Source of the DNA: Gammaproteobacteria bacterium
GTDB lineage: Bacteria > Pseudomonadota > Gammaproteobacteria > Arenicellales > JAJDZL01
Length of the DNA: 64,000 nt
Direction: 5' to 3'
Assembly: GCA_022823625.1 (NCBI GenBank)
Contig: JAJEHQ010000005.1
Span: 70,106-134,105 of the forward strand
The notes under the pieces are model-generated. The model saw nothing but the letters and a program-made list of their open reading frames with translations. It was not told the DNA's origin and ran no database searches. Numbering within the stretch: the first letter of the stretch is position 1; the number at the start of each line of letters is the position of its first letter. Positions 1 through 64,000 of the stretch are shown in pieces. The position numbers were made by a program, and so were the translations under genes.

Positions 1-1316
1 CGACCTGGTCGCCCTGCCTCACGCATCCGGAATATGTTCTCCAGAATCACAATTGCTGCGTCGACCACCAAGCCAACAGCAAACGCGAGCCCTGCCAGCG
101 AAATTACATTGATCGAGCGACCCAATGCTGCCATTGCTACAAATGCGCCAATTATCGAAACGGGAATTGCAATAGAAATCATCAAGGTTGCACGAATCGA
201 TCGCAAAAACAATAACATGACCAAGGCCGCAAGCAGACCACCCACCCAAATATTTTGCTGCACGAGCCGGATTGAGGAATTGATGTAGACCGTCTCGTCA
301 TAGACCATTTCGAGCTGAAGCCCACTGCCTGGCATCGCATTTTTCTGAAGATCTTCTACAACTGCCCGAACTCCTGCGATTGTTTCAATAACATTCGCCC
401 CAACCTCACGTGTAGCGTTGAAAGGAATTGCAGGTTTGCCTTGTGCCCGAATAATGGCGGTAGGCTCCTTGTATGCCAACTCAACTGTTGCAATGTCGCT
501 CAGCCTGATTCTGCCTGAACGGGTCGAGTTCCCATCGGCAGTAGATCGAACAATAATGTTTCGAACTGCTTCAACCGAGTTCAACTCACCATCTGATCGA
601 ACTAGGTAGCGCCGCTTGCCTTCATCGACATCACCTACCGACAAGGACACATTGGAATTGCGCAGTACTTCTAGCAACTCGCCGACTGTCAGTTGCAATC
701 GAGCCAATTCGTCGGGATGAACGATGATTTGAATTTCTGGGTCGCTGCCACCGAATACGCTAACTTCGCCAACACCAGGAACCCGCTCAATTCGCTCCTT
801 GATTACGTCCTCAACAAAACGGCCATAGTGGTGAATAGGTGTTGTGTTACCCGGCACGCGATGCACATAAAACCAGGCAATCGCCCTGTCTTCACTTCCA
901 GCGACTTTAAGCTGTGGGGAATCGGCTTCGTCGGGATAGCCTGAAACCCTGTCAAGCCGATTTGACACCAGCAGCATAGCATTGTGCATATTGGTGCCGA
1001 CATCAAATTCCAAAGTAATGCGGGATCGTCCTAACTGCGCATTTCCAGTGATCGAGCGGAGTCCTTTGAGTCCGGCAAATTCCTGCTCCTGCCGGTTCAT
1101 AATTTCCCGTTCAACTTCGGCAGGTGCCGCACCTGGCCAGTATGTTGTAATAGTGATTACTGGCCGATTGACATCAGGCGCCAGCTGAATTGGAATGTTC
1201 TGCAAAGCAACAATGCCAAACAGAACAATCATCATCACCAGTGATAGAACCGCAATGGGTCTATCTACGGCGGCCGATATCAAATCGGTGGAAGATTTTG
1301 AACCGATCTCTCGCAA
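1..1316 (-). CDS. RND (AcrB/HAE-type) efflux transporter inner-membrane subunit, N-terminal ~438 codons; remainder lies beyond the window edge
   Basis: Absent from the ORF track because the frame has no stop inside the window. My translation of the minus strand from 1316 reads (M/L)REIGSKSSTDLISAAVDRPIAVLSLVMMIVLFGIVALQNIPIQLAPDVNRPVITITTYWPGAAPAEVEREI...VSVFGGSDPEIQIIVHPDELARLQLTV...LAGLAFAVGLVVDAAIVILENIFR. That is the typical RND N-terminus: TM1, porter subdomains and the VGxxVDxAIV helix. The start is assigned to TTG 1314-1316, directly after an in-frame TAA, and is uncertain. Confidence 0.8.
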   Translation of the reverse strand, partial: MREIGSKSSTDLISAAVDRPIAVLSLVMMIVLFGIVALQNIPIQLAPDVNRPVITITTYWPGAAPAEVEREIMNRQEQEFAGLKGLRSITGNAQLGRSRITLEFDVGTNMHNAMLLVSNRLDRVSGYPDEADSPQLKVAGSEDRAIAWFYVHRVPGNTTPIHHYGRFVEDVIKERIERVPGVGEVSVFGGSDPEIQIIVHPDELARLQLTVGELLEVLRNSNVSLSVGDVDEGKRRYLVRSDGELNSVEAVRNIIVRSTADGNSTRSGRIRLSDIATVELAYKEPTAIIRAQGKPAIPFNATREVGANVIETIAGVRAVVEDLQKNAMPGSGLQLEMVYDETVYINSSIRLVQQNIWVGGLLAALVMLLFLRSIRATLMISIAIPVSIIGAFVAMAALGRSINVISLAGLAFAVGLVVDAAIVILENIFRMREAGRPG

Positions 1317-1368
1317 TTACAATTTTTGAAGCTTGAAAAATGGATTGTGATCTGCAAACGCGCCACAC

Positions 1369-2352
1369 TTAACTGTTTCGTAAGTTATCGCCAATCAGGC
1401 AAAGTATCTCAAACATGATTGAATTTGCCACTAATGAAGTCATTTGGTTGGGGTGATCTTTGGTTGGCATCAGGCAAACCACATCGCCTCCAATCACGTT
1501 TTTCCCGCGAATACAGCGTATGAGATCCATTACCTGATTGATTTTAAATCCTTCTATGCCTGCTTCGATGTTGGCAACACCTGGTGCCACAGTCGGGTCT
1601 AGGCAGTCAAGATCAAATGTAACGTAGACGGGACGATCACCAACTCTTTCATTGATGATTTCTTTGCAGGCTTCAGCACCAATTTCCTCGTAGCGTTCAA
1701 TAGTAATGACCTCATAACCTAAATCATAACTGGGTTCAAGCCAGTCTAGTGTACGCACATTGCCGCGTATGCCAACTTGAACAGAATGGTGAGGGTCTAC
1801 GTGTCCGTCTCGTACCAGATAGCTAGCCCAGTGGGCCGCTGATTTCACTGCACCCAAAAAATGATCAAGCATATGATAAGCATCCGTGTGTGCATCAAAA
1901 TGCAGCAGCACTGCTTTTTCACCATTGGTAATTTTAGAATTCTCACCGGCAATCGCTTGCAGAATGCCACCTGTGATGGCGTGGTCGCCACCGATCGAAA
2001 CGGGCCGGGTACCGGCCGCATCTATTCTGGAAAAAAACTCCCGGATATCCTCGATGCTCCGTTCGTTATTGTTACCCTCAGGAAGCGGCACGTCGCCCAA
2101 ATCAGCAATTTTGAACTCTTTCCACGGATCAAGATGAAACTGCTTGTGACAGCGTCTGCCTAATGCGGAGATATTTCGTACTGCCCGCGGCCCCATGTGC
2201 TGATCTCGTTCGGTTGTACCATTACCCGTCGAATGTGGTACTCCAACGAGACCTATATCACATTCGCCCGGGTCATTAGCAATTGGGCATCGAAAAAATG
2301 TTGGTATCCCCCACCAATAAAGGCCCTCGACCATTGACTCGTGTCGTCTCAA
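1369..2352 (-). CDS. Arginase/agmatinase-family ureohydrolase (agmatinase or guanidino-acid hydrolase type)
   Basis: 327-aa ORF with family motifs SIGGDHAIT, HFDAHTDAY and VTFDLDCLDP, so the Mn-binding His/Asp residues are present. The track start is TTG; ATG at 2334 (MVEGLYWW...) is an alternative. Confidence 0.85.
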   Translation of the reverse strand: MRRHESMVEGLYWWGIPTFFRCPIANDPGECDIGLVGVPHSTGNGTTERDQHMGPRAVRNISALGRRCHKQFHLDPWKEFKIADLGDVPLPEGNNNERSIEDIREFFSRIDAAGTRPVSIGGDHAITGGILQAIAGENSKITNGEKAVLLHFDAHTDAYHMLDHFLGAVKSAAHWASYLVRDGHVDPHHSVQVGIRGNVRTLDWLEPSYDLGYEVITIERYEEIGAEACKEIINERVGDRPVYVTFDLDCLDPTVAPGVANIEAGIEGFKINQVMDLIRCIRGKNVIGGDVVCLMPTKDHPNQMTSLVANSIMFEILCLIGDNLRNS

Positions 2353-2524
2353 AATAAATACCTCTCAGACTGCGAATGTAAATTTTGTTGAATCCAGACG
2401 GCCAGAGCAGTTGATGCAAAATGCCGTTAATCTGAATCGATCATGTCAGTTAAAAATCTAAATCCTGAGAACTCGACATCAGAAATTTAACTTGCTCCGA
2501 AACTACTTCCATCAACCGCAAAGA

Positions 2525-3883
2525 CTAAATCGCGTCCGGAAACTTTGCGTTGATTTCACGCTGAATAATTTCTGCTCTTTCCCCAGCCTCCAGCGCACCT
2601 GCCTTAATATGGACATCAGTTACCGTATCAATAACCAAACCGAGAAACGCCGGGTCGTTTTCAGAGTCCTTGGCTAGTCTCAATACGGTATCGCCTCCGT
2701 AAGTTGAAATCAATCCATTATTCGATGGTGTTAATCGGTTAATGGGCTTGCCTTGGTTGACACGTCGAATGTCTCGTCGAAGCCTTGAACGCAATAGAGC
2801 AACACCCTCATCTGTGGTTCCGAGATATTCGCGCTTGTGGACGTTCATTGCTCCCTGACTGGACCAGGCTTCCCAATCACCTGGATTACTCTGCTTTTCT
2901 TCATAACTTCGATGTGCGGTCTGTCCATAAAAATCGACTTTTTCCCAACCGACATTTTTGCGACTTCCTTGACGAAGCACTTCATCAGCATCGTTGAAAT
3001 GTCGCCAGCCGAATTTTCGACTATTGATGTCATCAATCGGAGTGACCCACTTGGTCAAACTGGTACGACCAAAGGCTTTTGGACTGTCCATTACTTGAAA
3101 CATACCGCCGTTTTGCGCAAGATTCGGAAACAGATAATCGTGAAATCGTAAGCGTACCAGATTATCACTGCCACTGCGCCTCGCATGAGCATAAACAATC
3201 CCGCCATCGCGTTCTCGATATTTCACGACCGGTAATTCCAAAAAGTGCTCCAACCCGGGGAATTGGGGACCGCTGATACGTCCGTGTAAGAATACGCTGT
3301 GGAATGGATCAATCGCATTTTCCGTTTCCTGCAGCCAGTTATTTGGGGAGTGAATCGAGTATGGAATCAGTTCATGCCCTTCAATTTCCATTGAGTCGAG
3401 ATGTGGGAATTCCGGCATTTCCTCCGGTGGTCCCATATAGCAGAAAATGAGACCTTTGAACTCTTTCGCAGGGTATGCGCCCTGACAGATGCGATGACGA
3501 ATCTGACTGTCCTCCGGTTCTCCGGGCGTTTCTAGAATTGTCCCGTCAATATCAAAATGCCAGCCATGGTAGCAGCATCGAATCCCGTGTTCTTCGATTC
3601 GACCAAATTCAAGCGAAGCGCGTCGATGTGCACAGTGTTTGTGTAATACTCCAACTCTTCCGCTTAAGTCTCTGAAAACAACTAGATCTTCACAAAGTAT
3701 TGTTATGGCAACTGGTTTACCGGGATCAAGTTGCGCGGACATGGCCACTGGATGCCAGAATCGTCGAAGATATTCGCCAGTCATTGTTGCTGGACCAACT
3801 TCAAGAAAATCTACATCGGGCTGTAAAGTCTCTCGAATTGCATAACCATCATAGGGGCGAGTCGCCCAACGAACTTCCTTCAT
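2525..3883 (-). CDS. Rieske [2Fe-2S] non-heme iron oxygenase, alpha/catalytic subunit (GbcA/Stc2/ring-hydroxylating class)
   Basis: 452 aa. Rieske motif CAH...CCYH in HKHCAHRRASLEFGRIEEHGIRCCYHGWHFD. Mononuclear-iron motif D-x2-H-x4-H in NAIDPFHSVFLHGR. Confidence 0.85.
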   Translation of the reverse strand: MKEVRWATRPYDGYAIRETLQPDVDFLEVGPATMTGEYLRRFWHPVAMSAQLDPGKPVAITILCEDLVVFRDLSGRVGVLHKHCAHRRASLEFGRIEEHGIRCCYHGWHFDIDGTILETPGEPEDSQIRHRICQGAYPAKEFKGLIFCYMGPPEEMPEFPHLDSMEIEGHELIPYSIHSPNNWLQETENAIDPFHSVFLHGRISGPQFPGLEHFLELPVVKYRERDGGIVYAHARRSGSDNLVRLRFHDYLFPNLAQNGGMFQVMDSPKAFGRTSLTKWVTPIDDINSRKFGWRHFNDADEVLRQGSRKNVGWEKVDFYGQTAHRSYEEKQSNPGDWEAWSSQGAMNVHKREYLGTTDEGVALLRSRLRRDIRRVNQGKPINRLTPSNNGLISTYGGDTVLRLAKDSENDPAFLGLVIDTVTDVHIKAGALEAGERAEIIQREINAKFPDAI

Positions 3884-4129
3884 TTTCTGAAATACCTCAA
3901 ACTTAGAGATCTGGTTTCACCCTCTAGCGACTATTTTATGCCTTGTCCATACTAAGAACTGATGATTCATACGGCAACTATTCGATAGTGTTGCACTCTA
4001 TAACTGGCCTTTAAAATTCGTACAACGAATAAGACAGTATTTGCTGCCATATTCGTTCAAGTTTCACGAAACGTCTAACCCATAGTTTGTGCAACACACA
4101 ATCCTGAATCCTCGGTTCTGAAACTTCAG

Positions 4130-5482
4130 TCAGGCTATTGTGCGTTGCATCTCGTCAATCGACAACTTTAGACGCTTGATCAGTTCATTGATTTCATCTA
4201 CGCTGATAATCAATGGTGGTGCCAGTACGATTGTATTGCCGACGGCCCGAATAAAAAGTCGATTACGTTCTGCGATGTCCATCAGCAAATTTCCTGCATG
4301 AACTTCAGAGTCGGAGCGTTTAGGAATCACCTCAAAACCAGCCATCAAACCGATGCCGCGTGTATTCTCTATACTCTCAAATTCACGCAATTTGTGAATT
4401 TCACACTGAAAAATCTCGCCCACTCTGCTCACGTGGTCAACTATACCCCGCTCTTCGATAATAGAGAGGGTCTCCAGAGCAATTGCAGCACCGACAGGAT
4501 GCCCCGAATAAGTGAAACCGTGACTGAATACCCCTGTTTGAGTGGTTGCATCAACCAGAGTCTGATAAATTTCAGACTTCAGGAATACAGCAGAAATTGG
4601 GAAATAGGCAGAGGACAAACCCTTCGCTACTGTTAGTAAGTCTGGCTTAATATTGAAAGTGGTTGATCCAAACATGTTGCCCGTTCGACCAAAACCACAC
4701 ACCACCTCATCTGCAATGAAAAGAACGCCATATCGATTTAACACAGCCTGAATTTTCTCAAAATACGATTTGGGCGGAACAATGACGCCCCCAACACCCA
4801 TAACAGGTTCAGCAATAAAGGCCGCAACTGTATTGGAACCTTCAGACAGAATCTGCTGCTCCAGATCATCTGCCAGTCGCTCTGAAAACTCATCTTCACT
4901 CTCTCCTTGAACTTCGCTGCTGAAATAGCCGGGAGATTTTGCATAAATAATTTCTGGAAAATCGGCACTCGTGTACTCATACATTTGCGGCATACCGGAA
5001 AGACGGGTGGCAAATATTGTGGAACCGTGATATCCGTTCGATCTTGAAATTATTTTCCGTTTTTCTGGATACCCCTTGAATTTGTGATAAGACCATGCCA
5101 GTTTGATGGCAGATTCATTGGCCTCTGATCCTGAGCCAGCAAAAAATACCTTGCTCAGTCCTTCCGGTGCGATTTCAATCAGTCGCTGTGCTAACTGGAT
5201 AAGCTTTTCATTACTTCGGCCGCGGAATGTATGACTGTAAGGCAGTTTTGACAACTGTTCATAAGCCGCGTCAGCCAAGCGAGTCTCACTGTAGCCGAGC
5301 GTTGTGCACCAAAGGCTCGACATTGCATCCAGATAGCGATTCCCTGCCGCATCGATGAGAAATACGCCGTCACCTCGTTCAATGACAACTGAGCGCTGCT
5401 GTTCGAACTCACTCAGATGTGTGAATGAATGCATGTGATAGCGATGATCGAGTCTGTCAAGTTCGATGGCTGGTGTACTCAT
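4130..5482 (-). CDS. Class-III (omega-) aminotransferase, PLP-dependent
   Basis: Family blocks FFAGSGSEANESAIKLA, FIADEVVCGFGRTG and the PLP-lysine context DLLTVAKGLSSAYFP. The track ORF starts at 5608, but its first 42 codons look non-coding. ATG at 5480-5482 (MSTPAIELDRLDHRY...) gives a normal ~450-aa enzyme. Confidence 0.85.
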   Translation of the reverse strand: MSTPAIELDRLDHRYHMHSFTHLSEFEQQRSVVIERGDGVFLIDAAGNRYLDAMSSLWCTTLGYSETRLADAAYEQLSKLPYSHTFRGRSNEKLIQLAQRLIEIAPEGLSKVFFAGSGSEANESAIKLAWSYHKFKGYPEKRKIISRSNGYHGSTIFATRLSGMPQMYEYTSADFPEIIYAKSPGYFSSEVQGESEDEFSERLADDLEQQILSEGSNTVAAFIAEPVMGVGGVIVPPKSYFEKIQAVLNRYGVLFIADEVVCGFGRTGNMFGSTTFNIKPDLLTVAKGLSSAYFPISAVFLKSEIYQTLVDATTQTGVFSHGFTYSGHPVGAAIALETLSIIEERGIVDHVSRVGEIFQCEIHKLREFESIENTRGIGLMAGFEVIPKRSDSEVHAGNLLMDIAERNRLFIRAVGNTIVLAPPLIISVDEINELIKRLKLSIDEMQRTIA

Positions 5483-5704
5483 ACCTATAATGCGAATCTG
5501 TAATTTCTGTCTAAATCTGTTCTGTAGTTTTCTGCAAAAACCAAAAACATTCGAGAATTCCAATTGCGTGAATCTGATCGCAACCAAAATCAAATCTGGT
5601 AATTTCAACTATCCAAATATTGAGTTGATTGCGATGACTCAGATTTCTATTCCTGTTATCAACTAAACCTTCTCTAAGCCCAGTTCTCAACCAGCTCCAT
5701 AACA
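5483..5704. promoter_or_regulatory. Divergent promoter/operator region between the aminotransferase gene and the ABC importer operon, carrying a reiterated RAATCTG motif
   Basis: Direct copies at 5494-5500, 5513-5519, 5570-5576 and 5592-5598, and an inverted copy at 5640-5646. Two copies extend to RAATCTG(G)TAATTTC (5494-5507 and 5592-5606). Confidence 0.3.
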
Positions 5705-6790
5705 ATGGAAGTAAGAAAACCAATCTTATCACAGAATCGGCCCATCGCTGTAGAGCTTGTCGACGTTTGGAAAGTATTTGGCACGAAAGTTGACGAAACA
5801 ATTGCCGCAACTTTAGAAAAGCAATTATCAAAGGCGCAAGTGCTGGCGCAGTTTGGCAACGTTGTTGGCGTCCAAAGTGCGAATTTTTCGGTGCACGAAG
5901 GAGAGGTATTCTGCATTATGGGATTGTCCGGCAGCGGGAAATCTACATTGGTACGCCACATCAATCGGCTGCTTGAACCCACTCGCGGACAAATCTTCAT
6001 TCAGGGCGAGGACATAATGCTGAAAGATGAAAAGCAGTTGAGGATGCTGCGTGCGGAAAAGATTGGCATGGTATTTCAAAATATCGCCTTGTTACCGCAC
6101 CGCACCGTACTCGACAACGTTGCATTACCGCTTGATGTCAAGCGAATCAATCGGCGCCAGCGAAGAGAAACGGCTGAACGCGTGCTGGCGATGGTCGAAC
6201 TGGCAGGCTGGGAATATCACTACGCACATGAACTCTCAGGGGGTATGCAACAGCGAGTCGGATTGGCGCGCGCTATGGCAGCAGACCCTGACATTCTATT
6301 GATGGACGAGCCATTCAGTGCATTGGACCCGTTGATTCGTCGGCAATTGCAGGACGAATTCATCAAACTATCAGATCTTACCAATAAGACAACCATTTTT
6401 ATTACCCACGATCTGGATGAGGCCATCCGCATTGGCCACCGAATCGCCATTATGAACGACGGCAAACTGGTTCAGATCGGTACACCGCAGGAAATTGTTG
6501 CCAATCCAGTCGATGACTATGTTAGCGAGTTTGTAGCAAATATTTCTCGATTGAAACTGGTCAGTGCGTCCGGGGTAATGCACCCTATTGAAGACTATTC
6601 GGGCAGTCAGACTTTACTCGAAACTGCACCTCGAGTATCGGACAGTTCCGATCTTGATCGGTTGATCGACGTTTCGATTGAGTACCAAGGTCCAATCGTG
6701 ATCGTCGATGCAGAAAACAATGCAATCGGTTATGTTGACCAACAGTTGCTGCTTCACAGCATTAAGGGAAACCGGAGTAATTCATCATGA
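5705..6790 (+). CDS. Glycine-betaine/proline-betaine-type ABC transporter ATP-binding protein (ProV/OpuAA family) with C-terminal CBS-like region
   Basis: Walker A GLSGSGKST, signature LSGGMQQRVGLARA and Walker B ILLMDEPFSALD. There is a ~100-aa C-terminal extension as in ProV. A 4-nt overlap (ATGA) links it to the next gene. Confidence 0.9.
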   Translation: MEVRKPILSQNRPIAVELVDVWKVFGTKVDETIAATLEKQLSKAQVLAQFGNVVGVQSANFSVHEGEVFCIMGLSGSGKSTLVRHINRLLEPTRGQIFIQGEDIMLKDEKQLRMLRAEKIGMVFQNIALLPHRTVLDNVALPLDVKRINRRQRRETAERVLAMVELAGWEYHYAHELSGGMQQRVGLARAMAADPDILLMDEPFSALDPLIRRQLQDEFIKLSDLTNKTTIFITHDLDEAIRIGHRIAIMNDGKLVQIGTPQEIVANPVDDYVSEFVANISRLKLVSASGVMHPIEDYSGSQTLLETAPRVSDSSDLDRLIDVSIEYQGPIVIVDAENNAIGYVDQQLLLHSIKGNRSNSS

Positions 6791-8298
6791 ATCAAAGCAC
6801 CATTGAACTTGATGGTAAGTCAAATGAGCGAAACCAGGCTATCTCGGAGTTTATTGGCTACGGCTCAAATTACTATCAACAGCAATTTGATCGGCTGGAT
6901 GAATCGACAACGCCAATTTTTAGTTTTAACAGCGCGGCAGCGTTGCTCGGACCAGTCTGGTGGGCTGCCAGACATCTATGGGTAGGCTTCTGGGTCTTTT
7001 TGTTCTTTGAAGGCATTGCTTTTGTACAAATATTCCGCGGTCTGTTGGCAGATCTTGGAAGTGACGAATTTGCACGTGCAGACCGGCTCGCCAAGATGGC
7101 CGAGATTCGTCAGAATGAAGCAGACGAAGCAGCAGCGATTGGTGCAGATAACGCTGATGTACTCCTGGAATCAGCTCTCGCTCTTAATTCCGCAAGCCAA
7201 AAAGCCTGGAGTCAGGCAGAACAAATTGCTGCTCAGGCTCCCTTTCTGATTATTCTTGGAATTGCCTTGGTTCTGGCCGTCAAGGTAGTTCAGGGACTCA
7301 TCGCGAACAAAGTGCTGAAAAGCCGATTCCAAAGATGGAGAGCAGATAAATCACTTCCCACAGGCGTTGATCAGCTGCAGATTTTGCTGACTGGCGGGTT
7401 CTATTTGGCAGTCCTCATTACATCAGTCTATCGCTTCTCTGCAACAAATGTTCCCGACTGGCTGAAAGAGATCCCGGTTGAACCAAGCTGGCGAAGAAGT
7501 GCAGAGTCAGTAATCGACAATGCGGTGCAATGGCTGACCGAAACCTTTGCAGTTTTTTTCAGTGGAATCACCCTTACCATTCGCCAGCTCTTGGATTTTC
7601 TGGAAACGGTAATGATCGGAACGCCATGGATCATTACGATGGCTGTTATCGTCCTCATCTCAGCAAAGGCCGCTGGTAAAAGAGTCGCCATCTATACTGC
7701 AGCCGCCCTATTTTATCTTGGCATCTTCGGTTTCTGGGAAAAGAGCATGCTGACGGTGGCACTGCTTGGAACCGCCTGTCTGATCTGTGTTGTCCTTGGG
7801 ATCCCGCTTGGAATTCTCTGTCAGCGAAAGGAGCGAGTGCGCTCATTCGTGTGGCCGATTTTAGATTTAATGCAAACGATGCCGTCATTTGTTTACCTGA
7901 TTCCTGTCATTGCGTTTTTCGGAATCGGCAAACCGCCTGGGATTATTGCAACCATCATTTTTGGCATGCCGCCAGTGGTGCGCTTGACTGTTCTCGGACT
8001 GCAAGGCGTCCCCAATCATATCAGAGAAGCAGCTACAGCATTTGGTGCATCCAAACTGTATCTGTTGCTTCGCGTCGATTTACCGCTCGCCAGACCATCG
8101 ATCATGGCCGGAGTCAATCAAACTATATTGATGTGCCTGTCGATGGTAGTCATCGCTTCTCTCATTGGCGCCAAAGGGTTGGGTGAAGATGTGCTTGATG
8201 CCTTGACCTATGCTCACGAAGGCAAAGGCATCCTCGCTGGCGTTGCAATCTTATTTTGTGCTATGATTCTTGATAGAATTGTTCAAAGCAGGAGCTGA
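6787..8298 (+). CDS. ABC transporter permease (ProW/OpuAB family) with a ~220-aa N-terminal membrane extension
   Basis: The C-terminal ~280 aa show the ProW-type permease core, including the EAA-like loop (REAATAFGASKLYLLLRVDLPLARPSIMAG). The N-terminal part (SFNSAAALLGPVWWAARHLW...) resembles DUF2628-type small membrane domains, from memory only. Confidence 0.85.
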   Translation: MNQSTIELDGKSNERNQAISEFIGYGSNYYQQQFDRLDESTTPIFSFNSAAALLGPVWWAARHLWVGFWVFLFFEGIAFVQIFRGLLADLGSDEFARADRLAKMAEIRQNEADEAAAIGADNADVLLESALALNSASQKAWSQAEQIAAQAPFLIILGIALVLAVKVVQGLIANKVLKSRFQRWRADKSLPTGVDQLQILLTGGFYLAVLITSVYRFSATNVPDWLKEIPVEPSWRRSAESVIDNAVQWLTETFAVFFSGITLTIRQLLDFLETVMIGTPWIITMAVIVLISAKAAGKRVAIYTAAALFYLGIFGFWEKSMLTVALLGTACLICVVLGIPLGILCQRKERVRSFVWPILDLMQTMPSFVYLIPVIAFFGIGKPPGIIATIIFGMPPVVRLTVLGLQGVPNHIREAATAFGASKLYLLLRVDLPLARPSIMAGVNQTILMCLSMVVIASLIGAKGLGEDVLDALTYAHEGKGILAGVAILFCAMILDRIVQSRS

Positions 8299-8351
8299 GA
8301 CAATTCATTTACTGGACTTCTATTGGACTTCAAAAATTGGAGGAATGAGCA

Positions 8352-9326
8352 ATGTTTAACAATTTCAAAAAAATAGCAACCACAGTAGTCATGGCGTTCA
8401 GTCTGATCGCTGCGAATGTGGCTTACTCTTCAGATAAGGTCATCATTGGACAGCTAAACTGGGGCTATTCTAAAATTATGACCAACATCATGAAAATCGT
8501 CGCCGAGGATAACTATGGTCTCCAGGTAGACATGGTGCCTGGCAATCACGCAGTGTTCTTCAAAGCGATGGATCAGGGCAAAGGTGAAGTTGACGTTCAT
8601 CCCGAAGTTTGGCTTCCGAACAATCAGGGTCTGGTTGATCAGTATGTCAACGAAAATCAAACTGTTGTATTGACTGATGCTGTATTTCCAGCATTTGATG
8701 GATTTTGCACGACTCAGGAAGCGGTAGATACTTATGGATTGAAATCCGTTTACGATCTCACACGCCCCGAAATTGTTGGCCTGACAGATCGCGATGGAGA
8801 TGGCAAAGGCGAAATCTGGATGGGAGCACCTGGCTGGAGTTCAACAAAAATTCATCAAATCAGAGCAAGAGACTATGGGTTTGCTGATTTGTATGATTTA
8901 ACCGTGAGCGAGGAGAATGTCATTCTGGCACAGATTGACGCGGATGCCAAAGCAGGTCGAGTCATAGTGTGGGCCTGTTATCTGCCACATCACATTTTCG
9001 GAATGCATCCGCTCGTCGTGCTTGAAGAGCCGGCGCATGATCCCGAAAAGTGGCAGGTCGCCGATTTAAATGAAGACCCCAACTGGTTGGAAAATTCACA
9101 CGTTTCTACATCCTTTCCTCCGATCAGCTCACATATCGCCTACTCGAAACGACTTGAAACCGATGCACCTGAAATGGCTAAATTGCTGAATGGAATCGAC
9201 TTCAGTCAGGAATTGATCAATCAATGGTCTTTTGCATCAAGCGTCGAACAAGTCGACCCAGTCGTGTATGCCCGCGAATGGGTTGACGCAAACAAGGAAC
9301 TGGTGCAGTCCTGGTTGAGTAACTGA
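8352..9326 (+). CDS. ABC transporter substrate-binding protein (ProX/OpuAC glycine-betaine-binding family)
   Basis: 324 aa with an N-terminal signal peptide (MFNNFKKIATTVVMAFSLIAANVAYS). Its size and its position after ProV/ProW fit the family, as does the aromatic-rich pattern (LNWGYS..., WMGAPGWS). Confidence 0.8.
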   Translation: MFNNFKKIATTVVMAFSLIAANVAYSSDKVIIGQLNWGYSKIMTNIMKIVAEDNYGLQVDMVPGNHAVFFKAMDQGKGEVDVHPEVWLPNNQGLVDQYVNENQTVVLTDAVFPAFDGFCTTQEAVDTYGLKSVYDLTRPEIVGLTDRDGDGKGEIWMGAPGWSSTKIHQIRARDYGFADLYDLTVSEENVILAQIDADAKAGRVIVWACYLPHHIFGMHPLVVLEEPAHDPEKWQVADLNEDPNWLENSHVSTSFPPISSHIAYSKRLETDAPEMAKLLNGIDFSQELINQWSFASSVEQVDPVVYAREWVDANKELVQSWLSN

Positions 9327-9362
9327 TCCCTCAAGAATCAGCACCACTTGACATTTGTTTTC

Positions 9363-9396
9363 ACCTGAAGTGCGGCTCATCAGCTGCACTTCAGGT
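9363..9396 (+). terminator. Stem-loop after the ABC importer operon (putative terminator)
   Basis: Perfect 11-bp arms ACCTGAAGTGC (9363-9373) and GCACTTCAGGT (9386-9396) with a 12-nt loop, 37 nt after the stop codon. No clear U-tract follows. Confidence 0.45.
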
Positions 9397-9731
9397 AACA
9401 TATCGAAATCGATTTACCATCTTCATCCACTATTTGAAGATTTGATATTTCACCGTTAAGCCTTGAGAAAGTTACGAATTTGTAGCACCTTTGCTCTGTC
9501 ATTGATGAATGACAGACACTAGTTAAACTACAAGGCTGAATTCCAGTCGTTGCGTTATTTGGACAGTTAGCTTATATGCATGCGTCTGAAAGGAAAATGG
9601 CAGTAAACCAACAAGGATTGGATGCATGACTCGCCAGGTGGACGATACGTCACTATCGTACGCGCTGGAAAATATTCAGGCCACTTGGCCTAACAAGCAC
9701 GAAATCGGAAAATTCAATTGATGAGACAGAC

Positions 9732-10916
9732 ATGACGAATATTGACTCAAGAGATCGCGGTGCGCTCAAGAAAATGCTACAAACCAGGCCGGTGTGGGAG
9801 AGCAATGAATTAGCCGCCAACTCAATTGGCATAGACGACTCAGTGATACTTCATGCTGGACCGCCATTTGAGTCCACCAACGAAATTCCGGCACCAGTTA
9901 TGAATTCGGCTGCAGTAGCGCTGGTATTCGAAAAACATGCGGACAGTTTTGATACTGCACGCGCAATGATTCGATCAGGTGAGATTCAGTTGCAACCAGC
10001 CCAGAATCACTCAACCGTGGTACCCTTGGCAGGCGTTGTTTCAGCTTCAATGTGGCTGCACAAAATTATTGATACCAATAATCCGAATAACGTAACCTAC
10101 TCTCCTTTCAACGGTGGAAATGGACCAGCTATGCGACTCGGCTTGTGTAGTGAGTCAGCACTGTCGCACCTGCGTTGGATCAATCAAGAATTAGTTGAAG
10201 CAATAGACAGTTGTCAGGACGGTCACATCGATTTGCTCGACATTGCGAAATTTGCATTAGAGAATGACGATGATTGTCACGGCAGAACAATAGCCGCCAC
10301 CCGTGAACTGGTCAGCAGACTCAAGTCCACGATTGATGGCTATGCTGAACAGAAAAGCTTTCTGGATGACAGTCCGAGTTTTGCACTCAATCACTTGATG
10401 GCAGCATCAAAATGCTTGATGCTGGCTGCTGATGCTCAATCAGACAGCGGTATGGTTACTGCTGCTGGAGGTAATGGAGTCCGTACCGGTATACAGGTAA
10501 GCGACCAACCGGGTAATTGGATAACAGAAACTGCTGCTTCCCCTGAAGGGGATTTAGGCGAGTTTCCCAAGTCGCGAGCACTAGGAGCAATTGGTGACAG
10601 TGCAGTAGTTGACATGATCGGATTTGGTGCAATGGCGGTTGCCTATTCAAATACGCAGCGAGAAATGTTCGGAACTTATTTGCCAGCAGATGCGGATGAA
10701 CTCCCATATAAGCTCCTGTTGTCTGTCCATGACGCTTTTGGCGCGTTGGAGTTTCGGACAGGACTGAGCGTGCGTACTGTCGTCGAAGAAAAAACCACCC
10801 CGATCGTCAGCTTGGGTGTCATCGACCGGGAAGGAACAGCGGGAAGGCTTGGTGGTGGTATATTCCGTTACCCTCTGTCCCTGTTTCAGGCAGCGCTTGA
10901 TTCAATTGGCGGGTGA
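9732..10916 (+). CDS. DUF1116-family protein (YlbE-like)
   Basis: 394 aa. Remembered family blocks match: ILHAGPPF, VVPLAGVVSASMW, FNGGNGPAMRLG, LRWINQEL and DDDCHGRTIAATREL. The assignment is from memory and needs an HMM check. Confidence 0.6.
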   Translation: MTNIDSRDRGALKKMLQTRPVWESNELAANSIGIDDSVILHAGPPFESTNEIPAPVMNSAAVALVFEKHADSFDTARAMIRSGEIQLQPAQNHSTVVPLAGVVSASMWLHKIIDTNNPNNVTYSPFNGGNGPAMRLGLCSESALSHLRWINQELVEAIDSCQDGHIDLLDIAKFALENDDDCHGRTIAATRELVSRLKSTIDGYAEQKSFLDDSPSFALNHLMAASKCLMLAADAQSDSGMVTAAGGNGVRTGIQVSDQPGNWITETAASPEGDLGEFPKSRALGAIGDSAVVDMIGFGAMAVAYSNTQREMFGTYLPADADELPYKLLLSVHDAFGALEFRTGLSVRTVVEEKTTPIVSLGVIDREGTAGRLGGGIFRYPLSLFQAALDSIGG

Positions 10917-10922
10917 ATCGTC

Positions 10923-12218
10923 ATGTCAAATCTGAATGAACTGTCTTTGAAAGCAGTTTCTCACCTCATTCAATCGGGAACAGTGCAGCCTCGAGAACTT
11001 GTTTCTGATTGCATTGCAAGAATTGAACTGTGCGAGGAAGAGTTAAAAGCATTTACGACTTTCGATCCTGAGCGCGTATTTGATCAGTTGACTGAGGTAG
11101 AGAGACAGGGAAACAAGTCTGCGCTGTTCGGAGTTCCTGTTGGAATCAAAGACATTATGGAAACCGCTGGTATGCGAACCACGATGGGAAGCAAAATTTA
11201 TCGTGATTACGTACCACAGCGTGACGCCGTGTGCGTGTCAGCGTTAAAGACCGCAGGTGCGCTGGTTGCCGGCAAAACTGAAACGACCGAGTTTGCCTAC
11301 TACTATCCTGGAAGAACCCGCAACCCACATGCACCTGATCACACTCCGGGCGGATCTTCCATGGGATCTGCAGCGGCCGTGTCAAGAATGATGATTCCAC
11401 TTGCCTTGGGTACGCAAACCGCCGGTTCCGTCATCCGTCCAGCTGCTTACTGTGGTGTAACCGGATACAAAGCGAGTCACGGATCATTCAGTTTGGCAGG
11501 TGTCTGCGGGTTTGCTCAAAATCTTGACACACTTGGATTTTTTGTTCGAAAGGTGGAAGATTTGACAACTGTTCGACACACACTGTCTGGAGCTCCTGCA
11601 GAAATACTGCCTTTATCCGGTAGGATAAGAGCAGCGCTAGTCAAAACCCCGCACTGGGAAATGGCCGATGCCAGTCAGCAGCAGCTCATTGAAGATGTTT
11701 GCCGACATTTGCAAGGTCATCAAATTGAAATTTCTGAAATTGATGTTGGACCTTCAGACGGAGCATTGACACAGGCACAAATCACAATCATGGGCTATGA
11801 AGGGTGCCGGTCGCTCAGTGCAGAATATGCGAATTTTTCACACTTATTAAGTGATCAGATCAAGGCACTCATTGAACAAGGACAGCAAACCACCCATACA
11901 GCCTACCTTGAAGCGATCAAATTGGGTAATATTTGGCAGAAGAAGATGCGGTCAGTGTTTAAGGATTATGACGTGCTCATCACACCTAGTGCACCTGGCG
12001 AGGCTCCGCAGGGTTTAGACAGCACAGGAGATCCGATCTTTAACCGTGTATGGACGCTACTTAAAGTACCTTGCATTCATCTACCAGTGGCATTTGGTCC
12101 AAACGGTCTGCCGCTAGGTGTTCAATTGATAGGAGCCTTTAATCAGGACGACCGCCTGATCCGGGCTGCGCATCAGATACAGGAGGTTCTGGCTGAATTT
12201 GAATTTGTCCCGAACTAG
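10923..12218 (+). CDS. Amidase-signature (AS) family amidase
   Basis: 431 aa with GVPVGIKDIMETAG (catalytic Lys context) and GGSSMGSAAAV (Ser-cisSer). It starts 6 nt after the DUF1116 stop. Confidence 0.85.
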   Translation: MSNLNELSLKAVSHLIQSGTVQPRELVSDCIARIELCEEELKAFTTFDPERVFDQLTEVERQGNKSALFGVPVGIKDIMETAGMRTTMGSKIYRDYVPQRDAVCVSALKTAGALVAGKTETTEFAYYYPGRTRNPHAPDHTPGGSSMGSAAAVSRMMIPLALGTQTAGSVIRPAAYCGVTGYKASHGSFSLAGVCGFAQNLDTLGFFVRKVEDLTTVRHTLSGAPAEILPLSGRIRAALVKTPHWEMADASQQQLIEDVCRHLQGHQIEISEIDVGPSDGALTQAQITIMGYEGCRSLSAEYANFSHLLSDQIKALIEQGQQTTHTAYLEAIKLGNIWQKKMRSVFKDYDVLITPSAPGEAPQGLDSTGDPIFNRVWTLLKVPCIHLPVAFGPNGLPLGVQLIGAFNQDDRLIRAAHQIQEVLAEFEFVPN

Positions 12219-12230
12219 CTCGCAAATGAG

Positions 12231-12254
12231 TTCTGAATCGACACTAATTCAGAA
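12231..12254. terminator. Possible bidirectional hairpin between the convergent amidase and mgtE genes
   Basis: TTCTGAAT (12231-12238) pairs with ATTCAGAA (12247-12254) across an 8-nt loop. The stem is AT-rich and weak. Confidence 0.3.
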
Positions 12255-12255
12255 A

Positions 12256-13575
12256 TTAGGCTAAGAATCCAGCAAACAGAGTCGCAATTCCCAAAAATGC
12301 AAAAAAGCCAGTGATGTCTGTGATCGTAGTGAGCACAATCGATGAAGCAACTGCGGGATCTTGGCCAATTTTCTTCAAACCTACCGGCACAAGCACACCA
12401 GCAATTCCAGCGATTACCATCGCCAGAATCATTGACGAACTGATCACAAGCACCAAGCCGGGTTGACCGCTCCAGATATAAACCGCGATTCCGCACACAA
12501 TTGCGACGGCAACACCATTTGCAAGCCCAACAATCGTTTCCTTGCGAACCATCTTTGGCCAGTCTCGTACCTGAACTTCTCTCAACGCTAAACCGCGCAT
12601 TGCGACGGCTAACGCCTGTGCACCAGCATTTCCGGATTGACCTGCTACAACTGGTAATAGCACAGCTAATGCAGTAAATTTCGCGATAGTGCTTTCAAAA
12701 ATTCCGACCACTGCAGCCGCCGCGAATGCAGTGAGTAAGTTGACCTGCATCCAGGGTAATCGTTTGCGGACCGCGAATTTACTTCCAGATGATGCACGCT
12801 CATCTTTACTCACTCCGACCATAGTTTGAATGTCAATGGACACATCTTCTTTCAAGACATCAAGTAGTGTGGAGTGTCGAATCGCACCTAACACCCGTCC
12901 ATCATGGTCAACTACGGTTAATTCATCCAGACCGTAGCTTTCCAGTTTTTCGATAATTTCTTCGCGCGATGCATTCGGATCTACAACAACGACAATTTGA
13001 TCAGAGAGTTCATCCAGAGTCTGATTAGGGTCGGCTAGTGCAAGTGAATCAAGCTTTACAATCGACCGAAATCGCTGCTCATCATCCACAATTCGCAATT
13101 CAGCTACTTTACGCTTCAATCTGCGGGCACGTAATATCTGCAGTGCTTCATCCGCTGTCATATTGCCTTTAAACAGCAATATACGAGTGTCCATTAGTGC
13201 ACCGGCTGTGTCAATTGGATAAACCATCAACTCGCGGATTTCGCGAGAAATTGATGGCTCCATGCCAGCCATCAAAACCTCACTCCTCTCAGACTCAATA
13301 ATGGTGAGAATCGATGCAGACCTGCCTGGATCAATACCCTTCAATATCGCTAGAGCATCAGAATCGTCCAGCAATTCAACCATATCTGCCGACATGTTTG
13401 GGCTCAATGCAGACCAAACTTCAAGTGCGATTTCCTGGGGCACTTGTTCTAGGATTTCGATGGCATCCTCGACCGAAAGTGTTTCAAGGCGGTTTGCGGC
13501 ACTTTGCGGTGCCTCTTGGCAGAATCGGGTGATTAGGATCGATTCTGCCTTCTGATGTTCAATTTGCTCGGTCAT
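12256..13575 (-). CDS. mgtE: Magnesium transporter MgtE
   Basis: 439 aa with an MgtE N-domain, a CBS pair and a C-terminal 5-TM MgtE domain (NLLTAFAAAAVVGIFE..., GNAGAQALAVAMRGL, DPAVASSIVLTTITDITGFF). Confidence 0.9.
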   Translation of the reverse strand: MTEQIEHQKAESILITRFCQEAPQSAANRLETLSVEDAIEILEQVPQEIALEVWSALSPNMSADMVELLDDSDALAILKGIDPGRSASILTIIESERSEVLMAGMEPSISREIRELMVYPIDTAGALMDTRILLFKGNMTADEALQILRARRLKRKVAELRIVDDEQRFRSIVKLDSLALADPNQTLDELSDQIVVVVDPNASREEIIEKLESYGLDELTVVDHDGRVLGAIRHSTLLDVLKEDVSIDIQTMVGVSKDERASSGSKFAVRKRLPWMQVNLLTAFAAAAVVGIFESTIAKFTALAVLLPVVAGQSGNAGAQALAVAMRGLALREVQVRDWPKMVRKETIVGLANGVAVAIVCGIAVYIWSGQPGLVLVISSSMILAMVIAGIAGVLVPVGLKKIGQDPAVASSIVLTTITDITGFFAFLGIATLFAGFLA

Positions 13576-13603
13576 CGGCGAACCTCCCGAATATTCGCAA
13601 ACG

Positions 13604-14434
13604 TTAAGTTACTCTACGATTCGCAGAGAGCGCTGCCACCATTACATCCGCAAGTCGAAGACAGTAAATTTCTGCCACACCCAACACCTCAAAATGTGAT
13701 TGAACAGCACGTTCTGTAGTTGATGATGGTTCCTCCAGTGCGCCCCACAAGTCGATGAAACGAACGATTCCAATCAGCTTTCGGTCACGATCAATGACTG
13801 GTAAAACATCACTATTTTTCCATAACGGCGATTCCACCGCCTGTCTTAGAGTCGACGATGCATAAATTGGCTCAACCGGTAAATTCATTATTGAGGAAAC
13901 GGACTGCTCTTCACCTTTTTGTTGCAGCAATTCGACCATCGAAACCGCACCAATCAATTCATTTAGATCATCTACAACATAGATTTGACTATAGACATAA
14001 GCTTCATCAATTACCTGCCCTTTTGCATCGGCAATTCGAGTATCGCCGCAAAAAGTAACGGAAGCAGTTTCCATCCAAGCGCCAACCAGAGAACTCTGGT
14101 AGCGGAGCAGCATTGAAACTCGAATCGCCTGACGACGGGGCAGTTTTGCCAGCAGTGCATCTCGCACCTCGTCTGTCGTATAGCGTAGAATTGCTGCTGC
14201 CTCTTTGGGTTTCAGGCAACTTATGTATTTCGTCGCTGATGCTTTTGAGATGGTTTCTATACACTTAGCAGCTGTGCGAGGTAGCATGGAGCGCAACGTC
14301 AAAACGCTCAATGAATCATCGATTGCATCAATTAACTCACCAGCCACATCTGCCTGCATCTCCTGCATGGCACTGACTGCCGCTGCGTTGTACTGTCGGA
14401 CAAAATATTCAGCAAGCTTCAGCCCCTCAGACAT
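13604..14434 (-). CDS. Soluble MgtE-like cytoplasmic sensor protein (MgtE N-domain + CBS pair, no membrane domain)
   Basis: 276 aa that align in layout with the first ~270 aa of MgtE (LLRYQSSLVGAWMETASVTF..., IYVVDDLNELIGAVSMVELL, VLPVIDRDRKLIGIVRFIDL). No hydrophobic C-terminal domain. An 8-nt overlap (ATGTCTGA) links it to the upstream gene. Confidence 0.75.
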   Translation of the reverse strand: MSEGLKLAEYFVRQYNAAAVSAMQEMQADVAGELIDAIDDSLSVLTLRSMLPRTAAKCIETISKASATKYISCLKPKEAAAILRYTTDEVRDALLAKLPRRQAIRVSMLLRYQSSLVGAWMETASVTFCGDTRIADAKGQVIDEAYVYSQIYVVDDLNELIGAVSMVELLQQKGEEQSVSSIMNLPVEPIYASSTLRQAVESPLWKNSDVLPVIDRDRKLIGIVRFIDLWGALEEPSSTTERAVQSHFEVLGVAEIYCLRLADVMVAALSANRRVT

Positions 14435-15266
14435 TTCCTGGCTCCCTGGAGACCAATACGCTGGGCTGATCGGAAAACATTTGCGCTGGTATTGTCACAC
14501 GACCTTCTTCTGTATCCAATATTACGGAAACTGACGTAATTTGAAGAATGGTACCTTCATGCTGACCAATTCGGATACGCTGCCCAATACGGTAGTCGGA
14601 GTTCAAATATCGAACTCCAATCAAATTGCTCACCAGTTGTCGAGCACCAAGACTGAAAGCAATGGCAAGACCACCGAGTGCTGCGCCAATGGTAACCGCC
14701 ATTATCGTAAGCACAACCCGAACGTTTACGCCAATCTGATCAACACCGATCAAGATGAGCAAAATAAGCACGAACAATTGCGCTACCCGGGACAAGGCAG
14801 CGCGCTGTGACTCAGGTAAATTGACTGCTGCAGAGCTGATTGCCTGAGCGATCAGTCCACTAAAGACAACACCCGCCCAAATAATGAGAACGCCCGAAAG
14901 GATATTCGGTAGATGGCCTACCAGCCGACCAAGCCAATCGGCGAACATACCAAGTCCTAGCAACTGAGTTGACAGTGCGATAAATACCAGAATAATGGCC
15001 CAATAGACTATCCTTGATACAACTACTGCAACCGGTTCAGTGATATTTGGCAGGACCGGTGTGCCTGCAAATTTGATTCGCAGGCGAATTCGGTTGAGCA
15101 CGCCTATGAGTCGAAGGACCAGTACTTTGCTGACGCGTGCGAGAATCCAGCCAATCAGCAGTGTTACCAGAACACCCAGAATCTGTGGCAGAAAATCGAT
15201 GAATTTCGAAACAGAATCAAGCGCTAGTTGCGCAAGCTGAGTACCCCAGTCAAGTAATTGGTCCAT
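14427..15266 (-). CDS. Small mechanosensitive-channel-family (MscS-like) membrane protein
   Basis: 279 aa with several TM helices followed by an MscS-type beta domain (DYRIGQRIRIGQHEGTILQITSVSVILDTEEGRVTIPAQMF). Confidence 0.7.
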   Translation of the reverse strand: MDQLLDWGTQLAQLALDSVSKFIDFLPQILGVLVTLLIGWILARVSKVLVLRLIGVLNRIRLRIKFAGTPVLPNITEPVAVVVSRIVYWAIILVFIALSTQLLGLGMFADWLGRLVGHLPNILSGVLIIWAGVVFSGLIAQAISSAAVNLPESQRAALSRVAQLFVLILLILIGVDQIGVNVRVVLTIMAVTIGAALGGLAIAFSLGARQLVSNLIGVRYLNSDYRIGQRIRIGQHEGTILQITSVSVILDTEEGRVTIPAQMFSDQPSVLVSREPGNV

Positions 15267-15572
15267 TTTGCTTCCACACAGTGGCTAGCGTCGAGTCGCT
15301 AGTAATTCAAGCATTCGCGAAATTGAGCCGCTGATATCCAGCGATGCGAATTTTCAAGTGGACATTATAAATGATTTAATGCTTTGTTTTTATTGGCTAT
15401 TGCACAACAAATGTACAGTGACGAACACTCATCCATTCTCACTTGAAGCTCGGCGAAATGGCAAAAGTCGAGAGACTCAGTCCATTAGTTGTATTGAAGA
15501 GCAACCTGTTCAAAACAAAATCTAAATCAATAACAGCAGAAACCGCACTGATTACAACGCAAACAATTCCTA

Positions 15573-16193
15573 TCAACCAGCTGGAGTCAACCAGGTTTCT
15601 GAAATGGCCATGAAAGCGGTGCTTGTTTCTCGTCCAAGGAAATTCCGGGTGGTTAATTGACCCGAGAAATAGTGCCCATTAACAGAAATTTCCGCCGCCT
15701 TTGCTTCAAGGAAAACACTGTACATGTCATGCTCGCCAGTGGCTCCAATTTCAGCTGCCACCTCTGCCGCGAAGGGTTCTTGCAAATCCAGCCATGACAT
15801 AACAACTTCAAGATCACCAGCAATCACTGATTCAGTCCGATACTCCCTGAGATCTCCACGTGAGGTGACGTCGTCTATCTTTCGATAACTCATGTGCTGT
15901 AGGCCCTTTCGTCCCCTAAATGACGGAAATTTCGACATGTAGTCAGAAATCAGATATTCCGTCAATTCTTCGTTGTCGGTGAGACAAATGTTATTAGCAT
16001 CCGGCAGTCCAGCTTCCTCATCCGGCTTTTCCAGCACAATCATTGTTGTGCCAGCGCCATGAGGAGATAAAACAACGCGGAAAAATATTCCGAGTGCTGT
16101 CCAGTCCCCATCCGGGTCTTCCTTGAAATATATGCCTGGGTTTTCACCCGACCATTCAACTTTTCCGGGATTACGAGGTTTAGTGGGGTCCAT
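15573..16193 (-). CDS. Hypothetical protein, 206 aa, no recognisable family
   Basis: A clean ORF with an ATG start and a composition typical of soluble proteins. I recognise no motif. Confidence 0.5.
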   Translation of the reverse strand: MDPTKPRNPGKVEWSGENPGIYFKEDPDGDWTALGIFFRVVLSPHGAGTTMIVLEKPDEEAGLPDANNICLTDNEELTEYLISDYMSKFPSFRGRKGLQHMSYRKIDDVTSRGDLREYRTESVIAGDLEVVMSWLDLQEPFAAEVAAEIGATGEHDMYSVFLEAKAAEISVNGHYFSGQLTTRNFLGRETSTAFMAISETWLTPAG

Positions 16194-16422
16194 AGCAGTG
16201 TCTCCTGATTAGTGATTGAAATACTTAAAATCACACGGAATTATACTCAGGCGATGTTTCTGAAAAAGTTACCCAATTGCCAGCGGCGTTTCTGATTAGG
16301 AATGGTCAGAAAATTCACAAAGGTAAAATATTCGTCAGCTTCGAGCTTACCTCACACAGCGATTGGATTTGTTGCAGAGTTGCCCTGAGTATGGAACGGG
16401 TTGCAATACAGCAAACTTTTGG

Positions 16423-17514
16423 ATGCAGATGAATATGGAACTCACGACCGATCGGTTTTTCTCACAAGAACACCAGCAACCGGAAAACTGGCTAAATCTA
16501 GAGCAGTATCTCCAAAGCCTTGGTCACGAATTTTCCGCTGAACCTGAGCCAAAGCAATTTGTTGGTGGCTTTGGAAACCTTAATTTCCTGATTCAGATGG
16601 ATGGTGAACCCTGTGTACTGCGCCGGCCACCACACGGACCTCTGCCGCCTGGTGCAAACGATATGGTACGAGAGTACAGAGTCACTTCACGCCTTTGGAG
16701 GAAGTTTCCACTGGCGCCAAAAGGCTTGTTGCTTTGCGACGACTCAGAAATTTTGGGAGCGCCTTTTCTGATAATGCAATATCGCCCAGGGGCGGTAATT
16801 CAAATGGATGTACCTGAGAGTCTTCATAGTCTGACATGGCAGTTGTCAGAAATGATTGTCGAAGTGCTGGTTAAATTTCAATCTGTTGAACCCGCCAGTG
16901 TGGAATTACAAGACCTTGGTCGACCGGAAGGATTTCTTGAACGTGCGGTACGCGGGTGGGTGAAACGCTATCACGTCGCTGCGGAAGATGTCTATCGGAA
17001 CAGTGTCAGCCCTGCCTCAGCCACGAAGATCATTGACTGGCTGGAAAAGCAACCGGCTCCAAGCACCGGGCACACCTTGCTTCACAATGATTTCAAACTC
17101 AACAATATAGTTCTGGACCGTGACAACCTTACCCAGCCCATCGCACTGCTGGACTGGGATATGTGTACACAGGGAGACCCCCTATTTGATTTTGCCACAC
17201 TACTCAGCTACTGGACTGAACCGACAGACCCACCAGCCCTGAATAAAGTTGGACAAATGCCAACCTCTACAAGCCCAGGCTGGATGAATCGAGAGACGGT
17301 TGCAGACTACTACGCCAAGATCAGCGGACGTGACCTGTCCAACCTTCATTACTATCGGGTGTTGACAGCATTTAAACACTGCATTATTTTTATGCAGATT
17401 TATGCGAGATTCTGCCGGGGTACAACCACCGATCCCAGAATTGCCGAACTGGGACCGGCCCTCGATTCACTGTTCGAGTTTACACACGATATTGTTCTTC
17501 AGCGTTATTTCTAA
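16423..17514 (+). CDS. Phosphotransferase-family (APH/choline-kinase-like) kinase
   Basis: Brenner motif LLHNDFKLNNIVLD and metal-binding LLDWDM. The track start (TTG 16363) adds a Cys/Gly-rich, unlikely leader, so ATG 16423 (MQMNMELTTDRF) is preferred. Confidence 0.75.
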   Translation: MQMNMELTTDRFFSQEHQQPENWLNLEQYLQSLGHEFSAEPEPKQFVGGFGNLNFLIQMDGEPCVLRRPPHGPLPPGANDMVREYRVTSRLWRKFPLAPKGLLLCDDSEILGAPFLIMQYRPGAVIQMDVPESLHSLTWQLSEMIVEVLVKFQSVEPASVELQDLGRPEGFLERAVRGWVKRYHVAAEDVYRNSVSPASATKIIDWLEKQPAPSTGHTLLHNDFKLNNIVLDRDNLTQPIALLDWDMCTQGDPLFDFATLLSYWTEPTDPPALNKVGQMPTSTSPGWMNRETVADYYAKISGRDLSNLHYYRVLTAFKHCIIFMQIYARFCRGTTTDPRIAELGPALDSLFEFTHDIVLQRYF

Positions 17515-17550
17515 CGCGACGGGAAAGCCTCTCGTCTCTGATTTCTTGAT

Positions 17551-18771
17551 TTACCAGTCTTCGAGCGGATAACTGGTAAGCATTTCGTATCCTGTTTCAG
17601 TTACCAATACCTGCTCTTCCAGCTTGACTCCTTCCCCACCGTGAATGGAACCCATGTAAGATTCTACACATAGCGTCATTCCAGGTTCGAATACGCCGTC
17701 ATAGCCTTTTTTGTCGAAGTCCATGTAGTGTTTGATGCTGGGATATTCGTCGGCCAGCCCCACACCGTGAATAATCACACCATATCGATTGGGTTGAAAC
17801 TCCTCCGGCACAGGCCACGCATTTCTGGACAGTTCACGGAATTCCACCCCTGGTTTTATCAATTCAGTGTTGAAACGAATTTGTTCTGCTGCCAGCTGAT
17901 ATAGCCGCGCCTGCTCAGGTGTTGGTTTGACTTCGCCACAAATCCAGGAACGAGACATATCACAGCAATAACCATAGGGGCCAATCAGATCAGTGTCGAA
18001 ACTCATCATTTCGCCTTTCTCCATAACTCTCATCGAGGACTCTCTCATCCATGGATTGGTTCGTGGGCCAGATGCAAGAAGGCGCGTTTCAATCCATTCG
18101 CCACCCAATGCAATGTTGGTTTCATGTAACTTCGCCCACAATGCATTTTCCGTAATCCCTGGAGCCATCGCATCGCGCATGTTCGAGACAGCAGTTTCAC
18201 ACACCTGCACTGAATACTTCATCAATTCCAGTTCCTCGGGCGACTTGATGACTCGGGCAATCTCCATGACATCCTGCCCCTCAATCAATTCGATTCCGCA
18301 TTGTTCAAGCTCATGGATACCCAACAAGCTGCAACGATCGACAGCGAGCCTGCGATTGCCACCACCATATGTGGTGATCAGATCATTAATTTCCTGAGCA
18401 AATTTTTTGGCGTTTGCCTCACAACGCGATCCGGCAGCAAAAAAATAAAATGGTGTAATAACCCGGTATTCATCAATCGTTGGCAGATTTTCTGCAAGAT
18501 GAGGCATGTCTCCAAAATCCCACAGAATCACCGGCCCTTCAGTTGCAACAAACACGCAACGGGCTTCATAATGAGAGCACCAAATTTGCATGTTGGTCGC
18601 GTCAGTCACATACCGAGTGTTCAACTGATCAAACAAAAGCACTCCCGCGAGGTCATGCTTTTGGAGCTGTTGACGAACTCTTTCTACCCTGTAGCGCCTG
18701 ACGGTGTCCAGATCGACAGGAGGATCGGAGTATTCCATTGCGCCATGCTGACGATTTCCAGTGTTTGCCAT
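17551..18771 (-). CDS. M24-family metallohydrolase (Xaa-Pro dipeptidase / ectoine hydrolase DoeA / DddP-like)
   Basis: 406 aa with a creatinase-like N-domain plus a pita-bread domain. All five metal ligands appear present: FDTD, CCDMSRS, IIHGVGL, CVESYMG and KLEEQVLVT. Confidence 0.8.
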   Translation of the reverse strand: MANTGNRQHGAMEYSDPPVDLDTVRRYRVERVRQQLQKHDLAGVLLFDQLNTRYVTDATNMQIWCSHYEARCVFVATEGPVILWDFGDMPHLAENLPTIDEYRVITPFYFFAAGSRCEANAKKFAQEINDLITTYGGGNRRLAVDRCSLLGIHELEQCGIELIEGQDVMEIARVIKSPEELELMKYSVQVCETAVSNMRDAMAPGITENALWAKLHETNIALGGEWIETRLLASGPRTNPWMRESSMRVMEKGEMMSFDTDLIGPYGYCCDMSRSWICGEVKPTPEQARLYQLAAEQIRFNTELIKPGVEFRELSRNAWPVPEEFQPNRYGVIIHGVGLADEYPSIKHYMDFDKKGYDGVFEPGMTLCVESYMGSIHGGEGVKLEEQVLVTETGYEMLTSYPLEDW

Positions 18772-19437
18772 TGACCGATCTCCATATAAAAGGATGAATT
18801 GTACATCGTCTATTCAGTGCCTGAAGCGGATATGTTTTTACACTGATATCCCAATGTTGTTATCGACAATTTCTCTTATGCATTGTTATTAACCAGTCTA
18901 TTTCGTCAACATCTCTCGCATCGGTATAAATTTGCGATTCGTAAGCCAAATCGACATGTATGAGTAAACTGGATTTCACATAATTTTTCTCACATCGCGG
19001 CGGCGGTGTCGCCATCACTGAAAGAAACAAGATTTTACGATTTCAACTAAATCAATGACTTATAAATTTTGTTCCTTAATAAGTGATGGATTTATCCCAT
19101 GGTACACTTACCGATGTTGCGTTCGACGCTGTGATGGCGACTGCAAGGCGAAAGCATTTCGTTGCCCTGAACAATACCGTTGCATGGCCTTTCGCAACTA
19201 ACTTATGTGACAGCCTGCGCGATTTTGAAACCTGCTTGCAGAGACAGGTGCGTAAACTGGCACACATAGGATTACCGAATGAGGTGTCTAGAAATACGCT
19301 GGCTAAAATTAATCCATTGAAAAAAATATTTACTTAGCACTATCTTATTTGCTATATTCTTTATCATTGATTGACAACCTACGATTTGCTGAGTGGGAAT
19401 GCTTTCACTTACATTGACAGTATTTGGAGAATTTTTA

Positions 19438-20541
19438 ATGAAAATGAAAATTAGAAAACTTATTCTTGCCCCAATAATGGCAGTTCTTTTTACCGCTGGC
19501 GGTATTGCTGTAACCCATGCTCAAGAACTAGTTGTGGTGTCTTGGGGAGGCGCTTATTCCGCGAGTCAACAAAAAGCCTACTGGGACCCATACATGGCTG
19601 AAAACCCAGGCATTACGATCATCAACGATGATTCCGCGTCTGAAGGTGTAGCAAAACTTAGAGCACAGGCAGAAGTTGGCAATGTGACTTGGTCGCTGCT
19701 AGATGCAATTGCATCTGACACGATCAGCCTTTGCGACGAAGGCTTGATTGAGGAAATCGACCACGATTCTGCGCTGGCACCAGCACCGGATGGAACACCG
19801 GCAACCGTAGATTTTGGCGAATTAATTGTTTCCCCATGCTTTGTGCCAAATATCGTGTATTCGACAACTTTCGGTTATCGCACCGATTTAGTGAAAGTAG
19901 CACCGACATCAATTGCTGATGTGTTTGATTTAGAAAAAAATCCAGGCAAACGATCGCTTGAAAAGAAACCAATTAACAACTTGGAGTGGGCATTGCTTGC
20001 CGACGGTGTCATGGCTGACAACGTTTATGATGTTCTGAGTACTCCAGAGGGAGTCGCGCAAGCTTTCGCCAAACTGGATGGAATTAAAGATCAGGTGGTC
20101 TGGTGGACCCGCGGAGCACAACCGCCGCAGTTGCTTGCTGACGGTGAAGTTGTAATTGCATCTGCATATAACGGTCGTTTATTTTCCGCAATTGAGGAAG
20201 AAGGGCAACCAATTGCTATGATGTGGGATTGGCAGGTGTTTGACCTTGACGGTTTTGTGGTTCCCAAAAACGCACCTCATCGAGAGGAAGTTATGAAACT
20301 CTTGAGGTATGCAACAGATACCCAGAGACTGGCTGATCAAGCGAAGTATATTTCTTATGGTCCTGCAAGAGAGTCATCTGCTGCTATGGTTGGCAAACAC
20401 GCCGACTTGGGAATTGACATGGCACCGCACATGCCAACCGCACCGGAGAATGCAAAAACCACGCTACTGTTTAATTACGAGTGGTGGGCTGACAATCAGG
20501 ATGATCTGAACGAACAGTTCGCATCATGGATTGAACAGTAG
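19438..20541 (+). CDS. ABC transporter periplasmic substrate-binding protein (PotD/PotF, solute-binding family 1)
   Basis: Signal peptide MKMKIRKLILAPIMAVLFTAGGIAVTHAQE. PotD-like blocks VVVSWGGAYS and ASAYNGRLF. GGAGA lies 7 nt upstream of ATG 19438; the track start at 19393 is less likely. Confidence 0.8.
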   Translation: MKMKIRKLILAPIMAVLFTAGGIAVTHAQELVVVSWGGAYSASQQKAYWDPYMAENPGITIINDDSASEGVAKLRAQAEVGNVTWSLLDAIASDTISLCDEGLIEEIDHDSALAPAPDGTPATVDFGELIVSPCFVPNIVYSTTFGYRTDLVKVAPTSIADVFDLEKNPGKRSLEKKPINNLEWALLADGVMADNVYDVLSTPEGVAQAFAKLDGIKDQVVWWTRGAQPPQLLADGEVVIASAYNGRLFSAIEEEGQPIAMMWDWQVFDLDGFVVPKNAPHREEVMKLLRYATDTQRLADQAKYISYGPARESSAAMVGKHADLGIDMAPHMPTAPENAKTTLLFNYEWWADNQDDLNEQFASWIEQ

Positions 20542-20577
20542 TAATTCAGTTCAAAACTTTCATTAATGTTCAACAAT

Positions 20578-20600
20578 GCGGGGCGTGTGTCACGCCCCGC
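20578..20600 (+). terminator. GC-rich intercistronic hairpin after the binding-protein gene (partial terminator or mRNA stabiliser)
   Basis: GCGGGGCGTG-TGT-CACGCCCCGC, a 10-bp perfect stem 37 nt after the stop and 48 nt before the permease gene. Confidence 0.5.
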
Positions 20601-20647
20601 ATTAAAATCATCGCCTCAAATAACTATCCAATTAGGGCAATAGTTCC

Positions 20648-21919
20648 TTGGCCAATGCGACCGCTACATCCAGCGAACCTATAACCACCGCTGATGGTAC
20701 GCCACTAAAAATTAGTCTGGCTCGAGCCTTACGCCGCGACAAGATTAAGTCATTGGCACTTGTCGCACCGTTGTTCTTCTTTATTGGCCTAACCTTCCTG
20801 TTCCCTATCGGAGACATGCTCTGGCGGGGCATCGAAGACCCCATTGTTTCCAGTTATCTTCCTCGCACGGCAGAACAACTGGACAAATGGGACGCAGTGT
20901 CCGGTGAACTCCCCGATGAAAGCACTTATGAAGCTTTGGTTGCTGACATTAAAGTTGGAGCGAAAGACAAGCTGATTACTCGCGTTGGCAAACGCCTGAA
21001 TTATGAACTTCCGGGAATGAACAGTCTGTTTCGAAAGTCCCAGAGAAACATTCCCAGAATTGAAGAAGGACCCTACAAGGAAGCGGTAATCAAAGTTGAC
21101 AAAAGATGGGGAAACGTCGAAACCTGGCAACTAATAAAGACTTTCTCTCCAACCCTCACAACCGGATACTTTTGGGCTGCTTTGGACTTACAGGTTACGC
21201 CCGCAGGAGAGGTCCAGTTTCAAGACGAAAAGAAACGGATTTATTTGCAGTTATTCTGGCGCACGCTATACCTGAGTGGGCTCATTACGCTGATGACGTT
21301 AATCCTGGGATATCCGGTCGCCTATCTGTTGGCGACACTCCCATTGCGTTCCAGCAATGTTCTGCTTATGCTAGTGTTGTTGCCGTTTTGGACATCACTT
21401 CTGGTTCGAACAACATCGTGGATTGCGTTATTACAAAGAGAAGGCGTAATCAATGACATTTTGGTGGGCATCGGTTTAATCGACACGGAGAACCGACTCA
21501 GTATGATTCACAATGCGACGGGAACGGTCATCGCAATGACGCACATTCTGTTGCCATTTATGATTCTGCCTCTGTACAGCGTGATGAAAACCATTCCCAA
21601 TAGTTATATGCGTGCCGCTGTATCTTTGGGAGCACACCCTTTCCATGCATTTTTCAAAGTATACGCGCCTAATACAGTCCCAGGCATCGGTGCTGGTGGA
21701 ATACTTGTGTTTATCCTCGCAATCGGCTACTACATCACACCCGCATTGGTTGGCGGAACTTCCGGAACATTTATCAGCAACTTCATTGCCTACCATGTTT
21801 CAGTATCATTGAATTGGGGACTGGCCGCTGCGCTGGGAATAATTTTGCTGGGATTGGTGCTTGTTCTTTACATTTTGTATGATCGAATTGTCGGTATTGA
21901 TAACATGAAACTTGGTTAG
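20648..21919 (+). CDS. ABC transporter permease (PotB-like) with a ~190-aa N-terminal extension
   Basis: 423 aa. The C-terminal core has a PotB-type EAA loop (YMRAAVSLGAHPFHAFFKVYAPNTVPG). TTG start as in the track. Confidence 0.8.
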   Translation: MANATATSSEPITTADGTPLKISLARALRRDKIKSLALVAPLFFFIGLTFLFPIGDMLWRGIEDPIVSSYLPRTAEQLDKWDAVSGELPDESTYEALVADIKVGAKDKLITRVGKRLNYELPGMNSLFRKSQRNIPRIEEGPYKEAVIKVDKRWGNVETWQLIKTFSPTLTTGYFWAALDLQVTPAGEVQFQDEKKRIYLQLFWRTLYLSGLITLMTLILGYPVAYLLATLPLRSSNVLLMLVLLPFWTSLLVRTTSWIALLQREGVINDILVGIGLIDTENRLSMIHNATGTVIAMTHILLPFMILPLYSVMKTIPNSYMRAAVSLGAHPFHAFFKVYAPNTVPGIGAGGILVFILAIGYYITPALVGGTSGTFISNFIAYHVSVSLNWGLAAALGIILLGLVLVLYILYDRIVGIDNMKLG

Positions 21920-22774
21920 ATGAGAAGCAAACTTCCACCATATACAACACCAACAGAACGAATTTGGCACTATCTGTTTCGCTTTATTTGCGGACTGATT
22001 TTTCTGTTTCTCATTTTTCCGATACTAGTCATCGTGCCCCTTTCATTCAACTCGGTGCCTTTTTTTACTTTCACTCAGGAGATGTTGACCTTTGATCCTG
22101 CGGGGTACTCCCTTCGCTGGTATGAAGACTTCTTTACAAACTTGAATTGGCGCGGCGCGGTCAACAACAGTTTCATTATCGCAATTTTTTCAACATTGAT
22201 CGCGACCGGACTCGGCACATTGGCCGCTCTCGGTTTGAGTCGTCGCAACGTGCCGTACCGCACCACCCTAATGGCAATTCTGATCTCACCGATGATTGTG
22301 CCGCTGATTATTTCTGCTTGCGGGATGTTCTTCTTCTATTCCCGAGTCAATCTACAAGGTACGCATTTGGGCGTGATATTAGCACATGCCGCGCTTGGCA
22401 CACCCTTTGTTGTCATTACGGTAACTGCGACCCTAGTTGGTTTCGACCGCAGTCTAATTCGCGCGGCCAATGGTCTTGGTGCGGATGGCGTTACTACATT
22501 TTTCAAAATTGTCGTTCCACTGATTTTGCCGGGTGTGATTTCTGGTGCCTTGTTTGCCTTTATCACCTCGTTCGACGAAGTCGTCGTAATTCTGTTTGTT
22601 GGAAGTTTTGAACAAAGAACAATTCCGTGGCAGATGTTCTCGGGTATCCGGGAGCATATCAGCCCTACAATACTCGCGGTTGCAACTCTCCTCGTGCTGG
22701 TGTCAATCGCCCTGCTGTCAACCATCGAGATGTTGCGACGTCGAACTGAGCGACTGCGCGGCGTCAGGTCCTAA
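21920..22774 (+). CDS. ABC transporter permease (PotC-like)
   Basis: 284 aa, 6 TM helices, EAA loop LIRAANGLGADGVTTFFKIVVPLILPG. It starts 1 nt after the previous stop. Confidence 0.85.
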   Translation: MRSKLPPYTTPTERIWHYLFRFICGLIFLFLIFPILVIVPLSFNSVPFFTFTQEMLTFDPAGYSLRWYEDFFTNLNWRGAVNNSFIIAIFSTLIATGLGTLAALGLSRRNVPYRTTLMAILISPMIVPLIISACGMFFFYSRVNLQGTHLGVILAHAALGTPFVVITVTATLVGFDRSLIRAANGLGADGVTTFFKIVVPLILPGVISGALFAFITSFDEVVVILFVGSFEQRTIPWQMFSGIREHISPTILAVATLLVLVSIALLSTIEMLRRRTERLRGVRS

Positions 22775-22856
22775 TCTGCTCAACACTTAGGGTTGGCGCA
22801 ATTGTTAGATTTCCCGGTGCTCTAGGGTAAATTCATCAGGCACTTGTCCGAATCCG

Positions 22857-23132
22857 ATGGATTCCAACAACTTCACCTGCATCATCGTCAGCGGCGGAAC
22901 CGTCGGAGGCGTTCTCGCCAACCGATTGTCGGATTTTCCTCCAAACTCCACGCGTGTACTGGAAGCTGGCTCTCGGGATAATCATCCATGCAATCACATT
23001 CCAGCAGGTTCCTTCAAAACCGTGCACAATCCGAAATCTGACTGGTGTTATCAGACAGAATCCGACCCAGGGCTGAATCACAGATTATTCAGTTAACCGC
23101 GTGGAAAACCGCTTGGTGGCTCAAGCTCAATT
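22857..23132 (+). pseudogene. Relic 5' fragment of a GMC-family oxidoreductase gene
   Basis: MDSNNFTCIIVSGGTVGGVLANRLS...LEAGSRDNHPCNHIPAGSFKTVHNPKSDWCYQTESDPGLNHRLFS*PRGKPLGGSSSIS aligns residue for residue with the first ~93 aa of the intact GMC enzyme at 24664. It has a degenerate FAD motif (VSGGTVG versus VGGGTAG) and an in-frame TAA at 23094-23096. Similarity stops after GGSSSI. Confidence 0.7.
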
Positions 23133-23429
23133 AGCGAGGCGGTTGCACTGTCAAAATTGTGCCAAGTAATACAAGCGATTACAGAGGCATAAACTAAAAA
23201 AATTTACCAATTAATCCTGAATTCGGCTTGCGGCGGACTTTTTTGGACGAGAATTGTGTCATATCCACTCCAAACAAGCATCTCAAACACGATGTACAAT
23301 TCATCGTTTCACAGATGCAACAGCAAAGCCAAGCCTCCCTGTTCACGCTGAAAGAAACAGCCGAACAGATTCGCGCCGTGTGCGCGAACAGAACAGAGTC
23401 TGCGAATCGGCAAAGATTCTAATCGATCA

Positions 23430-23471
23430 GTTGAACGGCGAACAGAGCGATTGCGCGGCGTCAGAACTTAG
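23430..23471 (+). pseudogene. Relic copy of the last 13 codons plus stop of the PotC-like permease gene
   Basis: 23430-23471 (VERRTERLRGVRT*) matches 22733-22774 (LRRRTERLRGVRS*). Identity is 31/42 nt overall and 27/30 in the core, in the same frame, with the stop at the same position. Nothing upstream of it is permease-like. Confidence 0.5.
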
Positions 23472-24386
23472 CTAGACTGGCCGGTCACCGTTAATCGTGA
23501 GGCGCCACATAACTCGTCGCTCACCCGGGTAGTCGTTCAGGGCGTAATGTTGCAGACAACGATTGTCCCAGAAAGCAATTGAGCCCGGTTCCCAGCGAAA
23601 ACTACAGCAAATATCCGGCTGTACTGCATGCTTGACCAGATAACGAAGAATTGATTCTGACTCTTCTTCGCTCATTCCTTCGATTCCAACTGTAAACGGC
23701 TCATTTACATAGAGTGCCTTTCGGCCGGTTTCAGGATGTGTACGAACAATTGGGTGAATGACGCGAATATTTGCACTACTGTCCGCGCGAATTGGTGTAC
23801 CTGCATGTTTGTCCTGGTAATCTGTGCTCGCATACTCGCCCTCATGACTGTAAACGTTTTCGGCGCTATGAATCGCGTTCAGACCCTCCAGCATCATCTT
23901 GTAGGTATCGGTAAGCATGTCGTAAGCCAGGTACTGGTTGGAAAATAAAGTATTCCCACCAAATTTTGGAACTTCCATCCCACACAAAATCGAACCCAGT
24001 GGTGGTTCTGCCTGGAAAGTTACATCGCTGTGCCATGTTCCCGAAAAGTTGTACTTGTCTTCTGGATTCTTGATCACCATCATGATTTCGGGATGTCCTT
24101 CCAATGAACCAACGTATGGATGAATATGGAATGACCCAAAACTTCTACCGAAATTCTTTAGGGAGTCAGGCTCGATGAGTTGATCACGAAAAAAGATAAC
24201 CAAGTGGTCGAGGAATGCCTGCTTGATTTCCTCTATCACTTCTTTTGAAACCGGATGTGAGATGTCTACACCAAAAATTTCAGCACCACACGCACCAGCA
24301 TAAGGTTTGACTTCAATGTGCTGATAGTCTTGCTGAACTGAATTGAGACCGGCTCCCGGAATCACCTTGGGTCGTTGCCATTTCAC
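23472..24386 (-). CDS. TauD/TfdA-family Fe(II)/2-oxoglutarate-dependent dioxygenase (taurine-dioxygenase-like)
   Basis: 304 aa colinear with E. coli TauD as I remember it: WHSDVTF (HxD), GGNTLF, HPIVRTHPETGRKALYVN, WDNRCLQHYA. GTG start. Confidence 0.85.
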   Translation of the reverse strand: MKWQRPKVIPGAGLNSVQQDYQHIEVKPYAGACGAEIFGVDISHPVSKEVIEEIKQAFLDHLVIFFRDQLIEPDSLKNFGRSFGSFHIHPYVGSLEGHPEIMMVIKNPEDKYNFSGTWHSDVTFQAEPPLGSILCGMEVPKFGGNTLFSNQYLAYDMLTDTYKMMLEGLNAIHSAENVYSHEGEYASTDYQDKHAGTPIRADSSANIRVIHPIVRTHPETGRKALYVNEPFTVGIEGMSEEESESILRYLVKHAVQPDICCSFRWEPGSIAFWDNRCLQHYALNDYPGERRVMWRLTINGDRPV

Positions 24387-24663
24387 GTCATTTGCTCCCG
24401 GTGATAGTGAACATTCACTCTTCTACATGAATAATTGCTCAGTGATTATAGTTTCGCGATGAGTGTAGACTGAAAGATGTGGATTCGTCTTCCAACCCCT
24501 TAGAATTGTGTGTGGAATGCTAACCATTGAAAATAAAATACAGCGAGGCCAATTCAAACCACTGGCAAAAAAATCAGAAACGGCCAAACCTAAGAGCCAA
24601 ATCCTTTATGTCTAAAATCATCATACTTTCGAATCAAAATCTTTCTCACAGGTCTGCTCTCTA

Positions 24664-26265
24664 ATGCACGCCGACACTTTTGATTACATCATCGTGGGTG
24701 GCGGAACAGCCGGATGTGTACTCGCAAATCGTCTTTCGGAAAACTCAAAACACTCTGTGCTGGTGCTTGAGGCCGGGAAGCGGGATACGAATCAATGGAT
24801 TCACATTCCCGTGGGTTACTTCAAGACGATGCACAATCCAGCAACAGACTGGTGCTACAACACCGAACCTGATCCAGGATTAAACAATCGATCAGTTAAA
24901 TGGCCGCGAGGAAAAGTACTTGGCGGCTCAAGTTCGATTAACGGTCTACTATATGTCCGCGGCCAAAAAGAAGATTACGATGACTGGGAGAATGCCGGCA
25001 ATCCCGGTTGGTCGTATGAGAACATGCTACCCTACTTCATCAAATGTGAGCACCAGGAGCGCGGCGCTGACGAGTATCACGGTCAGAATGGAATGTTGAA
25101 AGTGTCTGATATGCGAATACGTCGAGAAGTCGGTGATGCATTTATCAAGGGTGCTGAGGAAATCGGCATTCCTCACAACGACGATTTCAATGGCGCAACA
25201 CAGGAAGGCGTTGGATACTATCAGCTGACTGCCTGGAAAGGTAGGCGATGCAGCTCATCTGTTGGCTACCTGAAACCCGTTTCCAACCGCTCTAATCTGA
25301 AAGTCGTGACCAAAGCGCTGACATGTCGAATTGTTATCGATGAAAACCGCGCATCGGCTGTGGAATATGAGCAGGATGACAGAAATTTCACTGTCCGTGC
25401 TAGTCGTGAAGTCATCATCTGTGCCGGTGCGATCAATTCTCCACAGCTGCTGATGCTGTCGGGCGTCGGAAATCCTGATCATCTGCGAGAATTTCAAATC
25501 CCCGTCAAACACAACTTGCCTGGTGTTGGCGAGAACCTTCACGATCACCTTCAAATTCGGTCGGTGTATCGCTGTTCAGTCAAGACACTGAATGATGAAA
25601 TTCGAAATCCAATCTACAAAATGCTGATCGGCATGCAGTATTTTGCGTTTCGTACCGGACCAATGAGCATGGCGGCAAGTCAGATTGGCATATTTACAGG
25701 ATCCTTGCCACATATCAATCGCCCAGATATCCAATTTCATTTTCAACCTCTAAGTTCTGACAGTCCTGGTCAAGGTGTTCACAACTACTCAGGCATAACG
25801 TCTTCTGTTACACAGCTTCGCCCAACCAGCCGCGGGAACCTGCAACTAAGGTCAGCCAATCCCCGGGACTACATCGCCATCCATCCAAATTACCTAGCCA
25901 CTGAGGAAGACCAGGTGATCACGGTCAATGCAATGAAGGTGTCCAGAGCCATTGCAAACAGCAAGGCAATGTCGCAATACGTCGAGGAAGAAGTGTTACC
26001 AGGGGATCAGGTGCAAACCGACGAAGAACTGCTCGATTTTGCTAGAAATATTGGCGAAACTATTTATCACCCGGTAGGAACATGCAAAATGGGGCCGGTT
26101 TCAGACCCAATGGCGGTTGTCGATTCAACGCTCAGGGTTCACGGTATAAATGGCTTACGAGTCGTGGATGCATCGATTATGCCCGTGATCACCTCGGGTA
26201 ATACCAATGCACCAACGTTTGCAATCGCTGAGAAAGCGGCTGATATGATTATTGGGAAAAGCTAA
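24664..26265 (+). CDS. GMC-family FAD oxidoreductase (choline/alcohol dehydrogenase-like)
   Basis: 533 aa with DYIIVGGGTAGCVLANRLSE, GGSSSINGLLYVRG, HPVGTCKMG and VVDASIMPVITSGNTNAPTFAIAEKAAD. Confidence 0.9.
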   Translation: MHADTFDYIIVGGGTAGCVLANRLSENSKHSVLVLEAGKRDTNQWIHIPVGYFKTMHNPATDWCYNTEPDPGLNNRSVKWPRGKVLGGSSSINGLLYVRGQKEDYDDWENAGNPGWSYENMLPYFIKCEHQERGADEYHGQNGMLKVSDMRIRREVGDAFIKGAEEIGIPHNDDFNGATQEGVGYYQLTAWKGRRCSSSVGYLKPVSNRSNLKVVTKALTCRIVIDENRASAVEYEQDDRNFTVRASREVIICAGAINSPQLLMLSGVGNPDHLREFQIPVKHNLPGVGENLHDHLQIRSVYRCSVKTLNDEIRNPIYKMLIGMQYFAFRTGPMSMAASQIGIFTGSLPHINRPDIQFHFQPLSSDSPGQGVHNYSGITSSVTQLRPTSRGNLQLRSANPRDYIAIHPNYLATEEDQVITVNAMKVSRAIANSKAMSQYVEEEVLPGDQVQTDEELLDFARNIGETIYHPVGTCKMGPVSDPMAVVDSTLRVHGINGLRVVDASIMPVITSGNTNAPTFAIAEKAADMIIGKS

Positions 26266-26285
26266 ACGATTGTTCGGTCAATCAG

Positions 26286-26978
26286 TCAATCGTTATCGTC
26301 TACTTCTGCTCCAGCACCGCTACGTCTTGACAGGTCACTGTTTGGTACAAACGACTCCGCTGCCTTTTTCTTCAATATCTGTAAGCTTTCTAAGTCGATA
26401 CTGATCCGCCGTGAACTAAGGCTCTGAAGCTTTGACTGACTGAAGTGCCAATTGAGTCCTGTCTTATCAAAAAAAGACAAATCAACAGACAATTGGTTGG
26501 ACACACACACGACCAAAATCTCTTTAGAGTCCTGCCAATCGCGAGTCCAGAACGATTCTTCAGCCGTCCAGATTTCACCATTATCGATGATGATTCGAGA
26601 ATTGGGCAGTTGCAACCGAATACAGAGATTTAAATTAGACCTAGCTAGTGCAAGCGGCAAAAGCAAAGCGATTGCCTTTGAATTCTCTACTCTCGCAGTA
26701 CAGGCTTTATTCAAGGAACCGGCAACTGCGGCAAGCCGATCAAGAGTTTCAATCAAATATAGAGTGTTGAGGCTTTCAGTTTCAGGTTCACGTTGCAATT
26801 CAGGCAGTAAATCTGCCAGAAACTTCAATGGAACAGTGTCTGTTGCTGCAAGCCAAACTAGTGCATTTCCAATTTCGATATCAGCACCTGGCGGGATTCC
26901 AAGTGCCGATAGAACACGCCTGGTCAGGGTACAACATTCACTGTTTGACAGCTGTACCGTAGCTCGAATCTCGCGCAT
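26286..26978 (-). CDS. Hypothetical protein, 230 aa, no recognisable family
   Basis: The track ORF runs to 27029. However, ATG 26976-26978 (MREIRATVQLS...) overlaps the upstream stop by 1 nt (TGATG), which implies translational coupling. The composition is normal for a soluble protein. Confidence 0.55.
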   Translation of the reverse strand: MREIRATVQLSNSECCTLTRRVLSALGIPPGADIEIGNALVWLAATDTVPLKFLADLLPELQREPETESLNTLYLIETLDRLAAVAGSLNKACTARVENSKAIALLLPLALARSNLNLCIRLQLPNSRIIIDNGEIWTAEESFWTRDWQDSKEILVVCVSNQLSVDLSFFDKTGLNWHFSQSKLQSLSSRRISIDLESLQILKKKAAESFVPNSDLSRRSGAGAEVDDND

Positions 26979-28693
26979 CAGGATGAGGCAGCCGCAGAGG
27001 TTGTCAGTGGTACTACAGGGAAAGCCCAATCGTCCGCAAAATCACGATCGATTTCATCGTGTAGAGGTGCACCCTGAAACAGCGTGATCCGAGTCCAGAG
27101 ATTGGATTTCGGATCGAATCTAGTCGCCCCGAATATTGCAAGCTTGCAGCGAAGCAAATCGATAGGCAGACATTCCCTGCCGAGCAGGTTATTCTGAATC
27201 TCAGCATATTCGAAGTCTGTAAGGGACTGTATGCGAGAAACGATATGTCGAAATTTTGGATGCAGACGCAATAAGTCAGCTACTGACGAGCATTTGTCAT
27301 TAGAATCGAGATCGCGTATGGTCTTATATAAAGCACTGACATCTCTGGCAATTCCTACCTTCATTTCTAACTCACAGCCAGGTTCCAGATAGCGTTTACC
27401 CAATCTCGGCTCTTCTTTTTCCTGTGAAACGTACCAAAAATAATGTTGAGAATCCAGATGTTCAAAATCCACATCCAGTGCCCACGCGTAGCGCATTTCA
27501 ATACAGTTCTTTAATTCCACCAGTCCCATAGATGGATCAAAATAAGTGAATTCATCAACTCCCATCATGTTTTCGAGTTCATTGATTTCATTTGGATAAA
27601 TTTCAAGAATCAAACTATTCAGCAATTCCTGACACTCCATACTGGTATTTTGCAGCGCCCAATCTGAAAGCTGTTGCCAGACCGATTGATCATCATTTAT
27701 CTGACTCAGCTCTATTTTGAGTCTAGTAACTTCCTCCTTTAGTACCAAAATACGTTCTGCCTGTCTTGGATCTTCGGTCTGCCACTGCTTCAAATGTCCT
27801 TCGGCCCTTTCAATCAGCTTCTTAAAGTGGTTCAACTTCTGACGTGTCACTTTTGATCTGGATTTTGCAATTACAATTGCAGACTCCCGGATCTTTATCC
27901 ACTGGCCAATCAGTTGAGGATGACCAATCAAAAACGGTGCCATTCCAAGGCCAGTAGCATTACCGACTCCAATCGCCCGCTTTAGTTCTCTCGATAACCC
28001 AACTGCCTGGGCTTGATCGCGCTGTTTAGCAATATGTTCAACCAAATCAATACTCAACTGTCTGGCCATATAGACGGTGAGCATTTCTGCCTGAAACGGC
28101 AAACCAAATGGCGTTGACTGCTTGACCTCGTGAAAATCCATCACCCCAAATTTTCCGTTGCCGTAAACGGCAGTGGTTCGAATAAGGTATCCGATCTTCA
28201 TTATTTCCACTACATCCGGTTGAACACCTGAGGCAAGGCAATCAATGACTGAATTGAACAGGCGAACACTCTTATTGGCTCTGCTCATTACCAGTTCAGA
28301 TTCACTGAGGCGACCTGCCTCCTGGTACGGCAATTCCCGACTAAGCCGTTTAATGTCAGCATCACTCGGAATTCCGTTGAACAGTGTAAAGCACATATCC
28401 CACTTTTCAGCAATTACTCGATCAGTGCGATCATCCGCATCAAGTTCCGCAACAAATGAAATGAAACTAACAGGACCTGAAGGAGTATGAATCAGATAGA
28501 TTAAAGTTCCGTAACCTGATTCATCGAGAGTGTTTCTGAAAATTTCGAAACGCCACTTTTCGCGATTCATCCGTCGTACCAGCGTTCGTGTAAAGCTCAA
28601 GCGACTTGAATGAAACGAGCCTAAACGCTCCAATTTCATCACTGTTTCAGGTGGCCGAAGTAACTGACCGAACTGTTGGTTGATATGTTTCAA
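26978..28693 (-). CDS. Hypothetical protein, 571 aa, no recognisable family
   Basis: A long clean ORF with a TTG start at 28693, 26 nt after the M19-like stop; the alternative is ATG 28639. No TM segments and no nucleotide-binding or metal motifs that I recognise. There is a central charged helical stretch. Confidence 0.6.
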   Translation of the reverse strand: MKHINQQFGQLLRPPETVMKLERLGSFHSSRLSFTRTLVRRMNREKWRFEIFRNTLDESGYGTLIYLIHTPSGPVSFISFVAELDADDRTDRVIAEKWDMCFTLFNGIPSDADIKRLSRELPYQEAGRLSESELVMSRANKSVRLFNSVIDCLASGVQPDVVEIMKIGYLIRTTAVYGNGKFGVMDFHEVKQSTPFGLPFQAEMLTVYMARQLSIDLVEHIAKQRDQAQAVGLSRELKRAIGVGNATGLGMAPFLIGHPQLIGQWIKIRESAIVIAKSRSKVTRQKLNHFKKLIERAEGHLKQWQTEDPRQAERILVLKEEVTRLKIELSQINDDQSVWQQLSDWALQNTSMECQELLNSLILEIYPNEINELENMMGVDEFTYFDPSMGLVELKNCIEMRYAWALDVDFEHLDSQHYFWYVSQEKEEPRLGKRYLEPGCELEMKVGIARDVSALYKTIRDLDSNDKCSSVADLLRLHPKFRHIVSRIQSLTDFEYAEIQNNLLGRECLPIDLLRCKLAIFGATRFDPKSNLWTRITLFQGAPLHDEIDRDFADDWAFPVVPLTTSAAASS

Positions 28694-28719
28694 GGTGCGA
28701 TTGAATGAATAAGCGAAGT

Positions 28720-29772
28720 TTAACTCTGGCGAGACAGTCCTTCTTCAAAAAAACGAAACCAGTTGCCACCCATAATCATCCTGACCTCTCCATCAGAAAA
28801 TCCTGCGGTTGCAAGACCATCCGCGACATTTTGCAGGTCTTCATTTTTTTGAAACCAAGAAGGATAATCTGGCCACTCAATTTGAGACTGACTGTCCATT
28901 TCATCATCCCACGTGCCACGTCTCATGTAATTGAGATAATCGCTACCCCAATCGAGGCATAAATCTGTACCCAGCCCGAGATGCTCGACTCCGATCAAGT
29001 CCGCCGTTCTTAAGACCATGTCGCAAAAGTCTTCCAGTTTGCAGTCGCTGCCATTTGCCAGATGAAGTGGATAAATGCTAAATCCCAGCATCCCACCAGT
29101 TCTTGCCAACTCTCTAAGCAACTCATCAGACTTATTTCTAACGACCTTGCGGAACGAGATCGGATTGGCGTGGGTGATTGCGATAGGACGTTCACTGCAC
29201 TCTATTGCTTCGAAACAGGTTCGCTCGGAAGTATGAGAAACATCAACAATAATTCCCAGACGATTCATCTCCCGAACAGCAATACGGCCGAATCGGGTCA
29301 ATCCTGCATCATCTTCCTCGTAACATCCGGTGCCAACATGATTCTGGTTGTTGTAGGTCAACTGCATGATGCGTATGCCTAACTGATGATAGATTTCGAT
29401 TAAGGAAAAGTCATCCCCAATTGGCGAGGTATTTTGGAAGCCTAGAACAATGCCGGTGCGACCGGTCTGATGGGCATTTTTAATGTCAGCAGCGTCATTT
29501 ACACGCAAAATTAAATCCTTATGTTCCTCAAACCAACGATTCCACTTGCCGATTTGTTTCAGTGTTTCACTGCAACTGTGCCAAAACGCAACGGTAACGT
29601 GTACTGCAGTTACGCCGGAATTTACCAAAGATTCGAAGTGAGGCCGAGACCAGTTGGAAGCCTGCAGGGCATCAATTACTGGAAATGATTCTTGTACTTT
29701 CAATGCTTTAATTTCTACTTGTTGATGAAGTGATCTTATCGCTACGGCAAACGAACGATTGAAACAGATCAA
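28720..29772 (-). CDS. M19 (renal/membrane dipeptidase) fold protein with a degenerate binuclear-zinc site
   Basis: Colinear with the human DPEP1 pattern from memory. PVIDALQAS replaces PVIDGHNDL and LGFQNTS replaces IGVEGGH. DVSHTS, AITHANP, VRNKSDE and LGLGTDLCLD are retained. TTG start; TTG 29703 is an alternative. Confidence 0.75.
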   Translation of the reverse strand: MICFNRSFAVAIRSLHQQVEIKALKVQESFPVIDALQASNWSRPHFESLVNSGVTAVHVTVAFWHSCSETLKQIGKWNRWFEEHKDLILRVNDAADIKNAHQTGRTGIVLGFQNTSPIGDDFSLIEIYHQLGIRIMQLTYNNQNHVGTGCYEEDDAGLTRFGRIAVREMNRLGIIVDVSHTSERTCFEAIECSERPIAITHANPISFRKVVRNKSDELLRELARTGGMLGFSIYPLHLANGSDCKLEDFCDMVLRTADLIGVEHLGLGTDLCLDWGSDYLNYMRRGTWDDEMDSQSQIEWPDYPSWFQKNEDLQNVADGLATAGFSDGEVRMIMGGNWFRFFEEGLSRQS

Positions 29773-30026
29773 TAGATTGAACTGTAATCATAACGCGGAT
29801 GTCCGAACTGATTGGAACCAAATGACTGATAAATATACTTTTGGTCAGTACGGAACGTTTCAGTCCAATTGTTATTCGCTTCAGCAGTAATTTTAATTTG
29901 GGTCCATATGAGTCCAATCGAGATACACCATAATAGTGAACGTGGGTAATAACCCATTCGTTCCACTTTAACAAAGCTATTCAATACCAATTCACGTAAG
30001 AAATTGAACTCGTAGTCAAAGCCATC

Positions 30027-31457
30027 ATGAATGAACTTATCTCGAAAACCGCATGTGAAGTTGTTGATCTGTTACGGGCACGGGAAATCTCCCCCGTAGA
30101 TGCCGTCACTGCTTCTGCAGATCGAATTGAACAGGTTGAAGCAAGCATTAATGCAATGCCGACTCTTTGCATTGATCAGGCTTTGGAAAAAGCCAGGGAG
30201 TTGGAAAGGCAGCAACCATTCGGTCATTCAGAGTATCGAGACTGGCTGGGAGGATTACCGATATCAATCAAAGACTTAACTGAAACCGCGGGAGTTCGAA
30301 CAACTTTTGGCTCACCAATTTACAAGGATTACATACCTGCCAAATCAGACATCCTGGTACAGAAGCTAGACTACCGCGGCACAATTATGATGGGTAAATC
30401 GAACACTCCAGAATTTGGTGCAGGAGCCAGTACATTCAATGAGGTTTTCGGTGTGACACGAAACCCCTGGAATACAAGCAAGTCCGTCGCCGGTTCATCG
30501 GGCGGCGCGTGTGCTTCAATCGCATCAGGCGAAGTATGGCTGGCGACCGGGTCTGATCTTGGCGGAAGTTTAAGGACACCTGCCAGCTTCAATTCTGTAG
30601 TCGGATTGCGACCCAGTCCGGGAAGAGTACCCAGAAGTCGAACACAGGAACCGTTTAGTTGCCTGCATGTACAAGGCCCAATCGCTCGAAACTGTCGAGA
30701 CACAGCGCCCTTTCTTGATGTAATGTCCGGATTTCATCCGTCTGACCCTTTGAGCTACCCGGCTTCACAAAAGCCATATATGGATTACATTGACAATCCA
30801 GTCAAACCAAGACGGATTGGATACACGCCAGACCTCGGAATTACAGTCATTGATCCGGAAGTCGCTCAGATCTGCAAGGATGCTGTTCAAAAATTTCAAA
30901 CACTCAACATACCGGTTGATGAAGGGAGCCCCAACTTTAGCGGTGCGATTGAAAGCTTCGATGTGTTGCGCGGTGCTTCATTCGTCACAAATCTCATGGG
31001 CGAATACAGGAATCACGAACATCTATTAAAGCCAGAAGTTGTCTGGAATATTGAAAAAGGATTCAAGCTGACAGCCGATGCGATCAGTCAGGCACAATTG
31101 ACACAGGCCAAGATTTTGCAGTCGGTGATTCGATTTTTTGACAAGTTTGATCTACTCATTTGTCCCTGTGCAATTGTGCCTCCCTTTGACTCTGAAATTA
31201 GATTTGTCGAATCGTTGGGAGAGCACACATTCGATACCTACTATGAGTGGCTCGCAATTACTTTTGCTCTGACATTGACAGGTTGTCCGGTGCTGGCTGT
31301 ACCAGCTGGATTCACCCGCGACGGCTTGCCGGTCGGACTGCAGATCATTGGACCGCCGAGGGATGAAGGGCCCATACTTTCAGCCGGATTTTTACTTGAG
31401 CAGTTAACCGGAACTTCAAAGCAACTACCAATTGATCCAAATGTAACCCATCTTTGA
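30027..31457 (+). CDS. Amidase-signature (AS) family amidase
   Basis: 476 aa with LPISIKDLTETAGVRTTFGS and AGSSGGACASIASG. It is a paralog class of the amidase at 10923. Confidence 0.85.
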   Translation: MNELISKTACEVVDLLRAREISPVDAVTASADRIEQVEASINAMPTLCIDQALEKARELERQQPFGHSEYRDWLGGLPISIKDLTETAGVRTTFGSPIYKDYIPAKSDILVQKLDYRGTIMMGKSNTPEFGAGASTFNEVFGVTRNPWNTSKSVAGSSGGACASIASGEVWLATGSDLGGSLRTPASFNSVVGLRPSPGRVPRSRTQEPFSCLHVQGPIARNCRDTAPFLDVMSGFHPSDPLSYPASQKPYMDYIDNPVKPRRIGYTPDLGITVIDPEVAQICKDAVQKFQTLNIPVDEGSPNFSGAIESFDVLRGASFVTNLMGEYRNHEHLLKPEVVWNIEKGFKLTADAISQAQLTQAKILQSVIRFFDKFDLLICPCAIVPPFDSEIRFVESLGEHTFDTYYEWLAITFALTLTGCPVLAVPAGFTRDGLPVGLQIIGPPRDEGPILSAGFLLEQLTGTSKQLPIDPNVTHL

Positions 31458-31681
31458 TTAGTGCACCTGTCTACACGTGAGGCATGAGTGCAAATCAGGT
31501 GTCATTTTTAATTTTCCGTAATTGGAATTTGGCTCATTCCAATCAAATAGAAAACGATGCAGTTGGTAAAATTGAACCATTGGAACCAGTCCAACTATTG
31601 GCCAAATGAAGTCAATTCTAATTTTTTTGTGATTAAATTAATGGCGCACATCCGCGAACTTCAGCAACTGATCAACTGCCG

Positions 31682-32155
31682 ATGAAGTTCTTGATCCTGC
31701 CTTTTTCTTTTCTTGCTGTGTTCTGGTTGATCCTTTCCGGACACTACACAACTTTACTGCTAGTTCTTGGTGCTGTTTCATGTATCTGGGTTCTGAGAAT
31801 CTCGCATCGAATGAAGATTGTCGACCTTGAAGACTATCCCATCCATTTAGTCCCTTGGAGGATTATTTATTATTGGTTTTGGCTGATCAAAGAAATCATG
31901 TTGTCCACCTGGACCGTTAGCAAAATCATTCTTACCCCAAAGTCAAGAATCAGCCCCAAAGTGGTTTGGCTGCCGGCAGACGAAATGAGTGATATGCAGA
32001 AAGTGATATACGCGAACTCAATTACTCTCACTCCTGGTACTCTCACCATTGAAGCTGATAATTCCAGACTGGAAATTCATACCTTGCGAGGTGATATGCT
32101 GGAACCACTTGAACGGGGTGACATGGCTGACCGCGTCAGAAAACTCGAGTACTAG
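31682..32155 (+). CDS. mrpE: Cation/proton antiporter subunit E (MrpE/MnhE)
   Basis: 157 aa with the MnhE block ANSITLTPGTLTIE. Confidence 0.8.
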   Translation: MKFLILPFSFLAVFWLILSGHYTTLLLVLGAVSCIWVLRISHRMKIVDLEDYPIHLVPWRIIYYWFWLIKEIMLSTWTVSKIILTPKSRISPKVVWLPADEMSDMQKVIYANSITLTPGTLTIEADNSRLEIHTLRGDMLEPLERGDMADRVRKLEY

Positions 32156-32171
32156 ACTTTAGCCTGTCAGT

Positions 32172-32459
32172 ATGATCGCCGGCGCCCTAATTGCAGTTCT
32201 AGTGGGAATGGCCCTCTTGCTCATCAGGGCATTCGTTGGGCCAGACATCTACAATCGAATATTGGCAGTCAATAATTTCGGCACCAAGACAGTGCTCGTC
32301 ATCGCGCTTTACGGTTTTTTGACAGACCGACCCGACTTTCTTGACATTGCAATCGTCTATGCACTGTGTAATTTCATTGCCACCATCGCCATTCTGAAAT
32401 ATTTCGAGTACGGCGACCTCGGTCATGTTGGCGAGCAGCCAGAGGACGAAAGACAGTGA
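32172..32459 (+). CDS. mrpF: Cation/proton antiporter subunit F (MrpF/MnhF)
   Basis: 95 aa, 3 TM helices, ILAVNNFGTKTVLVIAL...DIAIVYALCNFIATIAILKY. Confidence 0.75.
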   Translation: MIAGALIAVLVGMALLLIRAFVGPDIYNRILAVNNFGTKTVLVIALYGFLTDRPDFLDIAIVYALCNFIATIAILKYFEYGDLGHVGEQPEDERQ

Positions 32460-32773
32460 TGGATCTGATTCTGTTGATCATCAGAGACATTTTTCTTGTC
32501 ACTGGTTCTATTGCAGTGCTTATTGGAGCATTTGGCGTACTTCGATTACCAGAACTGTTTTGCAGAATTCATGCAGCTGGGATCACTGACACAGCCGGTG
32601 CAGGATTGGTCATTACTGGTCTGATGATCGAATCCGGTTTCACTCTAGTTTCTCTCAAACTCTTAGTGATTTTTGTTTTTCTGTTCTTCACGAGTCCTAC
32701 ATCTTCTCACGCCCTTGCTAAATCGGCCATACACGGTAATGTACTACCTGTTACAGATCTGCCCAAAAGGTGA
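32456..32773 (+). CDS. mrpG: Cation/proton antiporter subunit G (MrpG/MnhG)
   Basis: 105 aa with FGVLRLPELFCRIHAAGITDTAGAGL and a 4-nt overlap with mrpF. Confidence 0.8.
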   Translation: MMDLILLIIRDIFLVTGSIAVLIGAFGVLRLPELFCRIHAAGITDTAGAGLVITGLMIESGFTLVSLKLLVIFVFLFFTSPTSSHALAKSAIHGNVLPVTDLPKR

Positions 32774-33324
32774 TTGCCATCGAACTTGTCGTTAACTTTA
32801 CATTGCTCGGTTTTCTGCTTGTAACAGCACTTTACATTTCGCAGACAAATCGGCTGTTTCGCGCGGTTATGTTGTTTGGAATCTACAGCCTGTTGACGGC
32901 AAGCCTTTTCGTTGCACTTGATGCGGTCGATGTCGCATTCACCGAAGCTGCAGTCGGCACATGTATAGCCACCATCCTGATGCTGAGTGCACTATCTTTG
33001 ACCGGCTCGCGAAAAGAGGTCCGCTTCCGTCGCAAAAATGCTACATTCGCTGTTTGTGTTTCTATCGCCCTAGGTGTGGCACTTGCGATTGGTATTATGG
33101 ACATGCCGCAATTTGCAGACCCGAATGCTCCAGCCAATCTACACGTAGCACCTTACTACCTCCAAGATTCGTACTCGGAGATCGGCATTCCTAATGTTGT
33201 CACTTCGGTTCTGGCCAGCTATCGGGGTTATGACACGCTTGGTGAAGTCGTGGTGATTTTTACAGCTGGCATTGGCGTAATCGCCCTGCTGACTGCCAGG
33301 ACTTCCAAACCCAAGGAGGACTGA
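32770..33324 (+). CDS. MrpA-C-terminal-like small membrane subunit (DUF4040 / MbhD-E type)
   Basis: 184 aa, polytopic, with the block ASYRGYDTLGEVVVIFTAGIGV typical of the MnhB-like domain of MrpA. Confidence 0.65.
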   Translation: MIAIELVVNFTLLGFLLVTALYISQTNRLFRAVMLFGIYSLLTASLFVALDAVDVAFTEAAVGTCIATILMLSALSLTGSRKEVRFRRKNATFAVCVSIALGVALAIGIMDMPQFADPNAPANLHVAPYYLQDSYSEIGIPNVVTSVLASYRGYDTLGEVVVIFTAGIGVIALLTARTSKPKED

Positions 33325-33328
33325 GCCA

Positions 33329-33766
33329 ATGAAGCAGCATTTGATTCTGCACGTCATTGCAAAGATTATGATCCCATTTATTATGGTGTTCGCCCTTTAT
33401 GTTCAGTTTCACGGTGACTATGGACCTGGAGGTGGATTCCAGGCTGGTGTAATCTTTGGTGCCGGATTCATTCTATACGGCATCGTTCTAGGTAAGGAAG
33501 CAACGATGAAAATAGTACCGCCGCCACTAGTCTACACAACAGCCGCACTGGGTGTGCTTCTCTACACTGGTGTCGGCGTTGCTGGCATGTTTTTAGGCGG
33601 CGAATTTCTTAACTACAGTGTACTTTCTGCCGACTCTGTCGCCGGGCAACACCTCGGAATCCTACTCATCGAATTTGGCGTTGGCATGACAGTGGCATCG
33701 GTGATGATCATTCTGTTTCTGAGCTTTGCAGATTATCGACAGCCAGAATCTGAAAACACAAACTAA
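33329..33766 (+). CDS. mrpB: Cation/proton antiporter subunit B (MrpB/MnhB)
   Basis: 145 aa with HGDYGPGGGFQAGVIFG. Confidence 0.8.
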   Translation: MKQHLILHVIAKIMIPFIMVFALYVQFHGDYGPGGGFQAGVIFGAGFILYGIVLGKEATMKIVPPPLVYTTAALGVLLYTGVGVAGMFLGGEFLNYSVLSADSVAGQHLGILLIEFGVGMTVASVMIILFLSFADYRQPESENTN

Positions 33767-33772
33767 ATTCAA

Positions 33773-34126
33773 ATGGAAAGCATCGGGATCGTCAACTATT
33801 GGATCGTCATCGCACTGATGATGATTGCGTTGTATATCGTGATATCAGCTAACAATCTCATCAAAAAAATTATTGGACTGAATATATTTCAAAGCTCGGT
33901 TTTCATTCTCTACATCAGCATCGGTAAGGTGGGTGGAGGAACCGCGCCGATTTTACTGAAAGAACCAGCTGTCTACTCCAATCCCCTGCCCCATGTGCTC
34001 ATACTCACTGCTATTGTTGTGGGTGTTGCAACAACGGCTCTGGGGCTAGCCCTGATCGTCAGAATTCGCTCTGCTTTTGGAACAATCGATGATCAAGATG
34101 TACAACAGGACATAGAGCGAAATTAA
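33773..34126 (+). CDS. mrpC: Cation/proton antiporter subunit C (MrpC/MnhC, NuoK-like)
   Basis: 117 aa, 3 TM helices, with NLIKKIIGLNIFQSSVFILYI and LTAIVVGVATTALGLAL. Confidence 0.8.
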   Translation: MESIGIVNYWIVIALMMIALYIVISANNLIKKIIGLNIFQSSVFILYISIGKVGGGTAPILLKEPAVYSNPLPHVLILTAIVVGVATTALGLALIVRIRSAFGTIDDQDVQQDIERN

Positions 34127-34127
34127 G

Positions 34128-35609
34128 GTGCTGAGCTTACACTTAAGCGCCTTGCAGGTCGTCATTCCTCTACTCGCCGCACCACTGTGTGCGATTATTA
34201 GAATACCTGGTGTTACCTGGCTGATCGCCCTTGCAGTTGGTATCGCCAGCAGCATCAATTCGATAGCGATACTTCTTCATATCAATAGGTTCGGAGAAAT
34301 CGTCTATTCACTCGGCGGCTGGGCAGCTCCATTTGGAATTGAGTACAGAATCGACAGTGCGAACGCTCTTATTCTACTGATTATCAGTTTCATTTATCTG
34401 TTGGGAATCATCTACGCCCCTGCCAGCATTAAAACTGAAGTTCCAGAGAAGAGTCAGGGATGGCTGTACACAGCCTGGATTCTTTGCTTTACTGGCCTAT
34501 CCGGCATTACGATATCCGGTGATGTGTTTAACGTCTTTGTCTTTCTGGAAGTATCATCCCTTTCCACATACATTCTGATCAGCTTCGGACAAGACAAACG
34601 TTGTCTGACAGCAGCGTTTCGTTATCTGGTAATGGGAACCATCGCCGCAACCTTTTACCTGGTTGGTATCGGCTTTCTTTATTCGCTGACCGGCACCTTG
34701 AATATGGCTGATCTGGCACAACGACTCCCAGACCTGATCAGTCAAAATACTGTTGCTGTTGCATTCGGCTTTGTTATTGTCGGACTGGCGATCAAAATGG
34801 CGTTGTTTCCATTTCACGCCTGGCTACCAAATGCCTATGCTTATGCACCAAATGCAGTTACTGCTTTTCTTGCTGGCACCGCCACTAAGGCCGCTGTCTA
34901 TGTTTTCATTCGACTCACATTTGAAGTTTTCCCGGAAGACTATTTCTCAGGATTCACCTCGTCGCACCACATAATTCTTGCTGTTGGCATCTTCAGCGCG
35001 GTGATTACCTCGGCCATCGCAATTTTTCAGGATGATCTCAAACGCCTGTTTGCGTGGTCTAGCATCGGACAGATTGGCTACATTGCCGTCGGCGTGGGTT
35101 TGGCATCAACTGCGGGGGTCGCAGCGTCGTTTTTGCATCTTTTCAATCATTCAATCATGAAGACTGCAATCTTTATGGCAATTGGAGGCCTGTTTTTCGT
35201 AACCGGGTCGACAACAACGGCAGCACTGAAAAATGCGGGTCGACGCATGCCATGGACAATGGCAGCAATTCTCATCGGGGGACTTAGCCTGATTGGCGTC
35301 CCATTCACTACAGGATTTATCAGCAAGTGGTACCTGGTATCAGCATCACTTGAACAAAATTTCTGGTGGCTTGCAGGTTTGATTCTGCTCGGATCCTTAG
35401 TAACCGCAGCTTATGTCTGGAAAATTGTCGAAATTGCATATTTTCGAAAGGACCCGAATGTAAAAGTTGTACGACAGGAAGCCCCACTGTCGCTTCTGAT
35501 TCCAACCTGGATTCTGGTTGTAGCCAATATCTATTTTGGCGTTGATGCACGATTTTCTGGTTCGATGGCAACCCAGGCCGCTAACACAATTCTCGGAGTT
35601 TCTCCATGA
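34128..35609 (+). CDS. mrpD: Antiporter-like subunit, MrpD/NuoN-M family (copy 1)
   Basis: 493 aa, GTG start 1 nt after the mrpC stop, proton-conducting membrane transporter blocks (FVFLEVSSLSTYILI, PFHAWLPNAYAYAP, SSIGQIGYI). Confidence 0.85.
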   Translation: MLSLHLSALQVVIPLLAAPLCAIIRIPGVTWLIALAVGIASSINSIAILLHINRFGEIVYSLGGWAAPFGIEYRIDSANALILLIISFIYLLGIIYAPASIKTEVPEKSQGWLYTAWILCFTGLSGITISGDVFNVFVFLEVSSLSTYILISFGQDKRCLTAAFRYLVMGTIAATFYLVGIGFLYSLTGTLNMADLAQRLPDLISQNTVAVAFGFVIVGLAIKMALFPFHAWLPNAYAYAPNAVTAFLAGTATKAAVYVFIRLTFEVFPEDYFSGFTSSHHIILAVGIFSAVITSAIAIFQDDLKRLFAWSSIGQIGYIAVGVGLASTAGVAASFLHLFNHSIMKTAIFMAIGGLFFVTGSTTTAALKNAGRRMPWTMAAILIGGLSLIGVPFTTGFISKWYLVSASLEQNFWWLAGLILLGSLVTAAYVWKIVEIAYFRKDPNVKVVRQEAPLSLLIPTWILVVANIYFGVDARFSGSMATQAANTILGVSP

Positions 35610-37072
35610 TGAGTGCATCCACGATACAGCTTTATTGTCTCGTTGCACCTATTGTCGCGGTTGTCTTGATTGTAACAGTTGGACGCGTATTTCCAATTTT
35701 GTATGAAACCATCAATGCCTCAGTTGCAGTAATCACCTTTCTGCTGACTCTTTCCCTGTACAGCGCATTAGGTGAAGGAACAATCGAATCTATGGTTCTG
35801 TTTGAGCCTTTTGCAGGCGTGTCTATCGCACTTCAGGCTGAGCCACTTGGAATACTGTTCGCGATGATGGCAAGCTTCCTGTGGATTATCACGTCGATTT
35901 ATTCTTTTGGATATATGCGAGGTCACGGCGAGACTAACCTTGCCCGCTTTAACATCTTCTTTGCAATCGCAATTTCAAGTGCAATGGGAATTGCACTTGC
36001 AGCCAATGGATTTACGCTATTTCTGTTTTATGAAGTACTGACCCTGTCAACATTTCCGCTGGTTACCCACGCTGGGTCAGATAAAGCAAGAAGAGCCGGT
36101 CGAATTTATCTGTTTTTACTGCTGGGGACATCTGTCGGTATGCTGTTGCTAGCCTTAATCTGGACATGGATCCTAACCGGCACTCTAGATTTTCGGGCAG
36201 GTGGAATTCTGGATGGAGATATCAGTAAAACAACGCTCAACATACTCTTGGTACTCTATGTCTTCGGAATCGGTAAAGCAGCACTGATGCCGTTTCACCG
36301 ATGGTTGCCGGCCGCTATGGTTGCACCGACACCCGTCAGCGCTTTACTACACGCTGTCGCTGTGGTCAAAGCAGGGGTATTTTCGATATTGAAAGTTTCG
36401 ATCTATATCTTTGGAATCGATTTGCTACAGGAACTGGAAGTGCACCGTTACCTGGCTTATGCCGCTGCATTTACGATTGTAGCGACTGCAATCATCGCAC
36501 TCCGAAAGGACAATCTTAAAGCACGTTTGGCGTATTCCACGATCGGCCAGCTATCTTACATTGTGCTTGGCGCTCTCGTCGCCAATGCCGCCGGGATTGT
36601 TGGTGGCGGTCTCCATATGCTCATGCATGGCTTTGGGAAAATTACCCTGTTTTTTGGTGCAGGGGCCATACTTGTGGCGACACACAAAACCGAAATCAGT
36701 CAAATGCGTGGCATCGGACGACGAATGCCCGTTACCATGATCACATTTCTGATCGGCAGCATTGTAATTGTGGGAGCACCACCAACTGGCGGCATGTGGA
36801 GCAAATGGAACTTGTTACTAGGTGCAGCCAACACAACGGATTGGCTATTACTCGCCGCTCTGATCGTTGGCTCTCTGCTGAGTGCGCTATACCTACTACC
36901 TATCGCTGTTCGAGCATTCTATCACTCGCCTGATGACGGCAACGAGACGATTAAGGAAGCGCCGGTTTCGATACTGATCGCACTGATTATCAGCGCTGCT
37001 GGCTGCATCATTCTGTTTTTTGCCCCAGACTTTGCATTTGACTTGATGAATATGATTACATCATCAGAATGA
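35606..37072 (+). CDS. mrpD: Antiporter-like subunit, MrpD/NuoM family (copy 2)
   Basis: 488 aa, 4-nt overlap, with LFLFYEVLTLSTFPLV, PFHRWLPAAMVAPTPVSALLHAVAVVKAG and STIGQLSYI. Confidence 0.85.
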   Translation: MMSASTIQLYCLVAPIVAVVLIVTVGRVFPILYETINASVAVITFLLTLSLYSALGEGTIESMVLFEPFAGVSIALQAEPLGILFAMMASFLWIITSIYSFGYMRGHGETNLARFNIFFAIAISSAMGIALAANGFTLFLFYEVLTLSTFPLVTHAGSDKARRAGRIYLFLLLGTSVGMLLLALIWTWILTGTLDFRAGGILDGDISKTTLNILLVLYVFGIGKAALMPFHRWLPAAMVAPTPVSALLHAVAVVKAGVFSILKVSIYIFGIDLLQELEVHRYLAYAAAFTIVATAIIALRKDNLKARLAYSTIGQLSYIVLGALVANAAGIVGGGLHMLMHGFGKITLFFGAGAILVATHKTEISQMRGIGRRMPVTMITFLIGSIVIVGAPPTGGMWSKWNLLLGAANTTDWLLLAALIVGSLLSALYLLPIAVRAFYHSPDDGNETIKEAPVSILIALIISAAGCIILFFAPDFAFDLMNMITSSE

Positions 37073-37335
37073 CTGATATGAAAAAGGACCACGAGACAAA
37101 TTCAGATTTACCGCGAGCTGTCGGACTTCGACGGATACTCAAGTGGTTCTATGCCGCATGTGCAATCGTAGTTCTGCTTGACCTGGTAATTCATCGTCAT
37201 ATTTACCATCCCTGGGAGTCACTGCTGTTTTTCTATTGCGTGTTTGGATTTGTCGCCTGTGTTTTTCTGGTAGTTGCTGCAAAATGGATGCGAAAACTGT
37301 TGATGCGCAGCGAGGATTACTACGATGGGTATTGA
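37069..37335 (+). CDS. Small two-TM membrane protein of unknown function embedded in the antiporter cluster
   Basis: 88 aa with two hydrophobic helices (WFYAACAIVVLLDLVI and LLFFYCVFGFVACVFLVVAA). It overlaps the upstream gene by 4 nt and the downstream gene by 11 nt. Confidence 0.55.
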   Translation: MTDMKKDHETNSDLPRAVGLRRILKWFYAACAIVVLLDLVIHRHIYHPWESLLFFYCVFGFVACVFLVVAAKWMRKLLMRSEDYYDGY

Positions 37336-39022
37336 TATCCCTCCTTTTGTAATCTTCTTCGCAGGAGCATTGCTGGCGCTCATGGTGCGTCGGACTCTGC
37401 TGTCGTTAATCTGTATCCTCGTTCCGCTAGTCAGTGCAGCCTTTCTGATTTTTAGCAATTCCCCAGAGGCACGCATTGAAACGTCAGTAATCGGCTTGCA
37501 GCTGATCCTGTTTAATCCAGATAAACTTAGCCTCGTCTTTGGTTATGTTTTCCATATTGCAGCGTTTCTGGGTGGCATATTTGCGTGGCGCATTAGAGAC
37601 CCAGTTCATCAAGCCGCTTCGCTTGCTTATGCAGGTAGTGCATTAGGCGCAGTATTTTGTGGAGACCTAATCACGCTGTTTATGTTTTGGGAGTTGATGG
37701 CATTTACCTCTGCATTTTTGATTTGGTGCGGAGGAACTCGAAACTCTATCGATGCCGGAATTCGATACCTGATTATTCAAATCATATCCGGATTTCTACT
37801 GCTGGCTGGGGCAGTGATGCACTACCAGCAAACCGGTTCTCTAGAGTTCACACATATTGGTCTTTCCAGCACAGCCGCCACTCTAATCTTCATTGCATTT
37901 GGTATCAAGTGCGTGTTTCCTCTGCTACATAACTGGCTAACTGATGCCTATCCGGAAGCAACACCCGCTGGAACCGTTTTTCTCAGCGCCTTTACAACCA
38001 AAGTGGCGGTTTACGCATTGGCACGGGGGTTCGCTGGCACAGAGTCATTGATTTACATTGGGATGATCATGACCTGCTTTCCAATTTTCTACGCGGTCAT
38101 TGAAAATGACCTTCGCCGGGTCTTGACCTATAGCATGATTAACCAGATTGGCTTCATGGTGGTCGGCGTCGGCATCGGCACCGAACTCGCCATCAACGGC
38201 GCAGCGAGTCATGTCTTCAGCCATATCATCTACAAGGCGCTCTTGTTCATGTCGATGGGTGCGGTGCTCTATCGTACAGGCAAGATCAATGGTTCTGACT
38301 TGGGTGGATTGTACAAATCAATGCCGAAAACTGCCACATTCTGTATTATTGGTGCTGCTTCTATTTCGGCATTTCCATTGTTCAGCGGGTTTGTCAGCAA
38401 ATCAATGGTGATATCAGCGGCATTGATTGAAGGTTATGACATGGTTTGGCTTGCGTTGCTGTTCGCATCTGCTGGTGTGTTTCACCATTCTGGAATTAAA
38501 ATCCCGTTCTTTGCATTTTTTGCTCATGACTCGGGCATTCGTGTGAAAGAGGCGCCAACCAGTATGTTGATTGCGATGGGGATTGCTGCCGCACTTTGCA
38601 TTGGTATCGGTATTTTCCCACAATACCTTTACAGTCTGTTGCCGTATGAAACAAATTATTCGGCCTATGATGCAACCCACGTTCTCGCCCAGATTCAACT
38701 GCTGCTGTTTTCAGCGCTGGCATTTGTCTGGCTTAAATTGTCAGGAATCTATCCACCTGAATTGAGAAGTGTCAACATTGATGCGGAATGGGTCTACCGA
38801 AAAGGATTCACTGTAGCAGGTCGCTGGTTGACTATTGCCACGCAGGCAGTCATTGCTTCGACCTATTCAATATTGCTAGGGCTTATTGACCGCGTCTATC
38901 GGATGATTCTTAACACCACAGGGCTGAATTCTAGAGTTGCCAGGGAATGGACAGTTGATCTCGCAGTAGCAATTGTAGTATTGCTATTTTCGATATTCAT
39001 AATCTTCCTGGTCGCTGCGTGA
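37325..39022 (+). CDS. Antiporter-like subunit, MrpA/NuoL-MrpD family (copy 3)
   Basis: 565 aa with LFMFWELMAFTSAFLI, LHNWLTDAYPEATPAGTVFLSAFTTKVAVY and SMINQIGFMV, plus an extended C-terminus. Confidence 0.8.
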   Translation: MGIDIPPFVIFFAGALLALMVRRTLLSLICILVPLVSAAFLIFSNSPEARIETSVIGLQLILFNPDKLSLVFGYVFHIAAFLGGIFAWRIRDPVHQAASLAYAGSALGAVFCGDLITLFMFWELMAFTSAFLIWCGGTRNSIDAGIRYLIIQIISGFLLLAGAVMHYQQTGSLEFTHIGLSSTAATLIFIAFGIKCVFPLLHNWLTDAYPEATPAGTVFLSAFTTKVAVYALARGFAGTESLIYIGMIMTCFPIFYAVIENDLRRVLTYSMINQIGFMVVGVGIGTELAINGAASHVFSHIIYKALLFMSMGAVLYRTGKINGSDLGGLYKSMPKTATFCIIGAASISAFPLFSGFVSKSMVISAALIEGYDMVWLALLFASAGVFHHSGIKIPFFAFFAHDSGIRVKEAPTSMLIAMGIAAALCIGIGIFPQYLYSLLPYETNYSAYDATHVLAQIQLLLFSALAFVWLKLSGIYPPELRSVNIDAEWVYRKGFTVAGRWLTIATQAVIASTYSILLGLIDRVYRMILNTTGLNSRVAREWTVDLAVAIVVLLFSIFIIFLVAA

Positions 39023-39043
39023 AATCACACCAACTCAGAAATT

Positions 39044-39427
39044 TCACCCCTGAGTCACTCGAGCCACCGCGATTCCAGCGATGCAGGCAGCGATAGAAAG
39101 TCCTGCAGAGCCGAACGCATACAGCAAAGCTTCCAGGTTACGCCCTTGCTGAAATAGCAGCCAGCAATCCAACGAATAGGCAGAGAATGTTGTATAGCCA
39201 CCCAAAAACCCTGTCATAACCAGAGCGGTGTAACGTCCAGTTTCTCCACTTAAGCCGCCAAATAGCACAAACAACACACCGACGATGAAAGAACCGCTTA
39301 CATTGACTGTTAGCGTTCCATAGGGGAAATTGCTACCAAGTACTCTGGCTAATCCGACACCAGTCAAATAACGGCCAACTGCACCTATCGCCCCACCAAC
39401 AGCAACCTGAATTATTGTCCAACTCAT
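39044..39427 (-). CDS. crcB: Fluoride ion channel CrcB/FluC
   Basis: 127 aa, 4 TM helices, with GGAIGAVGRYL, GTLTVNVSGSFI and GFLGGYTTFSAY. Confidence 0.9.
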   Translation of the reverse strand: MSWTIIQVAVGGAIGAVGRYLTGVGLARVLGSNFPYGTLTVNVSGSFIVGVLFVLFGGLSGETGRYTALVMTGFLGGYTTFSAYSLDCWLLFQQGRNLEALLYAFGSAGLSIAACIAGIAVARVTQG

Positions 39428-39474
39428 TTATCTAATTCATGTTTCGCCGCGCTGTAAACTGAAACAAATACAAT

Positions 39475-40206
39475 TTATTTTCCAGTACTTGATTTCTCTA
39501 GAGAACGCCAGATGCTCCCATTTGCTGATATCTGATCAAGTTCGTCTAAAATCTTTTCATGCAGTTCGAGTTCCGACTCATTGGCCGGAATGACCACAAT
39601 GTTGACGGGTTCCGTCCGCACTTTTGGTGTTTCAGATTTTGCCATTGAATCTTCAATTTCCGAAACAACCCCAAATTCAAGCGTCGTCTGTCCACTTGTC
39701 AGGGCGAGGTAGACGTTGACTAGAATTTCAGCATCCTGCCGGGCACCATGAAGTGAACGTCCTGAAAGGTCAATTCCGAATTCATTTGCCAGCGCGTTAA
39801 GACTGTTGCGACGGCCCGGCCGCTTTTCCCTTGCGACTTCCAGGGTATCGAAAACTTCACAAACTGATAGGATTTCAGGGTAATTCAAGTTGGACTCTTT
39901 AAATTCGTGATTGAGAAATCCCAAGTCAAACTCTGCATTGTGGATGATGAGTTCAGAACCTTCGATAAACTCAAACAACTCATCGGCGACCTCGACGAAT
40001 TTTGGTTTGTTTTTTAGGAAATCATTGTCAATTCCGTGCACTTCCAGTGCGCCTCGTTCAACCTCCCGTTCAGGATTGACGTAGTGATGTAAGACTCTGC
40101 CTGTTCGTGATCGAGTTTCAAGCTCAATACAGGCAAATTCAATTATCCGGTGACCATCTTTGACTTCAAGCCCTGTTGTTTCAGTATCGATGACAACCTG
40201 TCTCAT
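39475..40206 (-). CDS. dnaQ: DNA polymerase III epsilon subunit (3'-5' proofreading exonuclease)
   Basis: Exo motifs VVIDTETTGL, IIHNAEFDLGFL and HGARQDAEIL. Confidence 0.9.
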   Translation of the reverse strand: MRQVVIDTETTGLEVKDGHRIIEFACIELETRSRTGRVLHHYVNPEREVERGALEVHGIDNDFLKNKPKFVEVADELFEFIEGSELIIHNAEFDLGFLNHEFKESNLNYPEILSVCEVFDTLEVAREKRPGRRNSLNALANEFGIDLSGRSLHGARQDAEILVNVYLALTSGQTTLEFGVVSEIEDSMAKSETPKVRTEPVNIVVIPANESELELHEKILDELDQISANGSIWRSLEKSSTGK

Positions 40207-40640
40207 GAAGTCCCTCCAGATATAGCATTTCGAGCCAAAGAATCCGCTCTGTTATTCCACTCGTTGCTGCTGTGTGCCTTGACCCATTCCCAAGTCACTT
40301 CATGGAACGAATTTAGTCGGTCCAACTCCTGCCATAAATCAACATTTTTAACTGGCTGACGGTTGCGAAGTTTCCATCCCTTCTGTTTCCATTGAACGAT
40401 CCATTGCGTGATTCCATTACGCAGGTAAGTTGAATCGGTGTACAAAATCACGACAGATTTTCGCTTCAATAACTGTAATGCCTTAACTGCAGCCGTGAGT
40501 TCCATGCGATTATTGGTCGTTTGCGCCTCGCTCCCAGAAATTTCTTTGACCTGATTGTTCCAAAACAGAATAGCACCCCATCCGCCTGGACCAGGGTTTG
40601 GAGAGCAGGCACCGTCGGTATAAATTGATACTGTTGGCAT
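40203..40640 (-). CDS. rnhA: Ribonuclease HI
   Basis: 145 aa with IYTDGACSPNPGPGGWG, TNNRMEL, TDSTY and WVKAHSS. A 4-nt overlap links it to dnaQ. Confidence 0.9.
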   Translation of the reverse strand: MPTVSIYTDGACSPNPGPGGWGAILFWNNQVKEISGSEAQTTNNRMELTAAVKALQLLKRKSVVILYTDSTYLRNGITQWIVQWKQKGWKLRNRQPVKNVDLWQELDRLNSFHEVTWEWVKAHSSNEWNNRADSLARNAISGGTS

Positions 40641-40691
40641 GGCGATATCTGGCAGTAATTTAGATTTTCAGATTATCATAATTCTGCATGT

Positions 40692-41432
40692 TCAATGTTC
40701 AAATCTAAACCTTCGTTGCTTTAATTTGAGATTCGAAAATTGAGGCTTTATTCTACTCGCCATGTTCTGTCTGCGCGCGGACAATACATAAACTGAACCC
40801 AGGGCTGGCCACCATCTGGCACCTGCAACCTCCCATTTTTCCAGCCGTTTCAATCGACTAGGTCGTCTGAAAGGCGGTCTGAAAAAGCCAAATTCTGCAG
40901 CAAATATTTCGAATCCCAGCAATGACAGCCAGTGACGAATTTGATGAACTGAGTAAAACTTGACAGTACTGGGAACCAGATTCTCGATTTGTTTGAAGCG
41001 TTTTAGCAGGGCTAGCATGCTTCTAGGATTGAAACCTGTAATCAGCAACACACCATTGGCAGTCATGCACTGTGCTGCCTCTTGCAACAGCTCTTCTGGA
41101 TTGTCACAAAAATCCAGAACATGGGGGAGAAACAGGTAATCGATGGATTCTGCACCAAATGGCAAACGCTCCCCCACCCCAACAATCGAGTAATCCAAAC
41201 GACGATTCAACTCTAGCGACACCCTGTACTTCGAAACGGATGTAATACTATCGAAATTGTGTAAATGTGAAGGTCCCTCGACCTGCACACAACTTTGGTA
41301 ATGAATTCTTGGCACCAGGCGTTCCGCAATTTGAGTCTCACATTGAAAAATGGTCTGCCCTATTGCAGAATTGAAACAGTGAGATGCTAAATTTAGCCTC
41401 TGCGATGTCTGTGTGACTGGAATTGAGTACAT
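40692..41432 (-). CDS. Class-I SAM-dependent methyltransferase (YafS-like position next to rnhA)
   Basis: 246 aa with a methyltransferase-type-11-like region (IDYLFLPHVLDFCDNPEELLQEAAQCMTANGVLLITGFNP). The synteny with rnhA matches the enterobacterial yafS position. Confidence 0.6.
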   Translation of the reverse strand: MYSIPVTQTSQRLNLASHCFNSAIGQTIFQCETQIAERLVPRIHYQSCVQVEGPSHLHNFDSITSVSKYRVSLELNRRLDYSIVGVGERLPFGAESIDYLFLPHVLDFCDNPEELLQEAAQCMTANGVLLITGFNPRSMLALLKRFKQIENLVPSTVKFYSVHQIRHWLSLLGFEIFAAEFGFFRPPFRRPSRLKRLEKWEVAGARWWPALGSVYVLSARRQNMASRIKPQFSNLKLKQRRFRFEH

Positions 41433-41575
41433 CAGGTTGTTCCTATATCACGCTTGTGGTATATTTGGTTGCTCACTACAAATTCTGCATGATAAAGTGA
41501 CCTCCATCTACGACAAAAATTAGATGGTATGGTTGCAAGGCTTCCGTAAGAGTTGTTAAATTCCTCTGTCTTCAA

Positions 41576-43237
41576 ATGTCAAAACAATATAGTCAATCTG
41601 GTTACGGACTGCTACCACCACTCGCAGTCGGTTCATGTCTAGCTATTTTGGTTTGGTCAGCCAGTTTGACCATTGACAGCAAACCGCCCATAAGCTATTT
41701 TTTGTCCAGTGCACATGCTCAGCAAGTCCATAGTATTGACTATTCCGCCGACGACATAGACTACAGGAACAACCGTCTGCCTAAACCTTACGTACCCGCA
41801 GGCAGTATATTTTTTCATAAAAATCAAACACTTCATTCTGATATACCCCAAGTCAAAGATGAAGAAATTCCCGCTGTAGATATTTGGTCAGAAATTAGAG
41901 AAAATTTCCAACTCGAAAGCTTTGAAAGCGATCTTGTCAAGCGGCACGAGAAACGATACACGCGAAATCCAAAACATTTCGAGCGAATTCTTGAACGAGC
42001 AAAGGTTTATCTACCATTCATATTTGAACAAACCCAACGGTACAACATGCCTTCCGAAGTTGTGCTGTTACCACTGATCGAAAGCGGATACAACCCCAGA
42101 ATCTATTCCACCCGCGGCGCAGCGGGTCTGTGGCAGTTCATGCCTGCAACAGGCCGAAATTACGGACTTAAGCAGGACTGGTGGTACGAAGGGCGGCGAG
42201 ATATTACTTACTCGACTCAGGCTGCACTGAAGCATTTGAGAGATCTGAACGAAATGTTCGACGGCGACTGGCCATTGACCTTTGCTGCCTATAACGTCGG
42301 TCACAACGGAATGATCCGGGCTATCAATGCAAACAAACGGAGAAACAAGCCAACTGACCTGAAGTCTCTGAAACTGAATTCAGAAACAAGGAATTTCTAT
42401 CCAAAGCTGATCGCAGTTAAAAACATCATTCAAAATCCAAATGACTACGGCGTCAAACTGCCAGAAGTTACTACCAAGTCTCCATTTGAAATTGTTGAAT
42501 TCGAATTCCAAATCGATTTAGCAGTATTGTCTGAAGCAATTCAGATTGATTCAGTGAAGCTTGCTTTGCTGAATCCAGGACTTCGAAGGTACGCAACGCC
42601 ACCCGATGGTCCATTCAGAATTCTGGTGCCGGCTGAAAAACTATCGGAAACTGTCGACTGGAAACGTGACTTACGACCGTCTGAAGCAATTGTTGCTAGA
42701 AGCGAACATCGCGTAAGATCAGGTGACACTTTAAGTGAAATTGCTGAATTTTACGGCGTGTCCGTTGTTTCAATTAAAGTGATCAATGCAAAAAGTTCAA
42801 ACCTCATCAAAATCGGTGAAATTCTCAGAATTCCCTCACATCAAGGAGCAAGTGAAGGTTTAAGCGGACTTCAAGGCGTCGAAATCGTGCATCAAGTTGT
42901 TGCTAACGACAGTTTGAGCGAAATTGCCCAGGCTTACAACGTTAAGTTATCTGAATTACGCGCAATCAATGGGTTGAGTGCAAAGTCAGACCTGATTCGA
43001 ATTGGACAGCAGCTTCGTATTCCGGATTCATCCCGTTCAATCAGCAACAATCCAACTGTAGCTGCCAGTTCTCATGATTTGAGATCTCGTGTACAGCACT
43101 CGGTTAGAAGGGGTGAATCACTTTGGACCATCGCCCGAAGATACGGTGTTCGGGTGATCGACATTGTCAATTGGAACAAGATCAGTCGATCCGCTCACAT
43201 TTACCCTGGTCAGAAACTCGTTATTTATATTCACTGA
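41576..43237 (+). CDS. mltD: Membrane-bound lytic murein transglycosylase D with three LysM repeats
   Basis: SLT domain LPLIESGYNPRIYSTRGAAGLWQFMPATG followed by three LysM-like repeats (HRVRSGDTLSEIAEFYGV, HQVVANDSLSEIAQAYNV, HSVRRGESLWTIARRYGV). Confidence 0.85.
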   Translation: MSKQYSQSGYGLLPPLAVGSCLAILVWSASLTIDSKPPISYFLSSAHAQQVHSIDYSADDIDYRNNRLPKPYVPAGSIFFHKNQTLHSDIPQVKDEEIPAVDIWSEIRENFQLESFESDLVKRHEKRYTRNPKHFERILERAKVYLPFIFEQTQRYNMPSEVVLLPLIESGYNPRIYSTRGAAGLWQFMPATGRNYGLKQDWWYEGRRDITYSTQAALKHLRDLNEMFDGDWPLTFAAYNVGHNGMIRAINANKRRNKPTDLKSLKLNSETRNFYPKLIAVKNIIQNPNDYGVKLPEVTTKSPFEIVEFEFQIDLAVLSEAIQIDSVKLALLNPGLRRYATPPDGPFRILVPAEKLSETVDWKRDLRPSEAIVARSEHRVRSGDTLSEIAEFYGVSVVSIKVINAKSSNLIKIGEILRIPSHQGASEGLSGLQGVEIVHQVVANDSLSEIAQAYNVKLSELRAINGLSAKSDLIRIGQQLRIPDSSRSISNNPTVAASSHDLRSRVQHSVRRGESLWTIARRYGVRVIDIVNWNKISRSAHIYPGQKLVIYIH

Positions 43238-43254
43238 TTCGACCAGTACTGCAA

Positions 43255-44010
43255 TCACCCCTGCAGTATCTGGCGAACCTTCCATAGATCTTCCCAGGAT
43301 TTTGCTTTTTCTGTTGGCTTTCTCAATAGATAAGCAGGATGGTAAGTCACCACCAGATCAATCTCTGTATCTTTGAATTTGTAGGTTTGTTTTCTCAAGC
43401 CACCAAGCGGCATTTCTGAATCGAGCAACAACTGAGCACTGACTCTGCCAAGAGCGACAATGACTTTTGGTTGAATTAGTTCGATTTGTCTGCGTAAGTA
43501 AGGAGTACAGGTTTTGGCTTCGATGGGCAGAGGATCGCGATTTCTGGGTGGTCTGCACTTTACGATATTGCAGATGTACACTGCATCCCGATTCAAGCCA
43601 AGCGCTGCAATCATGGACGTAAGAAGCTGACCAGCCTTCCCCACAAACGGCAAGCCCTGCTTGTCTTCTTCCGCCCCCGGTCCTTCACCAATAAACATCA
43701 GATCTGCCGATTCAGAGCCAGAACCAAAAACAACGTTGGTACGTTCATTGCTAAGTGCACAGAGTTTGCAAGTTGATGCAATGTTTGCAACCGCTCTCAA
43801 ACTCAACTCAGCTAATGAATCTGTTGCAGGAATTGATGGAGCTACCGTAACTTGCGAACTTTCTGTATTTTGGTAATCAAAAGTTATTGATGGCTGTTCT
43901 GCAGACTCCTGTAACTCAGAGTCTGCATCACTCTGTTGCAATTTCCCGGGTTGTGTTCGAAGTCTGTAGACCTCAATTCCCATCGCACTCAGAAAAGCAT
44001 CTTTTGACAT
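43255..44010 (-). CDS. Family-4 uracil-DNA glycosylase
   Basis: Motifs [32 protein letters not shown] and [10 protein letters not shown]. The track begins at TTG 44013; the adjacent ATG 44010 is preferred. Confidence 0.85.
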
Positions 44011-44020
44011 CAATTACGAC

Positions 44021-45565
44021 TCAAATCATGGAACCCGTTTGCGGATGTGGGCGTTCAGAAGTTTCGAGGCGATTCAATGCATTAATGTATGCCTTTACGG
44101 ATGCAATAACAATATCGGTGTCGGCTCCATGACCGTTAACAACGCGACCATTCTCCCTGAGTCGTACGCTCACTTCACCCTGCGCATCGGTACCACCGGT
44201 TATGCTGTTTACAGAATAAAGTTCGAGCTCAGGAGCGCGCTCGATCACTGAAGCAACTGCTCTGAACGAGGCATCAACCGGCCCGTTGCCATCTGCTGTA
44301 GCATTGACCAGTTCACCATCCCACTTCACAGCCAAGAGTGCTGTGGAATTTTCCTTAGTACTTGAACTGACCTGCAAACTCTCAAGCTTCAGTCTGTCAC
44401 CGATTTGCTGTCCACCGGAACCAACTTGCAATCCGATCAGATCATCATCAAAAATTTCGTGCTTACGATCAGCCAGATCCTTAAAACGGTCAAATGCAAT
44501 CTGCAATTCCTGATCAGAATGAAACTCAAATCCAAGTTCATTCATTCTTTGTTGAAATGCATGGCGACCGGAGTGTTTGCCAAGCACCATTCGGTTAGTC
44601 GACCAGCCGACATCCTCAGCACGCATGATTTCATACGTTTCCCGCTTTTTAATCACACCATCCTGGTGAATGCCCGACTCGTGTGCAAAAGCATTTGCAC
44701 CGACAATCGCTTTGTTGGGCTGCACTGGAAATCCCGTCACCGTTGAAACTAGACGACTAGCAGGAACAATCTGAGTGGTATCAATGTTGGTATCACATTC
44801 GAAAAGATCCTGGCGAGTTCTGACTGCCATCACAATTTCCTCAAGTGATGCATTACCTGCACGTTCGCCAAGTCCGTTGATCGTGCATTCAACTTGGCGC
44901 GCACCTTTCTGAACAGCAGCGAGTGAGTTGGCCACAGCCACACCTAAATCATTGTGGCAGTGAACTGAAAAAATTGCTTTATCTGAATTGGGAATTTTTT
45001 CCATCAGCAATTCAATCGTTCGGGCGAACTGTGCAGGCATGTTGTATCCGACAGTGTCTGGAATATTGATCGTACGCGCACCGGCGTCAATCGTAGCCTC
45101 GATGATTCTGCAAAGAAATTCCAACTCCGAACGACCGGCGTCTTCTGGGGAAAATTCCACATCATCAGTGTAATTTCGTGCCCGTTTGACTGACCAGACT
45201 GCGCGCTCCAGTACCTGATCCTCGTTCATTCTGAGCTTTTCTTTCATATGAATCGGAGAAGTCGCAATAAACGTATGTATGCGCTTCGATTTCGCAGGTT
45301 CCACCGCTTCCGCTGCCCGGTCCAAATCACCTTCAACTGCCCTCGCTAGCGCACAAACGGTACTCTCGGTAATTTCGCTGGCAACTTGCTTTACAGCCTG
45401 AAAATCTCCGGGACTTGCTGCCGGAAATCCTGCTTCAATAACATCAACCCGCATCTTTTCCAACAACTTGGCAATCGCGAGTTTTTCATCTGCATTCATT
45501 GACGCACCGGGACTTTGTTCCCCGTCGCGTAACGTAGTATCAAATATGATCAATCGATCCGACAT
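44021..45565 (-). CDS. leuA: 2-isopropylmalate synthase
   Basis: 514 aa with [30 protein letters not shown] and a C-terminal LeuA dimerisation/regulatory domain. Confidence 0.9.
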
Positions 45566-45652
45566 TGCTAATCCTGACTAAATGTGAAAATCAAACCAAA
45601 AACTGTCCACCAAACACGCTGGCTGGTGAATGAATCATTAGAGGGAATTTTT

Positions 45653-45685
45653 GAAAAAAGAGATACCGCGCCTATAGGCGCAGCA
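45653..45685 (-). terminator. Putative intrinsic terminator after pssA, upstream of leuA
   Basis: The minus strand reads UGCUGCGCC-UAUA-GGCGCGGUA, a 9-bp stem with two G-U pairs (45664-45685), followed by UCUCUUUUUUC (U-run 45654-45659). Confidence 0.45.
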
Positions 45686-45822
45686 GAAGCAGCCTGCTAG
45701 AGACTTGAATGGCGGAGATATTAGAGATTGCGTTCAACATTTGCACGGGATTTATACATCATTGGCCAATGCAATGCAAATTTTTTGGATTTTGAAACAT
45801 CACTGCTGCCTAAAAGTTGTGC

Positions 45823-46623
45823 TTATTTGCCATCACCTGACTTCTCGCGTCTTGCCCGAGCGAGAACGCGCTGACTTTTTCTACCGGTTGAACCAAACAT
45901 CCAAATCACGGGTCCGCTCAGCAAGTAAACCAGAAATAATACAAACAGCACTCTAGGCGGATCGAATGATATTAATACAATTCCAAACACCATCAGAATA
46001 CTGGTAACAAAAGGCACCCGTCCCCTGACACCAAAGTTCTTGAAACTGAGATATGGCACCGCACTCACCATACTAAGTGCTAGGACAAACAAAATGGCTG
46101 TTGTCATTTCAGCAACGAATTCAAGGTCCCTTCCCCATCCGGTTTCTATGACCCACAACCAACTAACCAAAAATGCCGCTGCCATAGGACAAGGCAGCCC
46201 TTGAAAATAGTTTGGGTTCTTTGCAGACTGCGTATTAAAGCGAGCTAAACGCAACGCGGTGGCAGATGTGTAGAGAAACGCACAAAGCCAGCCAATTTTT
46301 CCTAGGTCTGAAACTGTCCACTCAAAAACAACCAATGCCGGGGCAAGTCCGAAACTGACTACATCAGCCAGACTGTCATACTCTTTTCCAAAATCACTGG
46401 TCGTATTGGTCAGTCGCGCAACCCTGCCATCAAGTCCATCCAGCACTGTGGCAATCAGAATGGCAATAGCAGCAAATTCAAACTTTTCCTGAGTAGCCTG
46501 AATTATTGCAAAGAATCCAAAGAACAGTGCGCCTGTTGTCAACAGGTTCGGCAGCACGTAAATTCCGCGGCGCCTTCTTGGGTTCTTTCTTCCGGTTGTA
46601 GATTTTTTGGTTTCCAACTGCAT
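45823..46623 (-). CDS. pssA: CDP-diacylglycerol--serine O-phosphatidyltransferase
   Basis: CDP-alcohol phosphatidyltransferase motif DGLDGRVARLTNTTSDFGKEYDSLADVV in a polytopic protein next to psd. Confidence 0.85.
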   Translation of the reverse strand: MQLETKKSTTGRKNPRRRRGIYVLPNLLTTGALFFGFFAIIQATQEKFEFAAIAILIATVLDGLDGRVARLTNTTSDFGKEYDSLADVVSFGLAPALVVFEWTVSDLGKIGWLCAFLYTSATALRLARFNTQSAKNPNYFQGLPCPMAAAFLVSWLWVIETGWGRDLEFVAEMTTAILFVLALSMVSAVPYLSFKNFGVRGRVPFVTSILMVFGIVLISFDPPRVLFVLFLVYLLSGPVIWMFGSTGRKSQRVLARARREKSGDGK

Positions 46624-46732
46624 GAGTACGTTCCTAGACCGCTAGTTAGAAATTGTAACCGCAATTCCGAAACGAATCTGAAATTTGCCGAAAATTGTGA
46701 AATGCAACCGTGAGATTAATGTTAATTCAGAA

Positions 46733-47359
46733 TCAGGACCTTGACCCGATGACATCAGCGCCACCCCGCACTGAATCGCCGATGCTGACATTTACCTGAT
46801 ATTCAGGTGGAAGGAATAACTCTACGCGGGAACCGAAGCGAATAAATCCGTACTTCTGTCCCTTTTGAACTTGATCACCGGTGTCAACATAGCAGAGAAT
46901 TCGCCGGGCAATGAGTCCAGCAATTTGAATACAGGTGATCTCATGCGAATCAGAGTCGCGAATGACGATCGAATTACGTTCGTTTTCCTCAGCAGATTTA
47001 TCGACTGCTGCATTTAAAAATTTACCTGTACGATACTCTTTCTTGGTGATCGTCCCGGCAACAGGGATTCGATTCGAATGAACCGAAAATACATTCAGAA
47101 AAATTGCAATTCGAGTGGCAGAATTACCACTGATTGGATCAATGGCCTCACCGACAGCGACAACTTTGCCGTCCGCGGGAGAAACCACAAGGTTATCGTC
47201 TGCTGGAACGTCTCGTGTTGGATCTCGAAAAAACTGCAGTACGAATACAGCAAACAGCCAAAATGGAATTGACCAGTATCCACCTGCAAAGAAATACACT
47301 GCCAGCGCTGCAATTACAGCCACAGCAGTAAATGGATACCCTTCGCGGTCGAGGCGCAT
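46733..47359 (-). CDS. psd: Phosphatidylserine decarboxylase proenzyme (short type)
   Basis: 208 aa, N-terminal TM pair, self-cleavage site context IRFGSRVELF. Confidence 0.8.
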   Translation of the reverse strand: MRLDREGYPFTAVAVIAALAVYFFAGGYWSIPFWLFAVFVLQFFRDPTRDVPADDNLVVSPADGKVVAVGEAIDPISGNSATRIAIFLNVFSVHSNRIPVAGTITKKEYRTGKFLNAAVDKSAEENERNSIVIRDSDSHEITCIQIAGLIARRILCYVDTGDQVQKGQKYGFIRFGSRVELFLPPEYQVNVSIGDSVRGGADVIGSRS

Positions 47360-47364
47360 GAAGG

Positions 47365-48393
<1,029 letters not shown>

Positions 48394-48398
48394 TTATT

Positions 48399-48926
48399 TC
48401 AATTGTTTTTTTTTGATTTATGGCCATTGAGACTCATGGAGCTCTCACCTCTGGCAATGCCTGATACACCGGAGCGAACCAATTCCAGAATCTCAGTAAC
48501 TTTCAAAGTTTCAATAAATGCATCCAATTTGGAACACTCACCAGTAAGTTCAATGATATAGATTGATTCGGTTACGTCGATGATCCGACCGCGAAAAATT
48601 TCAGCCAGGCGTTTCACCTCATCTCGTAAATCACCCGTCGCTCTCACTTTAACCATCATCAACTCACGTTCAATATGATTTCGGTCAGCCAGATTGAGAA
48701 CCTTGACGACTTCAATCAATTTATTGAGCTGCTTGGTGATCTGTTCGACGACACTTTCAGAACCTGTCGTGACGATCGTCATACGAGAAAGGGACGGATC
48801 GTCTGTTGGTGCAACTGTCAGAGTCTCAATGTTGTAACCCCGTGCAGAAAACAGCCCGGCTACTCTGGATAAAGCACCTGACTCATTCTCCAAGAGCACG
48901 GAAATAATATGGCGATTCTCCTCCAC
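48399..48926 (-). CDS. ilvH: Acetolactate synthase small (regulatory) subunit
   Basis: ACT domain ISVLLENESGALSRVAGLFSARGYNIETLTV. The GTG start lies immediately after the ilvI stop. Confidence 0.9.
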   Translation of the reverse strand: MEENRHIISVLLENESGALSRVAGLFSARGYNIETLTVAPTDDPSLSRMTIVTTGSESVVEQITKQLNKLIEVVKVLNLADRNHIERELMMVKVRATGDLRDEVKRLAEIFRGRIIDVTESIYIIELTGECSKLDAFIETLKVTEILELVRSGVSGIARGESSMSLNGHKSKKNN

Positions 48927-50669
48927 TTAAGCCAGCTCCCGTTCCTGTGGTGCGGGTTCATCCGATTCTGCCTTCGGACTTAAGTGCATTTCGTTGTGGC
49001 CGCTTCCGGCAGCGATCATGGGGTAGACATTTTCTTCCTGGTCCGTGATAAAGTCCATGAACACGAGGTCATTTTTCCGCTTCATTGTGTCTCGCAAAGC
49101 ACCCTCAACATCCGCAGGGTCTTCAATAAGAACGCCATCATGACCAAAACTTTTCGCCAGTGCAACGAAATCGGGCAAGGCATCCATGTAGGAATGCGAA
49201 TAGCGGCGATCGTAAAAGAATTCCTGCCATTGCCTGACCATTCCCATGTAACGATTGTTCAGATTGATGATTTTGATTGGAATATCGTACTGCTTACAGG
49301 TTGATAACTCTTGAATGCACATGATGATGCTTGCTTCACCCGTGACACATACAACATCCGAATCCGGATAAGCCAAATGCACGCCCATCGCCGCAGGCAG
49401 GCCAAATCCCATCGTTCCCAGCCCACCAGAGTTTACCCATCTTCGCGGTGAATCGAAACGATAAAACTGTGCTGCCCACATCTGATGCTGTCCCACGTCA
49501 GATGTCACAAAAGCTTCACCATTGGTCACTTCATAAAGCTTCTCAAGCACATACTGTGGTTTGATTTTGCTGCTATTTCGATCGTATGACAAACTGTCGA
49601 CTGAACGCCAGGAATTGATCTGGTTCCACCACGCTTTGAGCGCGTCGTAGTTCGGCTCCAATTCCAACTTTTCAATGGTTGCCACCAAGTCCGCCAACAC
49701 AAGCTTTGCATCACCAACGATTGGAACTTCAACTCTGACATTCTTTCCTATTGAGGCCGGATCAATGTCAATGTGAATGATCTTCGCATAGGGTGCAAAC
49801 TTATTCAAATCGCCCGTGATTCGATCATCAAATCGAGCACCCACCGCCAACATCACATCGCAGTCATGCATCGCCATGTTCGCTTCATAGGTTCCATGCA
49901 TACCCAACATGCCAATAAACAGCGGATCATTGGCCGGAAAGCACCCAAGACCCATCAGCGTATTGGTACACGGGTAGTCAAGCCGACGAACCAAACTGCG
50001 AAGTTCCTGTTCACCACCCGCAGTTGTAACGCCTCCACCGGTATAAATAATCGGTCGCTTTGCGGATAGAAGCAGCTTGGCAGCTTTCTTTATCTGTCCC
50101 GAATGCCCCCGCAATGTGGGGTTGTAGGAGCGCATTGAAACAGTCTCAGGATAGTGGTACTCAGCTACTGCCGCAGTCACATCCTTGGGAATGTCGACCA
50201 TCACCGGGCCTGGCTTGCCAGAGTTGGCGATGTAGAACGCTTTCTTGATCGTCAATGCAAGATCATTGACATCGCGCACTAGAAAATTGTGTTTCACACA
50301 AGGTCGTGATACACCAAGTGCGTCGACTTCCTGAAAGGCATCGTCCCCAATCAGGTGAGAAGGAACCTGGCCGGAAATGACCACCATCGGAATTGAGTCC
50401 ATGTATGCCGTTGCAATACCTGTGATGGTATTGGTTACGCCAGGACCGGAAGTTACAAGTACAACGCCAGGTTCGCCGGTTACACGTGCGTAACCGTCAG
50501 CTGCGTGGGAAGCACCCTGTTCGTGTCGCACAAGAATGTGACGAACCTCATCTTGTTTATACAGGGCATCGTAAATGTGCAGTGCTGCACCACCTGGGTA
50601 TCCGAATATGTACTTGACACCTTCATCACGCAGGCAACGCACCAGAATATCTGCGCCTGTTAACTCCAT
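48927..50669 (-). CDS. ilvI: Acetolactate synthase large (catalytic) subunit
   Basis: 580 aa ThDP enzyme with GYPGGAALHIYDAL, GGLGTMGFGLPAAMG and NNRYMGMVRQWQ. Confidence 0.9.
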   Translation of the reverse strand: MELTGADILVRCLRDEGVKYIFGYPGGAALHIYDALYKQDEVRHILVRHEQGASHAADGYARVTGEPGVVLVTSGPGVTNTITGIATAYMDSIPMVVISGQVPSHLIGDDAFQEVDALGVSRPCVKHNFLVRDVNDLALTIKKAFYIANSGKPGPVMVDIPKDVTAAVAEYHYPETVSMRSYNPTLRGHSGQIKKAAKLLLSAKRPIIYTGGGVTTAGGEQELRSLVRRLDYPCTNTLMGLGCFPANDPLFIGMLGMHGTYEANMAMHDCDVMLAVGARFDDRITGDLNKFAPYAKIIHIDIDPASIGKNVRVEVPIVGDAKLVLADLVATIEKLELEPNYDALKAWWNQINSWRSVDSLSYDRNSSKIKPQYVLEKLYEVTNGEAFVTSDVGQHQMWAAQFYRFDSPRRWVNSGGLGTMGFGLPAAMGVHLAYPDSDVVCVTGEASIIMCIQELSTCKQYDIPIKIINLNNRYMGMVRQWQEFFYDRRYSHSYMDALPDFVALAKSFGHDGVLIEDPADVEGALRDTMKRKNDLVFMDFITDQEENVYPMIAAGSGHNEMHLSPKAESDEPAPQERELA

Positions 50670-50834
50670 GGCCTGATTCCTCTTTATTGACCGGCTAGTT
50701 GATTGAATTAATTTTAATGAAACAAACGATTATAGTGAGTGTGCATTGCAACATTGTAAATTCTTGTAGTGCTCAATGTCACACGTCCACTCAATCCCAA
50801 TTGATCTGGCAATCTGTGTGTCTGTCGATCCACT

Positions 50835-52241
50835 TCACAGTTTTCGCCACGTACTGGTACCGTCTGGACGGTCCTCGAGTTCCACACCAAGAGCCGTCAG
50901 TTGCCGTCTCAACTCATCCGCGGTTTCCCATTGTCTGTTTCGGCGTGCTTCTTCTCGCTGAAGTACCAATTCTCGGATGCCAGCAGAATCCACAGAAAGT
51001 TCAACACCCAGAAACCTGGAAGCATTCATACACCCAATTCCCAAAGCACCGTTTAGAATCGAAAGCGTTTGATACAAGCTTCCAGCAGTTGCTCCTGATT
51101 CAATGTCAATCGCACGATTAAGGTCTCTGACGCAGTCAAAAATTACGGCCAACGCGTCGGGCGTATTGAAGTCGTCATCCATAACCGTCTGAAATCTTGA
51201 AAGATAATCATCATTCAATTGATTGGACGGTGAAATTCCCGATTGCTCGAACTTGCGAATTGCAAGGTATATACGCCGCAATGCAACCGTCGCATTTTTC
51301 AGTGAACTATCACTGTAGTTGAGCGGACTTCGATAATGACACATGAGGAAGGTGAAGCGCAATATTTCACCCATTCTCACCGGATCCAGATCTTGAGCCA
51401 GAATTTCACGAATGGTTAGGAAATTGTGCAAAGATTTGGACATTTTTTCAGAATTGACTTCCAAATATCCGTTGTGCATCCAGACATTGACAAAGGTTTG
51501 ATCAGTCGCTGCTTCAGATTGCGCAATTTCGTTTTCGTGATGCGGAAAAAGCAGATCTCTCCCACCTCCATGAATATCGAAGTGACTACCCAGCAAACTG
51601 GTTGACATAGCCGAACATTCAATGTGCCATCCAGGTCTGCCCTGTCCCCAAGGTGAGTTCCAGCTTGGCTCACCTGGTTTGGACCCTTTCCACAGCACAA
51701 AGTCCAATGGATCATTCTTCATTTCGTCTGGTGCAATTCGCGCTCCTACCACCAACTCATCGAGACGCGTTCCGGATAGCTTGCCATACTGCTTGAATTG
51801 ACGAGTACGGTAGTAAACATCTCCGTTTGCAGCCGGATATGCATAGCCGCGTTCAATCAATTCCGAAATCATCTCAACAATATTCGGAATAAATTCGGTT
51901 GCGCGAGGCTCATGATCTGGCTTGACTACAAATAGTGCATCTAGGTCTTCGTTCATGTACCGGATGTAACGATCTGTCAGCGATTCGGTCGATACACCCA
52001 ACTCGTTCGCTCGATTGATGATCTTGTCATCAATATCGGTAATGTTGCGAACGTAGGTAACCTCATATCCCCGATACCGCAGATAACGCACGATCGCATC
52101 AAAACCGACCATCACTCTTGCATGACCTAAATGACAGTAGTCGTAAACGGTCATTCCGCATACGTAAATCCGTACGCGATTACCATCAATCGGCTTAAAT
52201 TCTTCTTTTTGTCCAGTCAGACTGTTGTAGATATGCAACAT
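50835..52241 (-). CDS. cysS: Cysteine--tRNA ligase
   Basis: HIGH-type HLGHAR, KMSKS and the zinc-site context. ATG 52241 is preferred over the track's TTG 52244. Confidence 0.95.
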   Translation of the reverse strand: MLHIYNSLTGQKEEFKPIDGNRVRIYVCGMTVYDYCHLGHARVMVGFDAIVRYLRYRGYEVTYVRNITDIDDKIINRANELGVSTESLTDRYIRYMNEDLDALFVVKPDHEPRATEFIPNIVEMISELIERGYAYPAANGDVYYRTRQFKQYGKLSGTRLDELVVGARIAPDEMKNDPLDFVLWKGSKPGEPSWNSPWGQGRPGWHIECSAMSTSLLGSHFDIHGGGRDLLFPHHENEIAQSEAATDQTFVNVWMHNGYLEVNSEKMSKSLHNFLTIREILAQDLDPVRMGEILRFTFLMCHYRSPLNYSDSSLKNATVALRRIYLAIRKFEQSGISPSNQLNDDYLSRFQTVMDDDFNTPDALAVIFDCVRDLNRAIDIESGATAGSLYQTLSILNGALGIGCMNASRFLGVELSVDSAGIRELVLQREEARRNRQWETADELRRQLTALGVELEDRPDGTSTWRKL

Positions 52242-52482
52242 CAAACTGCTGAAATTGGCAGGTTGTATAATGAGCGTTCAATCACCCATAAAACCTGCAT
52301 ATTATAAGAGTCTGGGTTCGTTCATTTTCCGTCGATATAGGCTATATGGCTTGAATTTGCAGGTGGTGCAATCCCATTCACAGCCACCTTCCGATCGATT
52401 GGGTGATTTTGGTTCAATCGTTGACAACTGAGCAGATTCACCGATCCGTAATGATGTCATACATATTTCAAAATTGAATTGA

Positions 52483-53214
52483 ATGGGCATTTACTTCCTT
52501 TCCGATACGCATCTATCTTCAAATCAGCCCGCTGTTTACGATAAGTTTCTTCGCTATTTACGTTCAATTCGTAAAAAAGCGGACGAACTCTACATTCTGG
52601 GTGATCTCTTTGACTATTGGATTGGGGACGACGGCAGTACATTGCTTGGACACAGTCCCACAATAGAGGCGCTAGCTGAATTATCTGATGCCGGTGTGCA
52701 AGTTTCAGTGATGCATGGCAATCGGGATTTTTTAATCGGGCCTGAATTTATCGCAGAAATTGGAGGGACATTGATTCCTGATCCCACCACCATCGAACTG
52801 AACGGTCAAACAGTGTTACTGATGCATGGAGACAGCCTTTGCACCGATGATGTGGAGCACCAGCGTTATCGAGAAGTCGTTCTGTCCCCCCAGTGGCAAG
52901 AATCAATTCTTAAGCTGCCCATTTCAGAACGCCTCAATCGTGCACTTGACATGCGTGCTACAAGTGAAAAAAACAAACAAGTAAAAAGTCAAAGGCTGAT
53001 GGATGTAAACCAACAGTCAGTGCTGCAAACCATGAAACAGTTTGGTGTGAAAATTCTTATTCACGGTCACACTCACCGCCCACAAATTCACCATTTTGAG
53101 ATTGATGGCTGCGAAGCAACGCGGTATGTGTTGGGCGACTGGGGACGAAATAATGATGCGGTGATTGTGGTTAACTCAGAGGGAACCATTAACCTGCATC
53201 ACGCAGAGATTTGA
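52483..53214 (+). CDS. lpxH: UDP-2,3-diacylglucosamine diphosphatase
   Basis: Colinear with E. coli LpxH: FLSDTHL, LYILGDLFDYWIGDD, HGNRDFL, MHGDSLCTDD and IHGHTHRP. Confidence 0.9.
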   Translation: MGIYFLSDTHLSSNQPAVYDKFLRYLRSIRKKADELYILGDLFDYWIGDDGSTLLGHSPTIEALAELSDAGVQVSVMHGNRDFLIGPEFIAEIGGTLIPDPTTIELNGQTVLLMHGDSLCTDDVEHQRYREVVLSPQWQESILKLPISERLNRALDMRATSEKNKQVKSQRLMDVNQQSVLQTMKQFGVKILIHGHTHRPQIHHFEIDGCEATRYVLGDWGRNNDAVIVVNSEGTINLHHAEI

Positions 53215-53224
53215 GACTTTCTCT

Positions 53225-54751
53225 TTAACCGGATTCGGCCAATTCTACCGTCTCGTATAACAGTGAGTTCTGATCGGCCTCGCGTGCCTGGTCGTTTCTC
53301 TTTTCGTTAAGTTCTAACAAAAGGTTTTTCGATACATCTCCCGTCACATACTCACCGTTGAACACTGATGTCTCAAAATCCACCACATCGGAATTAGTGG
53401 TCAGCACAGAGGCAATTAGATCATCCAAACGCTGATAGAGAACATAGTCAGCACCGATCTGTTCGCAAATTTGTTCATAGGTACGATTCGTTGCAATCAA
53501 TTCTTCAGGGCTTGGAATATCAATGCCATAGACATTTGGATAACGAATCGGTGGTGCGGCAGAAGCCAGGTAAACCGATTTTGCACCAGCTTCGCGCGCC
53601 CGCTTGACAATTTGCCTTGCAGTCGTGCCACGCACGATTGAATCATCGACAAGCAAAACATTTTTGTTTTCAAACTCAAGATCAATCGCGTTCAATTTGT
53701 GACGCACCGAGTATTTTCGCTGCGACTGTCTGGGCATGATGAAAGTACGGGTGAAATATCGGTTCTTGATAAAGCCTTCACGATATTTCACACCAATCGT
53801 GTGGGCAAGCTGAATTGCCGCAGCCCGACTGGTATCTGGAATAGGCATGACAACATCAACATCGTGGTTGGGAAATTTCTCCAAAAATCGCTTACCAAGC
53901 CACTCACCCATCCTCAACCGGGTTTTGTAAACGGAAATCCTATCAATCATGGAATCTGGGCGTGCCAAATAAACGTATTCGAATATGCAGGGCGAAGAAT
54001 GTGCATTTGAATCGCATTGCTTCGAGTGAAGATTGCCTTCGTCATCAACGAATATCGCTTCACCCGGTGCAACATCCCGCGCCACGTCAAATCCAAGCAC
54101 ATCAAGTGCAACACTCTCTGAGGTAAATGCGAAATCCTGACCACCGTTACCTGCATCACGTGTACCGTATATGAGTGGACGTATTCCATTGCTATCGCGA
54201 AAGGCGAGTATCCCGCCGCCGACGATTAACACGGTTACCGCAAAAGCTCCTTTACATCGTTCATACACCTTTTCAACTGCCTTGAACACATGCCCAGGTT
54301 TGAGATTACCGCTGCTTTCGCGCATTGTCGTGGAAAGCTCATAAGCCAGTACATTCAACATCAGTTCGGAATCTGAACTGGTATTGATCTGACGGCGATC
54401 ACCTTGAAAGACCTTCACACCCAATTCATTTGCATTCGTCAGATTGCCGTTGTGCGCCAGAGCAATTCCAAACGGAGAATTAACGTAGAAGGGCTGACAT
54501 TCCGCTTCAGAATTTCCACCTGCAGTTGGATAACGTACATGTCCGATTCCCATACTACCCTTGAAATCCAACAGTGAATCTGCAGTAAAGACATCCCGTA
54601 CCAGTCCCTTCGAAGACCGAGAAAAAACTCTCTGACCATCACTCGTGACAATGCCAGCAGCGTCCTGCCCGCGGTGCTGTAAAACAGTCAGCGCTTCAAA
54701 AAGTTCAAAGCTACAACGCTCAGCGGATCGAATCGCAACAACGCCACACAT
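53225..54751 (-). CDS. purF: Amidophosphoribosyltransferase
   Basis: N-terminal MCGV (Ntn Cys), GIGHVRYPTAG and the PRPP motif VLLVDDSIVRGTT. Confidence 0.95.
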   Translation of the reverse strand: MCGVVAIRSAERCSFELFEALTVLQHRGQDAAGIVTSDGQRVFSRSSKGLVRDVFTADSLLDFKGSMGIGHVRYPTAGGNSEAECQPFYVNSPFGIALAHNGNLTNANELGVKVFQGDRRQINTSSDSELMLNVLAYELSTTMRESSGNLKPGHVFKAVEKVYERCKGAFAVTVLIVGGGILAFRDSNGIRPLIYGTRDAGNGGQDFAFTSESVALDVLGFDVARDVAPGEAIFVDDEGNLHSKQCDSNAHSSPCIFEYVYLARPDSMIDRISVYKTRLRMGEWLGKRFLEKFPNHDVDVVMPIPDTSRAAAIQLAHTIGVKYREGFIKNRYFTRTFIMPRQSQRKYSVRHKLNAIDLEFENKNVLLVDDSIVRGTTARQIVKRAREAGAKSVYLASAAPPIRYPNVYGIDIPSPEELIATNRTYEQICEQIGADYVLYQRLDDLIASVLTTNSDVVDFETSVFNGEYVTGDVSKNLLLELNEKRNDQAREADQNSLLYETVELAESG

Positions 54752-54828
54752 ACTCTAACCTGCCCTCAATGCTAAACACTGATATTTTCGGATCATGGTA
54801 TCGGAATCGTAAAGATATTGTAATGGGC

Positions 54829-55326
54829 TTAACTGGTCAATAATTCTGGCGTCAGATATGGAGACACAAGTTCTCGCATCTGTACAACATAGGGTTCAAG
54901 CAGTGCTAATGCCACCGAATTCTGCCACCAGGCTGCGTCTGGAATAAATGCAAATGTACTGACTAAAGCTAGCACGAGCACAATGACAAGGCCTCGGACG
55001 ATGCCAAATGCAGCGCCTAAAGTACGATCAATTCCAACGATGTTTTGAACCACAATCAGACGCGCCAGTACGACACTTACAATGGTAGCGATTAACAATA
55101 GTGCGAAAAACAGAATTAAATTTGCAGCGATCACCTGCAAGGCAGGGTCGAGATTGTAGTCTGAAAGATAAGGGATGACCAAATCGGCATATGTCCAAGT
55201 ACCCCACGCGGCAAATACCCAAGACAGCACAGACAAAAAGGACTGGATAAAGCCCCTGAAATAACCAATCAACAGCGAAACAAAAATGACAACAACGCAG
55301 CCGATGTCAATGACGAGTGGAGACAA
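54829..55326 (-). CDS. cvpA: Colicin V production protein CvpA (membrane protein)
   Basis: 165 aa, 4 TM helices, in the conserved position upstream of purF. TTG start. Confidence 0.8.
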   Translation of the reverse strand: MSPLVIDIGCVVVIFVSLLIGYFRGFIQSFLSVLSWVFAAWGTWTYADLVIPYLSDYNLDPALQVIAANLILFFALLLIATIVSVVLARLIVVQNIVGIDRTLGAAFGIVRGLVIVLVLALVSTFAFIPDAAWWQNSVALALLEPYVVQMRELVSPYLTPELLTS

Positions 55327-55477
55327 CAGATTTAAACTGATTCAGTTTGTGTAGAGACAGATACGCGCACCGCAAACCAAACTGCGTTACCCGTCTCATA
55401 ATAACCGATATGGGCTAGAGCGTTTAAAAAAATATCTGACCGTTCGCTCATCCAATTTCCTGCTTATTGATTTTCAG

Positions 55478-56254
55478 CTAACCTTCGAGCTGACGAACGA
55501 TGACGGTACCCAAGGAAAGAGCTTTCGTTAGGTCTGGCAATGCTTCAGTTGCTTTTTCTTTAGAAGAATATGGACCTACCAAAACTCTGATCAGTCCATT
55601 GGCAGGTTCTATTTTGTATGGCAAATTCCTAGTTCGAATCTCGTTACCGAGTTTTTGCGCATTTTCAGCAATTTCAAATGCGCCGACCTGAATATACCAG
55701 GTTCCTACCGGAACAACAGGCTTCAAGGAATTTGCTGATTCTGACTGATTCGTGTCTACCGCGGCAACGTTGTGTGATTCGTCGATCTGTCTGATCGTTA
55801 CCTGCTTCACACCCAACTCAGCTTCAATCTTGTCTTTGGCACGAGTAGTTTCCGCCTGAGAATGGTACGGGCCGATAAACATATGCAACAACTGATCAGC
55901 ACTAACTTCAATCTGAACGGGTTCTTGCAAACGTAAATACTTAAGGCGTTCAACTTCAGTTTCTATCTTACTCTGGTAAGAACCCACATGAATATACCAA
56001 CCCGGATCTAATGACACACTATCAATCGATGATGCATTCAAACCAGTTGCCCTGACAGCTTGATTTCCGGACTGTGCAGTTGAAGCTGCTATATTTGCAG
56101 TCACTTGAGACACCGGAAGTTGCCTGTCGTCCTCAGAGAAATCCATAACTTTAAAAATAACAAGATATCCGAAAACACCCCAGATCAACATGCCCGTTAG
56201 CATATGCCAAGGGTTCGATTTTGGCTCACGCAGTCTGCTGAGGCGTTTGTTCAT
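55478..56254 (-). CDS. SPOR-domain cell-division protein (DedD-like) with two SPOR repeats
   Basis: N-terminal TM anchor and two SPOR-like repeats (WYIHVGSYQSK...FIGPY and WYIQVGAFEIA...LVGPY). It sits in the dedD position between folC and cvpA. Confidence 0.75.
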   Translation of the reverse strand: MNKRLSRLREPKSNPWHMLTGMLIWGVFGYLVIFKVMDFSEDDRQLPVSQVTANIAASTAQSGNQAVRATGLNASSIDSVSLDPGWYIHVGSYQSKIETEVERLKYLRLQEPVQIEVSADQLLHMFIGPYHSQAETTRAKDKIEAELGVKQVTIRQIDESHNVAAVDTNQSESANSLKPVVPVGTWYIQVGAFEIAENAQKLGNEIRTRNLPYKIEPANGLIRVLVGPYSSKEKATEALPDLTKALSLGTVIVRQLEG

Positions 56255-57609
56255 AACTTCCCTAGTTCCCTATACCGCTGCATCACTTCACCGACAGTCA
56301 GAAAGGAGCCGAATACCACGATTCGATCACTTGCAGAAACTCGGGATAAAATCGATTCAAATCCTGATCTCACATCGAAATGGAGCTCTATTGCACAGTT
56401 TTCAGATAGCGCGGGTTGCACGCGCCGATGGAGTTGTCTTGCGGTGATACCCCGTGCATCATGAATACCACACAAATGCCACTCGTCGAATACATGTGCT
56501 ATAGCCTCGCTCATCAGTTCAATCGGTTTCTCAGACAGCACCGACATCAACGCGATGTTCTTCCCGCCTACCGGATGCTTGATCAGGTAGTCTGCCATTT
56601 CACGTATTGATTCGATGTTGTGCGCGACGTCAAGCAATACCTGCGGAGATTCCTGAACAACTTCCAATCGACCATGAATCCGAGTCGCTTCAATTCCGCT
56701 TCGAATGGCGTCATCTGGCAAATCGAACATTTGTCGGGCAAGTAAAGCGATAGCCGCAGCACCTGTGGCATTGTCCTTCTGACATCTTCCGGATATAGGT
56801 GGCTTTGGAATATCGGAAAGTTCAACCTGCACATCTTGCAATTGCAAGCATACGGACCATTGGTCCAATTCGAATTCAGAAGTAAAGTCTTCGCCAATCA
56901 CATGCAGTTTTAGCGAAAGCTCTTCGGCCGTTTTTCGAACTGATTGCGGTAAATCTGAATCTGTACACACGGCTAACTGATCGGTACGCAATATACCGGC
57001 TTTTTCGTAGCCAATCTGCTCTCTTGTACTACCCAACCACTTTTCGTGATCCGTACCAATTGAAGTAATGCAGGCGATATCGGCATCCATGATGTTTACT
57101 GCATCCTTACGTCCACCGAGCCCAACTTCGAAAACTGCCACATCGACATTTCTTTGTATGAAATAATCGACCGCAATTGCAGTGCCATACTCAAAAAATG
57201 TTAACGGTACCTCACCGCGACAGGCTTCGACTCGCTGAAACGCCTTCAATGCATCAGCATTAGAAATCTGTTTGCCATTGACAACAAATCTCTCATTAAA
57301 ATCAACTAGATGGGGTGAGGTATAAAGTCCAGTTGAATAACCCGCATGTCTGAATATTGTTTCAAGCATATGTGCGACAGATCCCTTTCCATTGGTGCCG
57401 GCAACACTGATCACCCGAAAGGGAATCCTTTGTCCCGTAATGCGGTCAATTACCGTTCGCACGCGGTCGAGAGTAAGGTCCATCGTCCGATAATGCAACC
57501 TTTGGATATAGTTTATCCAATTGTCCAGATCCCGTGATTTGTGCTCTGCACCCAGCTGTAGATTGATAACGCTCGATTCAGGTCGAGGTAAGTGCTGCTT
57601 AGTTCGCAT
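56251..57609 (-). CDS. folC: Bifunctional folylpolyglutamate synthase / dihydrofolate synthase
   Basis: P-loop VAGTNGKGS and Mur-ligase blocks. It overlaps accD by 11 nt and the SPOR gene by 4 nt. Confidence 0.9.
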
Positions 57610-58480
57610 GACTTCTCGAATTAGTACGATACGGCGTTAAAATCGCAAGTAATGAGTGGATGTGCTCTCGAAGTCTCCTTCTGTCAACAACCATATCAAG
57701 CGCACCGTGTTCAAGATGAAACTCCGCTCGCTGAAAATCATCCGGCAGGGATTCGCGTACCGTTTGTTCGACAACCCGTCGACCGGCAAATCCGATCAGT
57801 GCTTTTGGTTCTGCAATGATGATGTCGCCCAACATTGCGAAGCTGGCGGACACGCCACCCATAGTCGGATCAGTCAATACAGAAATATATGGCAACTTCT
57901 CTGAATTCAATCGATCCACAGCCGCTGTGGTTTTGGCCATCTGCATCAGTGAAAACATTGATTCCTGCATTCTTGCGCCACCACTCGCTGAAAAACATAT
58001 GAATGGTGAACGGGTTTCAACACTCGCGTCGACGCCATGTACAAACCGCTCGCCGACAACGGACCCCATGGAACCGCCCAGAAATTCAAAATCAAATGCG
58101 GAAACAATGATCGGCATTTCTTTCAGTTCCCCCGAATAAACAGCCAGTGCATCATAGTGCCCTGTCTTTTTTTGCGCCTCAGAAAGCCTGTCCTTATATT
58201 TTTTCCGGTCGCGAAACTTCAATTTATCCACCGGCTTGACTTCACCGTCCAATGGTTTGGCAGTCCCTTCATCGAGAAAAGACTCGATTCGTTTGATTGC
58301 ATTAATTCGCATGTGGTGGTCGCATTTGGGACAGACGTTAAGATTCTGTTCCAGTTCAACCTGGTACAGAACTGCAGTACATTCCGGACATTTGACCCAA
58401 ATGCCCTCGGGCACCCCTTTTTTGGACAAGCGCCCCCCTGATTTGATTTTTGGGGGTAATAAGTCAGTGAACCAGTTCAT
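57599..58480 (-). CDS. accD: Acetyl-CoA carboxylase carboxyltransferase beta subunit
   Basis: Zn ribbon CPECTAVLY...CPKCDHH and the carboxyltransferase domain [10 protein letters not shown]. Confidence 0.95.
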
Positions 58481-58501
58481 AAATCAATTTGGACAGTTGA
58501 A

Positions 58502-59185
58502 CTAATTTACATATGTCGTTCGATCAGCTGCCCGAACAGCATCAACGAATTCGCGAATTGCTGCTGGATTCTTTATCCCTTCACTAAACTCAACTCCAGT
58601 GCTGACATCAACCGCAGTCGGTTGAATTTTTTTGATAGCTTTTGCAATGTTGTTGCTGTGGAGTCCGCCAGCCAATATGACAGGTTTTTCAATCTGTGGC
58701 ACGTAATTCCAGGAAAATGTATTCCCGGTTCCACCCACTTTATCTTTGACGTAGGCATCAAGCAGCAGGCCACTCGCTTCCGGGTAGGATTCCACCGCCT
58801 GCCTAACCTGCTCAACGCTCCTGACTCGAAGAGCTTTAATGAACGGAATTCCCGGTTCGCGGCAACGACTTTGCGGCTCTTCTCCGTGAAACTGAATAAA
58901 TGTCGGTCGAACATCCCGTACGATGGCATCAAGTAGATCATCGTCGGGATTTACAACTACTGCAATTGATGTAATATCACACGGTAAGCTTTCACGAATC
59001 GTCTTCGCTTTGGTACTACTAAGGTTCCTACCGCTAGGCGGATAGAATATCAGGCCGATTGCCTCCACCCCACACTGCGCTGCAAATAATGCATCCTCAA
59101 TACGCGTTATTCCACAAACCTTAATTTGTGTTGAGCGATTGCCTCCAATAGACTCTGGAGCAAGGAAGCGAGGAGTAGGATCCAT
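58502..59185 (-). CDS. trpF: N-(5'-phosphoribosyl)anthranilate isomerase
   Basis: IKVCGITRIEDALFAAQCGVEAIGLIF. The start is taken as ATG 59185 (MDPTPRF...); the track's 59242 start adds 19 unlikely residues. Confidence 0.85.
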   Translation of the reverse strand: MDPTPRFLAPESIGGNRSTQIKVCGITRIEDALFAAQCGVEAIGLIFYPPSGRNLSSTKAKTIRESLPCDITSIAVVVNPDDDLLDAIVRDVRPTFIQFHGEEPQSRCREPGIPFIKALRVRSVEQVRQAVESYPEASGLLLDAYVKDKVGGTGNTFSWNYVPQIEKPVILAGGLHSNNIAKAIKKIQPTAVDVSTGVEFSEGIKNPAAIREFVDAVRAADRTTYVN

Positions 59186-59566
59186 TGTATTGAAATTTCG
59201 GTCGGAAAAACTCTGGGACTGCCTGAGAACAAAGCGGTTCAAATCTCACTTTGTCGTTTAAAAACACTCCATTCAGCCCCGTTTAAAGTGTACTCATCAA
59301 TTATATTAAACGGACTGTAGTCGATATAACATTGTGATTTTCAAAGGTTTCAAGCTGCATCAAATTTCTGCAATTTCTGGTTCTAGAATCTGAAATTTGA
59401 TGAAATTCTTCATTCAGTTAGACTGCGTTCACTGTCAATAGTCCAAAATGTGAAATAGTAGATCATTACTGTCTGGTGGCTTAGAGGTTTCAATCGACAA
59501 TCCGACCTCCAATACCCAAAGAAACAACACTCTCTCCATTACACCTAAGCATCGGAAGTCAAAGCA

Positions 59567-60898
59567 GTGCAAAAATTCGATCTGATCATACGCAATGGCC
59601 GGGTATCTCGTAGAGCCGGCTCCACATTCGATTCTGATATCGCGTGTAAAAACGGTCTAATTTTTCAAATCAGTCCAACGATCGACGAGAACGCTGTCGA
59701 TCAAATAGACGCCTCCGGACACTTGGTTCTGCCTGGAGCCGTTGACGCTCAGGTTCATTTCCGCGACCCTGGGAATACCCATAAGGAGGACCTTGGTTCG
59801 GGGTCTCGCGCTGCAGTTGCAGGCGGAGTTACGAGCTTTCTCGAAATGCCCAATACACAACCGCCCACGATTGATCAGAAAGCGCTTGATCGGAAACTGG
59901 CTCAAGCGGCTCGAAACTGTGTGGCCAACTATGGGTTTTTCATAGGTGCCACACCTAACAATCTTGACGCAATCAATACAACTACTCCCGTCTGCGGAAT
60001 CAAAATTTTCATGGGCTCCAGTACCGGTGATCTGTTAGTTCATAAACACTCTGACCTCGAAAGAATTTTTAAAAATGGTAAGCGGTTGATTGCGGTTCAT
60101 GCAGAAGATGAAGCTCGCATGCGCGAGCGAAAAAATTTATTGCTTGGCAGTGATGCAGATCTTTCTGATCTTAGAATTCACACTCGAATTCGCGACGATG
60201 AATGCGCTTTGAATGCTACCCGGCAAGCAACGAAGTTGTCACAAGCTTTTGACCGTCGTCTTCACATCCTTCATCTGACCTCGGCAAAAGAAGTGAAATT
60301 CTTAAGGCAGGAAAAAACAGATAAGATCACAGTTGAGTGTACACCGAATCACCTGTTTCTAACTGAGGAAGACTACCAAATCAACGGTAGTCGGGTGCAA
60401 ATAAATCCACCGATCAGATCCCAGAAAGATCAGGACGCGTTGTGGGCGGGGCTAAAGGATGGAACCATTGACTTTATCGCAACAGACCATGCACCTCATA
60501 CCCTGGAAGAAAAATCTCAGCCCTACCCCCACTCACCTTCCGGAATGCCGGGCGTCGAAACTTCTTTGCCTTTGATGCTGACCGCGTGGAAGTCCGGCCG
60601 ATGCACACTGGCTGAGGTCTTGAAATGGATGTGCTGGGGCCCAGTCGAGGCTTACGGCATCATGGACAAGGGGAATCTGAGTGAAGGCTGCCACGCTGAC
60701 CTGGCGGTCGTCAACGTCGATGACTATCGGCCTGTTCGTGATGCAGAAATGTTCACAAAAGTGCGCTGGAATCCATTCTCGGGTAGAGAACTGACCGGCT
60801 GGCCCGTCTGGACCATCGTGAATGGGAAAATTGCATTTGCTGATGGGAAAATCCGTGAGGATGTCAGAGGCGAAGCACTGAGATTCTCTAGCGAATAG
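59567..60898 (+). CDS. Dihydroorotase-like cyclic amidohydrolase (type-I DHOase/allantoinase class) with HxH changed to QxH
   Basis: 443 aa, GTG start. Blocks LPGAVDAQVHFRDPG, GIKIFMGSSTG, IAVHAEDE, LHILHLTS and FIATDHAPH are present. Confidence 0.8.
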   Translation: MQKFDLIIRNGRVSRRAGSTFDSDIACKNGLIFQISPTIDENAVDQIDASGHLVLPGAVDAQVHFRDPGNTHKEDLGSGSRAAVAGGVTSFLEMPNTQPPTIDQKALDRKLAQAARNCVANYGFFIGATPNNLDAINTTTPVCGIKIFMGSSTGDLLVHKHSDLERIFKNGKRLIAVHAEDEARMRERKNLLLGSDADLSDLRIHTRIRDDECALNATRQATKLSQAFDRRLHILHLTSAKEVKFLRQEKTDKITVECTPNHLFLTEEDYQINGSRVQINPPIRSQKDQDALWAGLKDGTIDFIATDHAPHTLEEKSQPYPHSPSGMPGVETSLPLMLTAWKSGRCTLAEVLKWMCWGPVEAYGIMDKGNLSEGCHADLAVVNVDDYRPVRDAEMFTKVRWNPFSGRELTGWPVWTIVNGKIAFADGKIREDVRGEALRFSSE

Positions 60899-60904
60899 CT
60901 TCAA

Positions 60905-61357
60905 TCAATCAGTCGGCTCCCTAGCCAACATAACGGTGAACGGTCCATCGTTTTCCAAGCTCACTTTCATATCGGCACCAAATTTTCCTGTAGCAATGGG
61001 TTTTTGAGCGGTTCGACCCAGAGCAAGTACGAATTTGTCAAAAAGATCACTCGCTTGCTTTGGAGCCAGTGCCTGCGTAAAATCCGGGCGTCGACCACGG
61101 GCAGTCGACGCATATAAGGTAAATTGAGGGACGGCGAGAATCTCTCCGCCGACATCGATCAGCGAGTGCTGTAGACGCCCCTGCTCATCTGGAAATATTC
61201 GAAGATTTACAGATTTTGAGGCCAGCTCAGTAACAGTTTTCTCGCTATCACGGTGAGTAAACCCAACAAACAGCAACGCGCCATTTCCAATTGATCCAAC
61301 ACGCTCACCCAATACAGAAACTGAAGCGCTCCGCACCCGTTGAATCAGCACTCTCAT
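60905..61357 (-). CDS. dtd: D-aminoacyl-tRNA deacylase
   Basis: MRVLIQRV..., PQFTLYAST and the NDGPFT-type C-terminus, colinear with E. coli Dtd. Confidence 0.9.
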   Translation of the reverse strand: MRVLIQRVRSASVSVLGERVGSIGNGALLFVGFTHRDSEKTVTELASKSVNLRIFPDEQGRLQHSLIDVGGEILAVPQFTLYASTARGRRPDFTQALAPKQASDLFDKFVLALGRTAQKPIATGKFGADMKVSLENDGPFTVMLAREPTD

Positions 61358-61386
61358 GCCAAATTTCGGGCCAGAGACTTGACCTG

Positions 61387-63477
61387 TCAGGCAGCCTGGT
61401 CGATAGCTTTCATGCTAAGGCGGATACGACCCTGTTTATCAATTTCCAGAACCTTAACTTTAACCACATCGCCTTCTTTAAGCACGTCAGACACTTGATT
61501 GACCCGACGTTTAGAAATTTGAGAGATGTGTACCAGTCCATCTCGGCCAGGAAGGACGTTAACAAAAGCACCGAAATCCATTAATTTCACGACCGCACCT
61601 TCGTAGATCTTACCGACCTCAACATCGGAAGTGATCTCCTTAATCCTTTCCTTGGCCGCTTCACCACCAGATTTGTCAATTGAAGCAATGTTGATGATTC
61701 CTTCATCAGATACATCAATCGTTGCACCGGTCTCTTCGGACAATGCTCGAATTGTGGATCCGCCTTTTCCGATCACGTCCCGAATCTTGCTTGGACTTAT
61801 TTTCATCGTGATAATACGCGGTGCAAACTCAGAGATCTCTTCACGCGGTTCTGCCAGCACTTTACTCATTTCTTCAAGCACATGAAGACGAGCTTCCTTG
61901 GCCTGTTCCAAGGCGGCATCCATGATGGTTTCTGTGATGCCATCTATTTTGATATCCATCTGAAGCGCAGTGATCCCATCTTCGGTTCCTGCGACCTTGA
62001 AGTCCATATCGCCTAAATGGTCTTCATCACCCAATATGTCTGTTAGAATTTTGAAGTTGTCACCATCCTTAATCAGACCCATTGCTACTCCGGAAACGGG
62101 TGCCGAAATTTTGACACCGGCGTCCATGAGTGACAGGCTTGTGCCACACACGGTTGCCATGGAACTTGATCCATTAGATTCGGTAATTTCGGAAACAACT
62201 CGAATGACATAAGGACAACTTTCCCTTTCCGGTAGCACTGCAGCAATCGCACGCTTGGCCAGTCTGCCATGCCCAATTTCTCTGCGTTTGGGCGATCCGA
62301 CACGGCCGGTTTCACCAACGCAGAATGGTGGAAAGTTATAGTGCAGCAGAAATGGATCGCGGTGTTCGCCTTCCAGAGCATCAATGATTTGTGCATCTCG
62401 TTCGGTGCCCAGTGTTGTAATGACCAACGCTTGCGTCTCACCCCGAGTGAAAGCTGCAGAGCCGTGAGTTCTGGGGAAAACCTGTGTCCGAATATCAATC
62501 GGCCGTACAGTTTTCGTGTCACGTCCATCAATTCTTGACTCACCGGCCAAAATTCGACCTCGCACGATATCTGATTCGAGTTGCTTCAGTTCATCCTTTG
62601 CCTGTTCAGCAACTTCTTCACCAAACTCTTCTGTGATGGACTCACTGGTTTTTGACTTGATTGCTGAGAGTTGGTCGTGCCGTTCCTGTTTCTCTGCAAT
62701 TTTGTAGGCATTTTCGATTTCTGTACGTGCCAACTCGTTAATTTTGTCAACCAGTTGAGAGTTAGGTTCCAGCGGCTGAAATTTCCATTTGGGTTTACCC
62801 GCTCTTTCAGCAAGATCGGAAATTGCGTCGATGGCAACTTGCATCTGCTGATGTCCAAACATCACCGCGCCTAGCATTTGTTCTTCCGAAAGACACTTCG
62901 CTTCGGATTCAACCATCAATACTGCATCCCGGGTACCTGCCACTACAAGATCAAGTTTCGATTCATTCTGCAGAATATCAGATGATGGATTCAGAACATA
63001 TTCGCCATCAACGAAACCGACTCGGGTACCGGCTAAAGTACCGTTAAATGGAATGCCAGAAATTTTTACTGCAGCCGAAGCACCAAGCATTGCAATGATG
63101 TCAGGATCAATCATTGGATCAACTGACATGATGGTTGCGATGATTTGTATTTCATGGACAAAACCTTTCGGAAACAATGGTCGCAGAGGGCGGTCAATTA
63201 ACCTGCAGGTTAAAACAGCTTTTTCTGAAGGCCTTCCTTCACGCTTAAAAAAACCGCCGGGAATTCTTCCGGCGGCATAAGTACGTTCTTCATATTCAAC
63301 TGTCAGTGGCAGAAAATTGAAATCCTTTGGTTCAGTTTCTGCTACTAGTGTAACCAGTACTGATGTGTCTCCCATACTGGCTACAACGGCTCCGGTCGCC
63401 TGACGGGCTATTCGTCCAGTTTCAAGATGTACTTCGTGTGTTCCATATTGAAACCTGGTTTCCGCAAAGTCGCTCAT
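61387..63477 (-). CDS. pnp: Polyribonucleotide nucleotidyltransferase (PNPase)
   Basis: 696 aa with two RNase PH domains plus KH ([13 protein letters not shown]) and S1 ([18 protein letters not shown]). Confidence 0.95.
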
Positions 63478-63507
63478 TAATATTTCTCCAAAATGTTGCT
63501 CAATTTA

Positions 63508-63777
63508 TCACTTCCTTAATCCCAGTCTGGAGATCAACTCTCGGTATCTTTCCGGATCCGTAGATTTCAGATAATCTAAAAGTTTTCGACGACGATTCAC
63601 CATACGAAGCAACCCTTGCCTTGAGTGATGATCGTGTTTGTGTTCCTTGAAATGTTCAGTCAATCCCCGAATTCTTTCTGTCAGTAAAGCAACCTGAACC
63701 TCGGGTGATCCAGTATCACTGTCACTGCGTCGGAACTCGTTGACTATATTTGCTTTTTCTACAACAGATAATGCCAT
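63508..63777 (-). CDS. rpsO: 30S ribosomal protein S15
   Basis: 89 aa with [16 protein letters not shown] and [20 protein letters not shown]. Confidence 0.95.
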
Positions 63778-63867
63778 TTGAATGTACTCAATAAAAGAAA
63801 TACGAAAAGGGAATGTGAATGGAAAAACGCAAGGTGGGCAAGCTGAACCTGCATATCATACTTCAGT

Positions 63868-64000
63868 TCAAACACCTGATGCGTGAAATAGACGCTTCGG
63901 TGCGACTCTACCGTCACCGAGTGAAGTTCCAATACCCAAGAACCCCACAGTGTTTTCATATAAACGTACCAAACCGTCGGGTGGCAGATTCCCAGCTCGA
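63868..64000 (-). CDS. truB: tRNA pseudouridine-55 synthase, C-terminal 43 codons (5' part beyond the window edge)
   Basis: My translation of the minus strand from 63999 gives RAGNLPPDGLVRLYENTVGFLGIGTSLGDGRVAPKRLFHASGV*. This is a TruB-like C-terminus in the conserved position upstream of rpsO. Confidence 0.6.
   Translation of the reverse strand, partial: RAGNLPPDGLVRLYENTVGFLGIGTSLGDGRVAPKRLFHASGV

Follow-up and report, generated by a model that had tools for sequence, protein, structure and literature searches.

Three co-directional genes on the minus strand of the window (the whole stretch of DNA that was analysed, 64,000 nucleotides) raise the question whether they form an undescribed enzyme system, as a sequence-only reading had proposed, or belong to a pathway that is already known. 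A check of the open reading frames confirms the trio, and all its coordinates agree. The homC-like gene (28720..29772, minus strand) is a 350-aa open reading frame with an M19 fold (renal dipeptidase/dehydropeptidase) in which one metal site is missing. Next comes the homB-like gene (26978..28693, minus strand) for a 571-aa orphan protein, whose presence is the conserved mark of the module, and then the homA-like gene (26286..26978, minus strand, 693 nt), whose 230-aa product is a divergent protein of the DUF3726 type with a predicted truncated Ldh_2-like fold and a conserved C-terminal tail (SRRSGAGAEVDDND). The homB-like frame opens at a TTG, 26 nt past the M19 stop, and the homA-like ATG and the homB-like TGA have one base in common (TGATG at 26980-26976), just as the sequence-only reading had laid out the genes. 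Its view that such tight coupling marks one functional module is borne out as well, as the three-gene unit is conserved and its gene order kept across phyla. In 51 of 69 loci the 571-aa gene is directly followed by a DUF3726-type gene of about 230 aa, and the 230-aa protein of the window falls into one blastp cluster with these DUF3726 genes. Of 80 loci examined by tblastn, 62 have an M19 gene beside the 571-aa gene, and most loci have it upstream.

Homarine (N-methylpicolinate) is among the most abundant small nitrogen-containing metabolites of marine plankton and invertebrates, and the genes for its breakdown were named only in 2026. I consider it probable (at roughly 65%) that the trio is the homC-homB-homA core of the homarine catabolic operon, in an Arenicellales-type marine gammaproteobacterium that has no co-located homD, homR or BCCT transporter; the match is drawn from the order and sizes of the genes, the kinds of protein that they encode and the taxon. 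Transcriptomics, knock-outs and isotope tracing were used to define this operon, homABCDER, in Cobetia sp. OBi1 (ACFLL8_11490-11520) and Ruegeria pomeroyi DSS-3 (SPO3188-3192) (Ferrer-Gonzalez et al., Nat Microbiol 2026, March 2026, PMC13236597). In Cobetia the order is homR-homD(ALDH)-homC(peptidase)-transporter-homB-homA-homE, where homB is an operon-specific orphan gene of ~1,700 nt and homA, of ~700 nt, adjoins homB in 97.7% of genomes, both having specific HMMs (PMC13236597). Four loci of the Halomonadaceae, the family to which Cobetia belongs (L044, L057, L060 and L066), read LysR-ALDH-M19-BCCT-571aa-DUF3726(255 aa)-RidA and match the Cobetia operon position by position. Roseobacter loci (L067, and L083 of P. 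inhibens) read LysR-ALDH-M19-(BCCT)-571aa-DUF3726, matching SPO3192-SPO3188, of which SPO3191 is an ALDH and SPO3188 a 'hypothetical protein'; the P. inhibens cluster abuts sarcosine-oxidase-like (mgd-like) genes. The gene order of the window is that of the Roseobacter and SAR116 loci, its homB, homA and homC counterparts are all present, and the distribution is likewise one of marine Alpha- and Gammaproteobacteria. The label 'undescribed' therefore does not hold, since by these features the three genes have their counterparts in homC, homB and homA of homABCDER (PMC13236597), an established pathway. The locus is a further copy of a system already described and extends the module to an Arenicellales-type lineage with different companion genes.

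More than 7,400 homologs of the 571-aa protein (43-92% identity) occur in Alpha- and Gammaproteobacteria, Chloroflexota, Acidimicrobiales and Poribacteria, and a deep search returned 1,803 cluster representatives at 50% identity. Over 96% of its length, the protein of the window is 43-46% identical to the counterparts of 571-aa type that the Halomonadaceae and Roseobacter loci encode in the place of homB.

What sets the window apart from the hom operon is its surroundings. An operon-type ALDH (homD) gave no match in the 64-kb window (tblastn, E <= 1e-5) and no ALDH appears in the Pfam annotation of the neighbours; an operon-type LysR (homR) gave no match in the window either, and no BCCT, Ldh_2, RidA (homE) or mgd/sox genes were found there. 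As it has no hom-type ALDH, the window falls outside the published definition of the operon, homABCD within 10 kb (PMC13236597). The conserved neighbours, which do not belong to the described operon, are instead an amidase of the amidase-signature family, divergent from the trio (30027..31457, plus strand; PF01425 at 1.1e-93, below every NCBIfam equivalog cut-off), a choline-dehydrogenase-like flavoprotein of the GMC family, whose gene converges on the homA-like gene (24664..26265, plus strand; PF00732 and PF05199; 634 bits against NF002550, cut-off 605), and a TauD/TfdA-family 2-oxoglutarate dioxygenase (23472..24386, minus strand; PF02668 at 3.5e-65). The amidase sits at the same divergent position in the Arenicellales loci L001 and L002 (66-68% identity) and is a lineage-specific companion of the trio; the GMC gene is kept beside the trio in L002 (68% identity) and L081, and both L002 (77% identity) and L081 have the TauD-family gene in the corresponding place. 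The GMC flavoprotein may be a stand-in for the missing aldehyde dehydrogenase HomD.

It is conceivable that the same families act on another substrate here, the Arenicellales module being a sub-functionalised relative of the hom core that works on a different zwitterionic N-heterocycle or N-methylated compound (e.g. a pyridinium or betaine from sponges or algae), with the amidase, GMC and TauD proteins supplying downstream steps. I regard this as the less likely reading, at about one in four. The absence of homD, homR and BCCT from the whole window speaks for it; it is only in this lineage, too, that the trio has the amidase, GMC and TauD genes as conserved neighbours, and the tail of HomA reads GAGAE in the window clade and GAGAG elsewhere. 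Hom-type ALDH is, moreover, present in only 19 of the 69 sampled loci, and in S. meliloti a paralogous trio (30% identical, the M19 gene coming after the other two) stands next to an IclR regulator, an ABC transporter, a class-III aminotransferase and an SSADH, a context so different that the module is not tied to one substrate. However, the HomB of the window is no farther from either validated clade than these are from each other (it is 43-45% identical to both the Halomonas-type and the Roseobacter-type HomB, which share 41% identity), it lies between the Halomonadaceae and Roseobacter clades in a neighbour-joining tree, and it keeps all family-invariant residues. Also, the ALDH and the regulator may be encoded elsewhere in the genome, and homC and homD are described as only 'typically nearby', not always adjacent (PMC13236597). 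Homarine is thus the likely substrate of the window's trio, judged from its genes, and the earlier guess of a non-peptide, N-containing, osmolyte-like substrate came close to it.

The claim that the 571-aa and 230-aa proteins are family-less was correct, as neither reaches a Pfam or NCBIfam threshold. Folding and Foldseek searches, which had been suggested as a check, gave a different answer for each. The HomB-like protein has no Pfam, NCBIfam or PDB sequence match, and its AF2 model (pLDDT 83, pTM 0.88) finds no match better than E = 1.4 in the PDB, so that HomB is, as modelled, a confidently predicted fold with no structural relative there. The HomA-like protein stays below threshold against DUF3726 (PF12525; 16.2 bits, cut-off 22.1), although two of its homologs, P0134 with 26.7 bits and P0145 with 33.7 bits, pass, as do the fused forms. 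Its AF2 model (pLDDT 84) superposes on Ldh_2 structures only: the top 23 Foldseek matches all belong to the Ldh_2 family (AllD, ComC, YiaK, DpkA), with query-normalised TM scores of 0.43-0.57 (0.52-0.57 for most), and hhalign aligns HomA with the neighbouring Ldh_2 genes over the N-terminal 119 profile columns (80.6% probability, E = 1.3e-5). True Ldh_2 genes, in addition, often follow homA in the operon. At the level of sequence models, HomA has no Pfam Ldh_2 match and lies below every Ldh_2 threshold, it is ~110 residues shorter (230 aa against ~340 aa), it lacks the SHG histidine motif, having W-L where the Ldh_2 neighbours have H-G, and its acidic, glycine-rich conserved C-terminal tail is unique to it. 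The likeness is confined to the fold, and HomA resembles a type-2 malate/lactate dehydrogenase that has been shortened and ends in a conserved tail. In neither HomA nor HomB is a flavin, NAD or metal domain recognisable in Pfam and NCBIfam, even at E <= 10, or, for HomB, by Foldseek. HomA has been reported to carry FAD-binding motifs (PMC13236597), which the present domain searches do not reproduce.

That HomA and HomB form a complex is supported by their TGATG coupling, by their adjacency, by natural HomB-HomA fusion proteins of 776-816 aa and by a published AlphaFold-multimer model of the pair, which scores 0.92-0.95 (PMC13236597). HomA is presumably the partner subunit and HomB presumably the ring-opening catalytic subunit. 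The evidence for a physical complex concerns this pair and does not reach to the M19 protein: obligate-partner behaviour, as read from gene arrangement, seems restricted to HomA and HomB, and the M19 gene is often set apart from the 571-aa and DUF3726 genes by a transporter gene.

The M19 fold that had been recognised in the first protein is confirmed by a full-length match to PF01244 (2.8e-77; 260 bits, cut-off 26, profile positions 18-319 of 319), in keeping with the TIM-barrel amidohydrolase fold of the family (renal dipeptidase/dehydropeptidase I, GliJ, Sco3058). The protein is 46-64% identical to the M19 proteins of other loci, with which it has its active-site signature in common. Its zinc site is indeed crippled, though conserved in that state and not decayed. 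Alignment to GliJ and 2i5g reveals IDALQ for IDGHND (H-x-D to A-L-Q), Gln113 for the bridging Glu and Tyr140 for the substrate-binding His152 (numbered as in the human enzyme), so that the canonical binuclear set of H-x-D, bridging Glu and two His, together with His152, is incomplete. H180, H201 and D270, that is, the two second-site His ligands and the catalytic Asp, are kept. All 49 aligned M19 sequences have A/G/C-L-Q for H-x-D, Gln for the bridging Glu and Tyr for His152, with H180, H201 and D270 invariant, so that one metal site is lost in every HomC examined. The nearest solved structure, the 'amidohydrolase' 2i5g from P. aeruginosa (1.8e-60), has these residue losses in common with HomC and differs at the subfamily signature positions; it is probably a sister subfamily.

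In the published work, knock-outs of homB, homC, homD and homR do not grow on homarine. Opening of the ring leaves the N-methyl group in place, and one carbon is lost; the intermediates C7H9NO5, C6H9NO4 and C6H9NO3 accumulate together with N-methylglutamate, which is then demethylated to glutamate, and the trigonelline pathway is cited as an analogy (PMC13236597). The scheme proposed in what follows derives from this analogy and from the metabolite formulas. The HomA-HomB complex would cleave the C5-C6 bond of the N-methylpyridinium ring to give 2-(N-methylformamido)-5-oxopent-2-enoate, and oxidation of the aldehyde would yield 2-(N-methylformamido)pent-2-enedioate (C7H9NO5), a step that HomD would take elsewhere and that the GMC flavoprotein or an unlinked ALDH might take here. 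HomC would then remove the formyl group to leave N-methyl-dehydroglutamate (C6H9NO4), to be either reduced to N-methylglutamate or hydrolysed to 2-oxoglutarate and methylamine; the neighbouring Ldh_2-family reductase and RidA (homE) of other loci would fit these two fates and are consistent with an imine/enamine intermediate. Renal dehydropeptidase, whose fold is that of HomC, hydrolyses N-acyl-dehydroamino acids, and this preference suits the proposed enamide substrate. The co-located ALDH of other loci is closest to 2,5-dioxovalerate dehydrogenase, and 2,5-dioxovalerate is the oxo analogue of the proposed aldehyde, which supports this chemistry. All the listed metabolite formulas agree with the scheme.

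The trigonelline (N-methylnicotinate) pathway, TgnAB-C-D-E, was reportedly described in Acinetobacter baylyi ADP1 by Perchat et al. in PNAS in 2018. Its substrate is an isomeric N-methylpyridinium carboxylate, and the course proposed for homarine follows its logic: the ring is cleaved directly between C5 and C6, the resulting N-methylformamido aldehyde (or lactol) is oxidised to a diacid, C7H9NO5, and hydrolysis comes last. An aldehyde dehydrogenase likewise takes part. However, HomA and HomB have no detectable sequence or domain relationship with TgnA and TgnB, which were compared by domain type. They display no flavin-reductase or flavin-oxygenase domain, and so do not have the make-up of a two-component flavin-dependent ring-cleaving oxygenase of the TgnAB type, while the fold matches of HomA are NAD(P)-dependent Ldh_2 enzymes. 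The end products differ too, the hom route keeping the C-N bond in N-methylglutamate, whereas the TgnAB route leads to methylamine and succinate semialdehyde. It is a tentative and rather speculative idea that HomA-HomB represents a new class of N-methylpyridinium ring-opening enzyme, in which a HomB fold with no solved relative is combined with a degenerate Ldh_2-like subunit whose tail (SRxxGAGAGxxDND) inserts into HomB, with a cofactor or mechanism unlike that of the two-component flavin oxygenases. In that case the Arenicellales form, which joins the trio to amidase, GMC and TauD genes and has no ALDH, would be a separate variant of the pathway for homarine or a related metabolite.

An entirely hydrolytic alternative, an undescribed three-subunit amidohydrolase-fold complex acting on a non-peptide amide or lactam, was the original proposal, and the tight gene spacing, the altered M19 metal site and the C-N hydrolases of the neighbourhood agree with it. 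I hold it to be very improbable, as the module matches a genetically characterised pathway (PMC13236597), as the M19 gene, lying often beyond a transporter and in S. meliloti after both other genes, does not share the obligate-like pairing of HomA and HomB, and as a purely hydrolytic route leaves C7H9NO5 (homarine + O2 + H2O) unaccounted for and would not seem to explain the loss of C6 with conversion of C5 to a carboxylate. That the locus is a decaying, non-functional remnant of a hom operon that lost homD and homR would account for the accessory genes missing from the window, but it is hardly credible with three intact open reading frames, every family-invariant residue present and an arrangement that recurs, across independent assemblies, in many relatives of 83-99% identity as well as in the ~60% identical L001 and L002.

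For the homarine core, then, the locus offers several handles on the biochemistry of ring opening: HomB with no solved relative, the Ldh_2-like fold and tail of HomA, the HomB-HomA fusions and the metal-site loss in HomC. As Pfam (2025 copy) and NCBIfam (June 2026) hold no HomB model and only a DUF model for HomA, annotation keeps the 'hypothetical' labels and scans will keep flagging such loci as new.

Gene starts are a smaller matter. Gene callers place the homB-like start at an ATG (553-aa product), but conservation begins upstream of it, from residue 12 on (LRPP..VM.L.RLGSFH), which supports the 571-aa long form. The spacer between the homC-like and amidase genes (29773..30026, read from sequence) is presumably the promoter region of both, and a promoter and terminator scan gave nothing above chance. 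Its reported length of 254 bp holds for the M19 start at 29772. Most 90%-identity relatives of the M19 protein are called at 327 aa, however, which suggests that the true start is likely the TTG at 29703, with a 327-aa product and a spacer of 323 bp.

The three genes in the window are homC-, homB- and homA-type genes of the operon for homarine (N-methylpicolinate) catabolism, homABCDER (Ferrer-Gonzalez et al., Nat Microbiol 2026, PMC13236597), with a probability that I put at about 0.95; they were matched by position, size and protein type, not by the published sequences. The homarine-induced operon of Cobetia sp. OBi1 (Halomonadaceae) contains homE, homA (~700 nt), homB (~1,700 nt), a betaine-type transporter, homC (a 'peptidase'), homD (an aldehyde dehydrogenase) and homR, and the hom operon of Ruegeria pomeroyi is SPO3188-SPO3192 (PMC13236597); SPO3188 is a plain 'hypothetical protein' in an older paper. 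Growth on homarine is lost in knock-outs of homB, homC, homD and homR, homA lies next to homB in 97.7% of 11,755 genomes, and the HMMs of these two genes are specific, whereas those of homC and homD are not (PMC13236597).

As read from the sequence, the M19-family ORF (homC-like, 28720-29772, minus strand; Pfam M19 2.8e-77) is followed 26 nt past its stop by a 571-aa ORF with a TTG start (homB-like, 26978-28693, minus strand), and the ATG of the 230-aa ORF (homA-like, 26286-26978, minus strand) has one base in common with the preceding TGA (TGATG). The sequence bears out the three co-directional ORFs, their gap and their overlap as first described. Conservation of the 571-aa protein sets in at residue 12, N-terminal to the ATG chosen by automatic callers, which supports the long start. 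The M19 gene has two candidate start codons, TTG at 29772 (350 aa, the listed ORF) and TTG at 29703 (327 aa). Most M19 relatives at 90% identity are called at 327 aa, and position 29703 appears the more likely true start; the spacer to the divergent amidase, described as 254 bp, has this length only with the start at 29772, and measures 323 bp with the other. A promoter and terminator scan of 26000-30300 gave counts equal to the shuffled expectation.

The 571-aa and 230-aa proteins, described as family-less, indeed both fall below every Pfam and NCBIfam threshold. For the 571-aa protein both scans are empty even at E <= 10; the 230-aa protein has a sub-threshold match to DUF3726, and its homologs exceed the Pfam cut-off. 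More than 7,400 homologs of the 571-aa protein occur in a word-indexed database, all of them unnamed or 'hypothetical', and an exhaustive search gave 1,803 representatives of 50%-identity clusters. I retrieved 80 loci from Gamma- and Alphaproteobacteria (among them Halomonas, Marinobacter, Pseudomonas, Paraburkholderia, Roseobacters and SAR116), Chloroflexota, Acidimicrobiales and Poribacteria, and in 62 of them the 571-aa gene has an M19 gene as a neighbour (tblastn). With ORF calling and clustering, which covered 69 loci, a DUF3726-type gene of ~230 aa is found directly downstream of the 571-aa gene in 51, and the M19 gene directly upstream in 36 and one gene further off in 9. Synteny outside this genome, which the sequence-only reading had named as its test, is therefore present, with gene order kept across loci. 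The tight spacing of homC and homB in the window is not obligatory, as in an Arenicellales relative (locus L002, 5893-7946) the M19 and 571-aa genes are parted by a 2-kb insert with a 222-aa lipoprotein-like ORF.

Genes for a LysR regulator, an aldehyde dehydrogenase (ALDH) most similar to 2,5-dioxovalerate dehydrogenase, a BCCT transporter, an oxidoreductase of the Ldh_2 family and RidA recur in these loci; DMGDH-like or sox/mgd-like genes are frequent neighbours. Halomonadaceae and Marinobacter loci have the full order LysR-ALDH-M19-BCCT-571aa-DUF3726-RidA. Phaeobacter inhibens pPGA1_262 carries sarcosine-oxidase-like genes, LysR, ALDH, a 'membrane dipeptidase', BCCT, a 'hypothetical protein' and a 'DUF3726 domain-containing protein', and in strain P66 the DUF3726 gene is followed by genes for an Ldh-family oxidoreductase and an FAD oxidoreductase of 806 aa. 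The Halomonadaceae loci agree with the Cobetia operon at every position, size and protein type, and the Roseobacter loci with SPO3192-SPO3188, and it is on this agreement that the identification of the genes in the window is based. The sequence-only reading had taken the trio for an undescribed system, to be given up if an established pathway came to light; the 2026 paper describes such a pathway and supersedes that claim. My own literature searches on DUF3726, on Phaeobacter inhibens with membrane dipeptidase, and on peptidase M19 with BCCT in catabolism found no paper for the first two and nothing relevant for the third.

The locus adds a member to the hom family, from an Arenicellales-type lineage and with a variant gene context. 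In favour of orthology, the HomB-type protein of the window is 43-45% identical to both the Halomonas type and the Roseobacter type, which are 41% identical to each other, and a neighbour-joining tree rooted on the Sinorhizobium meliloti paralog places the window's clade (with the Arenicellales loci L001 and L002) between these two. In favour of a variant, no hom-type ALDH, LysR, BCCT, Ldh_2, RidA or DMGDH-like gene occurs across the 64-kb window, nor do mgd or sox genes, and the locus has lineage-conserved companions of its own, a divergent amidase (Pfam 1.1e-93), shared with L001 and L002, and downstream genes for a GMC oxidoreductase and a TauD-family dioxygenase (both confirmed by Pfam), shared with L002 and L081. 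As the published survey counted homABCD within 10 kb, this locus would go uncounted there. Homarine is the most likely substrate here, at somewhat better than even odds; a real alternative is that the locus serves a related substrate or that its downstream pathway has been re-wired. On pSymB of S. meliloti (L084, CP140883.1, 8241-19689) a paralogous trio, ~30% identical to the window's 571-aa protein, stays together in another order and context: IclR, 571-aa type, ~240-aa gene and M19 dipeptidase are followed by an ABC transporter, a class-III aminotransferase, a succinate-semialdehyde dehydrogenase and RidA. The HomA-like protein there has no GAGAG-DND tail, and the trio probably is a related module for a different substrate.

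The zinc site of HomC had been called crippled, and the loss of ligands is confirmed: in 49 of 49 sequences, the S. meliloti paralog included, the H-x-D of the first site is replaced by A/G/C-L-Q, the bridging Glu by Gln and His152 by Tyr. The same sequences all keep two His and the catalytic Asp, and I read the site as remodelled, not decayed, and probably mononuclear. The closest solved relative, PDB 2i5g (a P. aeruginosa 'amidohydrolase' from structural genomics, 1.8e-60), also lacks the H-x-D, Glu and His ligands, but differs from HomC at the subfamily signature positions; it may be the dipeptidase-like gene adjoining the dimethylglycine demethylase genes dgcAB.

The AlphaFold2 model of HomB is confident (pLDDT 83, pTM 0.88, from a 23-sequence alignment), and in Foldseek against the PDB its best match has E = 1.4 with TM below 0.12. 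Scattered kinase-like matches at E ~5 were dismissed as chance, the family profile gave only noise against PDB sequences (E >= 0.13), and hhalign of the two profiles shows no relationship with Ldh_2 (0.1% probability). The few low-confidence loops overlap the best-conserved motifs, RTDRV, GNGKFG and SxEKEEPR, which suggests that they are active-site or interface loops; RTDRV, GNGKFG and also GNATGLGMAP count among the invariant loops. Arg, Trp and Tyr are frequent among the invariant residues, which include only one His and one Cys and contain no known cofactor motif.

For the HomA model (pLDDT 84), the top 23 Foldseek matches are all Ldh_2-family enzymes (ureidoglycolate, sulfolactate and 2,3-diketogulonate dehydrogenases and DpkA), with query-normalised TM of 0.43-0.57, most of them 0.52-0.57. 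In hhalign (80.6% probability, E = 1.3e-5), the N-terminal 119 columns of its profile align with Ldh_2 genes from the same loci; HomA is shorter than Ldh_2 by about 110 residues and lacks the SHG histidine. Its best-conserved part is the extreme C-terminal tail FVPxSxxSRxxGAGAGxxDND (alignments A2 and A4), GAGAEVDDND in the window's clade (26286-26330), which is disordered in the monomer model. HomA has been described with an 'FAD-binding motif' (PMC13236597), at odds with which I found no flavin domain in HomA; by my own inference, this motif may be a reading of the glycine-rich tail. Natural single-chain fusions of HomB and HomA exist (P0206, P0210, P0218 and P0227, 776-816 aa, with DUF3726 past residue ~570), and in a more divergent class (P0269-P0317, 840-960 aa) a C-terminal extension of ~330-380 aa without a Pfam match opens with a DUF3726-like helix. 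Together with the stop/start overlap and the published multimer prediction of a HomA-HomB complex (PMC13236597), the fusions support such a complex. What remains of interest is the uncharacterised biochemistry, with a fold in HomB that has no solved relative, the disagreement over 'FAD binding' in HomA, and the variant found here, which has an amidase and a GMC oxidoreductase but no ALDH.

The trigonelline pathway, reportedly described by Perchat and co-workers in 2018, offers a model for the chemistry. It is cited as an analogy for the homarine route, in which isotope tracing shows the ring opened with the N-methyl group kept, with features of C7H9NO5, C6H9NO4 and C6H9NO3 and N-methylglutamate, the latter then demethylated by N-methylglutamate dehydrogenase (mgdABCD, often annotated sarcosine oxidase; PMC13236597). 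By this analogy the formulas would fit a trigonelline-like route. HomA-HomB would cut C5-C6 of the N-methylpyridinium ring, with C6 becoming N-formyl and C5 an aldehyde (C7H9NO4). Oxidation, by HomD in other loci and in the window perhaps by the neighbouring GMC flavoprotein or by an ALDH that is not linked to the trio, would give 2-(N-methylformamido)pent-2-enedioate (C7H9NO5). HomC, whose fold family is that of the classical dehydropeptidase, would take formate off this N-acyl-dehydroamino acid to give N-methyl-dehydroglutamate (C6H9NO4), which could be reduced to N-methylglutamate, as the Ldh_2 neighbours resemble DpkA-type N-methyl-amino-acid dehydrogenases, or be hydrolysed by a RidA-type protein to 2-oxoglutarate and methylamine. 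The scheme is supported by the operon ALDH being nearest to 2,5-dioxovalerate dehydrogenase, which acts on the oxo analogue of the aldehyde proposed here, and by the DMGDH-like or sox/mgd-like genes that often adjoin the loci; the step assignments are tentative, with the odds somewhat against them. A purely hydrolytic (Zincke-type) ring opening by the M19 protein would give a C7 aminoadipate-type skeleton, and is set aside because it does not give loss of C6 with conversion of C5 to a carboxylate.

The remainder of the window is a chromosomal mix of nitrogen-compound catabolism and housekeeping genes (leuA, ilvC, cysS, pnp and others). Directly after the amidase comes an operon for a multi-subunit Mrp-type cation/proton antiporter (31682-39022, plus strand), the same small subunits of which also lie next to the amidase in L001 and L002. 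Nitrogen-compound catabolism has a second block at 1369-12218, with genes for an arginase-family ureohydrolase, a Rieske oxygenase, a class-III aminotransferase, an OpuA-type (glycine-betaine-type) ABC transporter, an AllG-like protein and a second amidase. Also counted with the nitrogen-compound genes, a DddP-like protein of the M24 (creatinase/prolidase) fold (17551-18771, minus strand), below the NCBIfam cut-off for DddP, recurs beside or near the trio in several gammaproteobacterial loci (L007, L021, L022, L036 and L079; 62% identity between the window and L036), sometimes accompanied by a DMGDH-like flavoprotein of ~806 aa.
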